From the IMG/VR virus record IMGVR_UViG_3300010885_080919, positions 1 to 64,000 of that record: a DNA stretch of 64,000 nucleotides; one strand, given 5' to 3'. The notes beneath the pieces were generated by a model. It ran no database searches. It was not told where the DNA came from and saw nothing but the letters and a program-made list of their open reading frames with translations. This DNA is from a virus. Each line of letters starts with the position of its first letter. Within the stretch, counting starts at the first letter, position 1. The translations under genes and the position numbers were made by a program. Of this stretch, positions 1 to 64,000 are shown piece after piece.

Positions 1-2760
1 ACAAGGAATAACAGGTAATACTGGTTCTCAAGGTACACAAGGAATAACAGGTAATACTGGTTCTCAAGGTACACAAGGAATAACAGGTAATACTGGTTCT
101 CAAGGTACACAAGGAATAACAGGCAATACTGGTTCTCAAGGTACACAAGGAATAACGGGTAACACTGGTTCACAAGGTACACAGGGAATAACAGGCAACA
201 CTGGTTCACAAGGTACACAGGGAATAACAGGCAACACTGGTTCTCAAGGCATACAGGGAATAACAGGTAATACTGGTTCACAAGGTACACAAGGAATAAC
301 AGGCAATACTGGTTCTCAAGGTACACAAGGAATAACAGGTAACACTGGTTCTCAAGGTTTACAGGGAATAACAGGCAACACTGGTTCTCAAGGCACACAG
401 GGAATAACAGGTAACACTGGTTCTCAAGGCATACAGGGAATAACAGGCAACACTGGTTCGCAAGGTACACAAGGAATAACAGGTAACACTGGTTCACAAG
501 GTATACAAGGATTTAATGGAACGAATGGCATTCAAGGCAGGACTGGTTCTCAAGGCACACAAGGAATAACAGGCGACACTGGTTCTCAAGGCACAACAGG
601 CAACACTGGTAGCACTGGGTCTCAAGGTGTACAAGGAATTACAGGCAATACTGGTAGCACTGGGTCTCAAGGTGTACAGGGAATAACAGGCAATACAGGC
701 TTACAAGGCTTACAAGGCTTACAAGGCATACAAGGAATACAAGGAATACAAGGAATACAAGGAATACAAGGTACACAAGGCATACAAGGAATACAAGGTA
801 CACAAGGCATACAAGGAATACAAGGAATACAAGGAATACAAGGAATACAAGGTACACAAGGAATACAAGGTACACAAGGTACACAAGGTACACAAGGTTT
901 ACAAGGAATAACAGGCAATACTGGTTCTCAAGGTACACAAGGAATAACAGGTAATACTGGTTCGCAAGGTTTACAAGGAATAACAGGTAATACTGGTTCT
1001 CAAGGCATACAGGGAATAACAGGCAACACTGGTTCTCAAGGCATACAGGGAATAACAGGCAACACTGGTTCGCAAGGTTTACAAGGAATAACAGGCAATA
1101 CTGGTTCTCAAGGTACACAAGGAATAACCGGCAATACTGGTTCGCAAGGTTTACAGGGACTAACAGGTAATACTGGTTCGCAAGGTTTACAAGGAATAAC
1201 AGGTAATACTGGTTCTCAAGGCATACAGGGAATAACAGGCAACACTGGTTCGCAAGGTTTACAGGGAATAACAGGCAATACTGGTTCGCAAGGTTTACAG
1301 GGAATAACAGGCAATACTGGTTCACAAGGTACACAAGGAATAACAGGTAATACTGGTTCACAAGGTATACAAGGTAGACAAGGTTTACAAGGAATAACCG
1401 GCAATACTGGTTCTCAAGGTTTACAGGGAATTACAGGTAATACTGGTTCTCAAGGTACACAAGGAATAACCGGCAATACTGGTTCGCAAGGTTTACAAGG
1501 AATTACAGGTAATACTGGTTCGCAAGGCATACAGGGAATAACAGGCAATACTGGTTCTCAAGGTACACAAGGAATAACAGGCAATACTGGTTCTCAAGGT
1601 ACACAAGGAATAACCGGCAATACTGGTTCTCAAGGTTTACAGGGAATAACAGGTAATACTGGTTCGCAAGGTACACAAGGAATAACGGGTAACACTGGTT
1701 CACAAGGTACACAAGGAATAACGGGTAACACTGGTTCACAAGGTACACAAGGAATAACGGGTAACACTGGTTCACAAGGTACACAGGGAATAACAGGCAA
1801 CACTGGTTCACAAGGTACACAGGGAATAACAGGCAATACTGGTTCGCAAGGTTTACAGGGAATAACAGGCAATACTGGTTCACAAGGTACACAGGGAATA
1901 ACAGGTAATACTGGTTCTCAAGGTTTACAGGGAATAACAGGTAATACTGGTTCTCAAGGTTTACAGGGAATAACAGGTAATACTGGTTCTCAAGGTACAC
2001 AGGGAATTACAGGTAATACTGGTTCTCAAGGTACACAGGGAATTACAGGTAATACTGGTTCTCAAGGTACACAAGGAATAACAGGCAATACTGGTTCTCA
2101 AGGTTTACAGGGAATAACAGGTAATACTGGTTCGCAAGGTACACAAGGAATAACAGGTAACACTGGTTCTCAAGGCATACAGGGAATAACAGGCAATACT
2201 GGTTCTCAAGGTTTACAAGGAATAACAGGCAATACTGGTTCACAAGGTACACAGGGAATAACAGGCAACACTGGTTCGCAAGGTTTACAGGGAATAACAG
2301 GCAATACTGGTTCTCAAGGTTTACAGGGAATAACAGGCAACACTGGTTCGCAAGGTTTACAGGGAATAACAGGCAATACTGGTTCACAAGGTACACAGGG
2401 AATAACAGGCAACACTGGTTCGCAAGGTTTACAGGGAATAACAGGCAATACTGGTTCTCAAGGTTTACAGGGAATAACAGGCAATACTGGTTCGCAAGGT
2501 ACACAAGGAATAACGGGTAACACTGGTTCGCAAGGTACACAAGGAATAACAGGTAATACTGGTTCTCAAGGTTTACAAGGAATAACAGGCAACACTGGTT
2601 CGCAAGGTTTACAGGGAATAACAGGCAATACTGGTTCTCAAGGTTTACAGGGAATAACAGGCAATACTGGTTCGCAAGGTACACAAGGTACACAAGGAAT
2701 TACAGGCGTACAGGGAATAACAGGTAATACTGGTTCTCAAGGTGTACAAGGAATACAGGG
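1..2760 (+). repeat. Coding tandem repeat: 36-bp unit ([10 protein letters not shown]-[T/L/I]-Q) with a 9-bp-unit (G-[I/T/L]-Q) block at ~700-900
   Basis: Seen directly; variation is mostly at synonymous positions plus one variable codon. Confidence 0.95.
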
Positions 2761-3133
2761 AGTCACAATACCTTCTATTACAGTATCTGGTTCTGATACG
2801 ACTGTGAGTGGTAATCTAAAAACCACTACAGTTACTGAAGGGGTGGTAGTTATAGGAAACAGTGGTGCGTCTAAAACTTTATCTATAGACAATGGAACTG
2901 TTCAAACTTGCACTTTAACAGGAAATTGTACTTTTACTATGCCGTCTTTAGTTGCTGGAAAAAGCTTTTTATTATTTTTAAATACGGGTGCTGGATCTTT
3001 TTCTTCGACATTTACTTCTGTCAAGTGGTCTGGTTCTGCTCCTACAGTCACTACAGCAGCTAGCAAAGTAGATATATTCACATTTGTTTCTGATGGAACT
3101 TATTGGTATGGCGTATACACTCAAAATTATTGA
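1..3133 (+). CDS. Collagen-like (Gly-X-Y) fibre protein with C-terminal beta-rich domain; 5'-truncated by the window
   Basis: Frame from base 2 reads [12 protein letters not shown] repeatedly and is in frame with ORF 2804-3133, whose C-terminus ([26 protein letters not shown]) resembles phage fibre C-terminal domains. Confidence 0.9.
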
Positions 3134-3141
3134 TATAAATT

Positions 3142-3744
3142 ATGTTTAGTCCAAGATTTACATTTTTTGCTAAAAAAGTCGCAGGAGGCTACACGCCATT
3201 TGCGGTTGTTTTCAATACTCCTACTACAAGTACTTATACAGTTCCAACAGGAGCAACAAGTATGAAAGCGTGGGTCATAGGCGGAGGTGGAGGCGGAGAA
3301 TCAGACTCTATCAATTGTCAGCAGCAGAGCGACGGATCTAATGGGGGAGAATCTGTTAAAACATATACAGTTGTTGGAGGCGGGACCGTTTCTTATACAG
3401 TTGGGTCTGCTGGAGTTGCGGGCTCTTACACAGGAAATACCAGCACAGATGCTACAGACGGTGGAAATTCAACAGTTACATATAATTCCACAACTATAAC
3501 AGCTACAGGGGGAGCAAATGGATACAACCCAAATCATCCTGGTACAGGTAGCGGAGGCGATTTTAATCACACATATGATGGAGCCGATTATCCTTCTAAT
3601 CCCGTTACTAGAAATACAGCAATAACAACATCCGGAAACACGCCATCTACATTTAACAACAGCATTGGCTATAAAGGCAACGGAACTACTTCCGGATCAA
3701 CAAACGGAAAACCAGGAGGCGTGGTTTTGTATTTTTTCACTTAA
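3142..3744 (+). CDS. Glycine-rich-domain virion/fibre-associated protein
   Basis: YTVPTGATSMKAWVIGGGGGG...VSYTVGSAG...TITATGG...GGVVL pattern of phage glycine-rich domains; follows the fibre gene. Confidence 0.7.
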   Translation: MFSPRFTFFAKKVAGGYTPFAVVFNTPTTSTYTVPTGATSMKAWVIGGGGGGESDSINCQQQSDGSNGGESVKTYTVVGGGTVSYTVGSAGVAGSYTGNTSTDATDGGNSTVTYNSTTITATGGANGYNPNHPGTGSGGDFNHTYDGADYPSNPVTRNTAITTSGNTPSTFNNSIGYKGNGTTSGSTNGKPGGVVLYFFT

Positions 3745-4294
3745 TATTTTTTATATCCCACATTCCGCCTTCCCCTGAGTTTGGCACAAAATCTTTGCTT
3801 TTAAATTTACTTGTGTTGCCTTTTATTTTTGTTATATCCCATTGTCCTCCCTCGCCTACTGTATTTTTAGGAGAAGAATTTGATCCTGGTATGTGTTTAA
3901 TATTCCACATTCCGCCTTCGCCTTCATCCGGTACGAGATCTTTGTTTTTAGTATAACTTGGCTTGCCTTTTAAGTGTTTGATATTCCACATTCCGCCTTC
4001 ACCATGATTGGTTCCCCAACCTTGTTTTGCTGTTGGTTTTTGCGTATCGCCTGGAATATGTCTAATGTCCCACATCCCGCCTTCGCCAGTGTTAAGAGTT
4101 TTATTTACCATTTGTTTAGTCTTGTAATTATAAATTCTATCATCCATAGAAAGATAGAAAATAGCATCCGCACTTCTTGTTAAATACCATTGAGGCGGAT
4201 ATAGGGCGATGCCGCCGTAGCCGGGCGGATATAATCCTGTCTTGGATCCCGGATTAGATGCTTCAGATATTAACCATTCTTTAAAATTAAGCAT
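3737..4294 (-). CDS. Hypothetical protein with five GEGG(M/Q)W(D/N)I repeats and an N-terminal FKEWL motif
   Basis: Repeats visible in the translation; late-promoter-like TATAAATA upstream. Confidence 0.8.
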   Translation of the reverse strand: MLNFKEWLISEASNPGSKTGLYPPGYGGIALYPPQWYLTRSADAIFYLSMDDRIYNYKTKQMVNKTLNTGEGGMWDIRHIPGDTQKPTAKQGWGTNHGEGGMWNIKHLKGKPSYTKNKDLVPDEGEGGMWNIKHIPGSNSSPKNTVGEGGQWDITKIKGNTSKFKSKDFVPNSGEGGMWDIKNIK

Positions 4295-4329
4295 ATATAA
4301 ATTATCCCTTATTATTTATATATGCTTAA
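4287..4329 (-). promoter_or_regulatory. Perfect 16-bp inverted repeat containing a T4-late-like TATAAATA and covering the start codon of 3737-4294
   Basis: TTAAGCATATATAAAT (4287-4302) / ATTTATATATGCTTAA (4314-4329), 11-nt loop. Confidence 0.65.
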
Positions 4330-4338
4330 GGACAAAAT

Positions 4339-4800
4339 ATGGCTGAGTATTACAACATATCCGTAGAAGAAATGAACAATTTTCTTGTCCCACAAGGTTT
4401 CTCTCAAGTAGTTTTGCCGGGAACAAGAGAACTTGTTTATGGAAAAAGAGTCGATGCAAACAATATGAAAATGACATTAAGAGTGTACACCGGAATAGAT
4501 CCAAGCGGTCAGTCTAGAGACGTTGGCGAAGACGCAATGAGAGTTAATCTTTTCGTTAAACTTCCTAGCGGAGAAATAAAGAAACTTTTTGGATCAAAAA
4601 GAGTCCACAGAGTAAAAGGTTGGATGAAAAATCTACAATCTAGAATAAATGATGCATTGCAACAAATGCCACAAAGAATGTGTGAAAAGTGTGGCTTACC
4701 AATGATTTTAAGAGAAGGAAAAAGCAAAACAACTGGCAAACCATATAGTTTTTATGGGTGCGTGGGATATCCTTCTTGCACTAACACAAAACCAGTTTAA
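4339..4800 (+). CDS. Hypothetical protein with C-terminal topoisomerase-type C4 zinc ribbon
   Basis: CEKCGLPMILREG...FYGCVGYPSC. Confidence 0.8.
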   Translation: MAEYYNISVEEMNNFLVPQGFSQVVLPGTRELVYGKRVDANNMKMTLRVYTGIDPSGQSRDVGEDAMRVNLFVKLPSGEIKKLFGSKRVHRVKGWMKNLQSRINDALQQMPQRMCEKCGLPMILREGKSKTTGKPYSFYGCVGYPSCTNTKPV

Positions 4801-4811
4801 AGGAGAAAAAA

Positions 4812-5165
4812 ATGAAAGAATGGTTTGGACTATCAGGAATAAATGAATCTGTTGAATCTGAAATTAAAGAATTTGCAAAAAAAAGATATGATGGTGCAAA
4901 AAAAATAACAGAAAATGCAAGTGAAAAAGGCGGTGCCGCTTTATTAACAAGAGATCACTTTGCTGTTAAACTACCTTATTACAACAAAGCAAAATCTGGT
5001 AATTTCGATAGAGTAGAAATGAAGAAAGAATATCAAGAACTATGTAATTCTTTGCATTCAAAAATGAATAAAATAGAAAATGTCAATCAGAAAGAGTTTC
5101 AGGAGTTGCTTGGTAAATTAGAAGTTATAGGAGAGCTTTTAATCAAATCACAAGAAATGAGGTAA
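4812..5165 (+). CDS. Hypothetical protein
   Basis: ORF preceded by AAGGAG RBS. Confidence 0.75.
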   Translation: MKEWFGLSGINESVESEIKEFAKKRYDGAKKITENASEKGGAALLTRDHFAVKLPYYNKAKSGNFDRVEMKKEYQELCNSLHSKMNKIENVNQKEFQELLGKLEVIGELLIKSQEMR

Positions 5166-5167
5166 AA

Positions 5168-5770
5168 ATGTCAATCACACAATCAAGAGTGTTAGTTCTA
5201 AACAGATCTTGGATAGCTCTAGGAACAACAACTCTTGAAAACGCTATTACAAAGGCGGCATCGTTTTATAAAGACGGTACTCCTAAAGCTAAAATCATAG
5301 ACGGTATAAATGATTTTAGAGCCTTTGAATGGTCAGATTGGACTAAGTTGACCCCAAAAGAAAACGAGGCTGGAATACGTGGCGTAAACGCCATATTTCG
5401 CATTCCGGAAATAATTCAATTTACTAAATATGACAAAGCACCAACGAGAAAAATTCATTATAACAGAAGAACTATATTTATAAGAGACAACAGTCAGTGT
5501 CAATATTGCAGTTCCAAAAAAGATCTATCTTTGGATCATATAATTCCTAAATGCCAAGGAGGACTAACAAATTGGGAAAACATTGTTGTTGCTTGCGTAA
5601 AATGCAACGTGAAAAAAGCTGGCAGAACCCCATTGCAGGCTGGAATGCGATTATTAAAACAGCCTGCTAAACCAAAATCTACTTTATTTGCTGGGGAGAA
5701 GATCGTTAAGTCTTGGAGCTCATTTGTAGGCGAGGCATATTGGTTGACCGAGCTAGAGCACGATTCATGA
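5168..5770 (+). CDS. HNH endonuclease (McrA-like)
   Basis: VLVLN...RDNSQCQYC...SLDHIIPKCQGG..WENIVVACVKCNVKK. Confidence 0.92.
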   Translation: MSITQSRVLVLNRSWIALGTTTLENAITKAASFYKDGTPKAKIIDGINDFRAFEWSDWTKLTPKENEAGIRGVNAIFRIPEIIQFTKYDKAPTRKIHYNRRTIFIRDNSQCQYCSSKKDLSLDHIIPKCQGGLTNWENIVVACVKCNVKKAGRTPLQAGMRLLKQPAKPKSTLFAGEKIVKSWSSFVGEAYWLTELEHDS

Positions 5771-6172
5771 TGCTCCGATATTTAAACTTATAGATATGTT
5801 TCCGCCATCACTCGGTAATATAAAAGGAGCGTCGTTAAACCTTTCTACCCATAAAATATAATCCTCAGAGTCTACCGTTGAAGTTACGTAGTATCCATAT
5901 ACTTGCGTGTTAGTAGAAAAATTAAATGTTTGTTCTGGATATGATGCTGTCGTTATGTTTGATAATGTTTCAATCACCCAACCGCTTTGATTCAAAGTTA
6001 TTGGCACATATCCAAGCTGATCGGCTTCTATTAGATCAGAGTATACTGTTAGTTTATTTGGATTAAAATCATTTTTGAACAATCTCAATATTTGAGTGGT
6101 TGGAGCAGATGATTTACCTAAAATAAGATTTAAAGCTAATTGATCTGATATATTTGGAACTATTAATGTCAT
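5765..6172 (-). CDS. Probable virion structural protein
   Basis: LRLFKND...TASYPEQTF..VYGYYV...WVERF pattern resembles small phage tail/structural proteins; start moved to MTLIVPN. Confidence 0.6.
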   Translation of the reverse strand: MTLIVPNISDQLALNLILGKSSAPTTQILRLFKNDFNPNKLTVYSDLIEADQLGYVPITLNQSGWVIETLSNITTASYPEQTFNFSTNTQVYGYYVTSTVDSEDYILWVERFNDAPFILPSDGGNISISLNIGAS

Positions 6173-6182
6173 ACATTCCCTT

Positions 6183-6356
6183 TCATGGTGACCCGCCATC
6201 AAATTTTACACTTCTTCTATAATCAACCACATCATCTAAAGCTTTATCCGCAGATAATTCATATTTACAATTTTTTTTGTTGCAAATAGTATTTGCTTTT
6301 TTAATTTGTTCTTTATTTTTTTTTAAATTTTTAAATCTTTTTGGTAATTCGCGCAT
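6183..6356 (-). CDS. 57-aa basic hypothetical protein ending DGGSP (not in ORF track)
   Basis: ATG at 6356 after AAGGA; MRELPKRF...KFDGGSP*. Confidence 0.6.
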   Translation of the reverse strand: MRELPKRFKNLKKNKEQIKKANTICNKKNCKYELSADKALDDVVDYRRSVKFDGGSP

Positions 6357-6368
6357 ATAAAATCCTTT

Positions 6369-6893
6369 TCATGGGGTTCCACCGTCAAGCAAAACTCGTT
6401 CTATTTCTTTTAGTATCTCAGCTGCCTTTATATCGCTATTTATGAATTCTGTTTTAAAACTGTTTGATTTCATTTTGTTTACAAGGTTTTTTAGTTTTTT
6501 CAATGTAACTCCTACCGGAACATCGTTAGGCGAAGTAACAGAACTGGTGTAGTATTGACTTACACCGCACCCACCTATTTTCATAATTAGTTCTTCTAAA
6601 TAATTCTTAAAACTTTCTGCTTCTTGTTGGGCCTCTGGGTATCTGCACAGTGTGTTTTCATCATGTATCCTGTTAAATGTGTCTTTGTACATAAAAATAG
6701 GCTGGTGTCCCTTAAAGAATAAATTCACTTTTTTGACGCCTATTTTTTCAAAAACTCCCAACCTTGCTTTTCTTAAAATGTATAAAACTTCTCCAATAGC
6801 AAATTTAGAAGGATATAGACTATTTAAATTGATTATAGGACAACCAAAAAACCTTATCTTTCCAGATCCGTTAAAAGTATATGATATTGACAT
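6369..6893 (-). CDS. Hypothetical protein ending DGGTP
   Basis: ORF in tandem with neighbouring minus-strand genes. Confidence 0.7.
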   Translation of the reverse strand: MSISYTFNGSGKIRFFGCPIINLNSLYPSKFAIGEVLYILRKARLGVFEKIGVKKVNLFFKGHQPIFMYKDTFNRIHDENTLCRYPEAQQEAESFKNYLEELIMKIGGCGVSQYYTSSVTSPNDVPVGVTLKKLKNLVNKMKSNSFKTEFINSDIKAAEILKEIERVLLDGGTP

Positions 6894-6961
6894 TTTAATC
6901 CTAAATAGTATGTCTACACAATATATAGTGTGTAGATACTCATAACCGAATAAAAGTTAAA

Positions 6962-7588
6962 ATGCCAGTAAAAGCTCAAATACAATTCAGAAGAGGTACT
7001 CGTCAGGAGTGGATAGACAAAAATCCCATATTAGATCAAGGTGAGCCAGGTTACGAAACAGACACAGGAAGATACAAAATAGGAAATGGTATCTTAGTAT
7101 GGACTAGATTGCAATATGCTACAGACAGTATAAATCCTATATTATTAGCAGATAATTCCAATATATTAAATAAAACAGAGGTTGTTTCTCCAGAAATAAA
7201 TTTTAAAACAATAGAGGACACAGACATCTTTACTGTGCCCGATGGGTTTGAATTCTTGATAGATTCTATGGAAGTAATTACAAAACAAATAACCACTCCG
7301 AATTCACCCCCAACTATAAGATTTGGAAATCGTCAAGACTTTCAAGCTTATTATCCAAACAATATAATTACAAGCAACGAAACTGGGTTTCGGCACGTGA
7401 TACAAATGCCACAAAACGCCATTGATGAAGGAGTAATTGTTACAATTGGAGTTATACTTCCTAGTTCCGCAGCTTCTCATTCTGGATACGGCATTGTTCG
7501 TGGTAATCTATTGCCAAAAACATATGGTGCCATGAGTGCTAATCTGTTGCCGCACAATGTGCATGCTAATCTGTTGCCAAAAACATAA
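6962..7588 (+). CDS. Tail-fibre-type protein with Mtd-N/hyaluronidase-N-like N-terminal domain
   Basis: IQFRRGT..EW...NPILDQGEPGYETDTGRYKIGNG. Confidence 0.85.
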   Translation: MPVKAQIQFRRGTRQEWIDKNPILDQGEPGYETDTGRYKIGNGILVWTRLQYATDSINPILLADNSNILNKTEVVSPEINFKTIEDTDIFTVPDGFEFLIDSMEVITKQITTPNSPPTIRFGNRQDFQAYYPNNIITSNETGFRHVIQMPQNAIDEGVIVTIGVILPSSAASHSGYGIVRGNLLPKTYGAMSANLLPHNVHANLLPKT

Positions 7589-7609
7589 ATTATCGTACTA
7601 TCTTATGAT

Positions 7610-8590
7610 ATGCTATCTAAAATATCATTAGAAAATGGTGGATTTTTAAAACCTCTTTTGCTGCCGACAGCTTCGATTGTTGGGCCATCTCTCTGCAATC
7701 CATCTGTTTTTGTACAAGAAAATGAAGAAGTTTTAGTTAATTTAAGAAATATTAATTATGTTTTATATCACAGCGAAAAAAACAAATACGAGCATAGTTG
7801 GGGACCTTTGTGTTATCTACACAAAGAAAATGATCTGAGACTGGCGACAAATAATATTTTGTGCAAATTAGATAAAAATTTAGATATAAAATCAAATAAC
7901 ATTATAAACACATCTTCTTTAGACGAAACTCCTCTTTGGGAGTTTGTAGGATTAGAGGACGGAAGATTAGTTAATTGGCATAATAAATTATATTTAAGTG
8001 GAGTTAGAAGAGACACGACTACTCACGGACAAGGAAGAATGGAATTATCTGAGTTGTCTGTTGCGGAAAACAACGTTGTAGAAATAAGCAGAGCTAGAAT
8101 CCCCGCTCCAGGAAACAACGAAAGCTACTGCGAGAAGAACTGGATGCCTGTGTTGGATCAGGAATACACTTATGTAAAATGGACAAACGCCACAGAAGTA
8201 GTAAAATTCGACCCAATAAATAAAACTTGTAACACAATTTTTCTTAAAGAATATAAGCAATTGTATACAAATGATTTAAGAGGTGGATCACAAGTAATTC
8301 CTTATAAAGATAATTATTTAGCAGTAGTACATGAATCAAACTTGTACAAATCCGAGGCTGGCAAGAAAGACGCCACCTACAGACATAGGTTTGTTTTGTG
8401 GGACAAGAATTGGAATTTGATTAATCTGTCCGATACTTTTTCTTTTATGGATGCTAAAATAGAATTTTGTTGTGGACTAGCAGAATACAGAGATAAACTA
8501 TTATTGTCTTTCGGATTTCAAGATAATGCTTCTTACCTTTTAGGATTTCCTAAAAAACTTTTAGGAAAATATTTAAAAATATATGAATGA
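7610..8590 (+). CDS. Beta-propeller glycosidase/phosphorylase-like protein (GH130/GH43 clan-like)
   Basis: NPSV, GLEDGRL, EKNWMP, LRGGSQ, IEFCCG, FGFQD motifs. Confidence 0.7.
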   Translation: MLSKISLENGGFLKPLLLPTASIVGPSLCNPSVFVQENEEVLVNLRNINYVLYHSEKNKYEHSWGPLCYLHKENDLRLATNNILCKLDKNLDIKSNNIINTSSLDETPLWEFVGLEDGRLVNWHNKLYLSGVRRDTTTHGQGRMELSELSVAENNVVEISRARIPAPGNNESYCEKNWMPVLDQEYTYVKWTNATEVVKFDPINKTCNTIFLKEYKQLYTNDLRGGSQVIPYKDNYLAVVHESNLYKSEAGKKDATYRHRFVLWDKNWNLINLSDTFSFMDAKIEFCCGLAEYRDKLLLSFGFQDNASYLLGFPKKLLGKYLKIYE

Positions 8591-9704
8591 AGAAATAATA
8601 AATTATATTGAAGATCCAAATAACGATTTAAATAATTTTAATTTAGCGTTATGGTATCACAAACAATTACATTACTCTCCAGCATGTAGTTTTTATCTAA
8701 GGTGTGCAGAATTAACTGAGGCTCCGGTATTAGCGTATGAATGTTTATTAAATTTATATTGCTGCTACAAAGAATTGTCGGGACGCAATTACACGTGTGA
8801 AAACCTACTAAAAAGTGCTATCAATTTAGGACCCAAATATCCAGAAGCTTACTTTCTGTTAAGTCAATTTTACGAAGCACAAGGAAATTGGATGGATTGC
8901 TATTTATATGCTTCTCTTGGATTAGAGAATACTGATTGTTTGCCCACCGCCAACATGGCAAGAAATTTTGGATATGAAGGCAAATATTGTTTAATATTTC
9001 AAAAAGCTGTAAGTTCTTGGTGGTATGGAAAACCACACGAATGCAGAAATTTGTTTATTTCTATATTAAGCGATTATTACGGAGAATTAAATCCTAATTA
9101 CAAAGCAATTTTACAAAATAATTTATCTAAATTAGGAATAGGAAGTTTAAATCTAGAGAATATTAGCAATGATTGTCTAGACTTTGAAAAAGAATATTTA
9201 AATGCTTGTGTTATTCCTAGTGATATAAATGAAAATCTGCATATTTTGCATGAATTAGCAAAACAATGCAAGCATGTTACTGAATTTGGTGTTCGAACAG
9301 GAGTTAGTACAAGAGCGTTTCTGAACACTGATGTCACATTAAGATCTTACGATCTTGATTTATGCCCAATGGTCAGCGTTCTTTTTGAAAATGCTAAAAA
9401 ATTAAATAAAGATGTTTCTTACGCCAAAGCAAATGATTTAGAAATAGAAATAGAAGAAACAGACTTGCTTTTTATCGATACGTGGCACTCTTACAACCAA
9501 GTAAAAGAAGAGTTGAAAAAACATGCATGTAAAGTGAAAAAATACATTGTTTTTCATGACACTCACACATATGGAACAAAGGGAGAAGACGACAATATTG
9601 GCCTTCTTCCTGCTTTAATAGAGTTTATGATAAATAATCCAGAATGGAAGTTTCATACCCACAAAACAAATAATAACGGAATGACAGTAATAGAAAAAAG
9701 TTAA
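8583..9704 (+). CDS. TPR region fused to class I SAM methyltransferase (Methyltransf_24-like)
   Basis: TPR-like helices (PEAYFLLSQFYE), then VTEFGVRTGVST, DLLFIDTWH, IVFHDT. Confidence 0.8.
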   Translation: MNEEIINYIEDPNNDLNNFNLALWYHKQLHYSPACSFYLRCAELTEAPVLAYECLLNLYCCYKELSGRNYTCENLLKSAINLGPKYPEAYFLLSQFYEAQGNWMDCYLYASLGLENTDCLPTANMARNFGYEGKYCLIFQKAVSSWWYGKPHECRNLFISILSDYYGELNPNYKAILQNNLSKLGIGSLNLENISNDCLDFEKEYLNACVIPSDINENLHILHELAKQCKHVTEFGVRTGVSTRAFLNTDVTLRSYDLDLCPMVSVLFENAKKLNKDVSYAKANDLEIEIEETDLLFIDTWHSYNQVKEELKKHACKVKKYIVFHDTHTYGTKGEDDNIGLLPALIEFMINNPEWKFHTHKTNNNGMTVIEKS

Positions 9705-9707
9705 AAA

Positions 9708-10649
9708 ATGAAAAAAGTTGTAGATTTCTTTCCATATTTCGATCCAACTGGGCGTGAGATATTAGAATTAAGAGTTAATTCGCTCAAAGATCATGTTGAT
9801 GAGTTTTTAATTTGTGAATCAAACAAGACACAAAGCGGAATACCCATCGAATACGAGTTAAGAAAAACAATAAAAGAATGCAACCTACCAGAAGATAAAA
9901 TAAAAATAATAGAACTAAAAATTCCGGAAGATAAAGATTTAGATATACAAAAAATCGATAAATTTAATTGTTACGAAAATAATAGTGTGAATTCGAACTC
10001 TGTGATGGCTCGAACAAGAGAAAGAATGCAAAAAGATGCAATTTTATCGGTATTAGATGATTATGACAATAATACTGTTTTTATTCATAGCGACATGGAT
10101 GAAATTGTAAAAACAGAAGCAATCACTTGCATCTGCCAGATGGTGAAATTGAACCAACAAATCATAATTAAAATTCCATTAGTTCATCTTGAAGGTAGGG
10201 CAGACCTTAGAGTCCACCAAAAAAATAGTGATAATCCAAAACCATGGGACGGTGGAATGTTTTTCTGTACTAAAGCACAATTGAAGAGAGCTACACCATC
10301 ACAAATAAGATCTAATGTTTATAATCCCTTTCAAATTTCTTGTTTAACACAAGATGGCAATAAGATAGAAGATCTTGGTTGGCATTTTTCTTGGATGGGA
10401 CCAGCAGAAAAAAGATTAAAAAAATGCGAATCATTTACACATTATGACGATTCTTTTTCTTTTCTAATAACAGAAAAATATGGAAATAAAAATACAAAAA
10501 ATTTCTTAAAAGAAATGGAAGTAAAAGAAGGGCAAATTCCACCATCTGGGGACAAAAATATGGTACTTAGAAAATACCCAGTGGAGAATCTGCCTAAAGA
10601 AATTTTCAATTTACCTAGAGTAAAAGAATACCTTCTTCCGAATTCATAA
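9708..10649 (+). CDS. Glycosyltransferase family 17-like
   Basis: LELRVNSLKDHVDEFLICESNKT, SDMDEI, GWHFSWMG. Confidence 0.85.
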   Translation: MKKVVDFFPYFDPTGREILELRVNSLKDHVDEFLICESNKTQSGIPIEYELRKTIKECNLPEDKIKIIELKIPEDKDLDIQKIDKFNCYENNSVNSNSVMARTRERMQKDAILSVLDDYDNNTVFIHSDMDEIVKTEAITCICQMVKLNQQIIIKIPLVHLEGRADLRVHQKNSDNPKPWDGGMFFCTKAQLKRATPSQIRSNVYNPFQISCLTQDGNKIEDLGWHFSWMGPAEKRLKKCESFTHYDDSFSFLITEKYGNKNTKNFLKEMEVKEGQIPPSGDKNMVLRKYPVENLPKEIFNLPRVKEYLLPNS

Positions 10650-11207
10650 TTCGATGAATGATGGCAAGCACGAGCTTATAACTTTCATAAACTCATTAGA
10701 ACCATTTTCGCTAAAAGCGATCTCGCTTCTACCTCTGAATTTACGCAGTTCACAATCACATTCTAAAGATGTGAAATAATCAACAACAATATTACTACCT
10801 TGCTCTCCGAATTTCTGCGTTTTTAAGTAGCATCTATTTTTTTCTTTTCTTCCTCCATCAACAAACCATACCATCCATGCTTGATCTGTGAGTGTGTCTA
10901 ATATTTCTCTAGTTATTGTTTTTACACCCTTTTTATAAAAAATATCATGCATATCATTGAATACAGTATAAGCAACACTGTAAGCTCTGTACGTTGTGAC
11001 ATCTTTTTTTATTGTGTTATCATCCATTTTGAACAAATTTGATAAAAAATCTACTTTGTATTTTAACCACTCTTTATTTTTATCTCTCATAGCTAAATAA
11101 CAATTTTTACCTTTTACAGGCATAATTATAGATGAACCACCAAGAATGGTTCCATACAAAATTTGTCTTTGTCTGTCTGTTATCTGTGGGCTAGTCTGGT
11201 ATGTCAT
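10644..11207 (-). CDS. Free-standing LAGLIDADG-family protein, probably degenerate
   Basis: LYGTILGGSSI and VWFVDGG match the two LAGLIDADG_2 helices; first acidic residue absent. Confidence 0.7.
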   Translation of the reverse strand: MTYQTSPQITDRQRQILYGTILGGSSIIMPVKGKNCYLAMRDKNKEWLKYKVDFLSNLFKMDDNTIKKDVTTYRAYSVAYTVFNDMHDIFYKKGVKTITREILDTLTDQAWMVWFVDGGRKEKNRCYLKTQKFGEQGSNIVVDYFTSLECDCELRKFRGRSEIAFSENGSNEFMKVISSCLPSFIEL

Positions 11208-11314
11208 TTATCTCCATTTAACAATATATATGCGTTTAAAATATATTGTTAAATGTATATATAATTATATCAGGAAAACATCCTGACATGCTTTTTAAAT
11301 TTGAGGAGTAAAAA

Positions 11315-11866
11315 ATGGCAGCAACTACAACTCAGGGCACCGGCCCAGGATCCGCTACTTTATCAAAACCTCTCATCGTCAACGGTGAAGTTAAAAATAC
11401 TAATTTAGCACCAAAATGTATCGAAAATTCAAATATTGACAACAAACCTGTTTTAGTAACAAGTTCAACTGTCACAGTGACACCAGCTATTCATGCCGGT
11501 AAAACTGTAGTTTTAAGTCGTGCAGCAGGCATCACTGTTACATTGCCCGCAGCTCATGGAACCGGATACAAATATTCTTTCATTCTAGGAGCGACCGTTA
11601 GCAGCAACACCACTGTTATCAAGGTGGCTAATGGACTCGACGCAATGGTTGGTCGTGCTATAGCTTGTGCAGACGGTGGAAACACAGTAAATGGTTGGGA
11701 AGTAGCAAGTGGTAACGACACAATCACTTTGAATGGAACTACAACTGGCGGATATGCTGGCGATACCGTTGAAATCGTAGACATTGCAGAAAATCTTTAC
11801 GCTGTAAATGCTTACTTGAATCAGACATCTACTGAGGCTACACCTTTTAGCTCAACAGTTTCTTGA
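11315..11866 (+). CDS. Probable virion structural/decoration protein
   Basis: Thr/Gly/Ala-rich, ITVTLPAA.GTG..Y.F motif; GAGGAG RBS; terminator follows. Confidence 0.65.
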   Translation: MAATTTQGTGPGSATLSKPLIVNGEVKNTNLAPKCIENSNIDNKPVLVTSSTVTVTPAIHAGKTVVLSRAAGITVTLPAAHGTGYKYSFILGATVSSNTTVIKVANGLDAMVGRAIACADGGNTVNGWEVASGNDTITLNGTTTGGYAGDTVEIVDIAENLYAVNAYLNQTSTEATPFSSTVS

Positions 11867-11879
11867 TTTTAAAAAATGT

Positions 11880-11917
11880 AAAAGCCCTAGACACCATAAA
11901 TGTCTAGGGCTTTTTTT
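11880..11917. terminator. Bidirectional intrinsic terminator
   Basis: AAAAGCCCTAGACA-7 nt-TGTCTAGGGCTTTT between convergent genes. Confidence 0.85.
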
Positions 11918-12452
11918 ATTTATTTTTAAAGAACTTCATGTTCTTATCGGCCCATTCTATGGCCATATGCATTCCCCTTGCAAGCAACCCAACAAGCTGT
12001 GTCGGGTTTCCAGATCCTTCAATTGATATATTATCTCGATCATTGTTTTCTGTCCAAACAAAAGAAAACACTAAATTTCTCCGCTTCTTTAGCTCGTCTA
12101 CCATTTGATGAATTGTAACCAATGAAAGATCAGGAATGCCTAATTCTTGATAGTTTTTCTTATTTTCATATTCTTGAGATAAAGTAATCAAATATAACCC
12201 ATCAAATAATATTTTTAAAATATCCTTTGTTTTAGAGCCAGATATAGTTAAATTATAAAAATTAGTTTCATATTCTTTTAATGATACATCATAGTTATAT
12301 GTTTTTCTTAAAAAGTCTATTATAGACTCTATTTCCTTGTGTACTTTGCTGTCTAGTACCTCGTAATAAACAAAATAAGGTCCATCCTTTGATTGTATGA
12401 CCCTAACGCCTTCTAGCTTGTTGAATATACTCATAAAATTTTCAAAATTCAT
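11916..12452 (-). CDS. Hypothetical protein
   Basis: ORF preceded by AAGGAGG RBS. Confidence 0.75.
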   Translation of the reverse strand: MNFENFMSIFNKLEGVRVIQSKDGPYFVYYEVLDSKVHKEIESIIDFLRKTYNYDVSLKEYETNFYNLTISGSKTKDILKILFDGLYLITLSQEYENKKNYQELGIPDLSLVTIHQMVDELKKRRNLVFSFVWTENNDRDNISIEGSGNPTQLVGLLARGMHMAIEWADKNMKFFKNK

Positions 12453-12465
12453 AAACCTCCTTGAT

Positions 12466-12993
12466 TCATTTGGTTATTCCTGATTGATTTAGCACCTTAT
12501 AGAATTTTATTATGTGTTTGCACAACATGGGATCATTATTAGGATTAACAGACGGCCTGTTTCCTATAGATAAATACGGAGCTCTTTTGCTTCCATATAG
12601 CGATTTATCTAAATGGTCGGAATAATTTCCTCTCCATAAAAAATCTTTACAATTACATCTCACCAACACTTCGTTTGATGAGTCTATTTTTTTGATCGTA
12701 TGGGTCTTTCCATTTTTATCAAAAATATCAACGGAATTTACTTCTTTACTATCAAGATATTTTACGTTTTTAAATACTATTATAGGATGATATTCTTTAC
12801 CGTTTTCTGTGTTTTGAGCCAGAGCTTTTATGTATAAAGTCTTTACTCCCAAATAAGGAATCCATTCCAAAGAAACTATTTTTATAGGATCTATTGCGTG
12901 TTGTCTTTTTGTGGTTTTAGGAAAAGCACGTACAGTACTATTATACAAATCTTGCATCGTGCTTTCTTTTAGAAACCATTTATAAAATTCCAT
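12466..12993 (-). CDS. SWIM-type zinc-finger protein
   Basis: VRCNCKDF...LCKH; N-terminal FYKWFLKE. Confidence 0.75.
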   Translation of the reverse strand: MEFYKWFLKESTMQDLYNSTVRAFPKTTKRQHAIDPIKIVSLEWIPYLGVKTLYIKALAQNTENGKEYHPIIVFKNVKYLDSKEVNSVDIFDKNGKTHTIKKIDSSNEVLVRCNCKDFLWRGNYSDHLDKSLYGSKRAPYLSIGNRPSVNPNNDPMLCKHIIKFYKVLNQSGITK

Positions 12994-13048
12994 GATATAT
13001 TTACCATCTGAACATTTAAAAAAATAACTATATTAATTAGGAGAATTC

Positions 13049-13324
13049 ATGAGTGAAGAAGAAATCATAAAAAAGAAATTTGAAGTAAAAATGCGGCCCA
13101 CACCTGGTGGTGGGATAGAAAAAACTATATTTATAGACGACGAGCTTCTTGATTGGCAGGTCGATATAGACTCTCTTATGGATGCTATGAAAATGGGACC
13201 TCAATACATGAGAGAAATACAAAGAGACATAGAAAGACACTTTGTAGAATCAGTTTCGGACTTCATTGGAAGAAAAGTAACAGCACAAGAAATCAAAACA
13301 GCAATAAAAACCGGATATATTTGA
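13049..13324 (+). CDS. Hypothetical protein
   Basis: AGGAG RBS, 91-aa ORF. Confidence 0.75.
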   Translation: MSEEEIIKKKFEVKMRPTPGGGIEKTIFIDDELLDWQVDIDSLMDAMKMGPQYMREIQRDIERHFVESVSDFIGRKVTAQEIKTAIKTGYI

Positions 13325-13410
13325 AATTATATCGCAGTGATCATAATTATGTCCTTTGGCGAAGGAGGTGAATTTCTGCTGAAGGGTTTATGATCCTGCG
13401 ATATTTTTCA
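13322..13410 (+). other. Long imperfect hairpin between convergent genes, with AAGGAGGTGA at its tip
   Basis: ATATCGCAG/CTGCGATAT, GATCATAA/TTATGATC, TCCTTTGGC/GCTGAAGGG arms. Confidence 0.6.
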
Positions 13411-14307
13411 TAATTGTGGCAGAGTATATGTAATTGTTCTTTCCGGTATGGAGATAGGCTTTCTTTTCGCTGGGGTTGTCAGCGTTGTCTTGATTTGCGA
13501 TAATGTATTATTCCTTAGATTTACTAAAAATATGCCCGTTTGTCCTGCGGATATGGTTTGAGCATATATTTTTATAAGAATCCTGCTAATAGAGTTCTTC
13601 AACGATGTGGCCGGAACGTACAAACTACATTGTTGTGGGCTTACAATAGAAGAAGATACAATTTTGCCTGAGGCGTAATTCCCACTTGATATAGTTTTAA
13701 TTACACTAGTTCCATTTGATTCTACTTCTAGTATTTCAAACCAAAAACGAATATTGTGCCCCGTTGATTCGCTGCAAAACAAAGACAACAGCCAATCTCC
13801 GTTAGTAATAGAAACTATGCGTGGGTCATCCGTGGCGGTTAAAAAAGAACCAACAAGAGTTGGTGTAGAAGAGTTTGTAGAAGTAGTTATAGTAGTTTTA
13901 CTTGATAAATTTGGTTTAAATAACAATTTACCTACAACAGGACTTGTTGCGGTAGAACCATCTAGGTAAAAATTCAAATCACCTTTCAATCTCTCTGTAT
14001 GAATACCAAATAAAGAGATGCATACTTTCCTAGTATTAGGATCAAAACTGTTTATTCTCCAATTAGAATTTTCCAATAAAAGCTTTCTCGGATATGCTGT
14101 TTCTATTATTTTGTAAGTATTTCGAAGAATTCCATTTTTTGCCTCAATATTTGAAATTCCATTCTTTACCCCAATAGGAACTTTTTCTCCAGTCGCAACC
14201 AATATCACAAATTCATTATCTGGAATACTGGGGAGCATCGATAACAAAGTCTCTTTAGCCAATTTGTTGGTTGCTAAACATGCTCTTTTTGGAATGGTAA
14301 TGTACAT
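13408..14307 (-). CDS. Hypothetical protein with a Ser/Thr-rich beta-type domain (start revised to MYITIPK)
   Basis: The 5' extension to 14589 overlaps the + strand gene and looks spurious. Confidence 0.6.
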   Translation of the reverse strand: MYITIPKRACLATNKLAKETLLSMLPSIPDNEFVILVATGEKVPIGVKNGISNIEAKNGILRNTYKIIETAYPRKLLLENSNWRINSFDPNTRKVCISLFGIHTERLKGDLNFYLDGSTATSPVVGKLLFKPNLSSKTTITTSTNSSTPTLVGSFLTATDDPRIVSITNGDWLLSLFCSESTGHNIRFWFEILEVESNGTSVIKTISSGNYASGKIVSSSIVSPQQCSLYVPATSLKNSISRILIKIYAQTISAGQTGIFLVNLRNNTLSQIKTTLTTPAKRKPISIPERTITYTLPQL

Positions 14308-14356
14308 TGTTGGAATTGATCTTTCTTTTTTTTTCCCAAAATTATATACTGTTCGC

Positions 14357-14719
14357 ATGAGAAAAAGATACGAGGATAGGATTTTAGTGCCCATAGAAGG
14401 GGCCACTTTAATACTATTCACAAATGCGAAACTAAGAATAGCAAACGGATATGACAGAATTGTCTTCCAAAAAAAGCCTTTTTTGGAAATTTCAAGAAAA
14501 AACATATGTGCCGACAATATCTCCATTCCGCATTTGCAAAAATGGAGAGAAAATAGCCTCGAATCTGGATGGATAGAATATCGCAGCAAAGACTACTGCA
14601 AAATTAAAATAATCTACGACAAACAAAAACAAAAATTCTATTGTTCTATTTTCGATCTGCATTCAAAAGAAAAACCGTCCTTAATAGAAAAACTGACTCG
14701 AAAAGGAGAATTAACATGA
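14357..14719 (+). CDS. Hypothetical protein
   Basis: Start MRKRYED; stop overlaps the next gene's start (ATGA). Confidence 0.65.
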   Translation: MRKRYEDRILVPIEGATLILFTNAKLRIANGYDRIVFQKKPFLEISRKNICADNISIPHLQKWRENSLESGWIEYRSKDYCKIKIIYDKQKQKFYCSIFDLHSKEKPSLIEKLTRKGELT

Positions 14720-15312
14720 AATACTTGAGCATAGACATTGAAACTTCCGGCTTGGATATAGACAAATGCGACATCATTCAGTTTGCCGCTGTAATCGATG
14801 ATCTAGATAACCCACAACCTTTGAAAGAGCTGCCCAAGCTCAACGTATACTTTTTGAAAAACTTTTATCGTGGCGAACCAATCGCTCTTTCTATGCATTC
14901 TAAGATATTTGAAAAAATAGCAAATGCTAAAAAGAATGAAATCGAATACGATGAAGTCGAAGAAGCGTATTATATAGAAATCAAATACCTTACATCTTTG
15001 CTAAGAAACTTCTTGACTAAAAATGGAATATCCGAGGATTATCAGACTGGATCTATAGTCGTCAATGTCGCTGGAAAGAATGTTTCTGGATTTGATATTC
15101 CATTTCTAAATGCCAAAATCAAAGACTGGGATCACATTTACTTCAGAACAAGAACAATGGATCCAGCTATTTTGTACTTTGATCCCCAGAAAGATAAAGA
15201 AATGCCCAATATGGCAACATGCATGAATAGAGCTAGAATAGAAGGAAAAGTATCACACACAGCCCTAGAAGACGCTTTGACAGTAATTGAATTAATTCGC
15301 AACAAATTTTAG
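14716..15312 (+). CDS. DEDDh 3'-5' exonuclease (DnaQ/oligoribonuclease-like)
   Basis: SIDIETSG, GKNVSGFD, HTALEDA; AAGGAG RBS. Confidence 0.9.
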   Translation: MKYLSIDIETSGLDIDKCDIIQFAAVIDDLDNPQPLKELPKLNVYFLKNFYRGEPIALSMHSKIFEKIANAKKNEIEYDEVEEAYYIEIKYLTSLLRNFLTKNGISEDYQTGSIVVNVAGKNVSGFDIPFLNAKIKDWDHIYFRTRTMDPAILYFDPQKDKEMPNMATCMNRARIEGKVSHTALEDALTVIELIRNKF

Positions 15313-16970
15313 GCGTACTTTAGATACAAATCTTCATACTCAGGATGATCTTTAAGTTCTTTTTCTAATCTAGAGATTTCACTTAAAGAAAAAGAGCCTT
15401 CACTGTTCATCCAGCTTCCTGCGGTCATATGCGAAGTACAATCCTTGCTAAAGTATTCTACGTCGTATTTTGAGTCCAATATTTTAGGCAATATAAATGA
15501 GCCAATATCTAAACTCATAGAATCAAATTTATCTTCTTTTTTAATATTGTGGTCAGGCTTAAGCATCTTTTTATCTTTCCAGTATTCAATGAGCTTTTTA
15601 TAAGAAGTTAAATTGTCTACTTGGTAATTCAAATCTACATGATACCCTACCCAATCAGCCCCTAACTTCTTCATTATATTTTTACTACATAATAAAAAGT
15701 TAGTATTAGTGAAATGCGGAAACACTATTCGTTTGTCAACCTTAAATAGTGACCATTCACTCAAAGCGTCTTGAGATTTCATTACAGAGTTTTTATTCAA
15801 AAAGAATGAAGACGCTTCTTTATTCCATTTTTTATCTAAAATCATAACATCGTCGTGCATTAAAAGATAATATTCTGTATGAACCCAAGCCAGACATTGC
15901 TCTATCATTTGGGCGTGACCAAGTCTGCTCCATGTTCTTGAAAGCGTTATTGGCATCATTTTGCCAAACCAAGTCATTTTTCTTAATTCTTCAATAAATT
16001 TTTGCTTATTATCTTGCAGCTCCGTGCCACCTGTTCTTTCGTCAGGACCGTTAATGCCTACGATAATATGTTCTAATATTTCTGGGGATGATCTCAGCAA
16101 CAAAGAAAAAACGCAAAGCATAAAGTTTGACATATCGCAGCTATAAGTGGGTATAATGGCCGTGATTTTATTAGGTATATTTGTTATTTTCTCGCATTCA
16201 TATTCATTCAATAGCGTCTTATTGGATGTTTCTATATTTTCCCATTTTTCTATTGGATCGAATTGTTGTTCGTACACATCCCAATAATCTTCCCAAGAAC
16301 CCAATAAGTGGCAGTCCCACATCCAATCCAAAAAAGACGTCCAATGTAAATAATTTTCACTTTCCGCTTCGGAATGTGCAAGTTTAAAATCATATCCCAT
16401 ATTTTTTATTTGCTGAAGTATATTGTTTTCTCCAGATTCAAATTCATGGGCAGGACTATCAAGGTAGGAATAAGGAAATACTATTTTTTTAGAAACTTCC
16501 TTTTTTATAGCGTACGCAACAGTTCTAATGTGATCTTTTTTGTTGCCAATTGACCTGGGCTCGTAGCATTGTGCAACTAGTCCAACTCTAGGATCTTGTA
16601 TTTTTTCAACAAATGGTTTTAAAAAAGATCGTCTCATTGGAAGCATATCGTCTGTGAACCAGAACAACTTTTCCCAATTTAAATATTTGCAAGCCAATAT
16701 CAATGCCGCTAAATCTCTAGCTTTTGAGTTCTCAAAAGGAAAATAATAATCTGGGTTATGACTCAGAATATTATTTCTTTCAATTTGTAGATTTGTATGT
16801 TTTTTGTCTATAGAATGAAAAACAACAATTTTAGCTCCAAATTTATCCGCATTGTTCCAAGCTCTTAGCCATTTGGCTATAAACTCTTTTCTTTTGTGTG
16901 TAACCACACACACTAAATTATCGAAATTTATATCTTGTACATCTTCAATAGATTTTATTATTTTTGTCAT
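15309..16970 (-). CDS. Two-domain GT-A (family 2-like) glycosyltransferase
   Basis: WFTDDMLP and ITAIIPTY...LLMHDDV DxD-like motifs. Confidence 0.75.
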   Translation of the reverse strand: MTKIIKSIEDVQDINFDNLVCVVTHKRKEFIAKWLRAWNNADKFGAKIVVFHSIDKKHTNLQIERNNILSHNPDYYFPFENSKARDLAALILACKYLNWEKLFWFTDDMLPMRRSFLKPFVEKIQDPRVGLVAQCYEPRSIGNKKDHIRTVAYAIKKEVSKKIVFPYSYLDSPAHEFESGENNILQQIKNMGYDFKLAHSEAESENYLHWTSFLDWMWDCHLLGSWEDYWDVYEQQFDPIEKWENIETSNKTLLNEYECEKITNIPNKITAIIPTYSCDMSNFMLCVFSLLLRSSPEILEHIIVGINGPDERTGGTELQDNKQKFIEELRKMTWFGKMMPITLSRTWSRLGHAQMIEQCLAWVHTEYYLLMHDDVMILDKKWNKEASSFFLNKNSVMKSQDALSEWSLFKVDKRIVFPHFTNTNFLLCSKNIMKKLGADWVGYHVDLNYQVDNLTSYKKLIEYWKDKKMLKPDHNIKKEDKFDSMSLDIGSFILPKILDSKYDVEYFSKDCTSHMTAGSWMNSEGSFSLSEISRLEKELKDHPEYEDLYLKYA

Positions 16971-17725
16971 AATTTAATATAATTTACTAATTTTTGATTC
17001 AAAAACAACCCTCGATCAAAGTGTTCTTTAAAAAGATTATCTTTTAAAATACAAAAAGTATTATTCTTTCTAATTGCTTGAGCTAAAGAATGACCTCCAG
17101 ACATAAGACAAACAAATTTATTACAAGATTTTATTACATCACAATATTCAAATATTGAGTTAACTGTGATTGTCTCGTATTTGTTTGTGGAGAAGTCTTC
17201 ATCAGATGAGTAGGATATTTTGTTATTCTTTAAAAATAATATCTTATCATCGGGAAATTCTTTTTCTAAAATACAATTTAATATCTCTTTATTGTAATCT
17301 GATCGGACAGTATAAGCCGTGGCGTCAAACACTAGAAAATTACTGTATTCTGATATTGTTTTTGGACTGTAAAATATCTCCGGCCCAATATTAGAGGGTA
17401 TAAAGCCATGAGCTTTTTCTATGTTGTTAATACTGTTGTGTGTTGGCTGCCAAATTTTAACTGCTCTTTCTTGTGTTCTTAAGCAAGACATTCCAGCGTT
17501 GGGCTCCATGTCAGAAAACCCACAAACATAAGGATTGGTTTCCCACACCAACTCTTTTATTTCTTCGTTTCTGAATTTACACTTATTGCTTATGAATACT
17601 TTTTTGCCCAGAGAATTATAAAGTTTAGGCAAGGTACTATGTTGTAGATGATCACCAAGACCGATATATTTTTGATATATACAAATATATTTTGGTAGAA
17701 TTGTATTAACAATCTTGCGAATCAT
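16967..17725 (-). CDS. GT-B-like putative glycosyltransferase
   Basis: GLGDHL and FVCLMSGGHSLA, resembling GT9/GT11-type motifs. Confidence 0.55.
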   Translation of the reverse strand: MIRKIVNTILPKYICIYQKYIGLGDHLQHSTLPKLYNSLGKKVFISNKCKFRNEEIKELVWETNPYVCGFSDMEPNAGMSCLRTQERAVKIWQPTHNSINNIEKAHGFIPSNIGPEIFYSPKTISEYSNFLVFDATAYTVRSDYNKEILNCILEKEFPDDKILFLKNNKISYSSDEDFSTNKYETITVNSIFEYCDVIKSCNKFVCLMSGGHSLAQAIRKNNTFCILKDNLFKEHFDRGLFLNQKLVNYIKL

Positions 17726-17751
17726 TATACAATTCTACCAAAATTTCTTTT

Positions 17752-18129
17752 TCATTTCAACCAGTTTAAAAAACTGGATTTTTCTTTATACCCTTTATTC
17801 CTTTTTAATACTTCTTCGTCTTTATCGATCAGCATATAATCTGGAATAGTTTTTACATTGAATTTCTTAGCAAGCTCTGGGTTTTCGTCTATATCGACCT
17901 TCAAAACAATGTAGTTATCCATTTTGTTGACAACGTCAGGATCCTTAAACAAGGATTGCATTTTACTGCAGTAACCACACCAAGATGCTCCAAAATACAA
18001 GAAAATTTTCTTTTCAGTAGATTTAGATATAGTGGTAGCATCTATATAACTCGTCACTTCCTTGGACAACGCATTTTGCCCTAAAAACATCAAATAATAT
18101 AAAAACAGTGATAAACACACATTTTTCAT
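17752..18129 (-). CDS. Thioredoxin with N-terminal signal peptide
   Basis: FGASWCGYC, VKTIPD; hydrophobic N-terminus; GGAGG RBS before MKNVCL. Confidence 0.9.
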   Translation of the reverse strand: MKNVCLSLFLYYLMFLGQNALSKEVTSYIDATTISKSTEKKIFLYFGASWCGYCSKMQSLFKDPDVVNKMDNYIVLKVDIDENPELAKKFNVKTIPDYMLIDKDEEVLKRNKGYKEKSSFLNWLK

Positions 18130-18224
18130 TAACACCTCCTTGGTTAATGTGTACATAATATATATTCAATTCGATATATATATTCATAATGTACCTTTAG
18201 GCGATGCTAAACATGAACGTAAAT

Positions 18225-19022
18225 ATGAATTTTTCAAAATGGTTGCTAGAATACGCAAATTATGGTTTTGAAAAAGACAGCACAAAAAATAAAACCACTA
18301 AAAACATGCAAGGGAATGACAACGATTCTCTTCCTTGGACAATGTTTGGCGTAGAAGAATTTTTCGAAGAATTGAAAGGTTTAGTCGAAGCAGACAATAA
18401 AAGAACAAGCAAAGTTTGGCATGAAGAATTAGGCTGGGAGGATAACGGAAGTATTGTAGAAGTTAATATAAACCCATTTGGCAGTTTAAGAATAACAACC
18501 AGAAAACAAATAAAAGATTTAAAAGGTGAAACTACAAGAATATGCAAGCACGTTTTCGATATAGATGACTACCATACAAATCAAGAAAAAATATTGGCTC
18601 ATCACATATATGAAAAAGTAGAAGAATTCAATAAAGAAAACGCAGACTTCGCATCTGCTAACTACACCGGATTAAAAAAACTAGCAAGAGATTTATTCAC
18701 AGCAGTTCGAGCCAAATATCCAGATTACATTATGTTTCCAGTAAAAATGATGGAAATGAATAGTGATTATTACAAAATGGTATTTGAATTCAGAGGATCA
18801 GGACAAGGAGTACCAGGCAGTTCTATAGCAATGCAATTCGATATAGATTTAGCATACGATAGAGAAAAAGGACTAATTAAATGCTGGGGCTATGATATTG
18901 ACAGCCCAGTATTAAAGAGACAATTGAATATACAGCCAAGCGAATGGAATGAATATTTCTCTCCACAAGAACAATCTAGAAAAATCATAGGAATGATAGT
19001 AACAACATTTATGACTTATTAA
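18225..19022 (+). CDS. Hypothetical protein with N-terminal FSKWLLE motif
   Basis: Long ORF; TAAATA immediately before the start. Confidence 0.75.
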   Translation: MNFSKWLLEYANYGFEKDSTKNKTTKNMQGNDNDSLPWTMFGVEEFFEELKGLVEADNKRTSKVWHEELGWEDNGSIVEVNINPFGSLRITTRKQIKDLKGETTRICKHVFDIDDYHTNQEKILAHHIYEKVEEFNKENADFASANYTGLKKLARDLFTAVRAKYPDYIMFPVKMMEMNSDYYKMVFEFRGSGQGVPGSSIAMQFDIDLAYDREKGLIKCWGYDIDSPVLKRQLNIQPSEWNEYFSPQEQSRKIIGMIVTTFMTY

Positions 19023-19031
19023 TTCAAAACT

Positions 19032-19382
19032 TTATTTCTTTTTTAATCCTAATTGTTCATCACTATCATTCCAAACTATTTCATAGTCTTGAAGATTTAA
19101 CTTTTGGCGAATTACTCCTTTTTTACTCGCTTTAGTTAATAACGCTATTAGTCTTTTGTATTTTTCTTCTCCTTTATTTGTAAAGGCAAAAACTATTTCT
19201 TGGTTATGCAAATAACTTGGCGGCTGTGTCGGTCCCAAATAACCTTCTTCTACTTCAAAATATTCTTCATCACTTAGCTTGCTGTAATCTAGACTATTAT
19301 TGTTCATTAATCCGCTTCTATCTCTGTGAATGTAGCGATATACTATGTTTTTTTCTTCTAAATATTCTTTGAATTTTTTCAT
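19032..19382 (-). CDS. Hypothetical protein (MKKFKEYLEE N-terminus)
   Basis: ORF with head-targeting-like motif. Confidence 0.7.
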   Translation of the reverse strand: MKKFKEYLEEKNIVYRYIHRDRSGLMNNNSLDYSKLSDEEYFEVEEGYLGPTQPPSYLHNQEIVFAFTNKGEEKYKRLIALLTKASKKGVIRQKLNLQDYEIVWNDSDEQLGLKKK

Positions 19383-19470
19383 AAACTGTTAGCTTTTAAT
19401 TCTTAAAATTATTTCTACGCAATATATATTAAGCCAACAGTAATAAAAGTAGTAACAGGAAAGAGATAAT

Positions 19471-19740
19471 ATGGATTTTAAACTATGGCTTTTAGAGTTT
19501 GAAGGCAAAGATATTAAATACTATCAAAACATATTGCTGTCTAAATTGGATTTAGATAAAGACAAAGGACTGTCCCAAAGTTTAAATGTATGGGAATCAG
19601 GCAAGCTATTGTCAAAAATACAAGATATCGGAGAATTTAAAAATCTTTCTAGCGATCTGCAAAAAGAAATTATAGATCAAATAAATAGTAAAACTGGTAC
19701 CTTGAACGACCTAGCTGTTATGATGTCCAAGGCAGAGTAG
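19471..19740 (+). CDS. Hypothetical protein (MDFKLWLLE N-terminus)
   Basis: ORF with head-targeting-like motif. Confidence 0.7.
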   Translation: MDFKLWLLEFEGKDIKYYQNILLSKLDLDKDKGLSQSLNVWESGKLLSKIQDIGEFKNLSSDLQKEIIDQINSKTGTLNDLAVMMSKAE

Positions 19741-19785
19741 TCAATTACATAAAATAATTTATTAAACAAACACATATATATTAGT

Positions 19786-20112
19786 ATGCAAAATTTTAAA
19801 GAATGGCTAAGCAATCGTGATCCTGAGATGTTGAATGAGATTAAAAAACCATTCAAAAATTTCAACAAAGAAAAAAACCATCCAGAAGGTGGACTCAAAC
19901 CATCCTACGCCAAAAAACTAGGCATTCACGCAGGTATTGAAACTAAGCGCGAAGCCGAAAAAAAAGGCGGCGTTAGTAAAATGTCCGATAAAACAAAGGC
20001 AAGAAGGAAATCATTCTGTGCTAGAATGTGCAAAGCAGGAACAGCCAAAAGCAGAAATGATCCCGAAAGCAAACAAAGAGCAGCTTTAAGAGTGTGGAAG
20101 TGTAGATGCTAA
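19786..20112 (+). CDS. Small basic phage protein (RRKSFCAR...LRxWxC type, DUF6321-like)
   Basis: ARRKSFCARM...ALRVWKC; MQNFKEWL N-terminus. Confidence 0.75.
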   Translation: MQNFKEWLSNRDPEMLNEIKKPFKNFNKEKNHPEGGLKPSYAKKLGIHAGIETKREAEKKGGVSKMSDKTKARRKSFCARMCKAGTAKSRNDPESKQRAALRVWKCRC

Positions 20113-20160
20113 AAATTTTAAAACAAGCGACCCGCTTTTAGTGCGTAAGCCCAATCCCTT

Positions 20161-20319
20161 TTAAGGGGAAACGCCATCAAAAAGCTTGTTTACATAAAAC
20201 ATATAGTCTTTCTGACCCGATGAATATCCTTGGTAAAATCCTAGTAAATATCCTGCTCCAAAGTATATTAAGGACAGCGTAATCAAAAGAACGTAAGATG
20301 GCGTTTTAAAAAAATTCAT
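20161..20319 (-). CDS. 52-aa single-pass membrane protein (not in ORF track)
   Basis: MNFFKTPSYVLLITLSLIYFGAGYLLGFYQGYSSG...; overlaps the end of the upstream gene. Confidence 0.6.
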   Translation of the reverse strand: MNFFKTPSYVLLITLSLIYFGAGYLLGFYQGYSSGQKDYMFYVNKLFDGVSP

Positions 20320-20665
20320 TATTTATCTCCGTAGCAGCAGGTAAATTTTCTATATATTGTTTGATTTTATTGGTGTCTCCAACAATTCTAAGTATTCTTT
20401 CTTCTGCGTCTTTATATATTTTTTTCTTCAACAGCTCTTTGTTTTTTACTTTTAGATTATTTTCTTTAAGAAATTTTTCAAAACCACAAAGAAATATCCA
20501 TATCCAGTAAGCGTTTTTATTTAACCTGTTAGAAGCAAGTGAATAATATTCCTTCCATGATATCTTGCTTTTTCTAAAAAGAATAGAATATCTCTCTTCC
20601 ATCAAAGATATTTGATGAATGTAGAATTCAGGCTCGTATTCTGGAGATTGTATCATAGTTCGCAC
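20306..20665 (-). CDS. Hypothetical protein
   Basis: ORF only. Confidence 0.6.
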   Translation of the reverse strand: MRTMIQSPEYEPEFYIHQISLMEERYSILFRKSKISWKEYYSLASNRLNKNAYWIWIFLCGFEKFLKENNLKVKNKELLKKKIYKDAEERILRIVGDTNKIKQYIENLPAATEINNEFF

Positions 20666-20751
20666 ATCTTAGCAAAAAAGCTTCTGATGTCCAAAAAAAT
20701 TATAGAAAAATAATAGATACTTTAAATTATCTTAAGAGAATTGATATTATT

Positions 20752-22437
20752 GTGTTTAGTTTCAAAATATGGCTAGAAAATCATGTGCGGGATAATCCAG
20801 ATCCTTTTGTTGTTTTGGATTTGCCTAAATCGGCTTCCCAAAAAGAAGTCGAACAACAATACAAAAAATTAAGTATGCTTTACCAAAGACGTATTCCAAC
20901 TATGTCTGCGATTAATAAAGCTTATGAAAAAATAAATCAAGGATTAACTCACAAAACATCTCCAGAAACTCCAGAAACTATCCCAGTTGCTAATAGATTT
21001 AACAACAACAATAATTATTCTATTCTTGATGCTCGTTCTAAAATGATTGATTATACACCTGGTCAAAAAAAAGCATTACTAGAAATTCAAAAAATTATTG
21101 ATGGCAGTGAATCTGCGGTATCTTCTATTGCAAAACATTACCTACTAGCCGGATATGCAGGTACCGGCAAAACAACCCTTGCTGAAAATATAGTCAGATA
21201 TAGTATGTCTAAAGGAATGAAAGTTCGTGTCATAGCACCCACAAACAAAGCAGCAATGATTCTTAGCGAAAAACTAAGAGAATCAGGTGTAAATCTTAAT
21301 CCTGACTCGATCAGTACTATCCACAAAACAATATACGGAACCCCAGCATCATATTACAAAGACCGTCTTAACTGGGAGTTATCCTCTGGTCATGTTATTA
21401 ATGATACTGTATTTATCATAGATGAGTCATCTATGATAAACAAAACTACTATGAACGATTTATTAGAACTAACTAAATTTCATCATAATGTTTTGATTTT
21501 TATGGGGGATAGCTATCAACTACAACCAGTAGGACAAGATGCCGGATTGTTTCACGGAAATGTTTCTCAAATAGGGAGCAACAAAAGCGAACTGAAAGAA
21601 GTCAAACGACAAGCATTAGATAGCAATGTTTTAAAAATAGCGACTCTGGTTAGAGGTGACGCCAAACCCTACATACCATCAGAATCTATAGAAAATTTTA
21701 AGGTTTGCGAAACAAAAAAAGAATTTTTAGACAATTACAAAGAATCATTAAAAAACAATGAAGATGTAATTATGATTGTCGCTACTAATAAAGAAAGAAT
21801 GTTGATGAATTCGTTTGCCAGAGAAGTAAGGTTTGGCGACAATAAAACAATCTTAAACTCCAAAGAATCATTAATATCCTTGGCTAATTCTGAACATTTA
21901 AAAAACGGCGAAGTATTTACAATAGAAAATTTTAATATTCAAGAAGATATAAATATCGAAGAAATATCATCTAAAATTTATCTAGGTTCAGCAAAAATTC
22001 CTAAAAGTGGTTCGTGCTCAGGAGGTTCTTGTCCACTAGTTTTTATTCCCGACTTTGAAAAACCTGCATTTCCTCACCAATTTTTAATCGATGAATTAAA
22101 AAAAGAAATGTGGAAAGGAAACGGAAAATCTATTTTGTTAGAAAAATTAAAATCTAACAATATGATAGAAAATTCCGATGCTGGAAAAATAAAAATCAAT
22201 AAGGATACCGTGATCGCAACCTACGGCTATGCAGTCACAGCACATAAATCACAAGGATCACAATGGAAAAAAGTTTTCATTTACCAAAACTTCATGTCAG
22301 ATACATGGGATAATACAAGATGGTATTACACAGCTATTACTAGAAGCACAAAAGATGTTATCGTACTTAACTCAGGAAACAATATTCTTATTAGTCAAGA
22401 AGAAATAAATCAAAAAATACAAAATATTACCATTTGA
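20752..22437 (+). CDS. SF1B Dda/RecD-like helicase with N-terminal J-domain-like region
   Basis: GYAGTGKT, IAPTNKAA, IIDESSM, GDSYQLQPV, YGYAVTAHKSQGS, YTAITR. Confidence 0.9.
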   Translation: MFSFKIWLENHVRDNPDPFVVLDLPKSASQKEVEQQYKKLSMLYQRRIPTMSAINKAYEKINQGLTHKTSPETPETIPVANRFNNNNNYSILDARSKMIDYTPGQKKALLEIQKIIDGSESAVSSIAKHYLLAGYAGTGKTTLAENIVRYSMSKGMKVRVIAPTNKAAMILSEKLRESGVNLNPDSISTIHKTIYGTPASYYKDRLNWELSSGHVINDTVFIIDESSMINKTTMNDLLELTKFHHNVLIFMGDSYQLQPVGQDAGLFHGNVSQIGSNKSELKEVKRQALDSNVLKIATLVRGDAKPYIPSESIENFKVCETKKEFLDNYKESLKNNEDVIMIVATNKERMLMNSFAREVRFGDNKTILNSKESLISLANSEHLKNGEVFTIENFNIQEDINIEEISSKIYLGSAKIPKSGSCSGGSCPLVFIPDFEKPAFPHQFLIDELKKEMWKGNGKSILLEKLKSNNMIENSDAGKIKINKDTVIATYGYAVTAHKSQGSQWKKVFIYQNFMSDTWDNTRWYYTAITRSTKDVIVLNSGNNILISQEEINQKIQNITI

Positions 22438-22456
22438 TCAAAGAAAGAGAAATGAA

Positions 22457-22567
22457 ATGAGGTCTTTTAGCGAATTTCTGAAGCAGAAAAATGAGTTATT
22501 TGACTTGGCCAGCCTTCGGGATGCCGCTAAGAAAGCAACTCCAGTACAAGATGATAGTAGACCTTAA
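22457..22567 (+). CDS. 36-aa peptide with head-targeting-like N-terminus, possibly frameshifted
   Basis: MRSFSEFLKQKNE...; alternative frame continues VDLNALRGKFAH*. Confidence 0.45.
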   Translation: MRSFSEFLKQKNELFDLASLRDAAKKATPVQDDSRP

Positions 22568-22681
22568 TGCTCTTCGTGGAAAATTTGCTCACTAGGTATT
22601 TTTCAAGGACTAAACAATGCCTTACTGTTTCATATTTTATAGAATCATTAGATTTGAACTTTTCTAAATCATTAACTAATA

Positions 22682-24082
22682 TCATTCAAACTCCTTCAAT
22701 TCGACTTCATGACCCTGTTCTTTTAATATCTTCATTCTCTTTTTAGAATGTTTTTGCAAATAGTCGTTTATTTCAAACATAAAGTCGTAATAATTTAAAA
22801 TTTCTTTGTCATCTGCTGTTCTCAGCCCTCTTCCCATCCTCTGTACGATTTGATGGTCTGCTTGACCTCCTGCTGCGTTTATAAGATTGTGAATAAAAAC
22901 ATTTATGCCCGTGTTGAAGATCTGTTGAGTAGCTATGGCAACGCACTTTTCTGATTTCTGCAATTCATTTATAACACTTTTTCTTGTTTTAGAATCATCT
23001 TTTCCCTGAACCCAAAGGCTATCTGGAAGAAGACCATGCAAAGAATCCCCATGAGCTATTCTGTCAACCAGAATCAATGTTCTTCCAGTTTGCTGTTTAG
23101 CTAATTTAACAACCATTTTGTGGAAGTACAAAGACTCAGCTATTCCTCTTGTGACTGCATCTAAATAGATATCATGTGGAATCTGAGGCTCTCTTACAGG
23201 ATAAAATATACATTTAGATTTCGAAAGAATGCCACGGTTTTGTAGTTCTGCCGTAGTCAATATGCCAGTTTCTGCTGATTTGACTTTCAAAATTGGACCA
23301 AAATAACCTCTTACACTAAACTTCTGCACATTATCTTTCCCGCCAAATTTAAAAGGGGTCGCACTAACAGCAACCCGAACATCAGCTTCTTTCAACTTCC
23401 TGTACACTGCTTTTGGCAAAGCACTCATCATATCGTGGATTTCGTCCACAATAAGAACTTTTATTTTAGGTAGTAGTTTTTCAACTTTAGCAATCGATTG
23501 TACGCTGGCCACAGTGATCACATTAGGCTTTACCGACCCTCCCCAGACATTTCCAACATTTGGAAATCCCATTTTAATCAATTCGTCGTAATTTTGTTGG
23601 GCAAGACTTAGCCTATTTTGTAGCAGCAATATAGGCGTATTAGGAGCAAGGGTCTTTATAATTCCCAACATTATCAATGATTTGCCAGCAGATGTAGGAG
23701 CAAATATAATTCCTCTTCTGTGCTTGATCACCTGATTGATCAACTCTACCTGATAGTCTCTTAAAATCAGTGATTCATCATTTAAAAAATTCTCACCTAT
23801 GGAGCTAACATCAAATTTTGTCGGAATTCGAGAGTCTTCTACTGTGTATTGTGCGTTATTGTGTTTTAAGACGGCACTTACTTCTGGAAGTAGGCCTGTT
23901 AAGAATTTTCCTTTTTCTATATCAAAAAAATTTATAAATCCGTCCCATTTTTTCATCTTATAGGCACGGTTATGGAAATAATTCTTATCTCTGAATCTGA
24001 GTCTATCCCATAGATCTTTTTTTACAGCGTTGTTATTTGACAAAAAATACGAATAATCGTTAGTTATCTTTAGTATGTTCAT
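22682..24082 (-). CDS. uvsW: UvsW-like SF2 DNA/RNA-DNA helicase
   Basis: KWDGFINFF, LRDYQ, APTSAGKS, DEIH, SATP, QRMGRGLR. Confidence 0.88.
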   Translation of the reverse strand: MNILKITNDYSYFLSNNNAVKKDLWDRLRFRDKNYFHNRAYKMKKWDGFINFFDIEKGKFLTGLLPEVSAVLKHNNAQYTVEDSRIPTKFDVSSIGENFLNDESLILRDYQVELINQVIKHRRGIIFAPTSAGKSLIMLGIIKTLAPNTPILLLQNRLSLAQQNYDELIKMGFPNVGNVWGGSVKPNVITVASVQSIAKVEKLLPKIKVLIVDEIHDMMSALPKAVYRKLKEADVRVAVSATPFKFGGKDNVQKFSVRGYFGPILKVKSAETGILTTAELQNRGILSKSKCIFYPVREPQIPHDIYLDAVTRGIAESLYFHKMVVKLAKQQTGRTLILVDRIAHGDSLHGLLPDSLWVQGKDDSKTRKSVINELQKSEKCVAIATQQIFNTGINVFIHNLINAAGGQADHQIVQRMGRGLRTADDKEILNYYDFMFEINDYLQKHSKKRMKILKEQGHEVELKEFE

Positions 24083-24782
24083 TTTTTAGCTCATATGGAA
24101 ATAGTTTTTTAAATAGGTCTATAACCTCTTCATTTATACATTCTTTATAAAGAATAGGATCAAAATTCATTTTAGAATAATCTTCTTTTGACAATATAGA
24201 CTTCATATACGGGGATATTACTAGATAATACAGGCTTATATTACCAAAATTTATCCAATTGAGCAAGCTAGATTTAAGCTTTTTATAATCCTCTATAGTC
24301 GGATTTGAGCCAATATTTTTTTCAATAAATGTTTTTGTTTTCGAAATCTCATTTATTGCCTTTACAGCTCCTAATCTATTGTATTTCATAGGATTAGCGG
24401 CTGGTGCTTTGATTTTTGAATCAAATCTTTTTTTCCATAATTTCCATCTTTTCCAAGCTTTGTCTCCAACCAAGCACATTGGATCAATTAAAATCAAAGG
24501 GTTGTTTTTCAATTGATATCTTAAAATTTCTAATTGTGCTTGAATATAAATCTTATATTCGCTTTCGGGGATCAGGCCTTTTGTTTCTCTTTGAAGTTTA
24601 TAGCATATTTTGAATATTAGAGATTTTCTAGGATCTCCAGCCTTTAATTTCGTATGTTTGTAGTTTGGAAAGTATTTTTCACATAAAGCTACCCAAATCT
24701 CAGATAGCTGAAAAGCGGATGCTTCTGATTCGTCTAGTTTGTATTTTTCTATAGTAGTCATAGGTTTTCTTCGTTTTGCCAA
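24060..24782 (-). CDS. Hypothetical protein upstream of uvsW
   Basis: Probable TTG start after AAGGAG; overlaps uvsW start. Confidence 0.75.
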   Translation of the reverse strand: MAKRRKPMTTIEKYKLDESEASAFQLSEIWVALCEKYFPNYKHTKLKAGDPRKSLIFKICYKLQRETKGLIPESEYKIYIQAQLEILRYQLKNNPLILIDPMCLVGDKAWKRWKLWKKRFDSKIKAPAANPMKYNRLGAVKAINEISKTKTFIEKNIGSNPTIEDYKKLKSSLLNWINFGNISLYYLVISPYMKSILSKEDYSKMNFDPILYKECINEEVIDLFKKLFPYELKNEHTKDN

Positions 24783-24835
24783 TTGTACGCTCCTTGTCTT
24801 GAATATCAAAATATCTATTTAAAGAAAGAAAAAAT

Positions 24836-24863
24836 TTGACTTTTGATCAGGATTTAGTATATT
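24836..24863 (+). promoter_or_regulatory. Sigma70-type promoter for the putative ncRNA
   Basis: TTGACT-16 nt-TATATT. Confidence 0.6.
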
Positions 24864-24869
24864 GATATT

Positions 24870-25247
24870 GGACACCGAAAGGTGCTTATCTCGTTAAACT
24901 ATATTAAACACTGAGTTGGACGCTCTCTCGTCCTTTGAATTGATGAAGGGCTGTACTCCCTGGATTGAATTCAAATGAAAAAAACTTTGGAGAGCCTGGA
25001 CACGGGTTGAACCTTCGTATCATTACGATCAATGCTTTACAAGCGGCATTCGATCTCCAAATCAATGAAAGTTATATTCAGAACACTAGATTACGGTTTT
25101 CACTTGTCACGAGGAAGTGAAGTGTCTGGGTTTAAGACATTGAATAAGTACACTGATTCTACAGTTAAGATTCTAGACATGGTTCAGGTTATTAGAATAA
25201 CATCTAATAATTGAAATAAACAATTGAATTATTTTCAATTGTTTTTT
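24870..25247 (+). ncRNA. Putative structured non-coding RNA of unknown family
   Basis: About ten helices found by eye (listed in findings), upstream promoter, downstream hairpin plus T-run, no credible ORF. Confidence 0.65.
25218..25247 (+). terminator. Putative intrinsic terminator (AT-rich stem)
   Basis: AAACAATTGAA-TTATT-TTCAATTGTTT followed by TTT. Confidence 0.5.
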
Positions 25248-25329
25248 CTATGAAACATATACAGAACCATTCTGCTTGGTGGAATATGTTATAATTTATG
25301 ATTGTACAATCATACTTTTTTTCAAGAAC

Positions 25330-25357
25330 TTGCAAAAAACTGATTATTTTGTATACT
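25330..25357 (+). promoter_or_regulatory. Sigma70-type promoter upstream of the PolA-like gene
   Basis: TTGCAA-16 nt-TATACT. Confidence 0.55.
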
Positions 25358-25395
25358 GATGTCAGGTAGAAAATAAAAAAAAGAATTAGTTTTTT

Positions 25396-26706
25396 ATGAA
25401 TCAAGAAGCAATTGATCTTTTTTCAAGCATAAGCAATCAAAGCGTCTTTGTGCTTTTTAATCCTGCCGTTTTTGATTTTACAGATAAAAATTCTCAAAAA
25501 GAGATTCAAATTTATCTTCAAGACGGAAGAAACGTAAACATTGCGTTAACTGAGCAAAACACTCCGTTTATAGCATCGATTTTGAAACTATCGATATTTT
25601 CTAAAGGAATGAAGATCCTTGTTTGGGATTGGAAAAATATAGCCACCTACATTCTGGCCAAAACCAATAAAAATTACATTGTTGATGGGGTTATTATTGA
25701 TTTAAAGATCTTAGAATCATATGTTGGTCGTAAACTAAAACCTCCAAAAAGCTTAAATGAAGCCCTAATTCGACTAAAAGATCTGGTTTCTAGCGGATTA
25801 TGGAAAGAAATAGAACCTATTTATAAGAATCTACATCTTCCACTTAGCACTTTTACAATACCTAGATTAGAAACAACGGCCCTAATAGACGTTTTAACGG
25901 GCAAGAAGGTTTATGCTCACTATGAGATAGATGGACAGGAGAACGGCCGTCTACGGTGCTCACAGGAGTTTAATGAGGGTTTTGTACCTCACGCCATGCG
26001 TCCTCTGGTTAAAGAAAATTTAAAACCAAGGAGTTTTGAAGAATTATTCTTGGTTTTTGATTTTAGAGCCATGGAGGTTTTTATGCTTTCTTGGCTAAGT
26101 CAAGATCCGCTTTTAAAAGAGCTAACAGAGCAGCCAGACATCTACTTCTCGCTATACAGCAAACTCATTGGATCTGAGCCGCAAAAAAAAGATGATAGAG
26201 AATTAATTAAAAAAATGTTCTTGCCGGTTATATATGGTCAGTCGTCCTACATGCTAGGACAACGCTGCAACATCCCGAAAGAAGCTGCAGATTCAATTGT
26301 AGATCGTATAAATTCCTTATTTCCAACTGCTTTGGCTTGGATCAAAAACCAACAAAAGCAGCTACAGGAATTGGGATATTCCAAAGACATATTTGGAAAA
26401 CGCCGAACATTCGATGAAGGTAAAGAATATTTAGTTAGAAATTTCTGTATACAATCACCAGCGGCGGTTGTATGTTTAGAAAAATTAAATCAATTATATT
26501 TTGCCTTTAAAAATAAAACTGATATCGCTTTTACTGTACATGACGGATATGCTGTTTATGCCAATAAAGAAAATTGGAAAGACATATTCAAGATTGGACA
26601 AGAAGTTTTATCCAGTGAAAGTGAACTTTGTCCTAAGTTGCGACTAAAAGTTACATGTCGTGGTGGAAGAAATTTAAATGATCTAAAAACTTTAAACAAA
26701 AGATAA
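25396..26706 (+). CDS. Family A DNA polymerase-like protein, thumb deleted, exonuclease domain degenerate
   Basis: NGRL, motif A DFRAME, motif B RELIKKMFLPVIYG, NFCIQSPAA, motif C VHDG. Confidence 0.88.
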   Translation: MNQEAIDLFSSISNQSVFVLFNPAVFDFTDKNSQKEIQIYLQDGRNVNIALTEQNTPFIASILKLSIFSKGMKILVWDWKNIATYILAKTNKNYIVDGVIIDLKILESYVGRKLKPPKSLNEALIRLKDLVSSGLWKEIEPIYKNLHLPLSTFTIPRLETTALIDVLTGKKVYAHYEIDGQENGRLRCSQEFNEGFVPHAMRPLVKENLKPRSFEELFLVFDFRAMEVFMLSWLSQDPLLKELTEQPDIYFSLYSKLIGSEPQKKDDRELIKKMFLPVIYGQSSYMLGQRCNIPKEAADSIVDRINSLFPTALAWIKNQQKQLQELGYSKDIFGKRRTFDEGKEYLVRNFCIQSPAAVVCLEKLNQLYFAFKNKTDIAFTVHDGYAVYANKENWKDIFKIGQEVLSSESELCPKLRLKVTCRGGRNLNDLKTLNKR

Positions 26707-26717
26707 AGGAATTTTAT

Positions 26718-27278
26718 ATGTTAGATATTTGCAATAATTTTAGAATAAATGAAGAAGAGTTTTCTGAACTAGATAAAAAATTCGGCAAACTTTGTTGGCA
26801 CGCTTCCCACGAACTAAAAAAGAAAAATTCAAATAACAACTTCACCGATGATGCAGAAGACATAAAGCAAGAACTGCTTATGAGCATGCTAAGAGCAGGA
26901 AGCTATTACAAAAGACAAATTTATATTGAAAAGTCTTTAGAAGTAGCAAAAAAATATATCGAAGACGAATTGGTCAAAAACATCGTATACGAATTAGATA
27001 ATTTGTGGAATAACCGAACAAGACACGGAGCGAATAGACAAAAATTCGGCAAACATCAAGAAAACATGCTGGAACTTATAATCAAAAAGAATGTGCCAAC
27101 GGACGAACAACCCGACAAACAACAGAACTTGAAAATAGATACTAAATTTGCAACATACTGCAAAGCCATTGTTTGGAATGGACAAAAAAGCATGGGCAAA
27201 AAGATAACAAGAGAAAAAAGCATCAGATCAGGTCAGGTAAGCCTTTCAGAATACGATTATCTTCAACGTACTTTGTAG
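26718..27278 (+). CDS. Sigma-70 region-2-like protein without region 4 (candidate late sigma factor)
   Basis: DAEDIKQELLMSMLRA ... KFATYCKAIVWN ... VSLSE. Confidence 0.55.
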   Translation: MLDICNNFRINEEEFSELDKKFGKLCWHASHELKKKNSNNNFTDDAEDIKQELLMSMLRAGSYYKRQIYIEKSLEVAKKYIEDELVKNIVYELDNLWNNRTRHGANRQKFGKHQENMLELIIKKNVPTDEQPDKQQNLKIDTKFATYCKAIVWNGQKSMGKKITREKSIRSGQVSLSEYDYLQRTL

Positions 27279-27327
27279 TTGATTCTTTCTGGCGTTTTGT
27301 TTATACAAGTAAAAAAAGGAGACGTAT

Positions 27328-28878
27328 TTGAGAGAGCTAACGCCAGAAGAACAAGCACAGCTAGAAGACCTAACAGATCCAGATGTAATTAAACCTAAAT
27401 TTTCTTGGGATGATACATTTCAAAGAAAATTATTAGGAATGCTTTTGCTTGATCCCCATATGCTTGTACAAGCTATGGACAAAATCAAACCGGAGTATTT
27501 TTCTAATGAGGCTCATGTATCGATTTCTAAAATACTACTTGATCACTTTAAAACTCACAAAGCTATCCCCGAGAAGTGGATTCTTGAACAAGAACTTAAG
27601 AATGTTCTGAAGGACGCAGAAAAGAGCGTTCAATTACATTATTTGTCTGAACTGAACTGCGTTTACGATTATTACGTTCCGGGTTTAGAAGCAAGAGAAT
27701 ACCTGATTGAAAAAGTCACGTATTTTGCAAAAGTCCAAGCTATAAAAATTGCATTTCATTCGTCTCTGGAAAAGATGCAAGAAGCACCTGAAGATGAAAA
27801 GACTTGGAATTTTATTTATGAAAAGCTTCGAGAGGCAATGCTGATAGACCGTTCTTATGAACCTGGTTTAGAATACTTTCTACAACTAGACGAAATGTTC
27901 AGAAGAATGGAAGATGTTTTTGTTGGAAAAGAAAGATTTACTAGCGGTTTTGAAAGTATAGACAAAGCCTTGACTGGTGGTGGTCTTTTTGTCGGTCAAA
28001 TAGCAAGTTGGATCGGTTTGCCAGGAACAGGAAAAAGCTTAGCTCTTGTTAGAGCCGCCGTGCAAAATGTTATTCTTGGTCATAAAGTTTTATATCTAAC
28101 AATGGAGATGGATGAGCTTGGAATTGCACAGCGATTCACTTCTCAATTAGCAAAAGTAGATATTAATAATCTAAGAGATTCTAGAGAACAAATCGAAAAA
28201 ACAATCGCAGACTTCGGCAAAGACAAAGAGGATAAAAATCTTTTACATGTAAAGCAATTTCCTGGCGGCGTTATGGACGTTAACGGCATACGAGCGTTCA
28301 TGGCTCAGCTAGAACTTAGAGGATGGAAGCCTAATCTTCTAATTGTTGATTATGTGGGAGAAATGAAAGATGATCCAACCGTCAAGAAATACGAGTCTGC
28401 ATATAGAATATTGCGAGACTTAAGAGGATTCGGGGTAGAAAAAGGTCACTGCACATTTACCTGCGTACAGCCAAACGCAACAGCGGCAAAGCTTGAAATA
28501 AATCAATATATCGATGAGTCCAACATTGGAACATCTTTTGATCAGTTTAAACCTCTTGATGCTTTTTGGTCTATAAACCAGCAAACCATTGAAAAAGATG
28601 CCGAGATAGGTCGAGGATTTGTAATCAAGCATAGAAATGGTAGAAGCAGATTTCCTTTTAAAATCGGCTTTGATTTTTCTCTTGGCACCTTGGATATGTG
28701 GGAAATATCAGATGATAATTATCGATCTAAAATGAGCATGATACAAGAAAAGAAAACAAACGAAGTTGTCAGTGTAGATGGCTCCACGAAAAACGAAAAG
28801 AAGAAAAGAACATTCAAGCCAAATGCGAGTTTAGAAGGCATTATAAAGCCTATCGATTCAGAAGATTACGAAGCTTGA
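27328..28878 (+). CDS. dnaB: DnaB/gp41-like replicative helicase
   Basis: TSGFESID, GLPGTGKS, YLTMEM, LIVDY, KHRNG. Confidence 0.92.
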   Translation: MRELTPEEQAQLEDLTDPDVIKPKFSWDDTFQRKLLGMLLLDPHMLVQAMDKIKPEYFSNEAHVSISKILLDHFKTHKAIPEKWILEQELKNVLKDAEKSVQLHYLSELNCVYDYYVPGLEAREYLIEKVTYFAKVQAIKIAFHSSLEKMQEAPEDEKTWNFIYEKLREAMLIDRSYEPGLEYFLQLDEMFRRMEDVFVGKERFTSGFESIDKALTGGGLFVGQIASWIGLPGTGKSLALVRAAVQNVILGHKVLYLTMEMDELGIAQRFTSQLAKVDINNLRDSREQIEKTIADFGKDKEDKNLLHVKQFPGGVMDVNGIRAFMAQLELRGWKPNLLIVDYVGEMKDDPTVKKYESAYRILRDLRGFGVEKGHCTFTCVQPNATAAKLEINQYIDESNIGTSFDQFKPLDAFWSINQQTIEKDAEIGRGFVIKHRNGRSRFPFKIGFDFSLGTLDMWEISDDNYRSKMSMIQEKKTNEVVSVDGSTKNEKKKRTFKPNASLEGIIKPIDSEDYEA

Positions 28879-28929
28879 TATTGAGTTGAAAAAATATTTT
28901 TTGTATACTTATTCCTAAGGAGACAATTT

Positions 28930-29406
28930 ATGGCTACAGATGCACCTATAGAAAAAGTTAAAGTTAAAGTTGCTGGGGTAGAAATAACTCTAGATCCAGA
29001 CAACATGAAGTACAACGAGAATAATCTTGGCGAATACATGAACAAAGAGTATGGCTGGATAGATTATCTCGGCAAACAGCTAGAATACGCCCAGAAAGAA
29101 GTTCTGATGGCAGATATTGATGCAGAAACTCAATATAGTAAAAAGTTTATGGAAGCTAAGGATGCCGGACAAACAGATAGCTATTCTAAGTCTTTTGCAA
29201 CTTCTCATGATGATGTTGTTCTTGCCAGAAAGAAAGTTGTTGAGGGCAAGGAAATAGTGGGTCATCTCAAGGCTCATTTGCGAGCTTGGGATAAAAATCA
29301 CGACAACGTCCAGAATAGAGGTCACAGTTTACGAGCTGAAATGAAGGTTTTGAGTAGAGACGTTTATTCAGAGCAGAATGTTGAATCTATTTTAGGAGAG
29401 ATTTGA
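28930..29406 (+). CDS. UvsY-like recombination mediator (coiled coil)
   Basis: Size, helical character and context; upstream TTGAGT-17-TATACT promoter. Confidence 0.5.
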   Translation: MATDAPIEKVKVKVAGVEITLDPDNMKYNENNLGEYMNKEYGWIDYLGKQLEYAQKEVLMADIDAETQYSKKFMEAKDAGQTDSYSKSFATSHDDVVLARKKVVEGKEIVGHLKAHLRAWDKNHDNVQNRGHSLRAEMKVLSRDVYSEQNVESILGEI

Positions 29407-29999
29407 TGATAAACCCTTTAAAGATAACAAACTATCGACAAACTGAAGCCGGATTACAAGAATCAATTTTGTTCTGGATATTGGCTGCCGGTAAAAACGG
29501 CTTAACGGCAGCCAATTGTTTAGAATCCTTATTAAATTCGTGGAGGAAAAAAACTCCATTTAAAACTATTGTTCACATAAACAATAGTACGAATCTTGCT
29601 GAAGAAATGAAGCGTCATGGTATAGGTTGTTACAATCATAAGTCTAAATCCTTTTTGGATCTAATTAGCAAGAATTTAGATTTAAAAACATGTTCGGTTG
29701 ATGAGCTGGAATCTGTTAGAGGTATAGGTCCAAAAACTGCAAGGTGTTTTTTAATTCACAGCAGAAAAAATCAAAGATACGCAGGAATAGATACTCATCT
29801 ACTGAAGTTTATGAGGGATATGAATTACGAAACTCCCAAATCTACTCCTAGTGGAAAAAAATATAAAGAATTAGAAGGTTTCTTTTTACGTCTTTGTGAT
29901 CAGGTTTCTATGAAGCCTGCAGATTTGGATCTTCTTGTGTGGAATGCGTATTCTGGCAACATAGGAGAACCAAGAGACGTATTGAGCCTTTTTGCCTGA
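29403..29999 (+). CDS. HhH-GPD superfamily DNA glycosylase-like protein
   Basis: LESVRGIGPKTARCFL...AGIDTHL...DLDLLVW. Confidence 0.82.
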   Translation: MMINPLKITNYRQTEAGLQESILFWILAAGKNGLTAANCLESLLNSWRKKTPFKTIVHINNSTNLAEEMKRHGIGCYNHKSKSFLDLISKNLDLKTCSVDELESVRGIGPKTARCFLIHSRKNQRYAGIDTHLLKFMRDMNYETPKSTPSGKKYKELEGFFLRLCDQVSMKPADLDLLVWNAYSGNIGEPRDVLSLFA

Positions 30000-30010
30000 A
30001 ATCGGACAAC

Positions 30011-30568
30011 ATGGAAAACAAAATACGTTGGCTTTTACAAAAAGATGTAAAATCTATATTAGAAATACAAAACTCTTGTCCTTATTCTCCTAATTGGAGC
30101 AAAAAATATTATATTGACATAGTCAAATCCAAGAAAAATTCTGAAGCCAAGAACATGTTGGTTTCATATGTTTGTGAAGTTGAGAACAATTTGGTTGGAT
30201 ATGTTGTGTATAAGGTTGGTTTGGCTTCAGCGAAGAATGAAGAGTTCTTTGCTGAAAACACGAGTATTATAAGCAAGAGCCCTGTATTTTATGGCAAAAT
30301 AACTAATTTATGTGTTCATCCTGATTATAGAATGCAAGGAATAGGAAGATCTTTAATAGAATTCGTAATTAAAAAGTTTTCGGATGTTAAAGATTTAACT
30401 ACTGAAGTGCCGTCTGTTAGGCCTTTTATTTTATTTACATCTTTGAGTGATCGAGATCTTGGTTCACATTTGTTTTATAGTAAGATGGGGTTTTTAGGAA
30501 AGAATGTTTCCCGTGATTTGTTTGGAAAAGATCATGATGGATATAGTTTTTACTTGTCGAGGATGTGA
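30011..30568 (+). CDS. GNAT acetyltransferase (RimI-like)
   Basis: ITNLCVHPDYRMQGIGRSL, FYSKMGF. Confidence 0.85.
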   Translation: MENKIRWLLQKDVKSILEIQNSCPYSPNWSKKYYIDIVKSKKNSEAKNMLVSYVCEVENNLVGYVVYKVGLASAKNEEFFAENTSIISKSPVFYGKITNLCVHPDYRMQGIGRSLIEFVIKKFSDVKDLTTEVPSVRPFILFTSLSDRDLGSHLFYSKMGFLGKNVSRDLFGKDHDGYSFYLSRM

Positions 30569-30993
30569 TGTGGGATGAAAGATTTATACTTTTGGCTAAG
30601 CATATAGCTAGCTGGAGTAAGGATCCAAGCACTAAAGTAGCGGCGGTGATATATGATGATAATCACCGTATTATCTCTACAGGCTATAATGGCTACGCAG
30701 CGGGCGTATTAGATGTAGGATTAGAAGACAGAGAGAAAAAATACAAAAAAATCATACACGCAGAAATAAATGCGATTATTTTTGCTTATAGAAATTTGTC
30801 TGGTTGTACTTTGGCTACATGGCCTTTTATGCCTTGCTCCACATGCTCCTCAGCAATTATACAGTCTGGAATAACTAGGTGTGTTTATCCAAAGGCTAAT
30901 AAAAGTGATTTGATTAGATGGGGAGATTCTTTCGAACTAGCTAGAGAACAATTCGTCGATGCAGGTGTTGAGATGAAGGAATATGAAATATGA
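30565..30993 (+). CDS. dCMP deaminase
   Basis: WSKDPSTKV, GYNG, HAEINA, PCSTC. Confidence 0.92.
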   Translation: MMWDERFILLAKHIASWSKDPSTKVAAVIYDDNHRIISTGYNGYAAGVLDVGLEDREKKYKKIIHAEINAIIFAYRNLSGCTLATWPFMPCSTCSSAIIQSGITRCVYPKANKSDLIRWGDSFELAREQFVDAGVEMKEYEI

Positions 30994-31008
30994 AATATCA
31001 TATATGAT

Positions 31009-31317
31009 TTAAATATTAATTTCATTAATGAAGTTGAAGTAAGATTTTACAAATAAATTGCTTGTATCTTTAATAGCATATAGGATCATCATGTTGTGCA
31101 TCTTATCAGGTAGTTTATTTTTTATTACATCTAATGAATAAAGATACGCAGTCCATGGATCGCTTATGATGGTATCTTCCGCTTCTACCCATCTATTTTT
31201 TATTATATCTTTAGCATAATGATAGGATAAATATGGATCTGTTTTGATAATATCTTCTAGTTCTTTAATTCTTATTTCTTTGTCTAATATTTTTTGATAA
31301 GCTTGTTGTGGTGTCAT
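31009..31317 (-). CDS. Small helical-repeat hypothetical protein
   Basis: Repeated DP..(S/A)Y.Y...(I/V)IKN units. Confidence 0.6.
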   Translation of the reverse strand: MTPQQAYQKILDKEIRIKELEDIIKTDPYLSYHYAKDIIKNRWVEAEDTIISDPWTAYLYSLDVIKNKLPDKMHNMMILYAIKDTSNLFVKSYFNFINEINI

Positions 31318-32266
31318 TTTTTCTCGCTTTGTTGAAGCCTTTTATTATTTCTTCTGTTTTTAGCTCTGTTATACAAGGTTTTTGCACATTATTTGAATCT
31401 TTAGTGCAACTTGTGTGGACAAAGCAGGGCCCGCAATCCCAATTTCCTTCATCTCTGTGTTTTTGTACTAAAACAAAGTCGAAATATTTTCCATAAATTT
31501 TACCGTCAGTAAATGAAAAAATACCAACCAAAGGACGTTTCAGACCTCCAGCTAAATGAAACGTCGCAGTGTCTACGGAAATAACATAGTCGGACAGACT
31601 CACCAAAGCGATCCATTTTTGAGGGCTTATATCTACAAATTGTTCTACTTTTAAAAGATCGTAAATAGCTTGGTTTTGTTTGTCTATAGTGATTGGTACT
31701 ATATCTTCTTTTCTTAAATATTCTACTATTTCTACTATCTGTTTATCTGTTAAGCTTTTTGCTTTTCCAAAATCAGTGTCTGTAGATTTTGTTGAAAGAA
31801 CTACTATCTTTTTGTTTTCTGGATTAATTTCATTTAATATTTTTTTACAAATTTCCACCTGCACTGGATCAGGGTTCAAATACATTTCGTGGTTAGTAAG
31901 CTCTACCCCACAGTGTTTTGCCCATATATCGCTTCTATGTTTGTTGTTTTTAGATCCGAGTATAGTTTCTGTTTTTGCACACACAGTTGTTATGTCATAG
32001 ATCACCCCGTAATCAGATTCTTTTACTTGAGACATTTCTTTTACATTATTTAAAAATGGATGATTAAATGCGAATTGTATGAAAGGATAAGGACATGTAT
32101 AATGTATTTCTAGGTTGGTTTTAGAAAAATCTTCGAACATCATCCTCTGCATCAGTATGTCTCCAAATCCACCTGTTCCTCTTTTTATAAGTACTTTATT
32201 TCTTCTTTCGTAAAAGTCTTGCAAAGAAAGATTTTTTTTATTTTTTAAGATTAGTCTTGGTGTCAT
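31265..32266 (-). CDS. Glycosyltransferase family 9 (heptosyltransferase-like)
   Basis: GGFGDIL, VISVDTATFHLAGGLKRPLVGIF. Confidence 0.88.
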   Translation of the reverse strand: MTPRLILKNKKNLSLQDFYERRNKVLIKRGTGGFGDILMQRMMFEDFSKTNLEIHYTCPYPFIQFAFNHPFLNNVKEMSQVKESDYGVIYDITTVCAKTETILGSKNNKHRSDIWAKHCGVELTNHEMYLNPDPVQVEICKKILNEINPENKKIVVLSTKSTDTDFGKAKSLTDKQIVEIVEYLRKEDIVPITIDKQNQAIYDLLKVEQFVDISPQKWIALVSLSDYVISVDTATFHLAGGLKRPLVGIFSFTDGKIYGKYFDFVLVQKHRDEGNWDCGPCFVHTSCTKDSNNVQKPCITELKTEEIIKGFNKARKNDTTTSLSKNIRQRNKN

Positions 32267-32896
32267 ATGAATAAAATAGCAATACAACAACCTTATTTTT
32301 ATCCTTATTTAGGATATTTTAAATTAATTCAATCAGTAGATGTATTTGTATCGCTGAATGATGTGCAGTATATTAGAAGAGGCTGGGTCAATAGAAACAA
32401 ACTCAATAAAGAATTATTTTTAACAGTTCCCATAATAAAAACAAATAGAAATGAGTTAATTAGTAATATTAAAATAGACTACTCTTCTAATTGGCATTAT
32501 AAGCATTGTAGGACTTTAGAAACAATGTATGGAAAAAAATGTTTTGAACACCCTATTTATTTATTTTATAAGAATATTCCAAAATATGTTTTTATTATAG
32601 ACTTATTAAAAGATTCTATAAAAAATATTTGTGAATTTTTACAAATAAAAACAAAATTTCTAGATTCGGAAAAAATTAAAATAAATCCTTTGTATAAAAA
32701 ACAGCAAAGAATAATAGAAATTTGCAATACACTAAATTGTAAATATTATTACAATCTTCCCGGAGGCCAAAATTTATATTGTAAAGAAGACTTTTTGGCA
32801 AATAATATAAATTTAGAGTTCATACAAACAGAAGAAATTATCAATCGATTGTCTATATTTGATCTTTGTTTAGGAGAAGGTTTAGAAAAAATATGA
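32267..32896 (+). CDS. WbqC-like protein
   Basis: IQQPYFYPYLGYFKLI..VDVFV..DVQY..RGWVNRN. Confidence 0.92.
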   Translation: MNKIAIQQPYFYPYLGYFKLIQSVDVFVSLNDVQYIRRGWVNRNKLNKELFLTVPIIKTNRNELISNIKIDYSSNWHYKHCRTLETMYGKKCFEHPIYLFYKNIPKYVFIIDLLKDSIKNICEFLQIKTKFLDSEKIKINPLYKKQQRIIEICNTLNCKYYYNLPGGQNLYCKEDFLANNINLEFIQTEEIINRLSIFDLCLGEGLEKI

Positions 32897-33492
32897 ATCC
32901 TTACACTATAGTGGCAGAATTTGAGAAAATGGTGGCAGAATACGCTGGTAGTAAATATGCTGTCGCAGTAGATAATTGCACAAATGCAATTTTTTTATGT
33001 TGTAAGTATCTCGGCGTTAAAGAGGTTACAATTCCTAGCAGAACATACGTTTCAGTTCCTTGTGCTATTATTAATTCTGGTGGGCGAGTGAAGTTTTCAG
33101 ATTACGAATGGCTGAATAAAGGATATTATAAATTAGATCCATATCCAATTTACGATGCTGCTCAATTTTTTAATCGGGACATGTACATTAAGAATTCATA
33201 TTTTTGTTTATCTTTTTCGGCCACAAAGACAGTAAACATAGGCAAGGGGGGAATGATATTAACAGATGATGAAAAAGCAGTTAATTGGTTCAAACAAGCA
33301 AGGTATTGCGGACGACATGAAGTTCCACTAATGAATGACAATTTTGAAATTATAGGGTGGAATATGTATATGCTACCAGAACAAGCAGCTCGGGGTTGCT
33401 TGTTAATGAGTCATGTGAAAGACACTAATCAACAAAAAAATCCAGAATACCCAGATTTATCTAATTATAAAATTTATTCATTCAATAGCTAG
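32893..33492 (+). CDS. Short DegT/DnrJ/StrS-family PLP aminotransferase
   Basis: AVAVDNCTNA, DAAQ, LSFSATK...GGMILTDD. Confidence 0.85.
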   Translation: MNPYTIVAEFEKMVAEYAGSKYAVAVDNCTNAIFLCCKYLGVKEVTIPSRTYVSVPCAIINSGGRVKFSDYEWLNKGYYKLDPYPIYDAAQFFNRDMYIKNSYFCLSFSATKTVNIGKGGMILTDDEKAVNWFKQARYCGRHEVPLMNDNFEIIGWNMYMLPEQAARGCLLMSHVKDTNQQKNPEYPDLSNYKIYSFNS

Positions 33493-33527
33493 ACAGTATT
33501 TTATTTTATATTGTAGTATATAAAAAT

Positions 33528-34241
33528 ATGATATTAGTCTACACTGTTAGTGATTTTAAGCCCCAAGCAGATCAATGCATCAATATGATGGTAGATAGTC
33601 TAAAAAAAGATAATTTTGATTTTTGTGTAATAACTAATAAAAAGCCTCCAAGTAATTTTAAACATAATGTTGTTATAGATACTAATAATTTTGATTATGT
33701 TGGATTCCTAAAATACTCAGAAAAAATACCAGGAAATTATGATCACTATATTTATTTGGATTCAGATATTTTGTGCTTTGAAAAGCCTTCTAATTTAATT
33801 ACTAAAAAAATTTTTTCATCTGTACTGGAAGGCAGAGCATTTGGCAACAAATTAAAAAGCAATAGTCATTGGCATAAATATAATTTTTGTTCTTTTGATC
33901 AAAAGCAAAAGCTATTGAAATTTCCTGATTTAAATGCTGGGTTTTTTTCATTTAAAAAATCAGAATTAGATTTTATAAAACAAGTGAAAGGGTTTTATGA
34001 AAGCCATATAAGTTTGATATCTTATAAAAACGCTATGTTAGAGCAAAGTTCTTTTAATTATGCTATTGCTCAATATTGTAATTTTGATATTAGTAATATT
34101 GAAGATTTTAGCAATTTTGTTGTTATGTTTGCAGACGGATCAACAAAATTTTCTAATAAATATATTTATCATTTTTGCGGCTTTACAAATGAAATGAAAT
34201 CTAAACAAAGGTTGATGAAGAAATTTTTATGTAAAATTTAA
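33528..34241 (+). CDS. GT-A glycosyltransferase (GT8-like)
   Basis: YLDSDIL, LNAGFF, EQSSFN, YHFCG. Confidence 0.75.
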   Translation: MILVYTVSDFKPQADQCINMMVDSLKKDNFDFCVITNKKPPSNFKHNVVIDTNNFDYVGFLKYSEKIPGNYDHYIYLDSDILCFEKPSNLITKKIFSSVLEGRAFGNKLKSNSHWHKYNFCSFDQKQKLLKFPDLNAGFFSFKKSELDFIKQVKGFYESHISLISYKNAMLEQSSFNYAIAQYCNFDISNIEDFSNFVVMFADGSTKFSNKYIYHFCGFTNEMKSKQRLMKKFLCKI

Positions 34242-34900
34242 ATATATATGCGAGCTAATTTATGTAAAGCTCCTGTTTTATTTTCAATTTTATTTATTTT
34301 TAATCCACAATAAAATGCAGAAAAAGCAACTAGATAAGACTCATTTCTTAAATTTATATTTTTATTTTTTATTGCAAATTTTTCTAAATAGTCCCAATAA
34401 TTGAAAAATATTTCTTTTTGAATTTCATCTTTAAATTTAAAAAAATAAAACCATTCGTATGGCATGTAAAGGTTCAATAAATTTTTTTCTGAAAACTTTG
34501 TTATATTTTTGAAAAAATTTATATTGTACATTAATTTTTTTTTATCAATAAAATTATCTAATATTTTTGGAACTTTGTAACCGTATGCTGAAAATATATA
34601 TGGAGAATAAATTCCTTCTTCTGCTATTTTTAATTTTTCACAACACTCTAAAAAATCTTTTTTATTAACACAGGTCACATCTGAATCAATACAGAGAGTT
34701 CCTTCGGGATCATATGAGCTTCTTATAATAAATCTCTTACAATTGGTATTGAATACATCTTGTTCTTTTTGGTTTTTATAAAATAAAATTGCATTTTTTG
34801 GAAGACTTTTGTGGATCTCTATAGGAACGGGCAAGCTTTTGGCAAGATTCAAAGCTCTTTTTTGAGATTTATTTCCTATTGCTAAAGTACAAATATTCAT
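34238..34900 (-). CDS. Putative GT-A-like protein
   Basis: CIDSDV DxD motif; island context. Confidence 0.5.
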   Translation of the reverse strand: MNICTLAIGNKSQKRALNLAKSLPVPIEIHKSLPKNAILFYKNQKEQDVFNTNCKRFIIRSSYDPEGTLCIDSDVTCVNKKDFLECCEKLKIAEEGIYSPYIFSAYGYKVPKILDNFIDKKKLMYNINFFKNITKFSEKNLLNLYMPYEWFYFFKFKDEIQKEIFFNYWDYLEKFAIKNKNINLRNESYLVAFSAFYCGLKINKIENKTGALHKLARIYI

Positions 34901-35077
34901 TATTGTATATATTATTTTGCTTGATAATTCAGTAGAATCTATAAATAAATTACAATATTGATATTATTTCTTTAAAAGATATCTTTCATCATTTGGGTTA
35001 GATTCCTATAAAACACAAAATTTAAAGCCTAATTACTTTTAAGTTTGATAAAATTTATATTATTGCTATATTATTTC

Positions 35078-35899
35078 ATGAAACTTTGCATGAGTACAAT
35101 GTGTATAGACAACGCTTCGATTGAAGATAAAATAAAATCAATCGCACAGGCAGGATTTGACTCTATTGAAATTTGGATCAAAGATTTAAAAAATATACCA
35201 GAAATAAAGAGAATCATAAAAGGCGAAGGCATTAGAGTGGCAGAGACAGTCAAGATTGAAGGGTGGTTCGAGCTTGATGGCTCTCTTATGGGGGTTAAAG
35301 ATGATTGGAGCTCTATATTTGATGAATGTAAAAAAAGAATTGATATTACCAAAGAATTATCATCTAAATACATAGTCGCTTTACCCAGTAGAAGTGACAG
35401 AGGCAGATTTTCTTCTATGAGTGATGGTGTAGAAAGATATATTAAAATATTAGAATATGGAAAGACAATAGGCGTTTGTCCGACTTTAGAATTTATTGGT
35501 CAATCAAAACAAATAAATAATATTGATTCTGCTTTAAATTTTCTAAATTTAGTTAATGATTCTTATTGCAAGTTGATTGTAGATGTTTTTCATATCTGGA
35601 GAAGCGGCGATGAGATTGGATATTCCAAAAAAATTCCAATAGAGTCCATCAGTTTGCTTCATCTACACGACGTAACATCTACCTATCAACGTTCAGAATA
35701 TAAAGATAGACATAGGGTTATGCCGGGAGATGGTATTTTAAATTTGAAAGAATTTATAGAAATATTCGAAAAAAAAGGTTTTACAGGAGACGTTTCTTTA
35801 GGTGTTTATAATCATGATAATTGGGTAAAAGATTCTTACGAAGTTGCAAAAGAAGGATTTTTTAAAATGAAAAAAATAATGACAATGGGGTCTTTGTGA
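35078..35899 (+). CDS. Sugar-phosphate isomerase/epimerase (xylose isomerase-like TIM barrel)
   Basis: AGFDSIEIW, LEF, DVFH, HLHD, RVMPGDG. Confidence 0.88.
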   Translation: MKLCMSTMCIDNASIEDKIKSIAQAGFDSIEIWIKDLKNIPEIKRIIKGEGIRVAETVKIEGWFELDGSLMGVKDDWSSIFDECKKRIDITKELSSKYIVALPSRSDRGRFSSMSDGVERYIKILEYGKTIGVCPTLEFIGQSKQINNIDSALNFLNLVNDSYCKLIVDVFHIWRSGDEIGYSKKIPIESISLLHLHDVTSTYQRSEYKDRHRVMPGDGILNLKEFIEIFEKKGFTGDVSLGVYNHDNWVKDSYEVAKEGFFKMKKIMTMGSL

Positions 35900-36480
35900 T
35901 GAAAAGTGCTTGTGTGATAGGATCCAACGGCAAGCTGGGAACAGCGATTTGCAATGTGTTGAGTGATTTTGATTTAAAAATAATAAAACATTATGGCAAA
36001 TCTGATGTAGATTTTACTAGTGAAGCTGAGGTAATTGAGTTTTCAAAGAATATAAATAATCTAGATTATTTATATTGCACTATGGGCAAAAAAATAGAAG
36101 GTTCTTCATTCGATGACATTGAAGTTTTTAAGAAAATAATTGAAATAAATCTATTTTCTGTATTTCTTTGTTGTAAATACTTAATTCCTAAAATGAACTC
36201 TGATTCTAGTGTTGTACTGGTTGGAAGTTCTGATGGTTGTTTTGGCAATAAATCTACTATGTACTCAACAGCTAAATCTGCTCTTCATACTTATTCTAAG
36301 TGTTTGTCTAAAGAGTTAAAAGAAAAGAAAATTAATGTAAACTGTATAGCTCTCGGCACGCTGTTTGACAAAGAAATAATAGATAGTAGTGCAAAATCAA
36401 TAGTTAATATTTGCATGTCAAGTCATATAAATGGACAAATTATAAGAGTAGACGGAGGCAATCATACTTTTCCATGTTAG
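35896..36480 (+). CDS. Short-chain dehydrogenase/reductase
   Basis: GSNGKLG, YSTAK, VNCIALG, INGQIIRVDGG. Confidence 0.88.
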   Translation: MMKSACVIGSNGKLGTAICNVLSDFDLKIIKHYGKSDVDFTSEAEVIEFSKNINNLDYLYCTMGKKIEGSSFDDIEVFKKIIEINLFSVFLCCKYLIPKMNSDSSVVLVGSSDGCFGNKSTMYSTAKSALHTYSKCLSKELKEKKINVNCIALGTLFDKEIIDSSAKSIVNICMSSHINGQIIRVDGGNHTFPC

Positions 36481-37259
36481 AAAAAAATGGGTTTTTATTA
36501 GTTAAAGATTTTTGTACTAATGATGTCAAAAATATAAAAAAAGAAATGGAAGTTTCTTTTGAATTAATTTGTAAAAGAAAATATAAAAATATAGACAAGG
36601 ATATTATTTGTTTATTCAAAGAAGATAGGTCTAAGTTTTTGGGTTGGGCCAACATGTGTCAGAATTTGTTGTCTGTTCATAGGCTTGCAAATTCAAAAAA
36701 AATTGAAAACTTATTGGTTTCTAATGGTTTAAAAATGCCAGTTTTAAACACTAGGCCTCTTCTTTCTTTGAGTTGCAAAAGTATTGCTGAGCACGAATCA
36801 TATTGGAAGGTCCCAGATCATCAAGATTGGCCTAGCACGAGAGGCAGCCTTAATGGCGTTACAATTTGGCTGCCTTTAATTAGTTTATGCAATAATCTGG
36901 GTCCTTTAGAGGTTTTAAAACATAGTCATTTAGACGGATTGTTGAACCACGATAATGATGGCTTGGTACCTGTAATTAGTAGCGAAATATCGTCTGATTT
37001 TATATCGAAAAAAATGAAAATTGGAGATATTTTGATTTTTAATTATTTTACAGTGCATAGATCTGGTACTAATTTATATGCTGATAGAATAAGATGGTCT
37101 TTGCATTTTAGATACGATGATGCAAAAGAAAAAACTTTTATAGAAAGAAAATATCCTAGATATAAAAAAGATATAAGATTAGATGAAAAATTAGATTATT
37201 CTTTTCCTACTAAAGAACAAATAAAAAATGCTATTTTTACTAAAACAAAAACGTCCTAA
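36474..37259 (+). CDS. PhyH-family Fe(II)/2OG dioxygenase
   Basis: HQDW, TIWLPL..NLGPLEV, HRSG.N....R. Confidence 0.88.
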   Translation: MLEKNGFLLVKDFCTNDVKNIKKEMEVSFELICKRKYKNIDKDIICLFKEDRSKFLGWANMCQNLLSVHRLANSKKIENLLVSNGLKMPVLNTRPLLSLSCKSIAEHESYWKVPDHQDWPSTRGSLNGVTIWLPLISLCNNLGPLEVLKHSHLDGLLNHDNDGLVPVISSEISSDFISKKMKIGDILIFNYFTVHRSGTNLYADRIRWSLHFRYDDAKEKTFIERKYPRYKKDIRLDEKLDYSFPTKEQIKNAIFTKTKTS

Positions 37260-38034
37260 TATAGACTTTTTTATAAAAAAAATAAAGAATAATGAGTATT
37301 TTTATTACTGTAAATTAAATCATGCTTTTTTTGAAGCTACTTGTTTGGGTTACGAAATTCCAAAACAAAGATTTGAAACCTTGCATTCTAATATTCTTTC
37401 TCAAATAATTGATATAATTAAAAATTTTCCTAAAGATAATAATTTTTTATTTGCTTTTTCTGCAAAACCTTATGAGGGGTTCAAACCGCCATCAGATAAA
37501 AAAGTTATAGAATTTTTGTATTCTATTTTACCTAGACACAAATTTTTAGTTTATGATTCTTTGCTTTTTAAAAAATATTGTATTAGTGGCGAGATTGTGA
37601 AGTTGTTCGATATAATTAATTTAAAAAAAATGAAAGTTATTTTGTATGGATTGGATCATTTAAAAAATGTCAATAAAAATATTAATTTTTTAAATTTTGA
37701 GTTTAGAAAAATTAATATTGATGTCACCAAACAAAAAGAAGCTTTGATTTATGACATAATATCAAAACATGAAAGCAATTCTATTTATTTTTTTCAACTT
37801 GGAGAGGCTTTATCAACTTGGGTCATTTATAATATTTACAACAATATCAAAGATTCGTATTTTATAGATCTGGGCAGATCTATAGATTATTTTGTTGATC
37901 TTAAAGAAATGAAATTTTCTAAAGAAGATCAAGATATATATCTTGATCTTTCTCAAAATACTTTAAATTTAAATGATCATTTTTCTAATTGTTTTTCAAA
38001 TAAAAATTGGATGATAAAATGGAATAAAAATTAA
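37228..38034 (+). CDS. Hypothetical protein, possibly GT-D-like
   Basis: FIDLGRSID near the C-terminus; island context. Confidence 0.45.
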   Translation: MLFLLKQKRPNIDFFIKKIKNNEYFYYCKLNHAFFEATCLGYEIPKQRFETLHSNILSQIIDIIKNFPKDNNFLFAFSAKPYEGFKPPSDKKVIEFLYSILPRHKFLVYDSLLFKKYCISGEIVKLFDIINLKKMKVILYGLDHLKNVNKNINFLNFEFRKINIDVTKQKEALIYDIISKHESNSIYFFQLGEALSTWVIYNIYNNIKDSYFIDLGRSIDYFVDLKEMKFSKEDQDIYLDLSQNTLNLNDHFSNCFSNKNWMIKWNKN

Positions 38035-38073
38035 TTTTTTTGTGATACAATTATATATTGGAAAATTATAAAA

Positions 38074-39708
38074 ATGAAAATTATCTCTTTGCACATTTAT
38101 CACGATATGTCTTTTTGCATTTACGATTCTGATAAATGTTTTTTTAGATATTTTAAAGCAGAAAGAATATTAAATCAAAAGCATTTCGGTCTAGGAATGC
38201 AAGGCAATATCCATATTGATTCAAAAAACACTTTGAATCAATGTTATGTTGAAATTTTTAAAAATATAATCAAAGAATCAGGATTTTCAAATCCTGATGT
38301 TGTTGTTATCATTGATAATGATTATTGGTTTAGGTCGAATAATTATTCGAACAACAATTATGAGTATGTTGTTAATTTTGATAAAAAATCTAAAAAATAT
38401 TCAATTTTACATTTTTTAGATTCTTTGGGTATAAAAACTAATAATTTGTTTTTTATTGGTCATCATTATTCCCACATATTAAGTGGTTTCCCTATTTTGG
38501 ATTATAAAAAATGTTCTTATGGGGTTTGTATTGATGGACAAGGTAACAATCTTACTGTGTCTTTTTTTGAAGATCCATTTGGTGATATTAGTCAAAACAA
38601 AAGATATTATACTTTAGAAAATGAAAATATATCTTCTATAGGACATTCTTTTAATTTGTTTGGTAAAAAGATGAAGTTGTCTGGATATTGTTTAGATTTT
38701 TCTGGCAAAGTCATGGGAGCACAAAGTTACGGCAAAATAGATTTAGATTACATCAAGGGTCTGGATATAGATTTTATTTCTAAAAATTTTTATAATTACA
38801 CCACAGATATTTTAAAAAAATATTCTGATGTTTTTTTTAATTTTGAAAATTCAGAATTCAAAGATTTATTAAGTACTTGGCACAAAATTGCTGAGCTTTG
38901 TGTTCTGAATTTGTTTGAAAAGAACATAAAAGAAAAAAATTCTCATATCATTTATTCAGGAGGAGTTGTTCAAAATACGGTCATTAATGAATCTTTATCT
39001 AAAATTTATCCTAATTTATATTTTACTCCACATGGTTATGATGGTGGTTTGTCTTTGGGAGGATTGTATGCGATTTGCAATTACGAGAAAATTAAAATAC
39101 CAGAAATAAATAATTTTCCTTACTTACAAAGTGACGAAGTAAAAGAAACCCCAACAGAAAAAACAATAAAATACGCTGCTAAACTTCTTGCTGACGGGAA
39201 AATAGTTGGTTGGCACCAAGGAGCAGGAGAAATAGGCCCAAGATCTTTAGGAAATAGATCTATATTAATGGATCCTGGAATTTTTAATGCAAAAGAAATA
39301 CTTAATAATAAGATTAAAAAGAGAGAAAGTTGGAGGCCATATGCAGCGAGTGTTTTGCTAGATTATGCTCATGATTGGTTTGATTTCGAAGGTGATTCTC
39401 CATATATGATGAGAGCAATTAAAGCAATAAAAGAAAAAAAATCAATAATAAAATCTGTTGTGCACGAAGATGACACATGTAGAATTCAAACAGTTTCTAA
39501 ATATTCAAATTTATTATTTTATAAATTGATTTATGAATTTTACAATTTAAGAGGAATACCTATGTTGCTCAACACTTCTCTAAACATAGCGGGAAAACCC
39601 ATCTCAGGAGATCCTGCAACAAGCAAACTATTGTACAACTCTAGTGAAATGGATTGTTTGATTGTAGGAAACAAAATATACAATAAACAAAAAAAAACTT
39701 ATCTATAA
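38074..39708 (+). CDS. Carbamoyltransferase (NodU/CmcH family)
   Basis: HD, AER, HHYSH, DGQG, GKVMG, SGGVVQN, EIGPRSLGNRS, RESWRP, LNTSLN. Confidence 0.93.
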   Translation: MKIISLHIYHDMSFCIYDSDKCFFRYFKAERILNQKHFGLGMQGNIHIDSKNTLNQCYVEIFKNIIKESGFSNPDVVVIIDNDYWFRSNNYSNNNYEYVVNFDKKSKKYSILHFLDSLGIKTNNLFFIGHHYSHILSGFPILDYKKCSYGVCIDGQGNNLTVSFFEDPFGDISQNKRYYTLENENISSIGHSFNLFGKKMKLSGYCLDFSGKVMGAQSYGKIDLDYIKGLDIDFISKNFYNYTTDILKKYSDVFFNFENSEFKDLLSTWHKIAELCVLNLFEKNIKEKNSHIIYSGGVVQNTVINESLSKIYPNLYFTPHGYDGGLSLGGLYAICNYEKIKIPEINNFPYLQSDEVKETPTEKTIKYAAKLLADGKIVGWHQGAGEIGPRSLGNRSILMDPGIFNAKEILNNKIKKRESWRPYAASVLLDYAHDWFDFEGDSPYMMRAIKAIKEKKSIIKSVVHEDDTCRIQTVSKYSNLLFYKLIYEFYNLRGIPMLLNTSLNIAGKPISGDPATSKLLYNSSEMDCLIVGNKIYNKQKKTYL

Positions 39709-39716
39709 GGCTTGAA

Positions 39717-40322
39717 ATGATTCCCAAAATAATTCATCAAATTTGGATTGGTCCCAAAAAAATTCCTCAAAAATGGATGGATAGTTGGAAATATAAAAAT
39801 CCTAATATGGTTATTAATATTTGGAATGAAAATTCAATTAATAAGTTTGGATTGATTAATATAAAAAAGTATGATTTTTTTATGAGTAAATCAATATACG
39901 ACGGAGCGGCAGACATTGTTAGGGTTGAAATTTTAGAACGCTATGGAGGCGTTTATCTAGATGCTGATTTAATTTGTTTGTTGCCTATAGAAGATGAATT
40001 TTTTATGAATAAAAAATTTTTTGCTAATTATGAATATGATAAAAGAATTGCAAATGGAATTATAGGAGCAACGCCAAATCACCCAATTATGACAGAATAT
40101 CTTAAAAGAATGACAGAAACTAGAGTTACTCAGCCGCCTTGTTACACTATTGGTGGCACTATGTTGACTAGTTGTGTGGATATTTATCTTGCTAAAAATA
40201 TAGATCTAGAAATAGAGATTTTACCAAGTTTCTCTTTTCTTCCAAATTGGAATGAAAGAGAAAATATAAGAGGAAAAATATTTGCCAGACATATGTGGGG
40301 CACTGCTAAAAAAATTTACTAA
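39717..40322 (+). CDS. Glycosyltransferase family 32 (DxD)
   Basis: IPKIIHQIWIG, ADIVRVEILERYGGVYLDAD. Confidence 0.92.
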   Translation: MIPKIIHQIWIGPKKIPQKWMDSWKYKNPNMVINIWNENSINKFGLINIKKYDFFMSKSIYDGAADIVRVEILERYGGVYLDADLICLLPIEDEFFMNKKFFANYEYDKRIANGIIGATPNHPIMTEYLKRMTETRVTQPPCYTIGGTMLTSCVDIYLAKNIDLEIEILPSFSFLPNWNERENIRGKIFARHMWGTAKKIY

Positions 40323-40343
40323 TTGTTTTACTACTTTAATTTC

Positions 40344-41051
40344 ATGACAAATAAAATGAATAAAGAATATTTTTTAAAAAATGATTTTTTAGTTTTAGAA
40401 AATTTTTTAGAAAAAGAAACTTTGCAATCTGCGTGTAGTATAAAAAAAATAAATAAATGGTACGATCCCAATAAAAAGTTTTTAGATAGACAAAACAATA
40501 ATAGTGATAAAAATCAATACGAATCTCATGAAAATTATTCAACAAATTTTGTACCAACTTTCAATAGATTTGTTGCTGATATAAATGAGTTAAATTTTCA
40601 TTTAAAAGAAATATTAGATGTATTTAGATCTACCGTTTTTTTAGATAATCTTAAGTTTGTTACTGGGTTAGATGATCTTTTTTTTGATGAGTCTTTACGT
40701 GGAGGTGGATTGCAAAAAAGCAAAAATGGAGCTTTTTTAAGATTGCATTTAGATAATAATTGGAATCCTAAAATTGAATGCTACCCTATAATTAATGTTA
40801 TTTTATTTCTAAGTGATTGGTGTGAAAATTATGGAGGAGAATTAGAACTTTGGAATAAAAATCAAAAAATTAAATCGATACCACCAAAATTGAATACACT
40901 TGTTGTGAGAAAAAATTCACCAGAATCATATCATGGATTTCCTCATCCCTTAAAATGCCCAGAAGAATATAGTAGGTTGGCTCTAGTATTTTTTTATTAT
41001 ACAAAACAAATAGAACCTGATCAAAAAAGATCTAGTGCTCTATGGTTATAG
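40344..41051 (+). CDS. 2OG-Fe(II) oxygenase
   Basis: GGGL, LHLD, GGELELW, SYHG, R.ALVFFYY. Confidence 0.88.
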   Translation: MTNKMNKEYFLKNDFLVLENFLEKETLQSACSIKKINKWYDPNKKFLDRQNNNSDKNQYESHENYSTNFVPTFNRFVADINELNFHLKEILDVFRSTVFLDNLKFVTGLDDLFFDESLRGGGLQKSKNGAFLRLHLDNNWNPKIECYPIINVILFLSDWCENYGGELELWNKNQKIKSIPPKLNTLVVRKNSPESYHGFPHPLKCPEEYSRLALVFFYYTKQIEPDQKRSSALWL

Positions 41052-41744
41052 CATTTTTAAAGAATTAATTAAATACTTTCTTTTTTCCGTACAGTAATGA
41101 ATGCTTTGAATTTTATTTCTATTGCATTTTGAATTGTAGCTATAATTAACTTCTTTGTCTAATTTTATTTTTATATTTTTTTCTTTAACAAATTTGCTTA
41201 TTGCGTATTCATCATTGTTTAAATATAAAGATGAATTTGTAAAATTGTTATAATGTAAATTTATTATTTTTTCTTTTATTGAATTTTCTGGAGTTTTTAT
41301 CCACATTACTCCGGTATTATAATGTTCATAATCAAATTCAATCGATGGTGGGGGTGAATATTTTTTGTATAGTCTAAAGGGGCCTTCACATTCTATTTGT
41401 TCTTCTGTGAATTTTTTTAGAATCCAAACATCTAGATCTAAATACATAAAAGGCTCATTTATTATGTCGAATATTTCAAATTTTGCAAGATTATTTAAAA
41501 GTAAATCTTTTTTGTAGTGCCATATAAATTTTGATTTGATTTTGTTTTTTGCATTTGATATAATGTGTATATTAGAATTTGGATACAAAGACCTAATGCT
41601 AGATGTTGTTATTTTAAAATATTTTTCAACATAATCGAATCTGTTCACATCCAAATTTTTGTACAATAGCTCGGCTAGTCTATCAACCGAGTCCCTAGTT
41701 TTTTTAAAATATATTAATACGAAGTTTTTTATTATTGCGTTCAT
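41046..41744 (-). CDS. Putative GT-A glycosyltransferase
   Basis: YLDLDV, YNTGV, DEYA, IHY. Confidence 0.6.
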   Translation of the reverse strand: MNAIIKNFVLIYFKKTRDSVDRLAELLYKNLDVNRFDYVEKYFKITTSSIRSLYPNSNIHIISNAKNKIKSKFIWHYKKDLLLNNLAKFEIFDIINEPFMYLDLDVWILKKFTEEQIECEGPFRLYKKYSPPPSIEFDYEHYNTGVMWIKTPENSIKEKIINLHYNNFTNSSLYLNNDEYAISKFVKEKNIKIKLDKEVNYSYNSKCNRNKIQSIHYCTEKRKYLINSLKML

Positions 41745-41756
41745 TTTTATATTTCT

Positions 41757-42179
41757 ATGAAAAATCAATCACTGGTTATTTATCATTCATCTAGATATAA
41801 AAGCAATACTTTTAAGGTGGTGAAAAAAATTTCTATTTTATTGGATTTAAAAAATAAAAATATTGAATTTTTTGATTTTCAAAAATATGATATTTTTATT
41901 TTTGTTTGTGCTACTTGTGGAGATGAGGAAGTTTCATTTTTTATGGAGAACTTTTTAAGAAATTTTAGTATTTTAAATAAAAAATACTGTATATGCGAAT
42001 TAGGAAATTATTTTGGTACAAAAGAAAAAGAATTTGGAGCTGCAAAAATAATAGAAAATAAATTAAATTTTTTAAAATGGGAAAAAATATACGACACACT
42101 TTCATTGGATACGGTTCCAAAAATTCGCTGGAAAGAACTAGAAAAATGGGTTTTAAATGGACAAATACATTTTAAATAA
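41757..42179 (+). CDS. Flavodoxin-like protein
   Basis: IYHSSRYKSNT, VCATCGDEE, ELGNY. Confidence 0.7.
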   Translation: MKNQSLVIYHSSRYKSNTFKVVKKISILLDLKNKNIEFFDFQKYDIFIFVCATCGDEEVSFFMENFLRNFSILNKKYCICELGNYFGTKEKEFGAAKIIENKLNFLKWEKIYDTLSLDTVPKIRWKELEKWVLNGQIHFK

Positions 42180-43008
42180 AATTAAAAAATTAACCTCTTT
42201 TAAATATAAAATTGATAATGGAAAATGTATTTATTTAGACTTTACAGATTCCGAAAACGTTTATTGCGGGTTATTTCGCCATTCAACAAAGAAGAAAGAA
42301 ATTTTAGATCTTATCAATAGGCTTAAAAATCTAAAGTATTTAAATCTTAGAAAAAACAATATACAGCAAATTCCACAGTTGGATTTGCCTTTTTTGGAGC
42401 ACTTGGATTTAGGTTCCAATTATATAGCAAAGATTCCTGACTGGCTAATAAGCTGTAATCTTACTTATCTAAATTTAGGAGTAAATAATTTAGAAAAAAT
42501 TCCAGAATGGTTTTCTGATAAAAAATTTGAAGTTTTAAAAATTCATAAAAATAATATTTTACATATCCCACTAATAAAAAATGGTATAAAACATTTAAAT
42601 CTTTATCAAAACAAAATAAGATCTATACCGAGTTTTATTTGGGATATTAGTTCGATGGAATACTTTTGTTGTGGGATGACTGATATAAGAGAAATTCCTA
42701 ATCAAATTTCAAATTTAAAAAATTTAAAATGGTTGTCTTTAGTTGTTAATAAAATAGAAAAAATACCTAACGAGTTTTGTTGTTTAGAAAAATTAATTGG
42801 TGTTAGATTGTCTAAAAATAAAATTAGTTCTCTTCCTGATGATATTGGTAATTTGCAAAATTTAAGACAATTTGTATTGTACGACAATCGAATTAAAAAA
42901 ATTCCTGATAGTTTTTACAATTTGAATTTAGAATTTTTAAATATAAGCTATAATCCTTTGAATAAAATTGATAAATTAAAATTAACTCAAAAATATAGCT
43001 TTATTTAA
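42157..43008 (+). CDS. Leucine-rich-repeat protein
   Basis: About ten LxxLxLxxNxIxxIP repeats. Confidence 0.93.
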   Translation: MDKYILNKIKKLTSFKYKIDNGKCIYLDFTDSENVYCGLFRHSTKKKEILDLINRLKNLKYLNLRKNNIQQIPQLDLPFLEHLDLGSNYIAKIPDWLISCNLTYLNLGVNNLEKIPEWFSDKKFEVLKIHKNNILHIPLIKNGIKHLNLYQNKIRSIPSFIWDISSMEYFCCGMTDIREIPNQISNLKNLKWLSLVVNKIEKIPNEFCCLEKLIGVRLSKNKISSLPDDIGNLQNLRQFVLYDNRIKKIPDSFYNLNLEFLNISYNPLNKIDKLKLTQKYSFI

Positions 43009-43044
43009 TTTCTGCGTGTTGAACATTTTTATAGGGTATAATTT

Positions 43045-43677
43045 ATGAAAATAATTATTTTTGGAACAAACGAGATTTCTTTGATGGCAAAATTTTATTT
43101 TGAAAAAGATAGCAATTTTGAAGTTTTTGGGTTTTGTGTAGATTCAGATTTTATAAAAGAATCTAGTTTAGAAAACAAGCCTGTTTTGAGTTTTGATGGA
43201 ATAGAAAATGATTTTCCTTCGAAGGATTATTTGTTTTTTGCACCATTGTATGAAAACAAATTAAGAGAAATAAAAGTAAATCAAATTATTTTAAAAGGAT
43301 ATAATCTCGCCACATATATTTCTTCTAAATCAACAGTATTTGCTAAAAAAATTGGATTCAATTGTTTTATATTAGAGAATAATGTTATCCAACCTTATGT
43401 TGAAATAGGAAACAATAACATCTTTTGGAGCGGAAACCATATAGGTCACCATAGTGTTATAAAAAATAATACATTCTTTTCTTCTCACGTAGTCTTGTCA
43501 GGCAAGTGTGTAGTGGAAGATTATTGTTGGTTTGGCGTAAACAGTTGCGTGAAGGATGGTGTAAAAATTGATGAGGGCTCTTTTATATCCATGGGAGCAG
43601 TAGTTATGAAGAAAACAAAACCATATAAAAAGTACACAGGAAATCCAGCGAAAGAGTATGGAAATGTTATTTCGTAA
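43045..43677 (+). CDS. Hexapeptide-repeat sugar acetyltransferase (NeuD/PglD-like)
   Basis: IIIFG, HIGHHSVI, left-handed beta-helix repeats, GNPAK. Confidence 0.88.
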   Translation: MKIIIFGTNEISLMAKFYFEKDSNFEVFGFCVDSDFIKESSLENKPVLSFDGIENDFPSKDYLFFAPLYENKLREIKVNQIILKGYNLATYISSKSTVFAKKIGFNCFILENNVIQPYVEIGNNNIFWSGNHIGHHSVIKNNTFFSSHVVLSGKCVVEDYCWFGVNSCVKDGVKIDEGSFISMGAVVMKKTKPYKKYTGNPAKEYGNVIS

Positions 43678-44449
43678 ATTAGGACTTATTTTTGACAAAC
43701 AGGCACAGCTGCCAACTTTAGAGGATAGGAATGAAAATATACGAATATACTATTCTTATAGAATAAAAAAACAAAGTCATATTAATTACTTTGAAATATT
43801 TAAAAAAAATTTAAAAGTAAATTATATAAATAAAAAGCCTGTTCTTTCTCCGGGCTCTTTAGGTTGTTTCGATGATGTTGGGGTGATGCCATCCTGTATA
43901 ACTGGTGGCAAACTATACTACACAGGTTGGAACTTACGAGGGACTGTTCCTTACGGTCAATCAATAGGTTGTGCTTATTTTGATGAAAATAAAAACAAAT
44001 TTGAAAGAATTTCTAAAGGTCCAATTTTAGATCGTAGCGAAAATGTACCTTATTTGGCAAATTCTCCTTTTGTTTATAAAAACAAAATGTGGTTCTGCAA
44101 TGGAACCGGATGGGATGATAAATTTGCTAAATACAATATATGGGAGGCCCAAAAAATTAAAAACAATTGGGTGATAAAAAAGTATTTGTTTGGCAAAAAA
44201 AACGAAGCCTGTTCAAGAGTTTGTTTTTCAAATATTGGGTTTTTGTTTTCTAGAAAAAATAAAAAAACAAAATATGAAATATTCATTCGAGAAAAAGAAA
44301 CAGAAAAAATAAAAAAAATAATTAGCAAGTCTCAATCTGAAGACTGGGACTCAGAAATGACTTGTTATCCTTATTTTTTTAATAATATGATATTTTATAA
44401 TGGAAATGGTTATGGTTATTCTGGAATTGGTGTAGCAACACTAGAGTGA
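43658..44449 (+). CDS. Beta-propeller glycoside-hydrolase-like protein
   Basis: PVLSPG..FDDVGVMP, LYYTGW, WDSEMTCYP, FYNGNGYG. Confidence 0.75.
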   Translation: MEMLFRKLGLIFDKQAQLPTLEDRNENIRIYYSYRIKKQSHINYFEIFKKNLKVNYINKKPVLSPGSLGCFDDVGVMPSCITGGKLYYTGWNLRGTVPYGQSIGCAYFDENKNKFERISKGPILDRSENVPYLANSPFVYKNKMWFCNGTGWDDKFAKYNIWEAQKIKNNWVIKKYLFGKKNEACSRVCFSNIGFLFSRKNKKTKYEIFIREKETEKIKKIISKSQSEDWDSEMTCYPYFFNNMIFYNGNGYGYSGIGVATLE

Positions 44450-44452
44450 TTT

Positions 44453-45166
44453 TTAAATTTTTATATATTTATATTTTTTTATCATATCAATAAACTCTAA
44501 CTTTGTCTGGCCTTCAGGAATATCTTTTAAATTGATATCTTTTTTTCTTGTTTTCCAAGAATTCATATTTTTATTTAAAAAAAAATCAGAATGCTTTATA
44601 TCTAATTTTTTTAAAAGATTATTGTAAGGATAATTTTCTATTTTTATTGTTATTTTGTTAAGAGAGTTTACTTCAATTAGCTTGTTCCATTCTATTAAAT
44701 ATCTACATGCTTTTTCTATTTTTGTTTTTTCTTCAAATATAGTAGGAACATTATTTGCAATAAAATTTTCATAATCGCCTAAATGATCAGAAGTGCAATT
44801 CGAAAAAAACTCTATATCTAGCACCCAAGAGCTTAGTGTTTTTAATGGGTTTCTTATCAAATGTATAATCAATATATCTTTAAATATATCGTCTTTTAAA
44901 AACGGAGCAGCCATATAGCTTGATTCCGCAACTATTTTTTTTGGATCAAACCATCCGGTTGTTTCTTCTTCTTTAACATGATTGTAAAGAGAACATTTGC
45001 TGGTCTCTATTTCTACATCGCCTGATAATCTTTTTTTAGCTTCTTCTATTCCCTTATAATCAAATATAGCTTCGTGCCCACAATGGATTCCCAAATGCGT
45101 CAAAAATCTGGCCATATATACAGTGCCGCATCTTCCTGTTCCTGTTACTAAATATTTTAGCTTCAT
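44453..45166 (-). CDS. Sulfotransferase-like protein
   Basis: VTGTGRCGT (PAPS loop), GHE, HLIRNPL. Confidence 0.75.
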   Translation of the reverse strand: MKLKYLVTGTGRCGTVYMARFLTHLGIHCGHEAIFDYKGIEEAKKRLSGDVEIETSKCSLYNHVKEEETTGWFDPKKIVAESSYMAAPFLKDDIFKDILIIHLIRNPLKTLSSWVLDIEFFSNCTSDHLGDYENFIANNVPTIFEEKTKIEKACRYLIEWNKLIEVNSLNKITIKIENYPYNNLLKKLDIKHSDFFLNKNMNSWKTRKKDINLKDIPEGQTKLEFIDMIKKYKYIKI

Positions 45167-45852
45167 AGTTTTTTAGCCTCTAAAGCGACTATGTGTTCTT
45201 GATGTTTTACTTTTTTGTGATTTTCTATCACTTCGTCTAAATTGAAATGAAATCTTCGACACAGCTCACTCATTCTCTCAGGAGGCGAAGCGTAAACGTT
45301 GTCTATTCCCCACATCAACTTGTTAGAATAAAAAGAAAACTCTTTATATTTATCGCAATAATTTAATATTTTAACAATATCTTTTGGCAAATATTTTAAA
45401 GTGCCTCTTCTATAATTAAACAAATCAAATCTCATATTTAACACTAAATCGCAATTTTCTTGACATGCTCTATCCACAACATTGTGTATTCCGTGCCACA
45501 TTCTTTTCCAAGCCAATATTGGCGTTCTAGTATTCCCAAGATTTCCATCTATTTTACCTAATAAAGATATCTTCTCTTCGTCTTCTACAACCACGCTTTT
45601 TAGATTTTCATTTGAAAAGTATTCTTTAATCATATTTTCATTTATTTCCTTTTTTGGTTTTTCCAAAAACCTCCAACTAACGTCTGCTTCGTCCACAATC
45701 CAACTATGAACGTACAAAAAAGTATTGTATTCTCGGGAAATTTTTGATACAAAGTCTTTAAGAAGGCTGTTTTCTAGCGAGCCTCGTTCGTGTCCTCTTA
45801 TAGCAATTGCTATTTTAGTTTTCTTTTTTGGTTTGATTAATTTATGAATCAT
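45163..45852 (-). CDS. Hypothetical glycan-related protein
   Basis: IAIAIRGHER, YVHSW, MRFD; context. Confidence 0.5.
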   Translation of the reverse strand: MIHKLIKPKKKTKIAIAIRGHERGSLENSLLKDFVSKISREYNTFLYVHSWIVDEADVSWRFLEKPKKEINENMIKEYFSNENLKSVVVEDEEKISLLGKIDGNLGNTRTPILAWKRMWHGIHNVVDRACQENCDLVLNMRFDLFNYRRGTLKYLPKDIVKILNYCDKYKEFSFYSNKLMWGIDNVYASPPERMSELCRRFHFNLDEVIENHKKVKHQEHIVALEAKKL

Positions 45853-46593
45853 GAATTTGAAGAATTAAAAAGGTTTTTAAAAGATGATGCTTGGCCGAAA
45901 GCAGTCGATAAATGTATCAATTTAAATATAGAAAAGGAAAAGGAAAATAGAGCGACAAATATATTGAATATTTTCGATATAGATCTAAAAGGAAAAAGAT
46001 TTCTTGATTTTGGTTGCGGAGAAGGACATGTAGCTTTAAAGGCCAAACCTCTATCTTTTTTGTCTATGGGGTTTGATCTTTTCGAAAAAGGAGACTTATG
46101 GGCAAGGAATGATAATTTGACATTAGATTGGAAGAGAATAAAAGATAGCGGTCCATACGATGTTATTTTGATGCACGATGTGGTTGATCATATAATAGGT
46201 GATTACAACGATGTGTTTGAAAATATAAAGGATGTCTCTAACGGTCTTGTATGCATTAGATGCCACCCATTTTGTGGCAGGCACGGATTCCACATGCACC
46301 ATCAGATAAACAAGGCGTTTATTCAAATGGTGTTCACAGAGCAAGAATTGACTTTACTGGGATTATATCAAGAAGAAAAGACTGCTCCGATAATACTTCC
46401 TACTCAATTTTATAGTTTTTTTTCTAAGTATTTTGAAGTTTTAGAATTTCGAATAACAAGGGATCCAGTAGAAGATTTCTTCAAGAATGAACTTGTTGAA
46501 AGTAGAATAAAACTATGGTATGGCGACGATCTCAAATTTCATGACCATATGTCCTGTTCTTTTGTTGATTTTATTCTTTGCAACAAAAGTTAA
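45844..46593 (+). CDS. Class I SAM methyltransferase
   Basis: FLDFGCGEG, YDVILMHDVVDH. Confidence 0.85.
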   Translation: MNHEFEELKRFLKDDAWPKAVDKCINLNIEKEKENRATNILNIFDIDLKGKRFLDFGCGEGHVALKAKPLSFLSMGFDLFEKGDLWARNDNLTLDWKRIKDSGPYDVILMHDVVDHIIGDYNDVFENIKDVSNGLVCIRCHPFCGRHGFHMHHQINKAFIQMVFTEQELTLLGLYQEEKTAPIILPTQFYSFFSKYFEVLEFRITRDPVEDFFKNELVESRIKLWYGDDLKFHDHMSCSFVDFILCNKS

Positions 46594-47219
46594 ATTTTTT
46601 GTATTATTCCTGTTCCGTATCTTGTTTTGAATATATAAGGTTTAAGCTTTTTGTTGTCGCAAAAACTGTCAAAAGCTTCTTTTGAAGGCGGATTTTTGTT
46701 CATATATTCGACTATTATAATGCCTGAATCTGATACTTGAGGCCACATTAATTCCATATATTCAAGTTGTTTATCGTATTTTTTCTCTTCCCCAATCAAA
46801 ACAACATCCCAAAGATTTTTTGAAAAGTCTAGAAATTCTTGATCATACAACTCCCCAGAATAGAAATTTTTATTTTTCTTAAATACTTTGTTTATGTTTA
46901 TTTTTCCAATTCTAGTAGAAACAAATTCAGGAATTTTTTCTTTAAATCCAAAGAAATTTTCAACGCTTTTGCAAGACAGCATAAAGCTAGAACTAAGCAA
47001 CCCGAGCGTGAATCCTATTTCTGCTAAAGACTTTGCAGGAAAGTATTTTCCTAGATAATAATAAAAAGGAGCATACGTATGATCTACGTAGGCAGATGTT
47101 TTTCTAGATCCGTCTTCTATAACACAAAACCGGTCGAGCAGTACTTTCCCGCTTATTTTTTGTGATTCTAGTTCTAAATCTATTTTGTTTTTTATTTCAT
47201 CAAGAGATATGAGTTGCAT
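46590..47219 (-). CDS. Methyltransf_24-like protein, possibly degenerate
   Basis: LAEIGFTLGL, WDVVLI, SGIIIVE. Confidence 0.55.
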   Translation of the reverse strand: MQLISLDEIKNKIDLELESQKISGKVLLDRFCVIEDGSRKTSAYVDHTYAPFYYYLGKYFPAKSLAEIGFTLGLLSSSFMLSCKSVENFFGFKEKIPEFVSTRIGKININKVFKKNKNFYSGELYDQEFLDFSKNLWDVVLIGEEKKYDKQLEYMELMWPQVSDSGIIIVEYMNKNPPSKEAFDSFCDNKKLKPYIFKTRYGTGIIQKI

Positions 47220-47262
47220 ACTATAATAGAGATATAAATCTATAATTAGTTGGGGAAAATAT

Positions 47263-47988
47263 ATGGGATTTGAAGTTTGTTATTATTTCCACGATAAAAT
47301 TAATGGCGAATACGACAAAGAAGAAATAAAAAGTTTCAAAAAGAAGGTAGGAGATCCTTTTGAGGAAACTCCCTTGGAGAAGCTATCTACAGCAATAATG
47401 GCCCAGTTAGCCAGAAGAGATATTTGGATTATCAATGTAGAGGTTTACGAGCTTTCTAAAAAGAAAATCACTTTTAAAGAAACAAAAGGTGGTATGATTA
47501 TAAAAAACAAGAAATTCTTGTTTGATTCTTTAGAAGGCCCAACATCAGTAGAGGATGAAGAAGAGACAAAATGCAATATGCAGCCTCACAACGCATTACA
47601 GCCCCATAATGCATTACAGCCTCACAATACTCTTAAACATCAAGCAAGTGTCTCTAATAGACGCATAGTAGATACAGTGGTCTATTCCCCAGAGCCTGCA
47701 CAGATCATAGAAGCAGAAAGAAAAAATTTAAAACTAACACTTGATAAAAAGTATTCTGTTTTTAAGAAAAGCGTATCTCCAACAGGTTTGGGAGAATTAT
47801 ATTTGATAGAAGATGACGCAGGAAAAGAAATCTCTGTATCAGACGTATATTTTGTACCAGCAGCAGTTAATTTGTATGCTGATAAAGAGTTAGATTTTTC
47901 AGGTGCTCGCAGTCAAAAAGAAGGAGTAAACCTTTTGTGGGGTGGTGCCTCTTTCGATGAAAACATGCCAAATATTCGTAAAAGGTGA
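47263..47988 (+). CDS. Hypothetical protein with 3x QPHNxL repeat
   Basis: ORF; 18-bp repeat at ~47578-47634. Confidence 0.75.
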   Translation: MGFEVCYYFHDKINGEYDKEEIKSFKKKVGDPFEETPLEKLSTAIMAQLARRDIWIINVEVYELSKKKITFKETKGGMIIKNKKFLFDSLEGPTSVEDEEETKCNMQPHNALQPHNALQPHNTLKHQASVSNRRIVDTVVYSPEPAQIIEAERKNLKLTLDKKYSVFKKSVSPTGLGELYLIEDDAGKEISVSDVYFVPAAVNLYADKELDFSGARSQKEGVNLLWGGASFDENMPNIRKR

Positions 47989-47992
47989 AATT

Positions 47993-48469
47993 ATGTCTAA
48001 AAAACAAAAAGAAAGAAAAAAGAAGCTTCGTGAACAAGTCGCACGAAGTAGAGTTGTCAGAAGAAGAGCAACGCTTCGTACAGATAGGAAAAAAGCTTTG
48101 CTTGAGCAAAAAAAGCAGCAAATAGCAGAAAATGCTGTTTATGGCAAACAACAACCTTTTATAAAAGATAATCTTGTAGAAGAACTGACAGATGATCAAA
48201 AGAAGAAGAAATTTGATGAAATTCAAGAAAAAATAAATCATAATTACAAAATTCTTGAAGCTCTTGAACAAGAATACGATCAAGAACAAGCTCAAAGAAA
48301 AGAAATCAATGAGAAGCTAGAACAAGAAGGCTGCAAGACAATAAGAGAGAAAATGGACTCTTTGCATCAAAAAGCTTTAGAGATAGAAGGTAAATCTCAA
48401 GAATTAGCAGATGCTCAGAATGAATATGAAGCAGAAAAGAACGACATAATAGTAGAAAATGACCAGTAA
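47993..48469 (+). CDS. Coiled-coil hypothetical protein
   Basis: Basic N-terminus, acidic coiled coil; AAGGTG RBS. Confidence 0.7.
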   Translation: MSKKQKERKKKLREQVARSRVVRRRATLRTDRKKALLEQKKQQIAENAVYGKQQPFIKDNLVEELTDDQKKKKFDEIQEKINHNYKILEALEQEYDQEQAQRKEINEKLEQEGCKTIREKMDSLHQKALEIEGKSQELADAQNEYEAEKNDIIVENDQ

Positions 48470-48489
48470 AATATTTTTTTTAAAATCTA

Positions 48490-48518
48490 TTGATCTACTG
48501 GCCGATATATCATATAGT
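48490..48518 (+). promoter_or_regulatory. Sigma70-type promoter for the SSB gene
   Basis: TTGATC-17 nt-TATAGT. Confidence 0.6.
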
Positions 48519-48577
48519 TCAAACCAGCGATGAGTTTTGAACACAAAACTTTATTTTTAACTATAGGAGTAACTATT

Positions 48578-49567
48578 ATGTCAACTGAATACGAAGCCCT
48601 TGATATGTCTCAAATGATCTCGGAATACGAGAGAGTCAGCCAAGAGCCTGGTGCCGCAAGAGGCGAAGATTATCTTGAAAAGTTTGTAAGACTGCCAGAT
48701 CGTGATGGATTTGTTTCGATGAGATTTCTGCCTCGCAAAAAGGGACAGAATTTTGTGTGTGTAACAAGAGTTCACACTCTTGTAAATCCTGCAACAAAGC
48801 AGAAGCGAACCTACCATTGCCGTAGAGAGCTTGTACACACAGACAAGGGGCCAAAGTGGCACGGTGATTGCATCATCTGTCGGTATTACTCTGACACATG
48901 GCAGCGATCAGAAGCTGTTAGCGGCAAAGCACAAGAAGATCTTCAGAATCAGGCAAGAGCCATTAAGCCTGTTGAAAGATATTATTACAATGTGATTGTT
49001 CGCTCTGCTAAAAATAAGGACGGCGTAGTAGAGTCTAATGTTGGTCCAAAGATTTATAGTTGCGGAAAGAGCCAGCACGCCAAGATTACACGTGCTATTG
49101 TAGGAGACGAGGTTGCTGGTGAAGCTCCTCTGGGCGACATCACACATCCAATTAATGGCCGAGATTTCAAGGTCGTTAAGAAGGTTGTCAAGGGTGGTGG
49201 AGGTCAGGAGTATCCTAATTATGATAGCTCCAAGTTCGAAGAACCTTCTCCTCTCGGAACCAAAGAAGAGATCTCGAATTGGATCGAAAAGGCCCATGAT
49301 CTTCAAACGCTCAGGGTCGTTAAGACTGACGAGGAACTCAAGCAGGCTTTGCGAGTCCATCTAGGCTTGGTCAAGGATTCAGATTCTTCGCAGAATGATG
49401 ACCTTGAGGAATTTAAGTCTGCAGGTCAATCAAGTAGTGCTCCTGCTCCTGTTGCTGCTTCGAAAATTAAAGAAGAAGTAAAGGTTTTAACTCCTAAGGC
49501 AGTTGAGTCTAACGATGAAGACTTGCTGGCAGACGACGATTTTATGCGTGAATTAGGATCTATGTGA
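48578..49567 (+). CDS. gp32-like single-stranded DNA-binding protein
   Basis: MRFLP, H...C...CIIC zinc ligands, RYYYNV, GRDF, YPNYDSSKF, acidic tail; AGGAG RBS. Confidence 0.85.
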   Translation: MSTEYEALDMSQMISEYERVSQEPGAARGEDYLEKFVRLPDRDGFVSMRFLPRKKGQNFVCVTRVHTLVNPATKQKRTYHCRRELVHTDKGPKWHGDCIICRYYSDTWQRSEAVSGKAQEDLQNQARAIKPVERYYYNVIVRSAKNKDGVVESNVGPKIYSCGKSQHAKITRAIVGDEVAGEAPLGDITHPINGRDFKVVKKVVKGGGGQEYPNYDSSKFEEPSPLGTKEEISNWIEKAHDLQTLRVVKTDEELKQALRVHLGLVKDSDSSQNDDLEEFKSAGQSSSAPAPVAASKIKEEVKVLTPKAVESNDEDLLADDDFMRELGSM

Positions 49568-49584
49568 TGTGACTCCTGTTCCGG

Positions 49585-49638
49585 TGGGGGGGTAGGAGAA
49601 ATGCTCCATACCCATCTTCTTCTACCCCCTCTTTTTTT
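49585..49638 (+). terminator. Intrinsic terminator after the SSB gene
   Basis: GGGGGGTAGGAGA / TCTTCTACCCCCT followed by a T-run. Confidence 0.65.
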
Positions 49639-49663
49639 ATATTTTACAATACAAGGAATTTTT

Positions 49664-50908
49664 ATGGCTAAGAAGAAAAATGCGGTTGATGCTGATGAAG
49701 AAGATAATTTCTTTGAGGATTTCGCAAAGAAAACTGGATGCGAAGTTCTTGATAAAATAGATAGTGTTAAATATTTTGTAGACACAGGCTCTTTAGCCTT
49801 GAACTACATATGCTCAGGAAAATTTATAGCTGGTGGTGTTCCGGGCGGCAAATTAACAGAAATATATGGCCCAAGCTCTTCTTCAAAGAGTTTAATTGGT
49901 ACGAATATATTGCATGGTTGCCAGAGAATGAAAGGAATTCCAATCCTTTTAGATTGCGAGAATTCTGCAAACAAAGAGTTTATTAAGAAGGCATCTCACT
50001 GCGATCTTAAAAAGGTGGCACGATGTGCTCCAGAAAGTTTGGAAGAAGTCTTTTTGAAGATGCACAAGATGATTGAATATGTGCGTGAGAAAAAAGATAA
50101 TAGTGTTCCAATTGTTATTTTGTACGATTCGATTGGAGTATCACCATCAGCCAGAGAGCTTAAAGAAGTAGCACTGCCTGAGAATTTTACAAAAGCAGAT
50201 TTCAAAAGAATAGTCGGAGGAAATGAGCAACCGGGCGAAAGAGCCAAGATTTGTTCAAAGGAATTCAGGAAACTGAACACCGCTTTGGAAAAGCATAATG
50301 CCACGGTTGTAATATTAAATCAGACTAGAGATAAAATCGGCGGTTTTGCTCCAATGGGAATGCAGGCAAAAACCACAGCGGGTGGTGGTAACGCTCTTCC
50401 TTTTTATGCTTCATGTCGCATAGAAACTAAGACCCAAATTAAAATTGACCGTAAAATTACGGCAACTAAGAAAAAGGTCTTGGGAATTAATGTCAAGATG
50501 AAGAATGTGAAAAACAAGACTCATAGGCCATTCATAGAGTCAGATAACATTCAACTATTGTTTGATAGAGGAGTTAATCCTTTGAGTGGTCTCTTGTCTT
50601 GTTTGATGGACGCAGATCGCATCGAAGCAAAGAGTGCAGGAAATTTTCTTGTCAAACAGCCATGGGCAGGAACAGAAGAAGAAGTAAAATTCAAGGCAAG
50701 CCTTGATCGAAATGATGTTCCTATGGATATTTTGCTCAAATGTCCAGGTTTAATCGATGCTGTTAGCGAAGAAGAAGTGAGAGAATATCTAGAACCTTTT
50801 ATGGAAGCAATTAATTTTGATCCTGAAAGCGACAAGGACATTGTCATCACTGATGTTTCCTCAGGATTTGATGATTACGGAATTGATGAAGATTTAGAAG
50901 CTGAGTAA
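49664..50908 (+). CDS. recA: RecA/UvsX recombinase
   Basis: DTGSLALN, EIYGPSSSSKS, DSI, ILNQTR, GGGNALPFYASCR, KNK..RPF. Confidence 0.92.
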   Translation: MAKKKNAVDADEEDNFFEDFAKKTGCEVLDKIDSVKYFVDTGSLALNYICSGKFIAGGVPGGKLTEIYGPSSSSKSLIGTNILHGCQRMKGIPILLDCENSANKEFIKKASHCDLKKVARCAPESLEEVFLKMHKMIEYVREKKDNSVPIVILYDSIGVSPSARELKEVALPENFTKADFKRIVGGNEQPGERAKICSKEFRKLNTALEKHNATVVILNQTRDKIGGFAPMGMQAKTTAGGGNALPFYASCRIETKTQIKIDRKITATKKKVLGINVKMKNVKNKTHRPFIESDNIQLLFDRGVNPLSGLLSCLMDADRIEAKSAGNFLVKQPWAGTEEEVKFKASLDRNDVPMDILLKCPGLIDAVSEEEVREYLEPFMEAINFDPESDKDIVITDVSSGFDDYGIDEDLEAE

Positions 50909-50922
50909 AAAATTATAAGAAT

Positions 50923-50961
50923 GGTGGGTGGTGCTAGTCCTTTTGGAAAGCACCACCCACC
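50923..50961 (+). other. GC-rich 13-bp hairpin just 5' of the tRNA
   Basis: GGTGGGTGGTGCT / AGCACCACCCACC. Confidence 0.7.
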
Positions 50962-50971
50962 GGAACTTTAT

Positions 50972-51242
50972 GGCCCCATCGTCTAACGGTTAGGACAGCA
51001 GACTTTCAAAAGGGAGTGCCTAAAGAGAAATCTTTAGAGTAGAATCGCTCAAAGTCGGTGAACGCTTTAAAATGCTAATACCGAGCCAAGCCTAAGTGAT
51101 TAGGAAGGTGTAGAGACTTGACGGGCGACACCTAAAGCAACAGCTATGGTGAAGGTAAAGTCCACAGACAAATCGAAAGAGCAACGAAAGTTGCAGTGTC
51201 TAGGTCAATCTGCTAATCGGAGTTCGATTCTCCGTGGGGTCA
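50972..51242 (+). tRNA. tRNA-Glu(UUC); exons 50972-51005 and 51205-51242; CCA not encoded
   Basis: Acceptor GGCCCCA/TGGGGTC, anticodon arm GCAGA-CTTTCAA-TCTGC after splicing, T arm CGGAG-TTCGATT-CTCCG. Confidence 0.9.
51006..51204 (+). mobile_element. Group I self-splicing intron (199 nt, no ORF) in the tRNA anticodon
   Basis: P1 ACUUUC/GGGAGU with U.G at the splice site, P/Q AAAGUCGGUGAA / AAUACCGAG, R GUAGAGACU, S AAGGUAAAGUCC, terminal G. Confidence 0.88.
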
Positions 51243-51260
51243 CTTTAAAATTTAAATTAA

Positions 51261-51506
51261 ATGCACGAAACACCTGATAAACAGTACCGCCTCAATAATG
51301 TGGCCAATTTAATTTTAATTCTCCAGAGGTTGCCACAAGACGCCCTAATATATCCTGTTAGTATTAATTGCGAAATGGACCTTTCCTGCACAGAAGTAGT
51401 CACTACTATCGAATTGAAAATATTTGCAAACTTATTAGATGTGATCTCAAATCCTGTAGCGGTTATCGAACAAAACATCACACCTAATAGGATAGAGTTT
51501 AAATGA
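51261..51506 (+). CDS. Hypothetical protein
   Basis: ORF overlapping the next start (ATGA). Confidence 0.5.
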   Translation: MHETPDKQYRLNNVANLILILQRLPQDALIYPVSINCEMDLSCTEVVTTIELKIFANLLDVISNPVAVIEQNITPNRIEFK

Positions 51507-51850
51507 ACGACCTTGTTGAAAGATTAATTGCTGCATCTCAACTTCTTAATGAAGCCGCAGAAAAAATCAAAGAGTTAGAGGATTGTCTTCGATGGACACC
51601 AATTGAAGACGGTATCCCCACAGAATATGAATATGTAGAATATACAGGCATGTGCGGAACGCAGATTGGGCGTGCTTTTCTTGAATCATCAGGCACTATT
51701 AGCTTCATGGAGGCAGAAGATGGCCCCCATCACATAGGTACTGATGAACAAGGCCAGATTGGAGTTACTCACTGGCGACGTATTCCAAAAGACCCTACAG
51801 CCGATCAGATACTGAACAGCATCAAGACGACAGATCATCGAATTTCTTGA
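51503..51850 (+). CDS. DUF551-like protein
   Basis: RWTPIEDGIP...VTHWRRIP. Confidence 0.75.
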   Translation: MNDLVERLIAASQLLNEAAEKIKELEDCLRWTPIEDGIPTEYEYVEYTGMCGTQIGRAFLESSGTISFMEAEDGPHHIGTDEQGQIGVTHWRRIPKDPTADQILNSIKTTDHRIS

Positions 51851-51855
51851 TTGAT

Positions 51856-52302
51856 TTAATTTGATCTTTTGTAAACACCAGTTTTAATTTTTGAGAATTC
51901 ATATCCTTTTTTCTCTAATTCTAATTTTGTCTTTTTAAAGTAGTTGTACAAAGTTACCTCTGATATATCGTACTTTTTAAATTTGCTTTTAATCTTCTTG
52001 ATTGACATTGGCTTTTTATTTATAAGCTCTGTCACTATAAAATCTTTAATTTTACCTGATAGATTGTTTTTTTCTGTTTTTTTGATTTGTTCTATTATTT
52101 TGTAGGTGTTCTCTATCTTTTTGTTACCTACACTGCATAGTGCAGAAGCAAGTTGATCTAACTCTAGAATCTCTCCTTTTTCTAACTCTACTATAAAAGC
52201 TTTAGAATTGAATGTTTTCAAAAAATCATTTAGTTGAATTAGATTTTTTTTATGCGTAAAAAACTGTCTTTTATCGTTTGTTTCTATTAATATGCATTTC
52301 AT
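51856..52302 (-). CDS. Hypothetical protein, possible C-terminal winged HTH
   Basis: Basic helical C-terminus (ISEVTLYNYF...GVY). Confidence 0.55.
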   Translation of the reverse strand: MKCILIETNDKRQFFTHKKNLIQLNDFLKTFNSKAFIVELEKGEILELDQLASALCSVGNKKIENTYKIIEQIKKTEKNNLSGKIKDFIVTELINKKPMSIKKIKSKFKKYDISEVTLYNYFKKTKLELEKKGYEFSKIKTGVYKRSN

Positions 52303-52359
52303 ATTTGATTCCTTTACAAATTATTATATATTTAATACGCCTTTAAACAAGAGGGATTT

Positions 52360-53298
52360 ATGGATTTAAATTCTCTGATTAGATTTGGCGTGGAAATAGA
52401 GATAAATTCTTTTGATGGCCTTAGCAAACCTCTCGGTCATCAAGCAGGCGAACCACCAGTTGGAATGTACTGTGTAGCAGATTTGATATATCGAGCAATT
52501 AAAGAAAAAGTTTTTATCAATAAGTGGGGTAATAATCACGACAACGATTACTGGGTAATAAAACCAGATTCTAGTTGTGGAATAGAAATATGCTCTCCTG
52601 TTTTGAAGGGGTGGTATGGAATAAAAAAAATAAAAAAAATAGCTAATTGTTTACATGAAGACAAGAGCGTGACGAGTGATGATAGATGTTCTTATCATGT
52701 TCATTTTGATGTTTCTGATTTTTCTTCTGAAGAGCTTAATTCTGTAATTTCTTGGTGGATAAAATGCGAAGCAGTTTTTATGGATGCTATGCCAAAAAAT
52801 AGAAAAATAAATCAATTTTGCCAATTGATAGCGGCCACAGATGTTATTCCAAATGTTGCAAGTTTTTTATCTACAGAAGATTTAGTAAAAAGATTAGGTA
52901 TTTCAAAATATTATTCTATGAACACGTTCCATTATTACAACAATAAAAGAGAGAGCATCGAGTTTAGAATAATGGACAATGAATGTTGTTTGGACTCCGA
53001 AGCTGCTGGTAATTGGGTGGCTTTTTTGTTGCACTTTTTAGAAACTTGTAGAAAAAAAGGCAGGCCAAAATCTTTTGTGCCTAGCGATAGTATGAGTGGA
53101 TATTGTTGGTTAGATCCAATAGAAGTTTTTAACTTTTTGGATTTCACGCCTGAGTTTGATACGTCTCCAAGATTGCTGGAGGTTAAAAACTGGTTCTTAA
53201 CTAGACTAAAAAATAATAGTGTTGATGCACATTCCAACGGCTTGTTTAGCAAGCAGTGTAGAAGCGTAGCGATTAAACAAATTAAAAAAATGAATTGA
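52360..53298 (+). CDS. Putative amidoligase (COOH-NH2 ligase type 2)
   Basis: FGVEIE, WVIKPDSS, EICSPVL, CSYHVH, KYYSMN, SIEFR. Confidence 0.85.
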   Translation: MDLNSLIRFGVEIEINSFDGLSKPLGHQAGEPPVGMYCVADLIYRAIKEKVFINKWGNNHDNDYWVIKPDSSCGIEICSPVLKGWYGIKKIKKIANCLHEDKSVTSDDRCSYHVHFDVSDFSSEELNSVISWWIKCEAVFMDAMPKNRKINQFCQLIAATDVIPNVASFLSTEDLVKRLGISKYYSMNTFHYYNNKRESIEFRIMDNECCLDSEAAGNWVAFLLHFLETCRKKGRPKSFVPSDSMSGYCWLDPIEVFNFLDFTPEFDTSPRLLEVKNWFLTRLKNNSVDAHSNGLFSKQCRSVAIKQIKKMN

Positions 53299-53318
53299 TA
53301 TATAATATTGGAGATTTT

Positions 53319-53783
53319 ATGTTAAGAAAAGAGAGAGAACTAAACGAAGTAATAGCTAATATGAAGTCTTTGGGGGAGATGTTGGTCCCATACAATTATC
53401 CTCGTACTCCGTTGATTTTATACGAAGATTCTTATGAGTTTTTCAAAGAAAGAGATGTTGTTGTAGACGGATATTCGCTTATCATTCATTACCAAAAATC
53501 TGATTACAAAGAATATTTTCTTAAGACTTTTCAAATCCACAATAAAACTGGGCCTTTTTTGCCATTTTATTTGGTTGCGAAAATGGCAAAAAAGTTTTTA
53601 GGATCTGAGTATTTGTCTTTAGTAGAGATATTCAAAGACAGCAAGAAAATTTATTGTTGGTCTGTTGCAGTAGATGAGAATGATGTTGCTATTGAAACTC
53701 CATACGAAATAGATGGCGAAAAGTGTAGTTTTGAGGGGTTTGAATATATCTACATGAGCCCAGAAAGTATCAATTTCTATTGA
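53319..53783 (+). CDS. Hypothetical protein
   Basis: GGAG RBS, ORF. Confidence 0.7.
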   Translation: MLRKERELNEVIANMKSLGEMLVPYNYPRTPLILYEDSYEFFKERDVVVDGYSLIIHYQKSDYKEYFLKTFQIHNKTGPFLPFYLVAKMAKKFLGSEYLSLVEIFKDSKKIYCWSVAVDENDVAIETPYEIDGEKCSFEGFEYIYMSPESINFY

Positions 53784-53881
53784 TTTGCAGATTGGCAATT
53801 GGAAATATTCTTTAAAAAAAAGATTTTAGACCCATATATATGATTAGTAGGATTCTACTTTTTGCAAAAAGGAGATAATAT

Positions 53882-54109
53882 ATGTCAAATTATGCAGTAC
53901 AACTCGTTCCAGCACTAGTCAATTTCGCAACAGAAAGTGGACTAGATACCTCAGTCGTGGGTGGTGTTTCTCTCCAGAGAACTCTAAACATGGTTATGAC
54001 TGTTGATTCATCTGCTAATCGCAAGATGGTCGTTGCAGTCAAAGACGACGGTACTTTTAGCGACGTTCCGCAGACACTAGTTAGTGTCCCCGGCATTATC
54101 GCTGGTTGA
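53882..54109 (+). CDS. Small protein, probably highly expressed/structural
   Basis: AAGGAG RBS, TATATA upstream, terminator downstream. Confidence 0.7.
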   Translation: MSNYAVQLVPALVNFATESGLDTSVVGGVSLQRTLNMVMTVDSSANRKMVVAVKDDGTFSDVPQTLVSVPGIIAG

Positions 54110-54134
54110 TTTTCGGAATGAAAAAAACGATAAG

Positions 54135-54172
54135 AAAAAGGGTCATTTTTGAAAAAGAATGATCCTTTTTTG
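54135..54172 (+). terminator. Intrinsic terminator
   Basis: AAAAAGGGTCATTTTT-GAAA-AAGAATGATCCTTTTT. Confidence 0.75.
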
Positions 54173-54227
54173 TTTTGATTTTAATATATAAATATATGAA
54201 CATTCCTTTTTCGCAAAGGAGCTTAAA

Positions 54228-54530
54228 ATGTCTTCCAAAGGTAAAATTCAGCATTTGCTTGTTGATTATCTTCTTAAATACGGCCAAATTGAATTGGCTC
54301 TCCCAGATGGAGTTGTGTTAGAAATAGGTGTAACACAAGAAGATGAAACTGGTGGCTTCATAGTCAAAGATGATTATTGTTGGGTCATTGCGACTCACAA
54401 GAATCGATCAGCTTCGTTGGATCCATATAATCTTGGAATAAGATTTACTGGAAACAATAAAAATTTAGTTTTAGAAGACAAATTTGTTGACCAAGACGGA
54501 CTAGAAGTCACAAGATTAGACGTAGTCTAA
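54228..54530 (+). CDS. Hypothetical protein
   Basis: AAGGAG RBS; TATAAATA at ~54187. Confidence 0.75.
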   Translation: MSSKGKIQHLLVDYLLKYGQIELALPDGVVLEIGVTQEDETGGFIVKDDYCWVIATHKNRSASLDPYNLGIRFTGNNKNLVLEDKFVDQDGLEVTRLDVV

Positions 54531-54859
54531 GCAGGATGCAGATTCCCTACAATTGAACGAATCTTAGTTTCCTTATTATCGTAAGGGACAAAGGCTTCCA
54601 TTGTACCTTCTGCAATCTGATTGTTTATAAGATTATAAAACTCAATCCAGAAATAATATCCTTCTTTTGTAGAATAAAATCTTGATAAAGATATACTATC
54701 TCCCTTGATCGATCCTCTTTTGGTTGGTATTATAATTAAATTGTTGAGGTTCTTTTGTAACTCAGTTTTTACAAGAGCTTTTAACAGTTGTATGTCGATA
54801 AATTGAGTCCAATTTGCGACAATTAGTTCTTCTAATTTTTCTTCTTTGATTATTTTCAT
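54527..54859 (-). CDS. Hypothetical protein
   Basis: ORF from MKIIKEE. Confidence 0.65.
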   Translation of the reverse strand: MKIIKEEKLEELIVANWTQFIDIQLLKALVKTELQKNLNNLIIIPTKRGSIKGDSISLSRFYSTKEGYYFWIEFYNLINNQIAEGTMEAFVPYDNKETKIRSIVGNLHPA

Positions 54860-54873
54860 AAAGGTAAATAGTA

Positions 54874-55125
54874 ATGAAAAAGCCAATAGATACATTTTTA
54901 AAAGAGTATTGCCATGAGCTTTCCGACGATCATTTGAAGTTTTTGTCTCAAAGGTTTGCTCAGAAACTCTACGGCGACACAGTTGAAATTCTAAATTTTT
55001 TGAGTTCTAACAAAGCAGTTGATAAGTGGTTTTCTTCTGCTTGCTCTTGCGATAATTTCTACGAGATGTTAGACTCGTTTCAAGAGATTGTAGAAAAAGA
55101 AAATCAAATTCGACAGCCGGCTTAA
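54874..55125 (+). CDS. Hypothetical protein
   Basis: ORF followed by terminator. Confidence 0.7.
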   Translation: MKKPIDTFLKEYCHELSDDHLKFLSQRFAQKLYGDTVEILNFLSSNKAVDKWFSSACSCDNFYEMLDSFQEIVEKENQIRQPA

Positions 55126-55161
55126 TTCATTTATTCATTCATTCATTCATTCATTATAAGG

Positions 55162-55198
55162 CAAAAGCCCGCACATAGTTTCTATTTGCGGGCTTTTG
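55162..55198. terminator. Intrinsic terminator preceded by an (ATTC)n tract
   Basis: CAAAAGCCCGCACATAG-TTT-CTATTTGCGGGCTTTTG. Confidence 0.8.
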
Positions 55199-55217
55199 TT
55201 CTAGAAAGATATAAAAT

Positions 55218-57239
55218 ATGCCTCCACTACTAAAAATACAAGATCAGCCAATCTTGGTGGAAACCAGTGCCTATCCATATGCTTCATGGAACTTCGAAAA
55301 GTTTAATTGTGTTCAAAGCAGAATAATGGAAGTTTATGACAAAGAGACTAGCGGTCTTATAGCAGCAGCCACAAGTAGCGGCAAAACAATAGTCGCAGAG
55401 CTTTTTCTTGCACACGAGATAAGAAAAAGAGGCGGCAAAGGAATGTATTTGGTTCCTATGCGAGCTTTAGCTCAAGAAAAAATCGATCAATGGACAGATC
55501 CAAAATATCACTTTAAAGACTTGAAAGTGTCCATCTGCACCGGTGATTATAGAATCACCAAAGAAAGAGCAAAAGAGCTAGAAGAAGCAGATCTGATTAT
55601 TATGACATCAGAAATGCTATCTCACAGAAGTAGAAACTATAAAGCAGAACAAAATAACTTTTTGAAAAATGTCAACACATTGGTTGTAGATGAAGCACAC
55701 CTTTTAACAGTTCCAGGTAGAGGAGATCATCTTGAAGTTGGTTTGATGAAGTTCACAGAAATAAATAAAAATGCAAGAATAATTTTTCTTTCTGCCACAA
55801 TGCCTAATGTTGAAGAAATAGCTGGCTGGATATCTTACGGTCTGACAAAAAAAGATACATTTATTCTTGAGTCGAAATTCAGACCAGTTCCTCTCACCAC
55901 ACATTACGAGGTTTATTCAGAAGATATAAAAGGCTACAGTGCAATCGAACAGGCTAAAGTCGAATACGCAATGGAGATAGTTAAATATTACGAAGAGGAC
56001 AAATTCTTAATTTTTTCTCATACCAAAAAGACCGGTGAGATAATGAAAAAAGAGTTGATAAAATCAGGCATACAAGCAGAATTTCACAATGCTAATTTGG
56101 ATAAAAAATCAAGAATCTCTTTAGAGAATAAGTTTAAAAATGAAAAAGACCCAAGAGTTATCGTCGCCACCAGCACTCTTGCATGGGGATGCAACTTGCC
56201 AGCAAGAAGAGTTATTATTTTAGGAGTCCACAGAGGAACAGAAGAAGTAGAGTCTTACGACATACTCCAAATGGTAGGTCGATCTGGTAGGCTTGGAATA
56301 GATCCTATGGGAGACGCATATATTTTGATTCCAGAAAGCACACAATTAAAATATAAAGAGAAACTAGGCACAGCTCCAAAAATAGAGTCACAATTGCTAC
56401 AGAAAAATGGAAGTCACTATAAAAATTTGGCATTTCATTTGGTCAGTGAGATATATCATGATTCAATCAAAACAAATGAGGATGTTCACAAATGGTACGA
56501 AAGATCTTTAGCTTATTTTCAAAATAAAGAATTAGAAGACAGCATCCTGAATAGCACCTTAGATTCTTTGACCAAATGTGGAGCTATAGCTTTTCAAGAC
56601 AATCGATGGACTGCGAGGGCTATTGGTAAAGTCTCTAGTATGTTTTATTTTAGTCCGTTCGATACATCTGATTTATTTTTTAATATGAAGTTTCTTTTTG
56701 ACAATAAAAAACAGAATGATGAGTATTATGTTTCTATGGCTTTGGCCAATATAGACAGCAATAGAACTCCCATAGTTTCTAAAGCAGAAAAAGATGAGAT
56801 GTTCACGTACAAGAATAAGGTGCTAGCTAATAGGACAAACAAGTTCATTACAGAAGGATCTTGTAAAATTGGGTTTTGTTATTTTAATCTTTTAAAAGGA
56901 AGTGTAAACCCAGTCTTTGCAGCTATGCAGAGAAATTTGCAGCTTGATTTCAATAGGATTTCCCAAATCATACAGGCTTTAGATTCTTTTGGTGGCAAGT
57001 GGAATGCTAAAGGTTGGATTAAAAATATAGAAGGCATGATTACGTACGGAGTGCCACAACACTTGGTAAGCTTGTGCTCTGTGCCTAGTATTGGCAAGGT
57101 TCGTGCTAAGAAGCTGTACGAAGCAGGAATTAAAGATGCAAAATCCATTGCAGCGTGTGATAAAGAAGCTCTTAAAAAGCTTTTGAATATGAAAATGGAA
57201 TCTATAGAACAAATTATTAAGGATTCTTCTTCTTCTTAG
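55218..57239 (+). CDS. Ski2-like/Hel308-type SF2 helicase with C-terminal HhH
   Basis: AATSSGKT, VPMRALAQE, DEAH, LSAT, RPVPL, ATSTLAWGCNLPA, QMVGRSGR, VPSIGKVRAKKLYEAG. Confidence 0.92.
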   Translation: MPPLLKIQDQPILVETSAYPYASWNFEKFNCVQSRIMEVYDKETSGLIAAATSSGKTIVAELFLAHEIRKRGGKGMYLVPMRALAQEKIDQWTDPKYHFKDLKVSICTGDYRITKERAKELEEADLIIMTSEMLSHRSRNYKAEQNNFLKNVNTLVVDEAHLLTVPGRGDHLEVGLMKFTEINKNARIIFLSATMPNVEEIAGWISYGLTKKDTFILESKFRPVPLTTHYEVYSEDIKGYSAIEQAKVEYAMEIVKYYEEDKFLIFSHTKKTGEIMKKELIKSGIQAEFHNANLDKKSRISLENKFKNEKDPRVIVATSTLAWGCNLPARRVIILGVHRGTEEVESYDILQMVGRSGRLGIDPMGDAYILIPESTQLKYKEKLGTAPKIESQLLQKNGSHYKNLAFHLVSEIYHDSIKTNEDVHKWYERSLAYFQNKELEDSILNSTLDSLTKCGAIAFQDNRWTARAIGKVSSMFYFSPFDTSDLFFNMKFLFDNKKQNDEYYVSMALANIDSNRTPIVSKAEKDEMFTYKNKVLANRTNKFITEGSCKIGFCYFNLLKGSVNPVFAAMQRNLQLDFNRISQIIQALDSFGGKWNAKGWIKNIEGMITYGVPQHLVSLCSVPSIGKVRAKKLYEAGIKDAKSIAACDKEALKKLLNMKMESIEQIIKDSSSS

Positions 57240-58155
57240 AAGAATTCTTCTTTTTTGTCACTCGTTTTATAAGCTCTTTTTTATTTACGTATGTCTTAGA
57301 CTTACCGGTTTTCAAGTTTCTTCGTTTTATTACTTTGAATGCGGGAGCACATGGTGGTGGCAACAATGTGCCTGAGTCTGAGATAAAATTACAAGCACAA
57401 GGACAAGCTCCGCTAATCGGTGTAAGTCCAAAGAATATTTCTACAACATCACAATTTGAAACTTGTTTACTTTTTGTGTTTGTTCCGTTTATTGTCACAT
57501 TGAATTGCCCGCAAGAAGTTGATGGAGTATCAACTGTAACAGTTCCATCTCCAATTGCTATGAATTTTAGATATCCCGCTGCATGCCCTTCTGTTCCTAC
57601 CACCATGCAACAGCCACCAAAAGACACAGAAACAGTCTTTTCTTCACATGCCGGTATGGAGCAAGGAGAAGAAAGTATATAAACGATATTTCCATCGTCA
57701 TCTGTATACTCTTCATCTTCTTCGTGTAAAGTAAAGTCTTCTTCTGGATTATAGTTGAATTTTGGAAAATCAACATCTAATTGTGTGAGAGACAGAAGTT
57801 CTGGGTCTTGCACTTCTTCTATTTCGGTTATCGAGCTTTTCTTTAAATTTTCGCAAGATTTTATATCTTTGTGTGCGGAGCACATGCACTCATCATATGA
57901 TTCATATATTTTACTTCCCAGCGGAGCATCTGGGGTGTATACACAACTACTATCTGTTGCAATATAACCAGCTTGTTTTTCTGTATCGGCAACACGCATA
58001 GCGGGCGGTGCAGCACAGTCCCCGCAGTTATATATAAATGACCAGCCTGTATAACAAGGATTAGGCGGGAAACAATTGTCACTGCAACTACATCCGCACC
58101 AACTTCCGCTGGTACCGGGAGCATTTCCGCAGTTATATGGAGGGTTACATCCCAT
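57217..58155 (-). CDS. Cysteine-rich hypothetical protein
   Basis: Cys-dense N-terminus, acidic linker, basic tail. Confidence 0.7.
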   Translation of the reverse strand: MGCNPPYNCGNAPGTSGSWCGCSCSDNCFPPNPCYTGWSFIYNCGDCAAPPAMRVADTEKQAGYIATDSSCVYTPDAPLGSKIYESYDECMCSAHKDIKSCENLKKSSITEIEEVQDPELLSLTQLDVDFPKFNYNPEEDFTLHEEDEEYTDDDGNIVYILSSPCSIPACEEKTVSVSFGGCCMVVGTEGHAAGYLKFIAIGDGTVTVDTPSTSCGQFNVTINGTNTKSKQVSNCDVVEIFFGLTPISGACPCACNFISDSGTLLPPPCAPAFKVIKRRNLKTGKSKTYVNKKELIKRVTKKKNSSKKKKNP

Positions 58156-58408
58156 TCTTCCCTTTTCCGAAGAACCCGACTGGGTATTCTATTTTTACAG
58201 TGCCTTTTTCAGATAAATTGCCATTTTCATCTTCTGCCCACCATCTAACTTGTTCGATAGGTATGCCTAATTCATCCATATGACACTTATCTTTTGGAAA
58301 AACAGGCATGTGGTATTGTGTGCCTTCTATCAATATTGCTACTTTGCATTCTTTTTTTTCGTTATTGTAAAGCAGGCAGTTCCCACAAATCTTTTTTATG
58401 TCTTTCAT
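58145..58408 (-). CDS. Small putative Zn-binding protein
   Basis: CGNC...C...C; AAGGA RBS. Confidence 0.65.
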   Translation of the reverse strand: MKDIKKICGNCLLYNNEKKECKVAILIEGTQYHMPVFPKDKCHMDELGIPIEQVRWWAEDENGNLSEKGTVKIEYPVGFFGKGKNGM

Positions 58409-58488
58409 ATCCTTTCTCCGTATGATATAATAGTGTATCCACCTATATTTGAAGATTAAATCAGCTTTTATACGACAAGGAATTTTAC

Positions 58489-59607
58489 ATGATAATAGGT
58501 ATTGCTGGGCGAAAAAGCTCAGGCAAAAGCACAATTGCCAATGTGTTGATAAATAAAGGGTTTAAAAAAGCGAGTTTTGGAGACCCTTTGAAAAGATATA
58601 TCTCCCAGCTATATGATTGGGAAATAGACTCATTATACACACAAGAGGGTAAAGAGTCTCTTTTAAATTTTCCTGTAGAATGGAACGAGGATGCCTGTAA
58701 GAAGCTTTCTGATATTATCGGAATAGAAATACCTTATTCGGGTAAAAAGGTCTTTAATACAAAAAGAGACGCCCTACAGTATATTGGCACAGACGTTTTA
58801 AGAGATCAAGTAGATAAAGATTTCCATATAAATAAATTCAAACAATTCTTTACCGAAGGAGACTATGTTTGTGATGATTTAAGGTTCCCCAATGAATCTC
58901 AAACAATAAAAGACATGGGTGGAATTCCTATTTTCTTGATAAGGCCTAATTATTGGGATTATTCTAATCATTCAAGTGAGATATCGCTTTGTAGGCATGA
59001 TTTTAATTATGTGTACATTAATGACAAATCAAAGGTTGAAATACTCGAGAAATTCAATTCTTTTATGGAGAATTTATTTGATCAAAAATATGAAACATTT
59101 AGCAAAGATAAGTTTATAGACATCTTTAGCAGTTGTGATTTTGACACAGAGATCATGGCTAACAAACTTCGGCTCAGTGTAGATGAAATTTCTAATTATG
59201 TTGAAAAATACATGCCATCGATTTACGGAGATTCATACTCTGTAAACAACCATGCTTTTAGCAGAATCACACCTGAGTCAGCGTTTTGGGCAGGGGCCGT
59301 ATCTATTGCAGGGCGTGTTGTTGAGTATTCAAAATACGATTATTTTTTAGAATTTAGTAGCAAAAATAAACCTTTTGTTGAGAATTTTAAAAGATTCATA
59401 CAAACTAAAAATGAAATTTATAATGTTACTTCTAGACACGGAAAGAAGTATTATCTCCAAGCAGGATCACCTTATCTAACAGAAGATTTAAAACTGTGGA
59501 ATATTGAACCCACAAGCTCAGTTTCAAGAGAACCGGAAGTATTGCAGGATAGTCCTTTGCTTGATTATTGGGTTGTTGGTAAAAAAACAGGAGAATCCAA
59601 TGGATAA
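58489..59607 (+). CDS. dNMP kinase fused to a degenerate LAGLIDADG-like domain
   Basis: GRKSSGKS, SFGDPLK, RDALQYIGT, DDLRFPNE, HSSE; C-terminal AFSRITPESAFWAGAVSIAG. Confidence 0.82.
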   Translation: MIIGIAGRKSSGKSTIANVLINKGFKKASFGDPLKRYISQLYDWEIDSLYTQEGKESLLNFPVEWNEDACKKLSDIIGIEIPYSGKKVFNTKRDALQYIGTDVLRDQVDKDFHINKFKQFFTEGDYVCDDLRFPNESQTIKDMGGIPIFLIRPNYWDYSNHSSEISLCRHDFNYVYINDKSKVEILEKFNSFMENLFDQKYETFSKDKFIDIFSSCDFDTEIMANKLRLSVDEISNYVEKYMPSIYGDSYSVNNHAFSRITPESAFWAGAVSIAGRVVEYSKYDYFLEFSSKNKPFVENFKRFIQTKNEIYNVTSRHGKKYYLQAGSPYLTEDLKLWNIEPTSSVSREPEVLQDSPLLDYWVVGKKTGESNG

Positions 59608-59854
59608 TTTCACAAAAAAAGACTTTATGAAAGACCTTAGAGATTTGATAGAAAAATATGATGGAATGTTATCATTTGAAACCAATCAAGAATATTTCGA
59701 CACATGCGAAGATAGTTATGCTTGCGAACCATGCAAGACTTTTAAAATTGAATTTGATGATTATGTATATTCGACTGAAGATTGTGTTGTAAAACGTACT
59801 CCTTTTGTATTCAACATTGAAGATCTAGAAAACCTATATGGAGAAAAACAATGA
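59600..59854 (+). CDS. Acidic hypothetical protein
   Basis: AGGAG RBS, MDNFTKK start. Confidence 0.65.
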   Translation: MDNFTKKDFMKDLRDLIEKYDGMLSFETNQEYFDTCEDSYACEPCKTFKIEFDDYVYSTEDCVVKRTPFVFNIEDLENLYGEKQ

Positions 59855-59903
59855 ATGCAAATCAACTTCAAACCCTGCGGTCAGCACATACTGACGAACG
59901 AAT

Positions 59904-60185
59904 ATGAACTTCTCCCAAAGAATATTCTTAGCAACACTGATCATGGTTCCCACTTTTGAATTTGATTCAAATTGGCAGTATCGTCATGGTGAAAAGGTAG
60001 AGGTGTGGATTCCGCCGATTGCAGACTTAATGATTGATGGTTCTTGGAATGATGGCACATTCAATTTAGTGAAGCGCCAGATAGATATAGACGGAACATT
60101 TGGTGGGGCTTATGTGCCGTTGGATGGTGTTAAAAGAGCTTTACCACAAAACTGGGTACGTAGAAAACGGGAAGAAAGAAAGTGA
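59904..60185 (+). CDS. Hypothetical protein
   Basis: ORF only; start uncertain. Confidence 0.5.
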   Translation: MNFSQRIFLATLIMVPTFEFDSNWQYRHGEKVEVWIPPIADLMIDGSWNDGTFNLVKRQIDIDGTFGGAYVPLDGVKRALPQNWVRRKREERK

Positions 60186-60192
60186 AAATTGA

Positions 60193-60834
60193 TCATATGA
60201 AAAATTTTTCTCCTATAGCACAAGCTGTATTTGTCAAAGGTAAGAATTTAAACTTTTGGCAAATGCTGACTCCGTGTCTAAATTTTAAATCTGTTCCTAC
60301 TCCATGATTCTTTTTTCTAGGATGTAAGCAAAATACATCGTACCCGAGTTTTTTTAACTTATTAGTCATATCTCTCTCGACCCTTTGATGTACTTTAGGT
60401 TTTCCGTCTACACCATAATGGACATTCGTATCGTGTAGGGCTATTATTGTTTTGTTGTCGATTGTTCCTGATTTGACCAATCTATCATGAAGTCCGATTT
60501 GCGACATATTATGGCAGTCAAAAAACACCAAATCAAGAGGATCTCCTTGAGCAAAATCCAAATGGTCTACTTTGTTTGCGTCTTTTTGAATAACTATGTG
60601 GTTGCTTGAAAGCTTAGGGACTTTATTGAGGTCTACGGTGTAAAGTACGCCTTCTGTCATAGATGCCAAAAAGTTCTGGGCAGAATAGCCATGCAGTCCA
60701 CCTACTTCCAATATTCTTTTCATCCTCATTGCTTTTACTATTGAGTATAAAAACAATGCTTCATCGTCTTGAATTGGCCCGCAAACCCTTTGGTGTTCTT
60801 CCTGTTGCAGGTGGTTTAGATTATATTTGACCAT
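60193..60834 (-). CDS. Methyltransf_24-like SAM methyltransferase
   Basis: ILEVGGLHGYS, LDLVFFDCH, IALHDT. Confidence 0.85.
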   Translation of the reverse strand: MVKYNLNHLQQEEHQRVCGPIQDDEALFLYSIVKAMRMKRILEVGGLHGYSAQNFLASMTEGVLYTVDLNKVPKLSSNHIVIQKDANKVDHLDFAQGDPLDLVFFDCHNMSQIGLHDRLVKSGTIDNKTIIALHDTNVHYGVDGKPKVHQRVERDMTNKLKKLGYDVFCLHPRKKNHGVGTDLKFRHGVSICQKFKFLPLTNTACAIGEKFFI

Positions 60835-60973
60835 GTTAGTTCCTCCTTGAACTAATTTATATAGTCTGTTTTGCTATTGATTATTTTAACATATGGTGAA
60901 AATTGATATGATTCCTCATGTCTATAAGCATGGTCTAATATCTTTTTCAAATCAGGCAGCGTACTAAAACCAT

Positions 60974-61798
60974 TCAAGATGCCTTCGAAGGCTGATTTTT
61001 GAAATAAAGGAAATACTTTGTTAAAGTAAGAACAAATTTATTATAACACGATTTTAATTCTTCTATTTGTTGAGGAGTTAAATTAAATTTGTTTTTTAAT
61101 CTCTCAAGATCTTCACCGAAATGTATAAGTGTGTCCACACTTCCAGATATTTTTTTCTTGTAGAAGTTTTGTTTGAACTTATTGAAATCTAAAGATGCGT
61201 CTTGAGGAAACATCTTATAGTATCTGTAGGCACTTTCCTTAGCGTAAGCTGAAACTTCTCCACTGTGACAAAGATAATCTCTGGCTCTTATAAGAGCGTT
61301 TTCTTCGCTCTCATCGGGAGCAGTACCTACATCTAATAAGTGTTGTAATTCGTGTTGTATGGTTGCCTTATAAGCGTCAGGGTCTTTCATAAAAATAAAT
61401 ATGTTAATGCGCATTTCGTCACTCTTGCCTTTATTTTCTCCCCAACCATGGATTACTAATCCACCGGCCTCGCTCTCCTCTACAGGAAACCCCAAATAAA
61501 AAGGCGTAGCCAACGATGGAAAAGCATTCTTTATCATATCGGGAATCAAGATCTCTATCCCACAACCAGAAGGCTTCCATCCTTTTGCATTTTTTGAAGG
61601 ACGATATAAACGTCCCACTCTTCCAAAATCACGACAAAATTTTATATAGTCATTTACGTCATTGATTGTATAATTTTGTTGGTCTATTTGCTGCTTAAGG
61701 TCAAATAAAACATCTCTAATAATAATATAAAGTTGCTTAAAAGCTGAGTTCTGCTCAGGTGTTATTTCTTCTTTAAAAAGCCAAATCTTAAAATTCAT
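60974..61798 (-). CDS. HExxH (zincin-like) protein with N-terminal FKIWL motif
   Basis: TIQHELQHL ... Y....GEVSAY. Confidence 0.65.
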   Translation of the reverse strand: MNFKIWLFKEEITPEQNSAFKQLYIIIRDVLFDLKQQIDQQNYTINDVNDYIKFCRDFGRVGRLYRPSKNAKGWKPSGCGIEILIPDMIKNAFPSLATPFYLGFPVEESEAGGLVIHGWGENKGKSDEMRINIFIFMKDPDAYKATIQHELQHLLDVGTAPDESEENALIRARDYLCHSGEVSAYAKESAYRYYKMFPQDASLDFNKFKQNFYKKKISGSVDTLIHFGEDLERLKNKFNLTPQQIEELKSCYNKFVLTLTKYFLYFKNQPSKAS

Positions 61799-61860
61799 AA
61801 TTCACCAATAAAGAACATTGCTCTTTTATATATTGACCGAGACTGTTTTCTAGCCAAATT

Positions 61861-62529
61861 TTAAAGCTCATAAGCTCCGCCATTCTTTATTTTTTGTTTT
61901 AATTTACTCATTCCTACCTCTGTGAGCACCATAAATTTGTATCCACGGGTTTCACAAAAGTATTGGCAGGCGGACCATTTAGCATTGTTTTTAGGCAAGC
62001 TAGTTTGATTAGATGGTTTGATTTCCCATATTTCTACATGTCCATCATGGAAAAACACCTGTAGATCTGGATTGTATTCGTGACTTTCTCCCTGAAAACT
62101 ATACTGCACAGCAAAAGGTTCGACTTCATATCTCATTACTTCTTCCAAAGCTTCTAATGATTCATATACCTCGCACTCCATGCCAGATCTATAATGAACT
62201 TCTTTTCCGTTTTTAACGGAAAACATGTATCCTTCTCTAAACTTGGGTTTTCTTTGTGTCATTTTCCCAGTTTTTGAGTTTTGATCTTTCCATATAGTGG
62301 CTCTAAATTGTCCTATTTTTGGAATAGATTGAGAAGGATGTTTGGTCTTAAAGTGTTGACGTAAGTCTCTAACGCATGCTCTACATCGCTCAAGAGGACA
62401 TCTTATATATTCTCTTCCTTCTTCGTGGTTTTCTGTTATGTGGTCTGTAAATTCGTTGAAACTTGTGTGGCTAACTCCGCACACAAAACATGTGTATTGT
62501 CTTTTATCGTTTTTTTCAAAAGGAAACAT
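61861..62529 (-). CDS. Two C2H2 zinc fingers fused to a TnsA-like PD-(D/E)xK endonuclease (T4 gp4 head-completion-like)
   Basis: CFVC..H..H, CPLERC..HFKTKH; YRSGME, YNPDL, EIKP, KWSA, F.VLTE. Confidence 0.82.
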   Translation of the reverse strand: MFPFEKNDKRQYTCFVCGVSHTSFNEFTDHITENHEEGREYIRCPLERCRACVRDLRQHFKTKHPSQSIPKIGQFRATIWKDQNSKTGKMTQRKPKFREGYMFSVKNGKEVHYRSGMECEVYESLEALEEVMRYEVEPFAVQYSFQGESHEYNPDLQVFFHDGHVEIWEIKPSNQTSLPKNNAKWSACQYFCETRGYKFMVLTEVGMSKLKQKIKNGGAYEL

Positions 62530-62530
62530 A

Positions 62531-62848
62531 TTATTTTTTCTTTGATATGTGACTCACAACATCTCTTTTATCGCATACTTTTATGCTTGGTATATCTTTT
62601 TCGCCAAATAACACAATTTTTGGATCATCTTTTTTAGATTTTGATAAATTTTTAGCCATAAATTTTATTTCTTTTCCAGGCTCTGTGGTTAAATCATCTG
62701 TATCATTTGATTTTATTTTGGCAAACACAATACGGCTATCTTCAGGAGCAGCAAAATACTCACCATCTTTTTTAAAGAAAAGAGTAAATCCTTCTTCGTC
62801 TAAGCTATTAGATATATCGTAGAATGTTTCCCAAGTCATAATTTTCAT
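62531..62848 (-). CDS. Hypothetical protein
   Basis: ORF abutting the downstream gene. Confidence 0.7.
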   Translation of the reverse strand: MKIMTWETFYDISNSLDEEGFTLFFKKDGEYFAAPEDSRIVFAKIKSNDTDDLTTEPGKEIKFMAKNLSKSKKDDPKIVLFGEKDIPSIKVCDKRDVVSHISKKK

Positions 62849-62890
62849 GGTTTTTTCTCTATTTGTAATCAGATATGATATATAGTTATT

Positions 62891-63343
62891 ATGAGTAATT
62901 TATCTGGTTTTAAACAATTTGTTATTAAAGAGGAAGAAGGTCCCGAACCTGAAAACAAAATTGATTATTTTTCAGCTTTAGGAGACGAAGAAGGTATAGA
63001 GTGGTCTGATTTAGTGAAAGCTTATGAATCAGACCCACAAATATCAGCTCATTTTGGGTTGGGACAAAATATTTATAAACTTTCTCCTTGGGAAATTGTT
63101 AAAGGCTCTTTGACTCCGAATGGAGCAGATATAAGATTAAAACCACAAAGAGGTAATAGGAGTTATTTAAAAGGAAATAGATTGAATAAATCCAATTACG
63201 AAGACAATAGAAGATATCATTTAAATAGAAAAGAATTATTGAATTTTCTAACCAAAGGATGGACGCCCATAGTTCAACCAGCAGGAGGCGATATGGGAGG
63301 AGGAATGGGCGATATGGGTGGCGGAATGGGAGCGATAACTTGA
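62891..63343 (+). CDS. Hypothetical protein with GGM-repeat tail
   Basis: FKQFVIKEE N-terminus; GGDMGGGMGDMGGGMG C-terminus. Confidence 0.75.
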   Translation: MSNLSGFKQFVIKEEEGPEPENKIDYFSALGDEEGIEWSDLVKAYESDPQISAHFGLGQNIYKLSPWEIVKGSLTPNGADIRLKPQRGNRSYLKGNRLNKSNYEDNRRYHLNRKELLNFLTKGWTPIVQPAGGDMGGGMGDMGGGMGAIT

Positions 63344-63531
63344 TGAGTTTTAAAGAATGGTTCAAATTACAAGAAGTTGGCACATCCACAGCCTCTGTGG
63401 CTCCTTTTATTCGTCCCTTATTTGGTGGGCCTGTAACAAGGATGTATCCTGACCCTGTCACTATAGAAATAGATCCATTTTTTAAAAAGAAAAAAAATTC
63501 TCGTCTTGATCAAAAATCTGATATAAAGTAA
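63343..63531 (+). CDS. Small protein (MSFKEWFKLQE N-terminus)
   Basis: TGATG overlap with the upstream gene. Confidence 0.7.
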   Translation: MSFKEWFKLQEVGTSTASVAPFIRPLFGGPVTRMYPDPVTIEIDPFFKKKKNSRLDQKSDIK

Positions 63532-63566
63532 TATCAAAAAGTCAGATTTATTCTTGGGATCAAAGC

Positions 63567-64000
63567 ATGAGTGTTAAATTTGTTTCTATAACACCGGACG
63601 CAGAGAAGCTAATGGCATACTGCGCCAGAGTCAGCAATCCGGCCAATCAAGACTCTGAAAATTATTCTAGACTTTTGAAATATTGTATAGATAATTCTCA
63701 CTGGTCCATATTTGAAATGTCGAACATGGTTCTAGAGATCGATACAACCCGAGCTATCGCCGCACAAATTTTACGGCATAAAAGCTTCAATTTTCAAGAA
63801 TTTAGTTTAAGATATTCGGATGCAACACTGCTATCAGAGGATATTCCGCTTTTCGATCTTAGAAGACAAGATACTAAAAATAGACAAAATAGCATCGATG
63901 ATATATCTGATGAAATAAAAGTGAAATGGAATGCTCGTATCCGTGAACATTTCTCAAAAGCAAAATCAATTTACGACGGAATGATTGCGGATGGCATAGC
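63567..64000 (+). CDS. thyX: Flavin-dependent thymidylate synthase, 3'-truncated by the window
   Basis: AYCARVSNP, HWSIFEM, RAIAAQILRHKSFNFQEFSLRY. Confidence 0.93.
   Translation, partial: MSVKFVSITPDAEKLMAYCARVSNPANQDSENYSRLLKYCIDNSHWSIFEMSNMVLEIDTTRAIAAQILRHKSFNFQEFSLRYSDATLLSEDIPLFDLRRQDTKNRQNSIDDISDEIKVKWNARIREHFSKAKSIYDGMIADGI

Follow-up and report, generated by a model that had tools for sequence, protein, structure and literature searches.

The largest internal gap free of open reading frames (no ORF of ≥70 aa) in the 64,000-nt stretch of DNA analyzed here (the window) lies at 24810-25395 (586 nt) and contains a genuine, conserved structured RNA that had not previously been catalogued. 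This RNA precedes the gene of a family A DNA polymerase (PolA) that has lost its thumb and is predicted to be catalytically competent; the physical linkage between the two is real but not obligatory. Our preferred reading, to which we assign a probability of roughly 40%, is that the RNA is a cis-acting structured leader of an operon encoding PolA, a sigma-like protein and DnaB, within a replication-control region.

Results

The RNA is conserved and covarying

A sequence-only reading of the window had proposed that its largest non-coding gap holds a promoter-driven, heavily base-paired RNA of ~375 nt. The gap was confirmed as the largest, and the RNA within it was structured and covarying, with a shorter core of ~285 nt (Table 1) and only modest folding of the window copy. 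That copy folded modestly better than shuffled sequences on either strand (z -2.5 on the + strand and -3.2 on the - strand), and the evidence for the RNA is therefore comparative. Searches with nhmmer and a covariance model identified the RNA upstream of PolA in 18 distinct huge-phage loci. In the alignment of these RNAs 77% of the pair cells were paired, compared with 59% in shuffles, double changes had occurred in 32 of 38 pairs, and none of 500 shuffles reached the observed covariation values. Covarying structure upstream of thumbless homologs, which the earlier proposal named as a test, was seen in these loci. The pseudoknot also covaried (0 of 20,000 permutations). G-U pairs outnumbered A-C pairs (50 vs 27), which favors the + strand. 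The fold comprises a multi-helix junction, a long-range pseudoknot and conserved loops.

One helix of the earlier reading did not hold. In the proposed GAGT/ACTC pairing (24913-16 with 24955-58), the 5' GAG was constant by eye while its partner varied, and part of the partner loop is instead engaged in the pseudoknot. Comparison of the gap with the Rfam 15 covariance models gave no match at gathering thresholds, with chance-level hits only at E ≤10, and a tRNA/tmRNA scan found none.

Table 1. Features of the replication locus (positions in the window).
Feature	Position	Strand	Remarks
UvsW-like SF2 helicase, 466 aa	22682-24082	-	Pfam ResIII/DEAD/Helicase_C
Conserved 249-aa protein	24060-24809	-	Divergent from RNA
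Sigma-70-type promoter-like site	24836-24863	+	TTGACT-16-TATATT; before RNA; 10/12 consensus matches
Structured RNA core	24870-25153	+	~285 nt, knotted
5' GNRA hairpin of RNA core	24873-84
RNA helix P2	24918-33
RNA helix P3	24934-75
A-rich joiner of RNA	24978-85
RNA helix P4	24986-93 with 25054-61		Closes P5, P6 and P7
RNA helices inside P4	P5 24994-25007; P6 25015-28; P7 25031-50
3' domain of RNA	25063-25142
Pseudoknot	24952-56 with 25148-52		P3 loop with 3' segment
Terminator-like AT-rich hairpin, then T run	25218-25247	+
Conserved motif ..AACC..YGGT.., then TATAAT-like bases	25263-25282	none	Downstream of RNA in all 18 loci, by eye
Perfect 18-bp palindrome, operator-like	25297-25314	none	Single occurrence in 98-kb contig
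Second promoter-like site	25330-25357	+	TTGCAA-16-TATACT; ~40 nt before PolA start
Thumbless family A DNA polymerase (PolA), 436 aa	25396-26706	+	Exo-like N-terminal domain with degenerate-looking proofreading motifs
186-aa all-helical protein resembling sigma-70 region 2	26718-27278	+	Directly after PolA
DnaB-type replicative helicase, 516 aa	27328-28878	+	Pfam DnaB, DnaB_C; PHROG 19 at E 1.6e-52

DNA elements flanking the RNA

As regards the claim that the RNA is promoter-driven, a promoter-like site precedes the core, and hexamers comparable to it were seen by eye before the RNA in most homologs; such matches in the AT-rich gap region showed no enrichment over shuffles. Between the RNA core and PolA, a terminator-like hairpin was present in only five of the 18 loci (the window, L003, L013 and L020/L021). 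The palindromic and AT-rich DNA noted earlier after the RNA was verified, the palindrome proving to be perfect and unique in the contig, with near-copies at the equivalent position in L010 (two copies) and L016 by eye. Sites resembling the second promoter-like site were likewise observed by eye in L003, L004, L010 and L011.

A thumbless polymerase and its neighbors

PolA matched PF00476 (DNA_pol_A) with a score of 87.9 bits (cut-off 34.3). Across 79 sequences, residues D222, K272, G281 and D383 were invariant, E227, R268 and H382 were nearly invariant, and Y280 was conserved in the consensus; motif C was HDG, not HDE. With its motif A Asp, motif B R/K/Y and motif C Asp, the protein has the palm and fingers of a family A (Pol I type) enzyme. 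Its steric-gate Glu (E227) is retained, as are the residues that usually bind dNTPs.

The thumb of this family, helices H-I of ~100 residues, was missing. The family profile covered the KlenTaq helix that leads into the thumb with its positions 142-163 and picked up again behind the thumb at position 171; KlenTaq chain residues 157 and 267 were separated by 8 query residues in the alignment, which indicated that ~105 thumb residues are replaced by ~8. An AF2 model of PolA (pLDDT 96.4) had a short beta hairpin in place of the thumb and aligned to KlenTaq over 394 residues (Z 32.5, rmsd 2.8). In this model the N-terminal fold aligned to the exo-like domain of KlenTaq/Bst, and in the alignment the Exo I Glu and Exo II Asp were missing by eye (D-F-T, W-N-I-K-x-L); judged from these motifs, proofreading has apparently been lost. 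The thumb deletion was family-wide, extending over at least 216 sequence clusters, all of ~430 aa. Both the absence of a thumb and the intact catalytic motifs had been claimed previously, and the profile alignment and model sustained the former and conservation the latter.

The gene assignments around the RNA and PolA fared well, with one exception. The helicase on the other side of the RNA matched T4 UvsW (2oca_A) at E 3e-13 over nearly its full length (query 20-437 on chain 21-457), and the DnaB gene was identified as such by its Pfam and PHROG families. The divergent gene described as lacking a known family indeed had no Pfam, PHROG or NCBIfam match, and homologs of its 249-aa product occurred upstream of the RNA and PolA in nearly all loci. 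A feature-level lead to T4 gp59 for this protein was not confirmed by a PDB profile search.

The exception was the sigma-like label of the 186-aa protein, for which structural and atlas leads were obtained and sequence matches were not. Proteins 51-82% identical to it lie directly after PolA across the loci whose DNA extends downstream of PolA, the exceptions being L031 (unrelated ORF) and L032 (no ORF ≥90 aa). Its AF2 model (pLDDT 81) was all helices without strands, and ~20 of the top 50 structural matches were sigma region-2 domains at Z 6-7.5, values that helical bundles can also attain by chance. Atlas leads also pointed to Sigma70_r2. Pfam, NCBIfam and PDB gave no sigma-family sequence match, Foldseek of the model against PDB returned nothing at E ≤0.001, and PDB sequences searched with profiles of this family and of the 249-aa family yielded chance matches only. 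Prediction of a complex of PolA with the 186-aa protein scored 0.00, which counts neither for nor against binding.

A Dda-like gene is also located in the replication module, with those of the UvsW-like protein, PolA and DnaB. DnaE was identified in this contig and in two relatives, and a DnaG primase in relatives. RNase HI was not detected in this contig or in two large relatives, nor a FEN-type 5' nuclease in three records, and both results are non-detections rather than absences; in one relative, RNase HI is encoded two genes upstream of PolA.

The RNA accompanies PolA in one group of huge phages

In a scan that made no use of PolA, 11 of 11 true RNA copies were just upstream of PolA. The RNA was present in single copy, 5' of PolA in every case and oriented like it, and it stayed beside PolA where a gene had been inserted between the RNA and the 249-aa gene (L005/L007 and L013). 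Its carriers all come from a single group of related huge phages that share their gene order. The 595-kb genome LR756511 encodes a thumbless PolA and the 186-aa partner and had no recognizable copy of the RNA anywhere by the covariance model. Searches with the covariance model with filters off and nhmmer --max also did not find it in the distant PolA loci L173-L184, L025, L036, L031 and L032, or in L002. The earlier proposal that RNA and polymerase act as a pair was supported in part: the adjacency is real, it is not obligatory, and a functional pairing would be conjecture.

The arrangement of genes before PolA varied among the loci. Where PolA is first in a unit divergent from the 249-aa gene there was a large gap of 435-1215 nt, whereas in L002, L175 and L176 same-strand genes directly precede PolA and there was neither a large gap nor the RNA. 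The gaps of L179-L181 share conserved sequence of another kind. The 387-aa gene that takes the place of the RNA in L002 matched no Pfam or PHROG family and lacked homologs elsewhere among the loci; a lead that the RNA had been swapped there for a primase-like enzyme was not confirmed.

Discussion

Possible roles of the RNA

As the stretch from the RNA to PolA is free of a terminator in most relatives, the RNA is most likely a structured 5' leader, a reading also supported by its being missing where same-strand genes precede PolA and by the large gap where PolA heads a divergent unit. Against this, PolA is preceded in the window by a good terminator-like hairpin and another promoter-like site, and the RNA may therefore be a separate transcript in this phage. 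In addition, the RNA core is 160-365 nt from the PolA start codon, a large distance for a classical riboswitch or translational operator.

The same hairpin, together with the promoter-like site in front of the RNA, would suit a free-standing early RNA that acts in trans with a function unrelated to PolA, such as protein binding, and owes its position to the gene order of its clade. The ornate conserved fold and loops, typical of protein-binding or catalytic RNAs, and the restriction of the carriers to one related group with the same gene order are consistent with this idea, which we nonetheless regard as improbable: the terminator is missing in most loci, and the RNA stays with PolA when its upstream neighbor differs, in single copy and always in PolA's orientation. 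A role at a replication origin would instead have the folded transcript form a lasting hybrid or R-loop with the AT-rich downstream DNA that contains the palindrome, to be extended briefly by PolA before DnaB and DnaE take over. We view this as possible, if doubtful, by analogy with known RNA-primed origins. The RNA occupies the divergent intergenic region at the hub of the replication module, beside the UvsW-like, Dda-like, PolA and DnaB genes; the unique palindrome and AT-rich DNA follow it, an RNase HI gene is near PolA in one relative, and with DnaE as the phage replicase a Pol I-like starter is conceivable. Inspection of the GC skew, suggested in the sequence-only reading, yielded a local minimum of the cumulative skew here and at the homologous locus of a 381-kb relative, with a steady rise downstream; the minimum was not global in either contig, neither of which is complete, and it coincided with a change of gene orientation. 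Other observations against an origin are the non-detection of RNase HI in three records, the occurrence of the same PolA in related phages without the RNA, and the terminator-like hairpin that precedes the AT-rich stretch in the window. R-loop priming, moreover, needs no conserved pseudoknotted tertiary fold. A dedicated starter, in which the host-transcribed knotted RNA would dock at the palindrome and AT-rich DNA and be recognized and extended by PolA before handover to DnaB and DnaE, seems to us decidedly improbable.

It is unlikely, and in our estimate by a wide measure, that the RNA binds PolA as a ribonucleoprotein polymerase in which, by analogy with retrons or telomerase, it would replace the grip of the thumb or supply primer or template. 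Conserved adjacency and the absence of the thumb speak for this and nothing further does. The deletion is common to the at least 216 clusters, including lineages without a recognizable RNA in a 595-kb genome, the steric gate and dNTP-binding residues are retained, and neither a template-like repeat nor a conserved single-stranded region that could serve as template was seen.

Under the leader reading, host RNA polymerase would transcribe the RNA early from the sigma-70-type promoter, in the direction of the downstream genes, and the early transcript would run from the leader into the PolA, sigma-like and DnaB genes. The RNA would then act in cis as a protein- or ligand-responsive regulator of this operon. 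The phage DnaE replicase, and DnaG in relatives, point to PolA being an accessory enzyme; it may be a distributive helper that fills short gaps or synthesizes a short stretch at initiation, alongside DnaE, the DnaB helicase and, in relatives, the primase.

Significance

Few large RNAs have a conserved tertiary fold, and those that do have often proved to be ribozymes, riboswitches or parts of cellular machines. The RNA described here, from a huge freshwater phage, combines strong covariation with absence from Rfam and with a link to replication genes in uncultured huge phages. The thumbless family indicates that a Pol I-type enzyme without a duplex grip is widely retained and, together with the small sigma-like partner, raises the testable question of how DNA synthesis begins or is completed in these phages. 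If the RNA primes or controls replication, it would represent a new initiation scheme for large DNA phages; were the starter reading true, this would be a phage counterpart of ColE1 priming with a purpose-built polymerase.

Comparison with known systems

In ColE1, the folded primer RNA II is extended by DNA polymerase I, and the R-loop origins of T4 are controlled by UvsW. The RNA resembles RNA II in being a folded RNA of several hundred nucleotides by a possible start region, which a Pol I-type enzyme could extend; it differs in that neither an RNase H site nor an antisense RNA I was identified here, nor were G/C runs of the kind that form RNA-DNA hybrids, in that RNase HI was not found in this phage, and in its pseudoknotted tertiary fold. 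The T4 gene 32 and gene 43 mRNA leaders are structured, that of gene 32 by a pseudoknot, and the replication protein controls its own synthesis. Our RNA is likewise structured, lies upstream of a replication gene and shares a pseudoknot with gene 32, but it is much larger and far from the start codon. With GOLLD and ROOL (Rfam), which occur in phages and prophages, it shares being a large, highly structured phage RNA, although no Rfam model matched even at E 10 and it is smaller and tied to one gene context.

The 186-aa protein is similar to T4 gp55 (~185 aa) in size, helical content and a resemblance limited to region 2, without region 4; unlike gp55 it has no sigma-family sequence match, and its Z scores lie within the chance range for helical bundles. 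The order of reduced PolA, small protein and helicase recalls CcPol-MP-Cch2, a PolA-SSB primase and helicase encoded by SCCmec and other elements of Bacillota, in which CcPol has a shortened thumb and partial exo domain (PMC7581432, PMC10061031). In our locus the small partner is modeled as all-helical rather than an OB fold, the helicase is of DnaB type, and relatives have a separate DnaG primase.

Thumb-truncated accessory phage PolAs were published in 2024 (Virol J, PMC11348598) as divPolA1 and divPolA2, the divergent second PolAs of large phages; the section of that paper on divPolA mentions no upstream RNA. A tblastn search of PolA against 50,697 phage records (E 1e-5) matched 35 records and no Flavobacterium 'immuto' phage, and a phage-record search with the sigma-like partner found LR756511 only; the present family is therefore probably separate from, or very distant to, divPolA. 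Features described in that section are shared: both are extra family A polymerases beside a regular replicase, with palm residues kept, the thumb truncated or absent and the 3'-5' exonuclease inactivated or missing (here apparently so, judged by eye), and, as with divPolA1, replication genes follow downstream in a conserved arrangement (PMC11348598).

Source of the sequence and gene layout

The IMG/VR record behind the window is 98,320 bp long, the window being its first 64 kb, and CheckV puts its completeness at ~20%, so the record covers only part of a huge phage genome. Standard genetic code 11 fitted the record, and the closest public phage record was LR756511 (uncultured phage, 595 kb). 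The sequence-only reading had placed an RNA locus in the largest gap of the window, with uvsW and an unknown gene diverging from it, and the annotation agreed on both counts (Table). Elsewhere in the window, a group I intron was detected at 50996-51185 (59.4 bits, over the Rfam gathering score); ARAGORN called no tRNA in the window, which together with the intron fits an earlier suggestion of an intron-split tRNA.

Table. Features surrounding the PolA gene in the window.
Feature	Position	Strand	Remark
Dda-like SF1 helicase	20752-22437	+	
SF2 helicase	22682-24082	-	T4 UvsW match, near full length
249-aa protein	24060-24809	-	conserved, without known family
ORF-free gap	24810-25395		586 nt, biggest internal one in the window
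PolA	25396-26706	+	
186-aa protein	26718-27278	+	
DnaB	27328-28878	+	

A thumbless polymerase and its neighbor

Pfam matched PolA, the family A DNA polymerase, over profile positions 104-379 only. In the alignment of its family (A5, 79 sequences), positions 142-163 aligned to the KlenTaq helix that immediately precedes the thumb, and the alignment picked up past the thumb at 171, indicating that ~105 thumb residues have been swapped for ~8. The AF2 model of PolA (pLDDT 96.4) superposed on KlenTaq with a Z of 32.5 and an rmsd of 2.8 (394/436 residues aligned, chain 295-832). Its N-terminal ~118 residues form an exo-like domain, in which the acidic residues of Exo I and Exo II looked degenerate by eye. 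Conserved were the motif A D222, the steric-gate E227, the motif B R268/K272/Y280 and the motif C D383, with Leu at the equivalent of F762 and HDG as motif C; PolA is thus thumbless with intact catalytic motifs, as had been proposed. The family comprised at least 216 clusters at E < 1e-30, nearly all of ~430 aa.

The 186-aa protein directly followed PolA in every locus with downstream sequence, except L031 and L032, where no homolog of it was found after PolA. Its identity across loci was 51-82%, versus 32-70% for PolA, and this higher conservation suggests a strong constraint from an interaction partner. The model of the protein contained helices only, which ruled out an OB-fold MP-type partner like that of the CcPol-MP primases. 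The earlier designation of this gene as sigma-like received weak support: sigma region-2 domains dominated its structural neighbors, at a Z of just 6-7.5, and its Atlas features likewise pointed to sigma region 2, but there was no sequence-level match to sigma.

Comparative evidence for the RNA

By itself, the RNA sequence folded just modestly above shuffles, on both strands, and no Rfam family matched it, so the case for the RNA is a comparative one. PolA relatives were gathered from IMG/VR and JGI metagenomes, and their upstream gaps aligned with that of the window. Iterated nhmmer placed the element 5' of PolA in 27 loci, and a further scan brought the set to 18 distinct sequences. R1, a covariance model built on window positions 24903-25066 to represent the 5' domain, scored closer copies at 85-150 bits. 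In the R1 alignment 77% of pair cells were paired, versus 59% in shuffles, both sides had changed in 32/38 pairs, and these pairing statistics were approached by 0/500 shuffles and by no slid register. Helix P4, for example, occurred as UUUGGAGA/UCUCCAAA, CUGUGU/ACACAG, UGCGAG/CUCGCA and UUGAGCA/UGCUCAA. RNAalifold on five close copies supported a 3' domain at 25063-25142.

The tail of the RNA also forms a pseudoknot, in which GUACA at 25148-52 pairs with UGUAC in the P3 loop (24952-56). The partners covaried (AUGC/GCAU, GUGC/GCAC, GCGU/ACGC, GAUACC/GGUAUC, GUACCC/GGGUAC); loop-tail complementarity was 5.8 for matched versus 4.5 for mismatched combinations, and the observed sum was reached in 0/20000 permutations. 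The excess of G-U over A-C pairs (50 vs 27) and a sigma-70 promoter-like site 5' of the RNA favored the plus strand. Judged by sequence comparison, the RNA is real, and searching homologous upstream regions with a covariance model, the kind of check that the sequence-only reading had called for, recovered a conserved, covarying structure.

Linkage of the RNA to PolA

When IMG/VR was scanned with a pattern independent of PolA, 80 loci came up. R1 accepted 11 of these, and in every one the RNA lay 380-560 nt 5' of a same-strand PolA homolog. Where an extra gene (310-322 aa) separated the RNA from the 249-aa gene (L005/L007, L013), the RNA still adjoined PolA. The RNA was present once in this contig and once in a 381-kb related contig.

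The link is not universal. R1 detected no copy anywhere in the LR756511 record, where a 387-aa gene abuts PolA, and the same held for L031, L032, two soil loci (L025 and L036) and the more remote L173-L184. In L175 and L176 genes of the same orientation extend as far as PolA, in L178 a small opposite-strand ORF does, and in L173 and L179-L184 PolA heads a unit that diverges from the 249-aa gene across a gap of 435-1215 nt. The "RNA plus polymerase system" amounts to a conserved neighborhood, and a functional pairing of its two members is putative. A ribonucleoprotein polymerase formed by the two, which their adjacency and the missing thumb would favor and the thumbless PolAs lacking the RNA speak against, ranks last, and we consider it highly improbable.

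Several of these loci had contents of their own. Another conserved non-coding block occupied the same slot in L179:1709-2470, L180:1698-2473 and L181:1679-2491 (e.g., GGGGUUAAAAACUCCCC, UUUCCAUGUAACCAGAU); some compensatory pairs were seen, and the block could represent either a separate RNA family or a far-diverged form of the present RNA. Directly 5' of PolA, L175:1790-2434 and L176:1423-1980 and 1993-2424 (a tandem duplicate), in loci without the RNA, encode a small-protein family (143-214 aa, ~60% identity). Two genes 5' of the thumbless PolA, L175:1240-1779 encodes an RNase HI (PF00075, E 4e-38), which was not found in this contig or two large relatives. L178:215-1780 is an inserted TnpB/Cas12f-like gene farther upstream of PolA, and the upstream neighbor of PolA in the distant L032 (1392-2495) is a polyvalent-protein-type ADP-ribosyltransferase (ART-PolyVal, E 2e-28).

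Possible roles of the RNA

Between the RNA core and PolA, only the window, L003, L013 and L020/L021 carried a terminator-like hairpin plus T run, and the other 13 of 18 loci had none. By eye, the spacer conserved a small UAAAC-loop hairpin, an ..AACC..YGGT.. motif followed by TATAAT-like bases and, in the closest relatives, an 18-bp palindrome; the last, single-copy in this contig, is in line with the palindromes that the sequence-only reading had noted after the RNA. The absence of the terminator-like hairpin from 13 loci led us to read the RNA as a 5' leader. A cis-acting leader or regulator is the reading we rank first, with a probability of roughly 0.4: the RNA would make up the folded 5' portion of a transcript that is produced early and usually runs on into PolA, and the hairpin at 25218-25247 may attenuate this transcript in this phage. 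An RNA acting in trans, to which the loci with the hairpin are better suited than the other 13, appears unlikely and ranks third.

Between these stands an origin RNA by analogy to ColE1, which we regard as doubtful. Cumulative GC skew had a local minimum at the RNA/PolA gap in this contig and at the homologous place (~71 kb) in the 381-kb relative, each followed by a steady rise; the minimum was not the global one in either contig, both being incomplete, and it coincided with a switch in gene orientation. A DnaE-type Pol III alpha is encoded in this contig and two relatives, so PolA is not the main replicase, and it is an accessory polymerase; both relatives have a DnaG-type primase in addition. 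The DnaE match falls in two ORFs (470 aa and 916 aa, ~3.5 kb apart) in this contig (G000:C1:83070-87427, beyond the window) and in halves ~10 kb apart in the 381-kb relative, while that of LR756511 is a single 1183-aa ORF; an intein, an intron or inserted genes could account for the split.

The available portions of the literature on divPolAs, SCCmec PolAs and TV-Pols do not mention an upstream RNA. The minimal core of family A is defined by TV-Pols, reduced PolAs of SCCmec serve as primases together with a helicase and a small partner (PMC7581432, PMC10061031), and the second PolAs of large phages described in 2024 comprise the thumb-truncated divPolA1 and the thumbless divPolA2 (PMC11348598).

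Follow-up and report, generated by a model that had tools for sequence, protein, structure and literature searches.

RNAs that combine several pseudoknots with covariation of the extent described below are rare; most have proved to be ribozymes or riboswitches, or to form the core of an RNA-protein machine. Rfam contains several large and intricate RNAs whose functions are unknown or were found only recently, some of them phage-borne (such as ROOL, GOLLD, raiA, OLE, and HEARO), and none of these is known to covary with an adjacent DNA site. In the replication of ColE1, an upstream segment of RNA II pairs with the template DNA near the origin and fixes a persistent hybrid, and phage T4 uses an R-loop-based initiation in which UvsW-type and replicative helicases take part. 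T4 DNA polymerase is autoregulated via an operator in its own mRNA, and the family A polymerase of T7 uses host thioredoxin as its processivity factor.

A match between an RNA and both strands of a neighboring site is known from the bridge RNAs of IS110 elements, in which one segment reads the bottom strand on the left of the site and another reads the top strand on the right, the two overlap in a core, and the site adjoins the RNA gene (PMC11208160). This match was detected through the covariation between RNA and site (PMC11208160). As far as the literature searched shows, such covariation has not been described outside the bridge RNAs. The main text of a catalogue of viral structured RNAs, which reports 10,006 unnamed candidates (Fremin et al. 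2023, PMC10690425), does not mention a DNA polymerase.

Here, we describe a structured RNA that is encoded on the plus strand in the region 24870-25247 of the window, which covers the initial 64 kb of an IMG/VR virus record (98,320 bases, CheckV completeness 20%). It is a pseudoknotted non-coding RNA of no described family, and three of its unpaired segments vary in concert with a unique site that spans about 20 bp. The RNA is tied one-to-one to the only recognizable DNA polymerase gene of its carriers, which are huge phages, and the coupling between its loops and the site offers a hypothesis that can be tested by mutation.

Genomic context

The closest long relative of the record is a 381-kb contig that was rated 79% complete. 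Taken together with the 20% completeness of 98,320 bases, this indicates phage genomes of several hundred kb, and the carriers, a freshwater lineage of huge phages, have genomes of roughly 400-500 kb. The RNA locus lies amid replication genes:

20752-22437: Dda/PIF1-like helicase, near the RNA
22682-24082: UvsW-like helicase, near the RNA
24060-24809, minus strand: open reading frame upstream of the RNA, whose conserved part begins at the ATG at 24761
25330-25357, plus strand: promoter-like site of the polymerase gene, TTGCAA-16-TATACT, about 40 nt before the gene start
25396-26706, plus strand: family A DNA polymerase of 436 aa (Pfam DNA_pol_A, E 8e-25)
27328-28878: DnaB-like helicase, near the RNA

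The Pfam match of the 436-aa polymerase is limited to model positions 104-379, and no other family A or family B polymerase was detected in the four records searched, including the 381-kb relative. A phage-encoded thioredoxin (17752-18156, minus strand) is found near the replication genes; as T7 polymerase uses thioredoxin, it may bear on the short polymerase present here. Both hexamers of the polymerase promoter (TTGCAA and TATACT) are also found upstream of the polymerase gene of the related locus L013.

The conserved part of the upstream open reading frame (24063-24761, minus strand) encodes a 233-aa protein that accompanies the polymerase in all clades, including those that lack the RNA. 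No Pfam or PHROGs family was found for this protein. Its predicted structure is good (pLDDT 83.7) and all-helical; Foldseek returned nothing at E <= 0.001 (T4 gp59 appeared only at rank 9, with a probability of 0.21), and the best result of VIA-align (Z 6.3) was to AAA+ lid-like bundles, which yielded no convincing fold relative. Elsewhere in the window, a group I intron is located at 50996-51185 on the plus strand (RF00028, 59.4 bits, E 1.5e-12).

Evidence for a conserved structured RNA

An earlier note, made from the letters of the window, had proposed an unclassified multi-helix RNA at this locus, lacking the hallmarks of tmRNA, RNase P, and introns. This interpretation is supported. At the RNA locus, Rfam 15 gave no match at the gathering threshold or at E <= 10, and ARAGORN found no tRNA or tmRNA gene anywhere in the 64 kb. 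Six related loci had no match in Rfam 15 either, and a blastn search against 50,697 phage records was also without a match. Although ROOL, GOLLD, raiA, OLE, and HEARO resemble this RNA in being large and intricate, none of them matches it at E <= 10. The note had also suggested a comparison of folding energy with shuffles. Folding was only modestly better than that of shuffles (z -2.29 for the plus strand and -3.06 for the minus strand), and folding energy by itself is weak evidence for an RNA.

Comparative data were much more informative. The loci of relatives were collected via the polymerase protein, and iterated nhmmer searches revealed that most of them share a conserved segment, about 250 nt long, whose position and strand are constant (24905-25151 in the window). 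RNAalifold analysis of 15 distinct sequences produced 25 pairs, 20 of which had compensatory changes, and a fuller structure was worked out clade by clade. Two covariance models were used: R1 for the central domain, and R2 with 214 positions and 43 pairs. R2 was trained on clades B and C only, and it recovered the window, a member of clade A, at full length (24944-25152, E 2.6e-11). Pair statistics were calculated on a 14-sequence alignment obtained from R2, with two pseudoknots added to the structure. Standard pairs were present in 95.6% of cells, compared with 32-40% when the partners were slid by 1-3 columns. Double changes, affecting both sides, occurred in 41 of the 50 pairs, and none of 500 shuffles matched the observed pairing values. 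Several pairs are G-U in many sequences, which assigns the RNA to the plus strand only.

The covariation is decisive for the reality of the RNA and proves a conserved fold across 14-24 relatives. It might still be argued that no functional RNA exists and that the conservation reflects DNA signals or chance, considering that the folding z-score is modest and that the plus strand scores no better than the minus strand. However, such a reading has to face the compensatory changes in 41 of 50 pairs, the drop in pairing in the slid-partner controls, and the recovery of the window by a model trained without clade A, which together leave it exceedingly improbable.

Architecture of the RNA

The predicted transcript is about 380 nt long in this window, and its conserved core of about 245 nt (24910-25152) is organized around a four-way junction, with three or more pseudoknots. 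The elements of the RNA, all on the plus strand, are as follows:

24836-24863, plus strand: sigma-70-like promoter, TTGACT-16-TATATT, 10/12 matches
24873-24884, plus strand: 5' terminal hairpin CACC-GAAA-GGUG, replaced in relatives by hairpins of differing sequence at the same place
24910-24933, plus strand: 5' domain with hairpin GGACG/CGUCC, in clades A and B only
24934-24975, plus strand: extended hairpin of Px (UUUGAAUU/AAUUCAAA) and Py (AGGG/CCCU)
24984-25072, plus strand: central domain, P2 (ACUU/AAGU) and P3 (GGAGA/UCUCC) enclosing the four-way junction (models R1 and R2)
24995-25006, 25016-25027, and 25031-25050, plus strand: junction hairpins P4, P5, and P6
25009-25013, plus strand: J4/5 word GAACC, unpaired, same as the first 5 bases of the downstream block
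25040-25044, plus strand: core of loop L6, CAAGC, complement of GCTTG in the block (25274-25278)
25062-25143, plus strand: 3' domain with P7, P8, P9, and the conserved joiner UUUAAGA
25087-25098, plus strand: J8/9 internal loop, whose GGUU (25095-25098) complements AACC of the block
25147-25152, plus strand: 3' tail AGUACA, closing the core by pairing with the Py loop
25153-25217, plus strand: variable 3' extension with GGUUC (25181-25185) and a small hairpin (25189-25210)
25218-25247, plus strand: hairpin followed by a T-run, terminator-like

The RNA is predicted to be transcribed from its own sigma-70-type promoter, whose TTGAC -35 element is retained in L002 and L003; in clade C, TTGACA-17-TATAAT occurs at the equivalent position. 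Both this promoter and the terminal hairpin/T-run had been noticed earlier and are present. The absence of the latter from the terminator scan can be explained by its A+T-rich stem. The core is also richer in G+C than the surrounding window (0.40 versus roughly 0.32-0.34).

In the 5' domain, the GGACG/CGUCC hairpin was tested separately and showed double changes in 5 of 5 pairs, with 100% of cells paired. Its loop CUC can pair with an upstream GAG to form a small H-type pseudoknot (24910-24933); this GAG/CUC pairing is present in 100% of cells and has one double change (GGG/CCC in L036). Px has partial support only. The Py loop CUGUACU (24951-24957) pairs with the 3' tail, and the pairing takes different forms in relatives (GUACU/AGUAC, AUGCU/AGCAU, GCGCU/AGCGC, and GUAUC/GAUAC); the helices between tail and Py loop are 92.9% paired with double changes at every pair. 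In the central domain, P3, P4, and P6 are 97-100% paired and also contain double changes. P7 (UCAAUG/CAUUGA), which crosses P2 and generates a further pseudoknot, has double changes in 6 of 6 pairs, and P8 (CAGAACAC/GUGUCUG) in 9 of 9; P9 is UUCACUU/AAGUGAA. Many unpaired bases are invariant, and the conserved unpaired joiners include J4/5, loop L6, J8/9, and UUUAAGA.

About half of the helices that had been read by eye from the single sequence agree with this structure. Four elements were kept: the 5' hairpin at 24873-24884, the GGACG/CGUCC hairpin (24918-24933), the junction-closing helix with its three hairpins (now P3 with P4, P5, and P6), and UUCACUU/AAGUGAA (P9). Others find no support in relatives. 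Instead of the proposed GAGT/ACTC, relatives show the pairing of GAG with the hairpin loop CUC and of GUACU with the tail AGUAC, and instead of TATTCA/TGAATA and TGTCT/AGACA they keep P7 and P8. For a suggested pseudoknot between TGAACC and GGTTCA, the partner GGTTC exists in 5 of 6 relatives from clade A; however, this pairing shows no covariation at all and is missing from the other clades. The eye-read list included neither the long-range pseudoknots nor the matched site downstream.

The core resembles that of group I introns (RF00028) in one respect. Its strand order, P2 - junction - P7 - P2' - P8 - P7', is that of the group I P3/P7 knot, both P2 and the crossing P7 are supported by covariation, and an A-rich joiner of similar length precedes the last strand. 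Multiple pseudoknots, many invariant unpaired bases, and a true group I intron in the same window would also suit a catalytic role unrelated to the block, either as a ribozyme, for example a group I intron derivative, or as the RNA component of an enzyme made of protein and RNA. On the other hand, three hairpins lie inside one closing helix here, and the group I model of Rfam is silent at E <= 10, whereas the same model finds the intron at 50996-51185. Every P7 pair varies, hence there is no invariant G-C in P7 and no G-binding site. The flanks consist of a promoter and a hairpin, with the upstream gene on the other strand, and neither exons, nor a conserved U-G pair at a splice site, nor a terminal G could be found. 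Because there is no invariant P7 pair, no exon, and no Rfam match, the RNA is not filed as an intron, topology alone being insufficient. A ribozyme reading also disregards the coupling with the block, and we consider it improbable.

Downstream of the core, 21 of 21 loci have a stable hairpin, unrelated in sequence between loci, that terminates 4-18 nt ahead of the block. It is followed by a T-run in some clade A members only, including this window, and most clades have no U-run. The linker of clades B and C and of more distant members carries a mini-hairpin with an invariant UUAAAC loop (L016:2285-2320, L022:2185-2215, and equivalents). Its stem of 3-4 bp covaries (GGC/GCC, GGU/ACC, AGC/GCU, and UGU/ACA), and the motif CTCTACTAA follows about 8 nt later; clade A is without both. 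In L071 (1150-1240), a tandem duplication of about 45 nt, which includes a UUAAAU mini-hairpin, is present in the linker, implying that large length changes are tolerated there.

The matched downstream site

When the stretch separating the RNA from the polymerase gene was aligned across loci, the J4/5 word was found to recur once more per locus, at a homologous position within a short conserved block:

25264-25283, unstranded: block, consisting of the word GAACC, a 6-nt spacer, and CTTGG; unique in the genome

In this window, the block begins 16 nt past the hairpin/T-run, and across loci it is located 85-200 nt downstream of the core. The J4/5 word equals the block word in 21 of 21 loci, with 7 variants (GGGTC, AGGTC, GAGTC, GAGAC, AAGTC, AGACC, and GAACC, the last at 25009-25013 and 25264-25268 of the window). 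This concordance includes variants from metagenome loci that were unseen when the idea was formed. For loop L6, the core of which is complementary to the block on its right side, the concordance is 24 of 24 loci, with 3 variants (CGGG/CCCG, CGAG/CTCG, and CAAG/CTTG), and L6 switches even within clades (L009 in clade A, L035/L036 in clade B). The third segment, J8/9 on the 5' side of the P8/P9 internal loop, complements the plus strand over the end of the word and the spacer. Its pairs with the block change compensatorily (GAUGCUGAC/GTCAGCATC, GUUGCUGAC/GTCAGCAAC, UGCAGA/TCTGCA, GGCUGA/TCAGCC, GCCGACU/AGTCGGC, and CCCGA/TCGGG), and the complement comprises 5-9 nt in other clades and only GGUU/AACC in this window.

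The matched stretches are short (5-7, 4-9, and 4-7 nt). A combined score of 346 was obtained for cognate RNA-block sets, compared with 252 +/- 12 (maximum 298) for randomly re-paired sets; 0 of 5000 re-paired sets reached 346, a result that overstates independence and gives no true probability because the sequences are related. We count roughly 4-6 independent switches per segment. The block was unique in the three genomes searched, where other matches remained at the level of reversed-pattern controls, and a k-mer scan of the flanks together with the genome pattern searches revealed only chance-level matches as further sites. Within the RNA alignment, no specific partner column for J4/5 was found. 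An anti-word that can pair with both J4/5 and the block word occurs in clade A only (GGTTC), and it is absent from L017, L085, and others even if G-U pairs are allowed.

The three relations differ in strand. J4/5 carries the plus-strand sequence and is thus complementary to the minus strand; J8/9 and L6 together form a contiguous complement of 9-14 nt to the plus strand, and the two readings overlap by 2-4 nt. Since the RNA matches opposite strands, a single-stranded target, whether RNA or DNA, accounts for one relation only. A melted double-stranded site would explain all three relations together.

This arrangement is comparable to that of the IS110 bridge RNA, which also has internal unpaired segments matching opposite strands of one site, with an overlap, next to the RNA gene. 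Covarying guide segments for the left bottom and right top strands with an overlapping core are formally found at this locus too, where the target may be DNA or RNA. Sharing the two-strand logic of bridge RNAs through an equivalent pattern (PMC11208160), the RNA could serve as a guide for a recombinase or nuclease, with the 2-4 nt overlap as the place where DNA is cut, nicked, or exchanged between strands, e.g., for integration, inversion, or nick-primed replication. The differences, however, are considerable. Pfam and PHROGs assigned no recombinase family, DEDD/IS110 included, to the neighboring genes scanned, so that no counterpart of the DEDD (RuvC-like) + Tnp recombinase is seen near this RNA, and the conserved 233-aa neighbor is all-helical with no clear fold match. 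The bridge RNA has two internal loops, one for the target and one for the donor, whereas this RNA is built on a four-way junction with three or more pseudoknots and matches one site only, with no second target or donor. It also sits in a phage replication module, and its target could still be RNA. A guide function of this kind therefore seems quite unlikely to us.

Two side observations concern the block and its surroundings. Three loci (L079, L080, and L082; RNA at about 970-1250) contain an RNA sub-family without J4/5 and P5, in which L6 (CAAGA) and J8/9 (GCCG) still complement their block (AACCCGGCTCTTGG); what J4/5 contributes could be tested naturally on this sub-family. Between the block and the polymerase promoter of the window, an extended -10-like TGTTATAAT is followed by a perfect palindrome GATTGTACAATC (25289-25310). 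The half-site GATTGTA is kept in clades B and C, about 17-19 nt past the block, and the element may be an operator or a second promoter.

Possible function in phage replication

Our preferred reading, which is tentative and falls somewhat short of an even chance, is that the RNA docks on the block DNA to open or mark a replication origin. The RNA would dock on the block as DNA and capture both strands of a melted bubble, while the hairpin ahead of the block would pause or stop RNA polymerase and keep the folded core beside its target. The resulting open, R-loop-like structure would be the start or control point of phage replication. A more specific version, to which we give less credence, is that the RNA replaces an origin-recognition protein: its loops might pair with both strands of the unique site and hold the duplex open for the DnaB-type helicase and the minimal family A polymerase, in which case the origin would be programmable by RNA sequence.

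The setting of the locus among UvsW-like, Dda-like, and DnaB-like helicases and the polymerase is consistent with an origin. Cumulative GC skew has its minimum at about 24 kb of the 98-kb record, and in the 381-kb relative a long steady rise starts at the RNA locus (about 70 kb), but transcription also changes direction there, which makes the skew a weak argument. Like ColE1 RNA II and the T4 origin R-loops, the RNA is promoter-driven and lies beside replication genes and a family A polymerase; UvsW-type and replicative helicases are neighbors as in T4, and J4/5 matches the template strand. It differs from both in showing no sequence or Rfam similarity and in being compact, knotted, and strongly covarying. 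Moreover, only J4/5 of the three matched segments faces the template strand; the other two match the non-template strand, which is not what an ordinary co-transcriptional R-loop does. No protein partner of the RNA was identified.

Against docking on DNA, the hairpin has no U-run in most clades, so the block may be transcribed and pair as RNA. The block would then belong to the same transcript, a structured RNA or polymerase-operon 5' leader of 400-550 nt that folds back onto J8/9 and L6 and forms two more pseudoknots. Read-through or the expression of the polymerase genes would be set by a conformational switch in which J4/5 serves as competitor or mimic. A contiguous complement of 9-14 nt (J8/9 and L6) is what long-range RNA pairing typically shows, transcription by the host polymerase probably continues into the block where the U-run is missing, and the covarying stems of the linker mini-hairpins, as judged by eye, suggest selection at the RNA level. 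The element is also always upstream of the polymerase gene, and the autoregulation of T4 DNA polymerase via its mRNA operator is a precedent. Such a leader, however, leaves unexplained the identical variation of J4/5 and the block in the first 2-3 bases of the word. Just 2-5 nt of J4/5 (2 in clade B) are able to pair with J8/9, several clade A members, including the window, have a hairpin and T-run between core and block, and a separate promoter-like site precedes the start of the polymerase gene by 40 nt. We regard a fold-back leader as possible, though on the unlikely side. For a riboswitch, no ligand class could be inferred.

If the target is DNA, as in the docking model, nature would offer a second case, with an unrelated fold, of both duplex strands being read by one RNA, and possibly a replication origin defined by RNA. 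With RNA as the target, it would still be a new large regulatory fold that controls a replication operon.

Distribution and linkage to the polymerase

Two degenerate patterns derived from the RNA were scanned over 2.9 million viral contigs and detected 4 and 18 contigs, every one of which was already known via the polymerase gene. The RNA is single-copy in the 381-kb relative and in a 225-kb relative. Among 27 metagenome loci fetched with the polymerase, 21 contain the RNA, down to 35% polymerase identity, and where present it is always upstream of the 436-aa family A polymerase in contigs of huge phages.

Models R1 and R2 (one run with filters off) found nothing credible in the clade with 59% polymerase identity (L011-L015, L028, and L040), in the 31% clade (L041-L044), or in LR756511.1. 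Polymerase relatives at 31-34% identity are without the RNA, and so is the L013 sub-lineage, yet the polymerase of L013 is 78% identical to that of the RNA-bearing L071. The absence of the RNA from the 31-34% relatives and from one 59% clade implies that it is not essential to such polymerases. A role of the RNA in making up for an absent thumb of the polymerase is not supported, as polymerases of similar length occur without it.

The place of the RNA is taken in the L013 sub-lineage by another noncoding stretch, which is about 600 nt long (L013:1725-2440, and also L011, L012, L015, L028, and L040). It has no Rfam match, is 91% identical among the six contigs, and contains covarying GNRA-type hairpins; it may be another large RNA.

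Follow-up and report, generated by a model that had tools for sequence, protein, structure and literature searches.

To our knowledge, every polymerase built on the right-hand plan is considered to have a thumb. Altered thumbs have been described in several groups of family A DNA polymerases (PolA). Yutin et al. (Virol J 2024; PMC11348598) reported divPolA1 from 14 phages with genomes of 155-190 kb, in which the thumb is truncated and the exonuclease inactivated while the palm is intact. The divPolA1 gene lies beside that of a regular polymerase, with replication genes downstream, and a second group from the same study, divPolA2, has no recognisable thumb (PMC11348598). Czernecki et al. (NAR 2023; PMC10201439) sorted the PolAs of UniProt into 19 clusters, several of which are Leu-B3 enzymes with 'broken' thumbs; none of them is thumbless. 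In the literature searched, no later paper mentioned divPolA1, and the term 'thumbless polymerase' gave no matches.

Two further lines of work bear on what a polymerase of this kind would need. Deletion of only the tip of the Klenow thumb lowered DNA affinity, processivity and frameshift fidelity, according to the account of Minnick et al. (1996) given in a citing paper (PMC2441791). Family A enzymes are also known to recruit accessory subunits, as in T7 gp5, which binds thioredoxin on its thumb, and in CCPol of the mobile element SCCmec, which is joined by the small protein MP (PMC10201439, PMC7581432). MP alters the abilities of CCPol and turns it into a primase (Bebel et al., eLife 2020; PMC7581432).

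Here we describe a 436-aa PolA, which we designated mini-PolA, that is encoded within a stretch of viral DNA of 64,000 nucleotides (the window; Table 1). The window covers the opening 64 kb of its source, an IMG/VR virus record of 98,320 bases, which CheckV rated about 20% complete. At that completeness the record would belong to a phage of roughly half a megabase, which implies that the window is a piece of a huge phage of about 0.5 Mb.

Table 1. Features of the mini-PolA region, with positions in the window.
Feature	Position	Strand	Evidence and occurrence
Dda-like SF1 helicase	20752..22437	+	phrog_325 (6.5e-67); AAA_30, UvrD_C_2
UvsW-like SF2 helicase	22682..24082	-	phrog_16 (2.3e-68); ResIII, Helicase_C; weak UvsW_N; near in 22/79 loci
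o249, ~240 aa, divergently transcribed	24060..24809	-	in 68/79 loci
Conserved structured RNA core	24985..25144	+	RNAalifold; covariance model
Thumbless family A DNA polymerase (mini-PolA), 436 aa	25396..26706	+	Pfam; AF2 model; structural superposition; same-length homologs
Vestigial 3'-5' exonuclease-like domain, aa 1-134, no DxE	25396..25797	+	aligns from residue 1-8 onto the vestigial exonuclease domains of KlenTaq and Bst BF
Long helix (aa 135-160) and ~10-residue linker (aa 161-171) in place of the thumb	25798..25908	+	DSSP of the model; linker length fixed family-wide
Palm and fingers, motifs intact	25909..26703	+	alignments to Taq and Bst; invariant residues
o186, 186-aa all-helical basic protein, candidate accessory subunit	26718..27278	+	adjoins PolA in 79/79 loci
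DnaB-like replicative helicase	27328..28878	+	phrog_19 (1.6e-52); Pfam DnaB_C, DnaB; downstream in 75/79 loci
Conserved 158-aa protein after DnaB	28930..29406	+	in 71/79 loci

Domain organisation and predicted structure of mini-PolA

The mini-PolA gene encodes a family A DNA polymerase. Its product matched the Pfam family PF00476 (DNA_pol_A) with an E-value of 8.4e-25 and a score of 87.9 bits, against a curated cut-off of 34.3. Residues 169-427 of the protein corresponded to positions 104-379 of the 381-position profile, and the thumb-bearing positions 1-103 had no counterpart. With phmmer, residues 172-417 were aligned with Taq 560-819, and a profile of the mini-PolA family aligned to Bst and Klenow from residue 169-170. 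Upstream of residue 167, no sequence similarity to any solved polymerase was found.

For structure prediction, 31 homologs were aligned (alignment A1) and passed to AlphaFold2, which gave a model with a mean pLDDT of 92.5 and a pTM of 0.91. In this model, a helix at residues 135-160 is followed by short strands only (163-165, 170-173, 175-177 and 187-189), and a single short helix (203-208) precedes the motif A strand (216-224). Where Pol I enzymes (Klenow, KlenTaq and Bst) carry a helical thumb of about 100 residues, which spans helices H, H1, H2 and I, the matching point of the model has about 10 residues and none of the four thumb helices (residues 160-172). The P-R-L-E end of the long helix is joined through these residues to the V-Y-A-H-Y-E strand.

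The model was superposed on PDB chains of KlenTaq and of the Bst large fragment (Bst BF) with VIA-align, which gave Z-scores of 30-32 and an rmsd of 2.7-3.3 A, and Foldseek agreed with this result. Model residues 1-432 spanned KlenTaq 294-832 and Bst BF 303-876, and about 150 residues of the targets were left unaligned. Because 386-411 of the 436 residues could be aligned, the exonuclease-like domain, palm and fingers take up about 94% of the protein. The thumb is predicted to be cleanly excised at its base, since in the model a tight turn links two palm strands that lie side by side. An earlier note on this DNA, made from the letters alone, had read the gene as a family A polymerase without a thumb, in which the 'PL' helix is joined to the TGR-type strand by a short connection, and had proposed structure prediction as a check. 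Both readings were borne out: the Pfam match begins at position 104, and no thumb was seen in the model superposed on KlenTaq and Bst BF.

Active site and exonuclease-like domain

The residues of the polymerase active site were conserved throughout A1, whose 31 homologs are 46-72% identical to mini-PolA. Invariant positions included R185 (Klenow R668), D222 and E227 of motif A (D705 and the steric-gate E710), R268, K272 and Y280 of motif B (R754, K758 and Y766), L276 (position 762, a leucine), N349 (N845), and H382 and D383 of motif C (H881 and D882). Q353 (Q849) was nearly invariant, and residue 384 (E883) was Gly or Ser. The equivalences to Klenow drawn in the earlier note therefore hold, and the catalytic and minor-groove residues remained invariant or nearly so in relatives down to about 30% identity.

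The earlier note had also claimed that the exonuclease-like domain has no DxE motif. Strand 1 of the N-terminal domain held no conserved acidic residue, in A1 as in the 268-sequence family set, and the DxE of Exo I is therefore absent. The invariant residues of this domain are D27, W77, K80, D102 and E107. On this alignment evidence, the proofreading site is judged to be dead, and mini-PolA looks like a DNA-templated, dNTP-selective polymerase without proofreading. The best explanation for these sequences is that mini-PolA is a real protein under selection, which is predicted to be catalytically competent.

Size and distribution of the mini-PolA family

A search of 5.8 billion proteins returned 200 relatives, and the best 120 of these were 46-100% identical and nearly all 430-460 aa in length. 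An exhaustive search of 50%-identity representatives gave at least 216 clusters at E <= 1e-30, with lengths of about 420-450 aa and identities down to 31%. Among the 268 homologs collected, 240 were 410-460 aa long (median 437), and the spacing from the P.LE helix end to GQxNGR was 20 residues in 200 of the 215 homologs in which both motifs were present. Longer, fused forms of the polymerase were not found, which is weak evidence, and the N-terminal extensions of some homologs carried no Pfam domain. The top 50 BFVD matches included no viral model of like size and shape; all were polymerases of 580-1300 aa or fragments. A one-off decayed allele, which the earlier note had named as the case that would count against its reading, is excluded by the hundreds of homologs that match mini-PolA in length and in the brevity of the linker, and no close homolog is full length.

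In IMG/VR, at least 79 loci with mini-PolA were identified, on contigs of up to 532, 381 and 343 kb. The only good match among deposited phage genomes was the 595-kb uncultured phage LR756511 (34% identity), and no cultured member of the clade was found in the phage collection searched. Listeria phage LP-110, which was matched by tblastn from residue 117, was considered as a carrier of a thumbless PolA and rejected: it encodes a normal enzyme of 755 aa, and the BLASTP and hhalign matches start at residues 167-171. Within one clade of huge phages, whose contigs measure 0.2-0.6 Mb, the thumbless PolA belongs to the core genes.

Linkage of mini-PolA to o186

Proteins encoded in the window were compared with the 79 loci by tblastn, and o186 was found directly downstream of mini-PolA in every one of them. 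Of 38 distinct junctions between the two genes, 37 had a gap of -26 to +22 nt from the mini-PolA stop codon to the o186 start codon, and ATGA overlaps were seen in nine. The linkage was reciprocal. When loci were selected by o186, mini-PolA lay directly upstream in 78 of the 79 informative loci, and the single exception (L166), where a 180-aa HTH gene is inserted, is at a contig edge. The other distances in the region are variable, by up to 1.7 kb between o186 and DnaB and by up to 5 kb between o249 and mini-PolA. Sequence identity was 51-83% for o186 versus 30-70% for the polymerase, and by this measure o186 evolves more slowly than its neighbour.

The linkage of mini-PolA and o186 is the signature of an obligate pair. 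No fused mini-PolA-o186 protein was found; one apparent fusion of 618 aa, in L079, was ruled out by an in-frame TAA at position 6160. The earlier note had suggested that a partner might act in trans, and it had named o186 among the candidates. The genomic half of that suggestion stands for o186, whose linkage is strict, translationally coupled and reciprocal, and a physical complex is presumed from it.

The AlphaFold2 model of o186 was all helical, with a pLDDT of 85 and a disordered basic loop at residues 102-106. A profile search of PDB sequences and a Foldseek search of PDB structures gave nothing significant. In an exhaustive VIA-align comparison, chains of sigma domain 2 made up about 20 of the top 50 rows, with Z-scores of 5.5-7.1 over 70-90 residues, values that lie below the noise level of the tool for helical proteins. 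The chains matched were those of SigB, sigma 28, a sigma 70 fragment, RpoS, several ECF sigmas and pro-sigma K. Neighbours of o186 in the ESM Atlas included viral and bacterial Sigma70_r2 clusters, Pfam Sigma70_r2 was matched weakly (E 0.03) by 3 of 23 members of the o186 family, and motifs in o186 resemble QE..L..A and KF.TY. Sigma region 4, which recognises the -35 element, was not found in o186, in which the region 2.4-like helix is followed by about 20 further residues. T4 gp55 is likewise not known to have a region 4. These resemblances suggest that o186 likely adopts a sigma-2-like fold, interrupted by a helical insert of about 75 residues. It may serve RNA polymerase, the DNA polymerase or both.

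Gene neighbourhood and upstream RNA

Mini-PolA and o186 are located within a conserved replication module, in which DnaB follows in 75 of the 79 loci. The earlier note had proposed a 'non-replicative' role, which goes too far for a gene placed centrally in this module. The 158-aa protein encoded after DnaB had no family match and no match in PHROGs, and o249 had no Pfam, PHROG or PDB sequence match. A T4 gp59-like loader was considered for o249 and set aside, as it rested on a single Atlas lead (score 0.91) with no Pfam or PDB sequence support. An Ogg-like HhH glycosylase is encoded at 29403-29999, and a similar gene lies near mini-PolA in 19 of the 79 loci.

The spacer upstream of the polymerase gene is 586 nt long and contains a conserved structured RNA, on the same strand as the polymerase and 250-400 nt upstream of it. 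This RNA was kept in five relatives at 67-74% nucleotide identity. RNAalifold predicted 53 pairs from 5 sequences, 23 of them with compensatory changes. Four more divergent loci (L037, L016, L070 and L059) each gave a full-length match to a covariance model of the core, in the corresponding place. In the alignment fitted to this model, 92% of cells were paired, and 33 of 43 pairs were doubly changed, compared with 8-15 in slid controls. The RNA had no match in Rfam. It may be the leader of the operon or a separate RNA. A promoter-like site at 24836-24863 precedes it.

Other replication enzymes of the carrier phages

A search for a separate replicative polymerase identified a DnaE-type Pol III alpha in the source record, outside the window, where it is split between positions 82131-83462 and 86687-89413; no Pfam intein domain was detected in the split gene. 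DnaE was also found in G002, G003, G005, G006, G007 and LR756511, and in contigs that carry both genes (G000, G002, G003 and G005) it lies 52-62 kb downstream of mini-PolA. Two records without DnaE, G001 and G004, end 19 kb and 18 kb past mini-PolA and are uninformative on this point. Mini-PolA was the single PolA in each genome examined, no PolB was found in the source genome and its relatives, and a search with beta-clamp domain 3 gave no match.

DnaG-like ORFs of 339-394 aa, with the zinc-ribbon and/or DNAG_N signatures of DnaG, were identified in four relatives. A phage without a primase, which would have favoured a primase role for mini-PolA, was ruled out by these ORFs. The idea of a Pol I split into two genes, one of them for the 5' nuclease, was likewise set aside, as PF02739 had no match in five genomes, and no flap endonuclease that might complete a role in Okazaki-fragment maturation was found. 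Because these phages have their own C-family replicase and a DnaG-like primase, the thumbless enzyme is an accessory polymerase and not the bulk replicase. The specialised role suggested in the earlier note gains support from the DnaE of the same genome and its relatives.

Discussion

Mini-PolA and a slow-evolving basic protein are linked strictly, reciprocally and by translational coupling, with DnaB next in line, and we read this as suggesting an accessory polymerase of two subunits that works beside DnaB. We consider this the leading reading and give it about an even chance of being correct. Mini-PolA would be the catalytic subunit. By analogy with Klenow, where loss of the thumb tip alone already lowers DNA affinity, the thumbless enzyme should by itself hold duplex DNA poorly. 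The co-translated, more conserved, basic and helical o186 would be the second subunit, and it would provide the grip on DNA or on the replisome that the polymerase lacks. Acting beside DnaB, the pair would make short stretches of DNA, either by primer extension at initiation or by filling gaps on the lagging strand, while DnaE would carry out bulk replication and the DnaG-like primase would most likely provide the primers. The physical complex, the low intrinsic processivity and the exact replication step are parts of this proposal that we infer from the linkage and the predicted structures. As a counterpoint, o186 may be a transcription factor of the gp55 type that sits next to the polymerase gene only because the two are co-regulated. 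Overlaps of stop and start codons are common in phages, even between unrelated genes, which counts against the two-subunit model.

This counterpoint can be extended to a reading in which mini-PolA acts alone, as a distributive gap-filling or repair enzyme, and o186 is an unrelated gp55-like late sigma factor that is adjacent through operon structure only. The recurrence of sigma domain 2 in the VIA-align, Atlas and Pfam comparisons and the resemblance of the o186 motifs to those of sigma factors favour this reading, as does the nearby glycosylase. All of the sigma Z-scores, however, lie within the noise for helical proteins and Foldseek returned nothing, and the glycosylase is near in a minority of the loci. 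Operon structure alone also does not readily account for an adjacency that is complete and reciprocal when the other junctions of the module take insertions. We regard this reading as unlikely, although it is the strongest of the alternatives.

A less probable reading is that the pair is an initiation enzyme: a primase-polymerase that uses dNTPs, as CCPol-MP does, or else a starter specific to origins. In the latter variant, the sigma-2-like subunit would bind or melt DNA, and the polymerase would extend a transcript, perhaps the upstream structured RNA, before DnaB is loaded. The gene order of polymerase, small partner and helicase is that of CCPol-MP-Cch2, a conserved structured RNA is encoded upstream on the same strand, and UvsW-like and Dda-like helicases are near. 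Against this, relatives encode DnaG-like primases, the upstream RNA could be a plain 5' leader, and an origin here is only putative. The resemblance to CCPol-MP is also incomplete, as MP is a beta-barrel and CCPol has no exonuclease domain, whereas here the partner is helical and an exonuclease-like domain is kept.

The most far-reaching form of this idea, which we would treat as a long shot, is that the RNA, the thumbless PolA, the sigma-2-like subunit and DnaB together form a self-contained apparatus by which huge phages fire their origins. Recognising or melting DNA, or holding single strands, would fall to the sigma-like subunit, and the open, thumbless cleft would let the polymerase start chains de novo or from the neighbouring RNA. 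If true, this would add a kind of primase-polymerase not seen before, with no relation to DnaG and AEP enzymes and different from CCPol-MP.

It is very improbable that mini-PolA acts as the main replicase and gains processivity from its partner or from a clamp. In favour of this, each genome has no other PolA, the gene pair adjoins DnaB, and G001, which is rated 100% complete, shows no DnaE. Yet DnaE is present wherever a contig reaches 52-62 kb downstream, a distance that G001 and G004 do not cover, and a replicase of this kind would have no proofreading site. A non-catalytic scaffold, or pseudo-polymerase, is hardly credible: the losses of the thumb, of the exonuclease site and of E883 (Gly or Ser here) fit it, but the metal-binding Asp pair, the R/K/Y of motif B, the steric-gate Glu and the equivalents of R668, N845, Q849 and H881 are all kept.

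The wider interest of mini-PolA lies in the fact that the whole thumb has been removed from an otherwise canonical Pol I core, under strong selection and in hundreds of giant-phage lineages. The family offers nature's own direct test of thumb function and of the ways in which a second protein can take that function over. It further points to a huge-phage replisome with at least two polymerases, DnaE and mini-PolA. With only 436 aa, an intact active site and a small protein as obligate partner, the polymerase is in addition a candidate tool enzyme.

Comparison with known polymerases

Mini-PolA shares the two-domain fold and the catalytic and minor-groove residues of Klenow, KlenTaq and Bst, and the exonuclease domains of Taq and Bst are also dead. 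It differs from these enzymes in the Leu at position 762, in the Gly that replaces E883 and in having no 5' nuclease domain. In the Klenow thumb-tip mutant, only the tip was lost and by engineering, whereas in mini-PolA the whole subdomain was lost by evolution, under selection. By the example of that mutant, mini-PolA would be expected to bind DNA weakly, to be poorly processive and to make frameshift errors.

Among the described family A clusters, the broken-thumb Leu-B3 supercluster (SPO2-like, KPP25-like, APEX 1/2 and CHEAP) shares with mini-PolA a Leu at position 3 of motif B, and its thumb is likewise altered. In the APEX enzymes, moreover, the exonuclease site is dead, and they serve as auxiliaries beside a main polymerase. 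The broken-thumb enzymes, however, retain a kinked thumb, while mini-PolA has none.

The CCPol-MP-Cch2 system of SCCmec (PMC7581432) is similar in that a compact family A polymerase, a small linked partner and a helicase are encoded in the same order. In contrast to mini-PolA, which has an exonuclease-like domain at aa 1-134 and no thumb, CCPol has a thumb and no exonuclease domain. MP is a five-stranded OB-like beta-barrel, whereas o186 is all helical, and the SCCmec helicase is MCM-like where the present one is DnaB.

The likeness to divPolA1 extends to a length of about 440 aa, a catalytic palm, a truncated thumb, a dead exonuclease, the presence of a regular polymerase in addition and DnaB downstream. 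In Flavobacterium phage vB_FspM_immuto, divPolA1 is 441 aa long, and downstream of it come two small ORFs and then SSB, RecA, a 5'-3' exonuclease and DnaB. The immuto protein differs from mini-PolA in keeping about 20 residues at the thumb site and in having lost the steric-gate Glu and the motif C His, both of which are kept in mini-PolA. The two small proteins that follow it show no similarity to o186 and are unrelated to it. A BLASTP comparison of mini-PolA with immuto gene 1 (divPolA1) was not significant (E 0.7-1.3). With hhalign, the mini-PolA family matched immuto divPolA1 with a probability of 59% (E 9e-5), compared with 98.8% for an ordinary phage PolA. Compared in this way with the immuto representative, the thumbless family is not detectably closer to divPolA1 than to ordinary PolAs.

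The genomes that carry the two enzymes also differ in size, at 155-190 kb for divPolA1 and 0.2-0.6 Mb for the thumbless PolA. What is new here is a large, previously undescribed lineage of thumbless PolAs with a dedicated partner, in much larger phages, and the pairing of that partner, o186, with PolA in all 79 loci. Seen beside divPolA1, which shows that the theme recurs, the thumbless PolA family is much larger and has a partner of its own.

An RNA upstream of the polymerase gene and an exception to its linkage with o186

The spacer that precedes the thumbless family A polymerase gene carries a conserved multi-helix RNA. A covariance model of this RNA matched nine loci at the same relative position, and compensatory changes were present in 33 of its 43 pairs; a search of Rfam found no corresponding family. 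On the other side of the polymerase gene lies o186, the gene for a 186-aa helical protein. The polymerase gene was missing from the position directly 5' of o186 at a single locus, L166, where an ORF at the contig edge stands in its place. This ORF looks like a mobile insertion.

Features of the window and of related loci
Feature	Source	Coordinates	Strand	Remarks
Thioredoxin-domain protein	window	17752-18156	-	phrog_22, E 2e-7
Promoter-like site	window	24836-24863		in spacer 24810-25395
Conserved multi-helix RNA	window	24985-25144	+	in spacer 24810-25395, 5' of polymerase gene
Ogg-like HhH DNA glycosylase	window	29403-29999		after replication block
GNAT acetyltransferase	window	29939-30568		after replication block
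dCMP deaminase	window	30565-30993		after replication block
DnaE Pol III alpha, ORF 1 (L005)	same genome (G000), outside window	82131-83462		PHP and palm positions 2-98
DnaE Pol III alpha, ORF 2 (L006)	same genome (G000), outside window	86687-89413		palm positions 100-259, fingers, HhH
180-aa ORF	L166	82-624		excisionase/MerR-like HTH tail; before o186

N-terminally extended homologs and neighboring genes

A sub-lineage of the thumbless polymerase (P0139, P0150, P0155 and P0204; 519-545 aa) is extended at the N terminus by 85-125 aa, in which the motif GD.V.. / NYLPRYK / W.GK is shared. The extension had no match in Pfam, and it could be an added nucleic-acid-binding domain. For the divergently transcribed conserved protein o249 (24060-24809, - strand), the ESM Atlas gave one neighbor cluster (score 0.91) whose annotation is that of a helicase loader of the T4 gp59 type, and no sequence-level support for this assignment was found. 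Further along the window, G+C content was 25-28% at positions 32000-44000 vs 32-36% in the flanks.

DnaE is split in the same genome

The genome also encodes a DnaE Pol III alpha subunit, as two ORFs separated by approximately 3.2 kb that holds other ORFs. The same break point was found in two related huge-phage genomes (G002 and G003), additional breaks were found in a third (G005), and DnaE of the 595-kb uncultured phage LR756511 is a single gene of 1183 aa. A Pfam search found no intein domain at the split DnaE.

Comparison with the T7 polymerase

The processivity factor of T7 polymerase is thioredoxin, which binds to an insertion in the thumb. A thioredoxin-domain protein is encoded in the window; however, in contrast to T7 polymerase, the polymerase described here lacks such an insertion.

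Follow-up and report, generated by a model that had tools for sequence, protein, structure and literature searches.

A group I intron inside the anticodon of a phage tRNA-Glu(UUC) gene and its relatives in other phage tRNA genes

The split tRNA gene and its neighbourhood

The window, that is, the whole 64,000-nucleotide stretch of DNA analysed here, is the first 64 kb of an IMG/VR viral contig of 98,320 bp with a G+C content of 34%. CheckV puts the completeness of the 98-kb contig at about 20%, and so it is probably a piece of a very large phage. A gp32-like SSB gene and then a UvsX-like recombinase gene (48530-50908), which together form a T4-type recombination module, lie directly upstream of a tRNA gene that starts 63 bases downstream of the uvsX-like stop at 50908. 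The UvsX-like protein has at most about 30% identity to cultured phages. Downstream of the tRNA are three small ORFs with no family match, followed by an amidoligase and a helicase (Pfam and PHROGs). No homing endonuclease was found among the flanking ORFs, which in Pfam and PHROGs gave gp32, RecA/UvsX, amidoligase, helicase or no match. As for the kinship of the carrier phage, a megablast of 20 kb against phage records gave no match and a tblastn comparison of 132 contig ORFs with the fetched viral loci gave scattered matches only.

The features around the tRNA are the following; the exon parts were assigned with ARAGORN on the joined exons.

50923-50961, + strand: perfect 12-bp hairpin with arms GGTGGGTGGTGC and GCACCACCCACC, an exact inverted pair, and a 15-nt loop
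50972-51005, + strand: tRNA-Glu exon 1 (acceptor 5' strand, D arm, anticodon stem 5' strand, C32 U33 U34)
51006-51204, + strand: group I intron, IC3-like, 199 nt, ORF-less (RF00028)
51205-51242, + strand: tRNA-Glu exon 2 (U35 C36 A37 A38, anticodon stem 3' strand, 4-nt variable loop, T arm, acceptor 3' strand, discriminator A)

The hairpin lies between the uvsX-like stop codon and the tRNA and has no U tract; it is a possible terminator or processing element. Looser copies of its arm occur at 47937 and 53956. A search for a sigma-70-type promoter or terminator for the tRNA gave nothing convincing.

With the intron removed (51005 joined to 51205), ARAGORN finds a clean 72-nt cloverleaf, tRNA-Glu(UUC), that has a 7-nt anticodon loop, CUUUCAA. 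The predicted joined exons read ...GCAGACUUUCAAUCUGC..., with the junction (slash) in ...GACUU/UCAAUC.... The discriminator A is 51242, C51243 could be C74, and the remainder of the CCA is not encoded. As read from the cloverleaf, the spliced body has U11-A24, U13•G22, A46 and a 4-nt variable loop with no position 47. The U11-A24 and U13•G22 pairs, A46 and the 4-nt variable loop are typical of bacterial tRNA-Glu and belong to E. coli GluRS recognition. When the two exons were compared separately with phage records by blastn, the matches were mostly annotated tRNA-Glu genes. For example, in the uninterrupted tRNA-Glu gene of Streptomyces phage Blueeyedbeauty the exon 1 match ends at 94722 and the exon 2 match begins at 94723. 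GAA is the second commonest codon in the long ORFs of the contig (52.6 per thousand, with a GAA:GAG ratio of 3.3:1), so that a phage-borne tRNA-Glu(UUC) would be sensible as codon supply. We consider it likely that the gene, which is interrupted between U34 and U35, provides a working tRNA-Glu(UUC) to a large uncultured phage. A preliminary description of this DNA had placed a 199-nt ORF-less intron after U34 of a tRNA-Glu(UUC), with exons at 50972-51005 and 51205-51242, and all of its coordinates are correct.

The gene is easily overlooked. On the unspliced 64-kb window and on the 98-kb contig ARAGORN reports zero tRNAs, and the split tRNA-Glu is the sole tRNA gene on the contig; because standard tRNA finders miss it, the contig appears to be tRNA-free. 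In its intron mode ARAGORN calls a tRNA-SeC(tca) i(39,187) at 50972-51243. This call, with a 187-nt intron at position 39, is ruled out because the base ahead of its 5' splice site is an A and because it would cut P9 in two; it is an artefact of a TCAA duplication described below. Anyone who looks for suppressor tRNAs in large phages could be misled by such an SeC(UCA) miscall and take the gene for that of an opal-suppressor or SeC tRNA.

Structure of the intron and choice of the splice junction

The Rfam model RF00028 matches 50996-51185 on the + strand over its full length (1-253), with 59.4 bits against a gathering score of 50 and an E value of 1.5e-12. This is the only gathering-level Rfam match in the window, and the contig has no further RF00028 match. 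No ORF of 50 or more amino acids lies within 51006-51204. To call the intron minimal, as had been done, was an overstatement, since members of its family range from 183 to 263 nt.

The helices P1, P2, P3, P4, P5, P6, P6a, P7, P8, P9, P9a and P9b were drawn by hand and counted on a MAFFT alignment of 35 family introns (alignment A1). The predicted elements, with what the alignment adds to them, are as follows.

51002-51017, + strand: P1 hairpin; 51002-51007 pairs with the guide 51012-51017 (GGGAGU), loop AAAA, splice-site wobble U51005•G51014
51020-51037, + strand: P2, 7 bp with a GAAA tetraloop; 7 of 7 pairs changed on both sides across the family
51045-51050, + strand: P3 5' strand, partner 51123-51128; 4 of 6 pairs compensatory, 100% of cells paired
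51055-51084, + strand: P4 (51055-59 with 51080-84) with a short P5 (51063-65 with 51074-76) inside it
51085-51109, + strand: P6 (GCC/GGU) with the P6a hairpin 51091-51104 (GUGA loop) inside it
51105-51124, + strand: core 20-mer AAGGUGUAGAGACUUGACGG, with the P6 3' strand, J6/7 and the P7 5' strand (51113-51118); family-invariant columns in A1
51129-51151, + strand: P8, with the motif CCUAAAG...CUAUGG
51166-51204, + strand: P9 domain; closing helix 51166-70 with 51197-201, P9a 51173-80 and P9b 51181-94, both with GAAA loops, then a tail A G and the terminal G51204

The P7 strand 51113-51118 pairs with 51159-51163. On A1, 88.6% of the cells are in standard pairs, compared with 32-42% when the 3' partners are slid by one to three columns, and compensatory change is seen at 38 of the 59 pairs; none of 500 shuffles reached the observed values. 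The core helices are almost fully paired (P3 as listed, P4 99.4%, P6 100%, P7 99.4% and P8 98.6%), and the P3/P7 pseudoknot is present. The P9 closing helix is only 33.5% paired on A1, which is an effect of the alignment caused by a one-base register difference in the window sequence, and this helix was also counted alignment-free. The sole non-pair in the drawn model is C51063/U51076, in P5. An unconstrained minimum free energy fold recovers P1, P2, P3, P5, P6a, P8, P9, P9a, P9b and the anticodon stem (z-score -1.9). We take the P8 motif, from its appearance and by comparison with the Azoarcus intron, to resemble a tetraloop receptor.

All 56 of the family-invariant columns are kept in the window intron. 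Compared with its nearest relative, nine pairs are altered on both sides with the pairing retained, and these double changes suggest that the ribozyme stayed under selection. As judged from sequence and covariation, 51006-51204 is an intact, compact group I intron of the IC3 type that presumably splices.

The position of the splice junction needs some discussion. Exon 2 and the intron both begin with TCAA, and the last base of the intron is G. The repeat of TCAA at both sites means that five pairs of cuts would yield an identical mature RNA. Only one of the five, 51005/51205, combines a U before the 5' site with a G as the final intron base. In P1, U51005 forms a wobble with G51014, a column that is U•G in 31 of 33 relatives; U51004 instead pairs with A51015. 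At the other end, the P9 closing helix of 40 of the 46 unique relatives consists of 5 perfect base pairs, and exactly three bases, the last of them a G, come after it; the window intron has AGACA/UGUCU followed by A-G-G51204, so that the terminal G is the third base after the helix. The terminal G thus fixes the junction, as had been proposed. Finally, U51205 and C51206 of exon 2 can pair with G51013 and G51012 as a 2-bp P10. The predicted junction 51005/51205 is selected by the wobble, the terminal G and P9 tail, P10, and the fact that the two exons are contiguous in annotated tRNA-Glu genes.

Joining 51004 to 51204, with an intron that ends at G51203, would also give a cloverleaf, which ARAGORN calls tRNA-Asp(GUC), and this RNA might be made beside the Glu form. 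The Asp junction, like 51005/51205, has a U at position -1 and a G at the intron end. However, its U51004 is paired with A51015 and so there is no wobble, P10 is impossible because a G would face a G, and the P9 tail would have two bases instead of the three found in the family. In addition, the tRNA body is of the Glu type, and each exon has its matches in tRNA-Glu genes. The P1 wobble, P10, the length of the P9 tail and the Glu-type exons led us to reject the Asp(GUC) junction, which we regard as extremely improbable, and 51005/51205 is used below.

The intron family in phage tRNA genes

To sample the family, IMG/VR was searched with the invariant 20-mer AAGGTGTAGAGACTTGACGG, which gave at least 119 stretches. 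Roughly two thirds of the 123 listed stretches with this core (L007 to L125 in our numbering) are in phage tRNA genes, and these represent at least seven anticodon classes. Hosts were assigned from a U at position -1, a G as the last intron base, an anticodon stem of 5 bp and the ARAGORN call for the joined exons. Among the matches listed, 67 introns were resolved, of which 46 are unique. Most of the hosts in this set are Leu(UAA), interrupted after U34. The other hosts among the matches listed are Lys(UUU), Arg(UCU) interrupted after U33 or U34, Thr(UGU), Ser(UGA) and Met/Ile2(CAU) interrupted after position 36. Among these same matches the window intron is alone in having a Glu host.

The relationship to described tRNA introns is indicated by blastn matches to tRNA-Leu introns, by a tree that includes cyanobacterial, proteobacterial and phage Leu introns, and by a core like that in the rows examined from the seed alignment of Williams 2020. 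The maximum-likelihood tree contains 62 introns, bacterial and cyanobacterial Leu introns included, and is based on about 200 columns; its bootstrap was unsettled, and so the supports are rough. The window intron groups with L111 and L118, two phage introns from tRNA-Lys(UUU) to which it is 79% identical, with a rough support of 98/95, and this group is nested in a clade of phage Leu(UAA) introns. The class of the host changes at least 11 times across the 62-intron tree.

The longest and strongest blastn match in phage records (168 nt, 77% identity) is to an intron in LR756501.1, a 735-kb uncultured phage. There, an unannotated tRNA-Leu(UAA) (L001:345-640) has a 205-nt group I intron that scores 56.6 bits with RF00028. 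The cultured 490-kb Agrobacterium phage Atu_ph07 (MF403008.1) also has an unannotated tRNA-Leu(UAA) (L002:352-715, complement of approximately 112888-113251), which is split after U34 by a related 278-nt insert (L002:387-664; 71% match) that is below the Rfam gathering score; a CDS for a 'hypothetical protein', AUZ94936.1, is annotated over exon 2 of this tRNA-Leu. Shorter blastn matches, limited to the core, occur at 82-87% in introns of phage protein genes. The capsid genes of Pelagibacter phage HTVC120P (L003) and KM23-C739 (L004), for example, are each annotated as two unjoined CDS that flank a related group I intron.

The guide displays an interesting pattern. In these introns, the two to four guide bases immediately before the wobble G form pairs with the start of the intron's own exon 2, as follows.

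Leu: guide UUU, exon 2 AAA
Lys: guide UAG or UUAA, exon 2 UUA(A)
Arg(UCU).3: guide UAG, exon 2 CUA
Thr: guide UAC, exon 2 GUA
Glu (window): guide GG, exon 2 UC

The mean pairing is 2.4 bp with the intron's own exon 2 compared with 0.50 ± 0.16 bp when the exon 2 is taken from a different class (2000 draws, maximum 1.14). The guide bases beside the wobble G co-vary with the exon 2 of the host across the family. The family is therefore a natural series of retargeted ribozymes that could be used to study how tRNA introns change hosts.

This pattern also bears on the TCAA duplication, which had been noted in the preliminary description and is real. It is peculiar to the window intron; the remaining 45 unique family introns have zero to two bases in common with their own exon 2. 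The intron's own UC and the UC of exon 2 would compete for the same two guide Gs, which explains the first two bases of the duplication, and its AA, which is in the P1 loop, is best read as coincidence. Consequently, the earlier proposal that one guide forms P1 and then P10 holds in that G51012 and G51013 pair with U51006 and C51007 and can then pair with U51205 and C51206; it goes too far in that just two of the four duplicated bases matter.

Several scans were made for a second Glu host. The family core with GTCAA or GTCAC gave no second Glu intron in 2.9 million viral contigs, and the core with GTCAA gave no Glu intron in the genomes of 185,579 prokaryote species, one genome per species, or in 241 million metagenome records. 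A scan for a Glu-type D arm together with the family motif GAGCCAAG gave no second Glu case, and searches with the exact intron-bearing and intron-less alleles of the window tRNA gave no other copy of either. These pattern scans require exact matches, and divergent Glu cases could escape them. Each of the scan matches was checked, and they were either fortuitous matches inside Leu, fMet or Arg introns or neighbouring intact tRNAs. Two stretches (L076 and L091) that share CUUUCAA at the boundary of exon 1 and the intron turned out to have Lys.4Ug introns. With neither a second Glu intron nor an intron-less allele, these scans gave no sign of a presence/absence polymorphism or of recent mobility.

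The literature gives a similar picture. A 2014 review placed every phage group I intron then known in protein genes (PMC3984707). Devoto et al. 2019 stated that phage tRNA introns had been unreported until then and left those of their Lak phages unclassified (PMC6784885). Williams 2020 raised the number of bacterial tRNA intron classes from 4 to 21 and used no phage data. The settings in its seed alignment include Leu, Arg, fMet, Met, Thr, Ile2, Lys, Ser, Tyr, Asp, Asn and Phe, and there is no Glu row among the 22 tRNA class names of that alignment. In one report (PMC9840617) most of the tRNA introns of chloroplasts are given the label 'group I' with no ribozyme analysis, and for this reason it was not counted as a precedent. 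We found no published account of a group I intron in tRNA-Glu from a bacterium or a phage. The earlier remark that a Glu host is unusual is well founded, as Glu is neither among the four classical classes nor, as far as it goes, in the Williams 2020 seed list, and the pattern scans gave no second case. Membership in the intron family stands, and Glu is a new host class with no precedent in the scans made or in the literature searched. Thus, tRNA-Glu joins the hosts of tRNA group I introns, and the pattern of phage tRNA introns described here is not yet in printed reviews.

Origin of the intron and comparison with known systems

Splicing would follow the ordinary group I mechanism. The exon bases A C U U (51002-51005) and the intron's U C would pair with the guide 5'-GGGAGU-3' to form P1, and free guanosine would attack after U51005, which is held in the U•G wobble. 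The U C of exon 2 would then replace the U C of the intron on the same two guide Gs as the 2-bp P10, assisted by the anticodon stem GCAGA/UCUGC. The terminal G51204 would enter the G site and the exons would be joined.

As to its origin, the intron may descend from one in a phage tRNA-Lys(UUU) or tRNA-Leu(UAA), with its guide retuned. The transfer could have occurred by recombination or by reverse splicing into a tRNA in which N-C-U-U precedes the site. That the family occurs in many U34 tRNAs would result from the need of the ribozyme for a U before the splice site together with its short, retunable guide. The intron is most simply regarded as a neutral or selfish passenger that was retargeted to a new U34 tRNA, with its neutrality presumed. 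A working ribozyme in tRNA-Glu, the ordinary splicing mechanism and a passenger origin together make up the explanation that we think is probably correct. Three points count against it: P10 has just two base pairs, P5 has one mismatch (C51063/U51076) and the gene is a singleton.

The same points could indicate that the intron or the tRNA is decaying, so that the gene is dead and tRNA-Glu is no longer made. The gene is a singleton across all of the collections scanned, and the P5 mismatch, the short P10 and the CCA that is not encoded would fit with this explanation. However, a dead gene would not be expected to have kept all 56 family-invariant columns and all of its core helices intact, nor a perfect cloverleaf in which the D arm is of the Glu type and the variable loop has 4 nt, and compensatory changes have occurred since the split from its nearest kin. 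Decay is thus very unlikely. The compensatory changes, which show that the ribozyme is under selection, could be taken in another way, namely that the intron is kept because it benefits the phage. The split gene or its precursor might evade nucleases that act on anticodon loops or tRNA genes, or splicing might time the supply of tRNA-Glu. Family introns are frequent in phage U34 tRNA genes (Leu, Lys, Arg and here Glu, among the matches listed), and some of these U34 tRNAs are anticodon-nuclease targets. It might even be that the retunable guide lets the element be shifted to any tRNA that needs cover. However, selection for splicing is expected of any intron in a needed gene and is uninformative about an advantage, and the mature tRNA is an ordinary one that would be no less exposed than others. 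Furthermore, the host range is accounted for by the U at position -1 and the short guide, and no defence or counter-defence gene is linked to the tRNA among its neighbours, which are gp32-like, UvsX-like, amidoligase and helicase genes. A benefit to the phage is very unlikely in our estimation, and we would say the same of a guide that moves the element to where cover is needed. The preliminary description had suggested gating of the tRNA supply and protection against anticodon nucleases or integration; these roles find no support, given that the spliced tRNA is ordinary and that the U34 spread is explained by the U and a retunable guide. The retargeted passenger is the interpretation that we favor.

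Among known systems, the introns of tRNA-Leu(UAA) are similar to the window intron in their insertion after U34 (CUU/...), in the pairing of ACUU with GAGU and in having a compact IC3-type core with no ORF. They differ in their host, which here is tRNA-Glu(UUC), and in the P10 guide, which is GG (with UC) here and UUU (with AAA) in Leu; in addition, unlike the bacterial and plastid tRNA-Leu introns, the window intron is carried by a phage. The closest relatives, L111 and L118 (IMG/VR contigs 3300027741_000022 and 3300048670_001253), are in tRNA-Lys(UUU) and correspond to the class that Williams 2020 names 'Lys.3Ug'. They share the site and the GAGUGCC at the guide and P2 start with the window intron, whereas their P10 guide is UUAA rather than GG and their P9 closing helix is ACUAC/GUAGU rather than AGACA/UGUCU. 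No genes in common were detected between their contigs and the window contig in the stretches compared.

The tRNA-Ile(CAU) intron of Azoarcus ('Ile2.5Ug') is the structural model of IC3 introns (PMC13168695). It resembles the window intron in its size of about 200 nt, the GAAA loops on P2 and P9 and a P8 like CCUAAG...UAUGG, and the core 20-mer is one base off in the seed row Aol6.Ile2.5Ug that was examined. However, the Azoarcus intron is inserted after position 36, has another guide and a longer P5/P6, and resides in a bacterium. The introns of phage protein genes (the T4 td/nrdB/sunY type, the pelagiphage capsid introns L003 and L004, and those of the Jug phages, PMC12880540) are likewise phage-borne and of the self-splicing type. 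The pelagiphage introns have a core 20-mer identical to that of the window intron, and L004 scores 78 bits with RF00028. Those introns interrupt coding sequences, often with homing endonucleases, whereas the window intron is located in a tRNA and has none.
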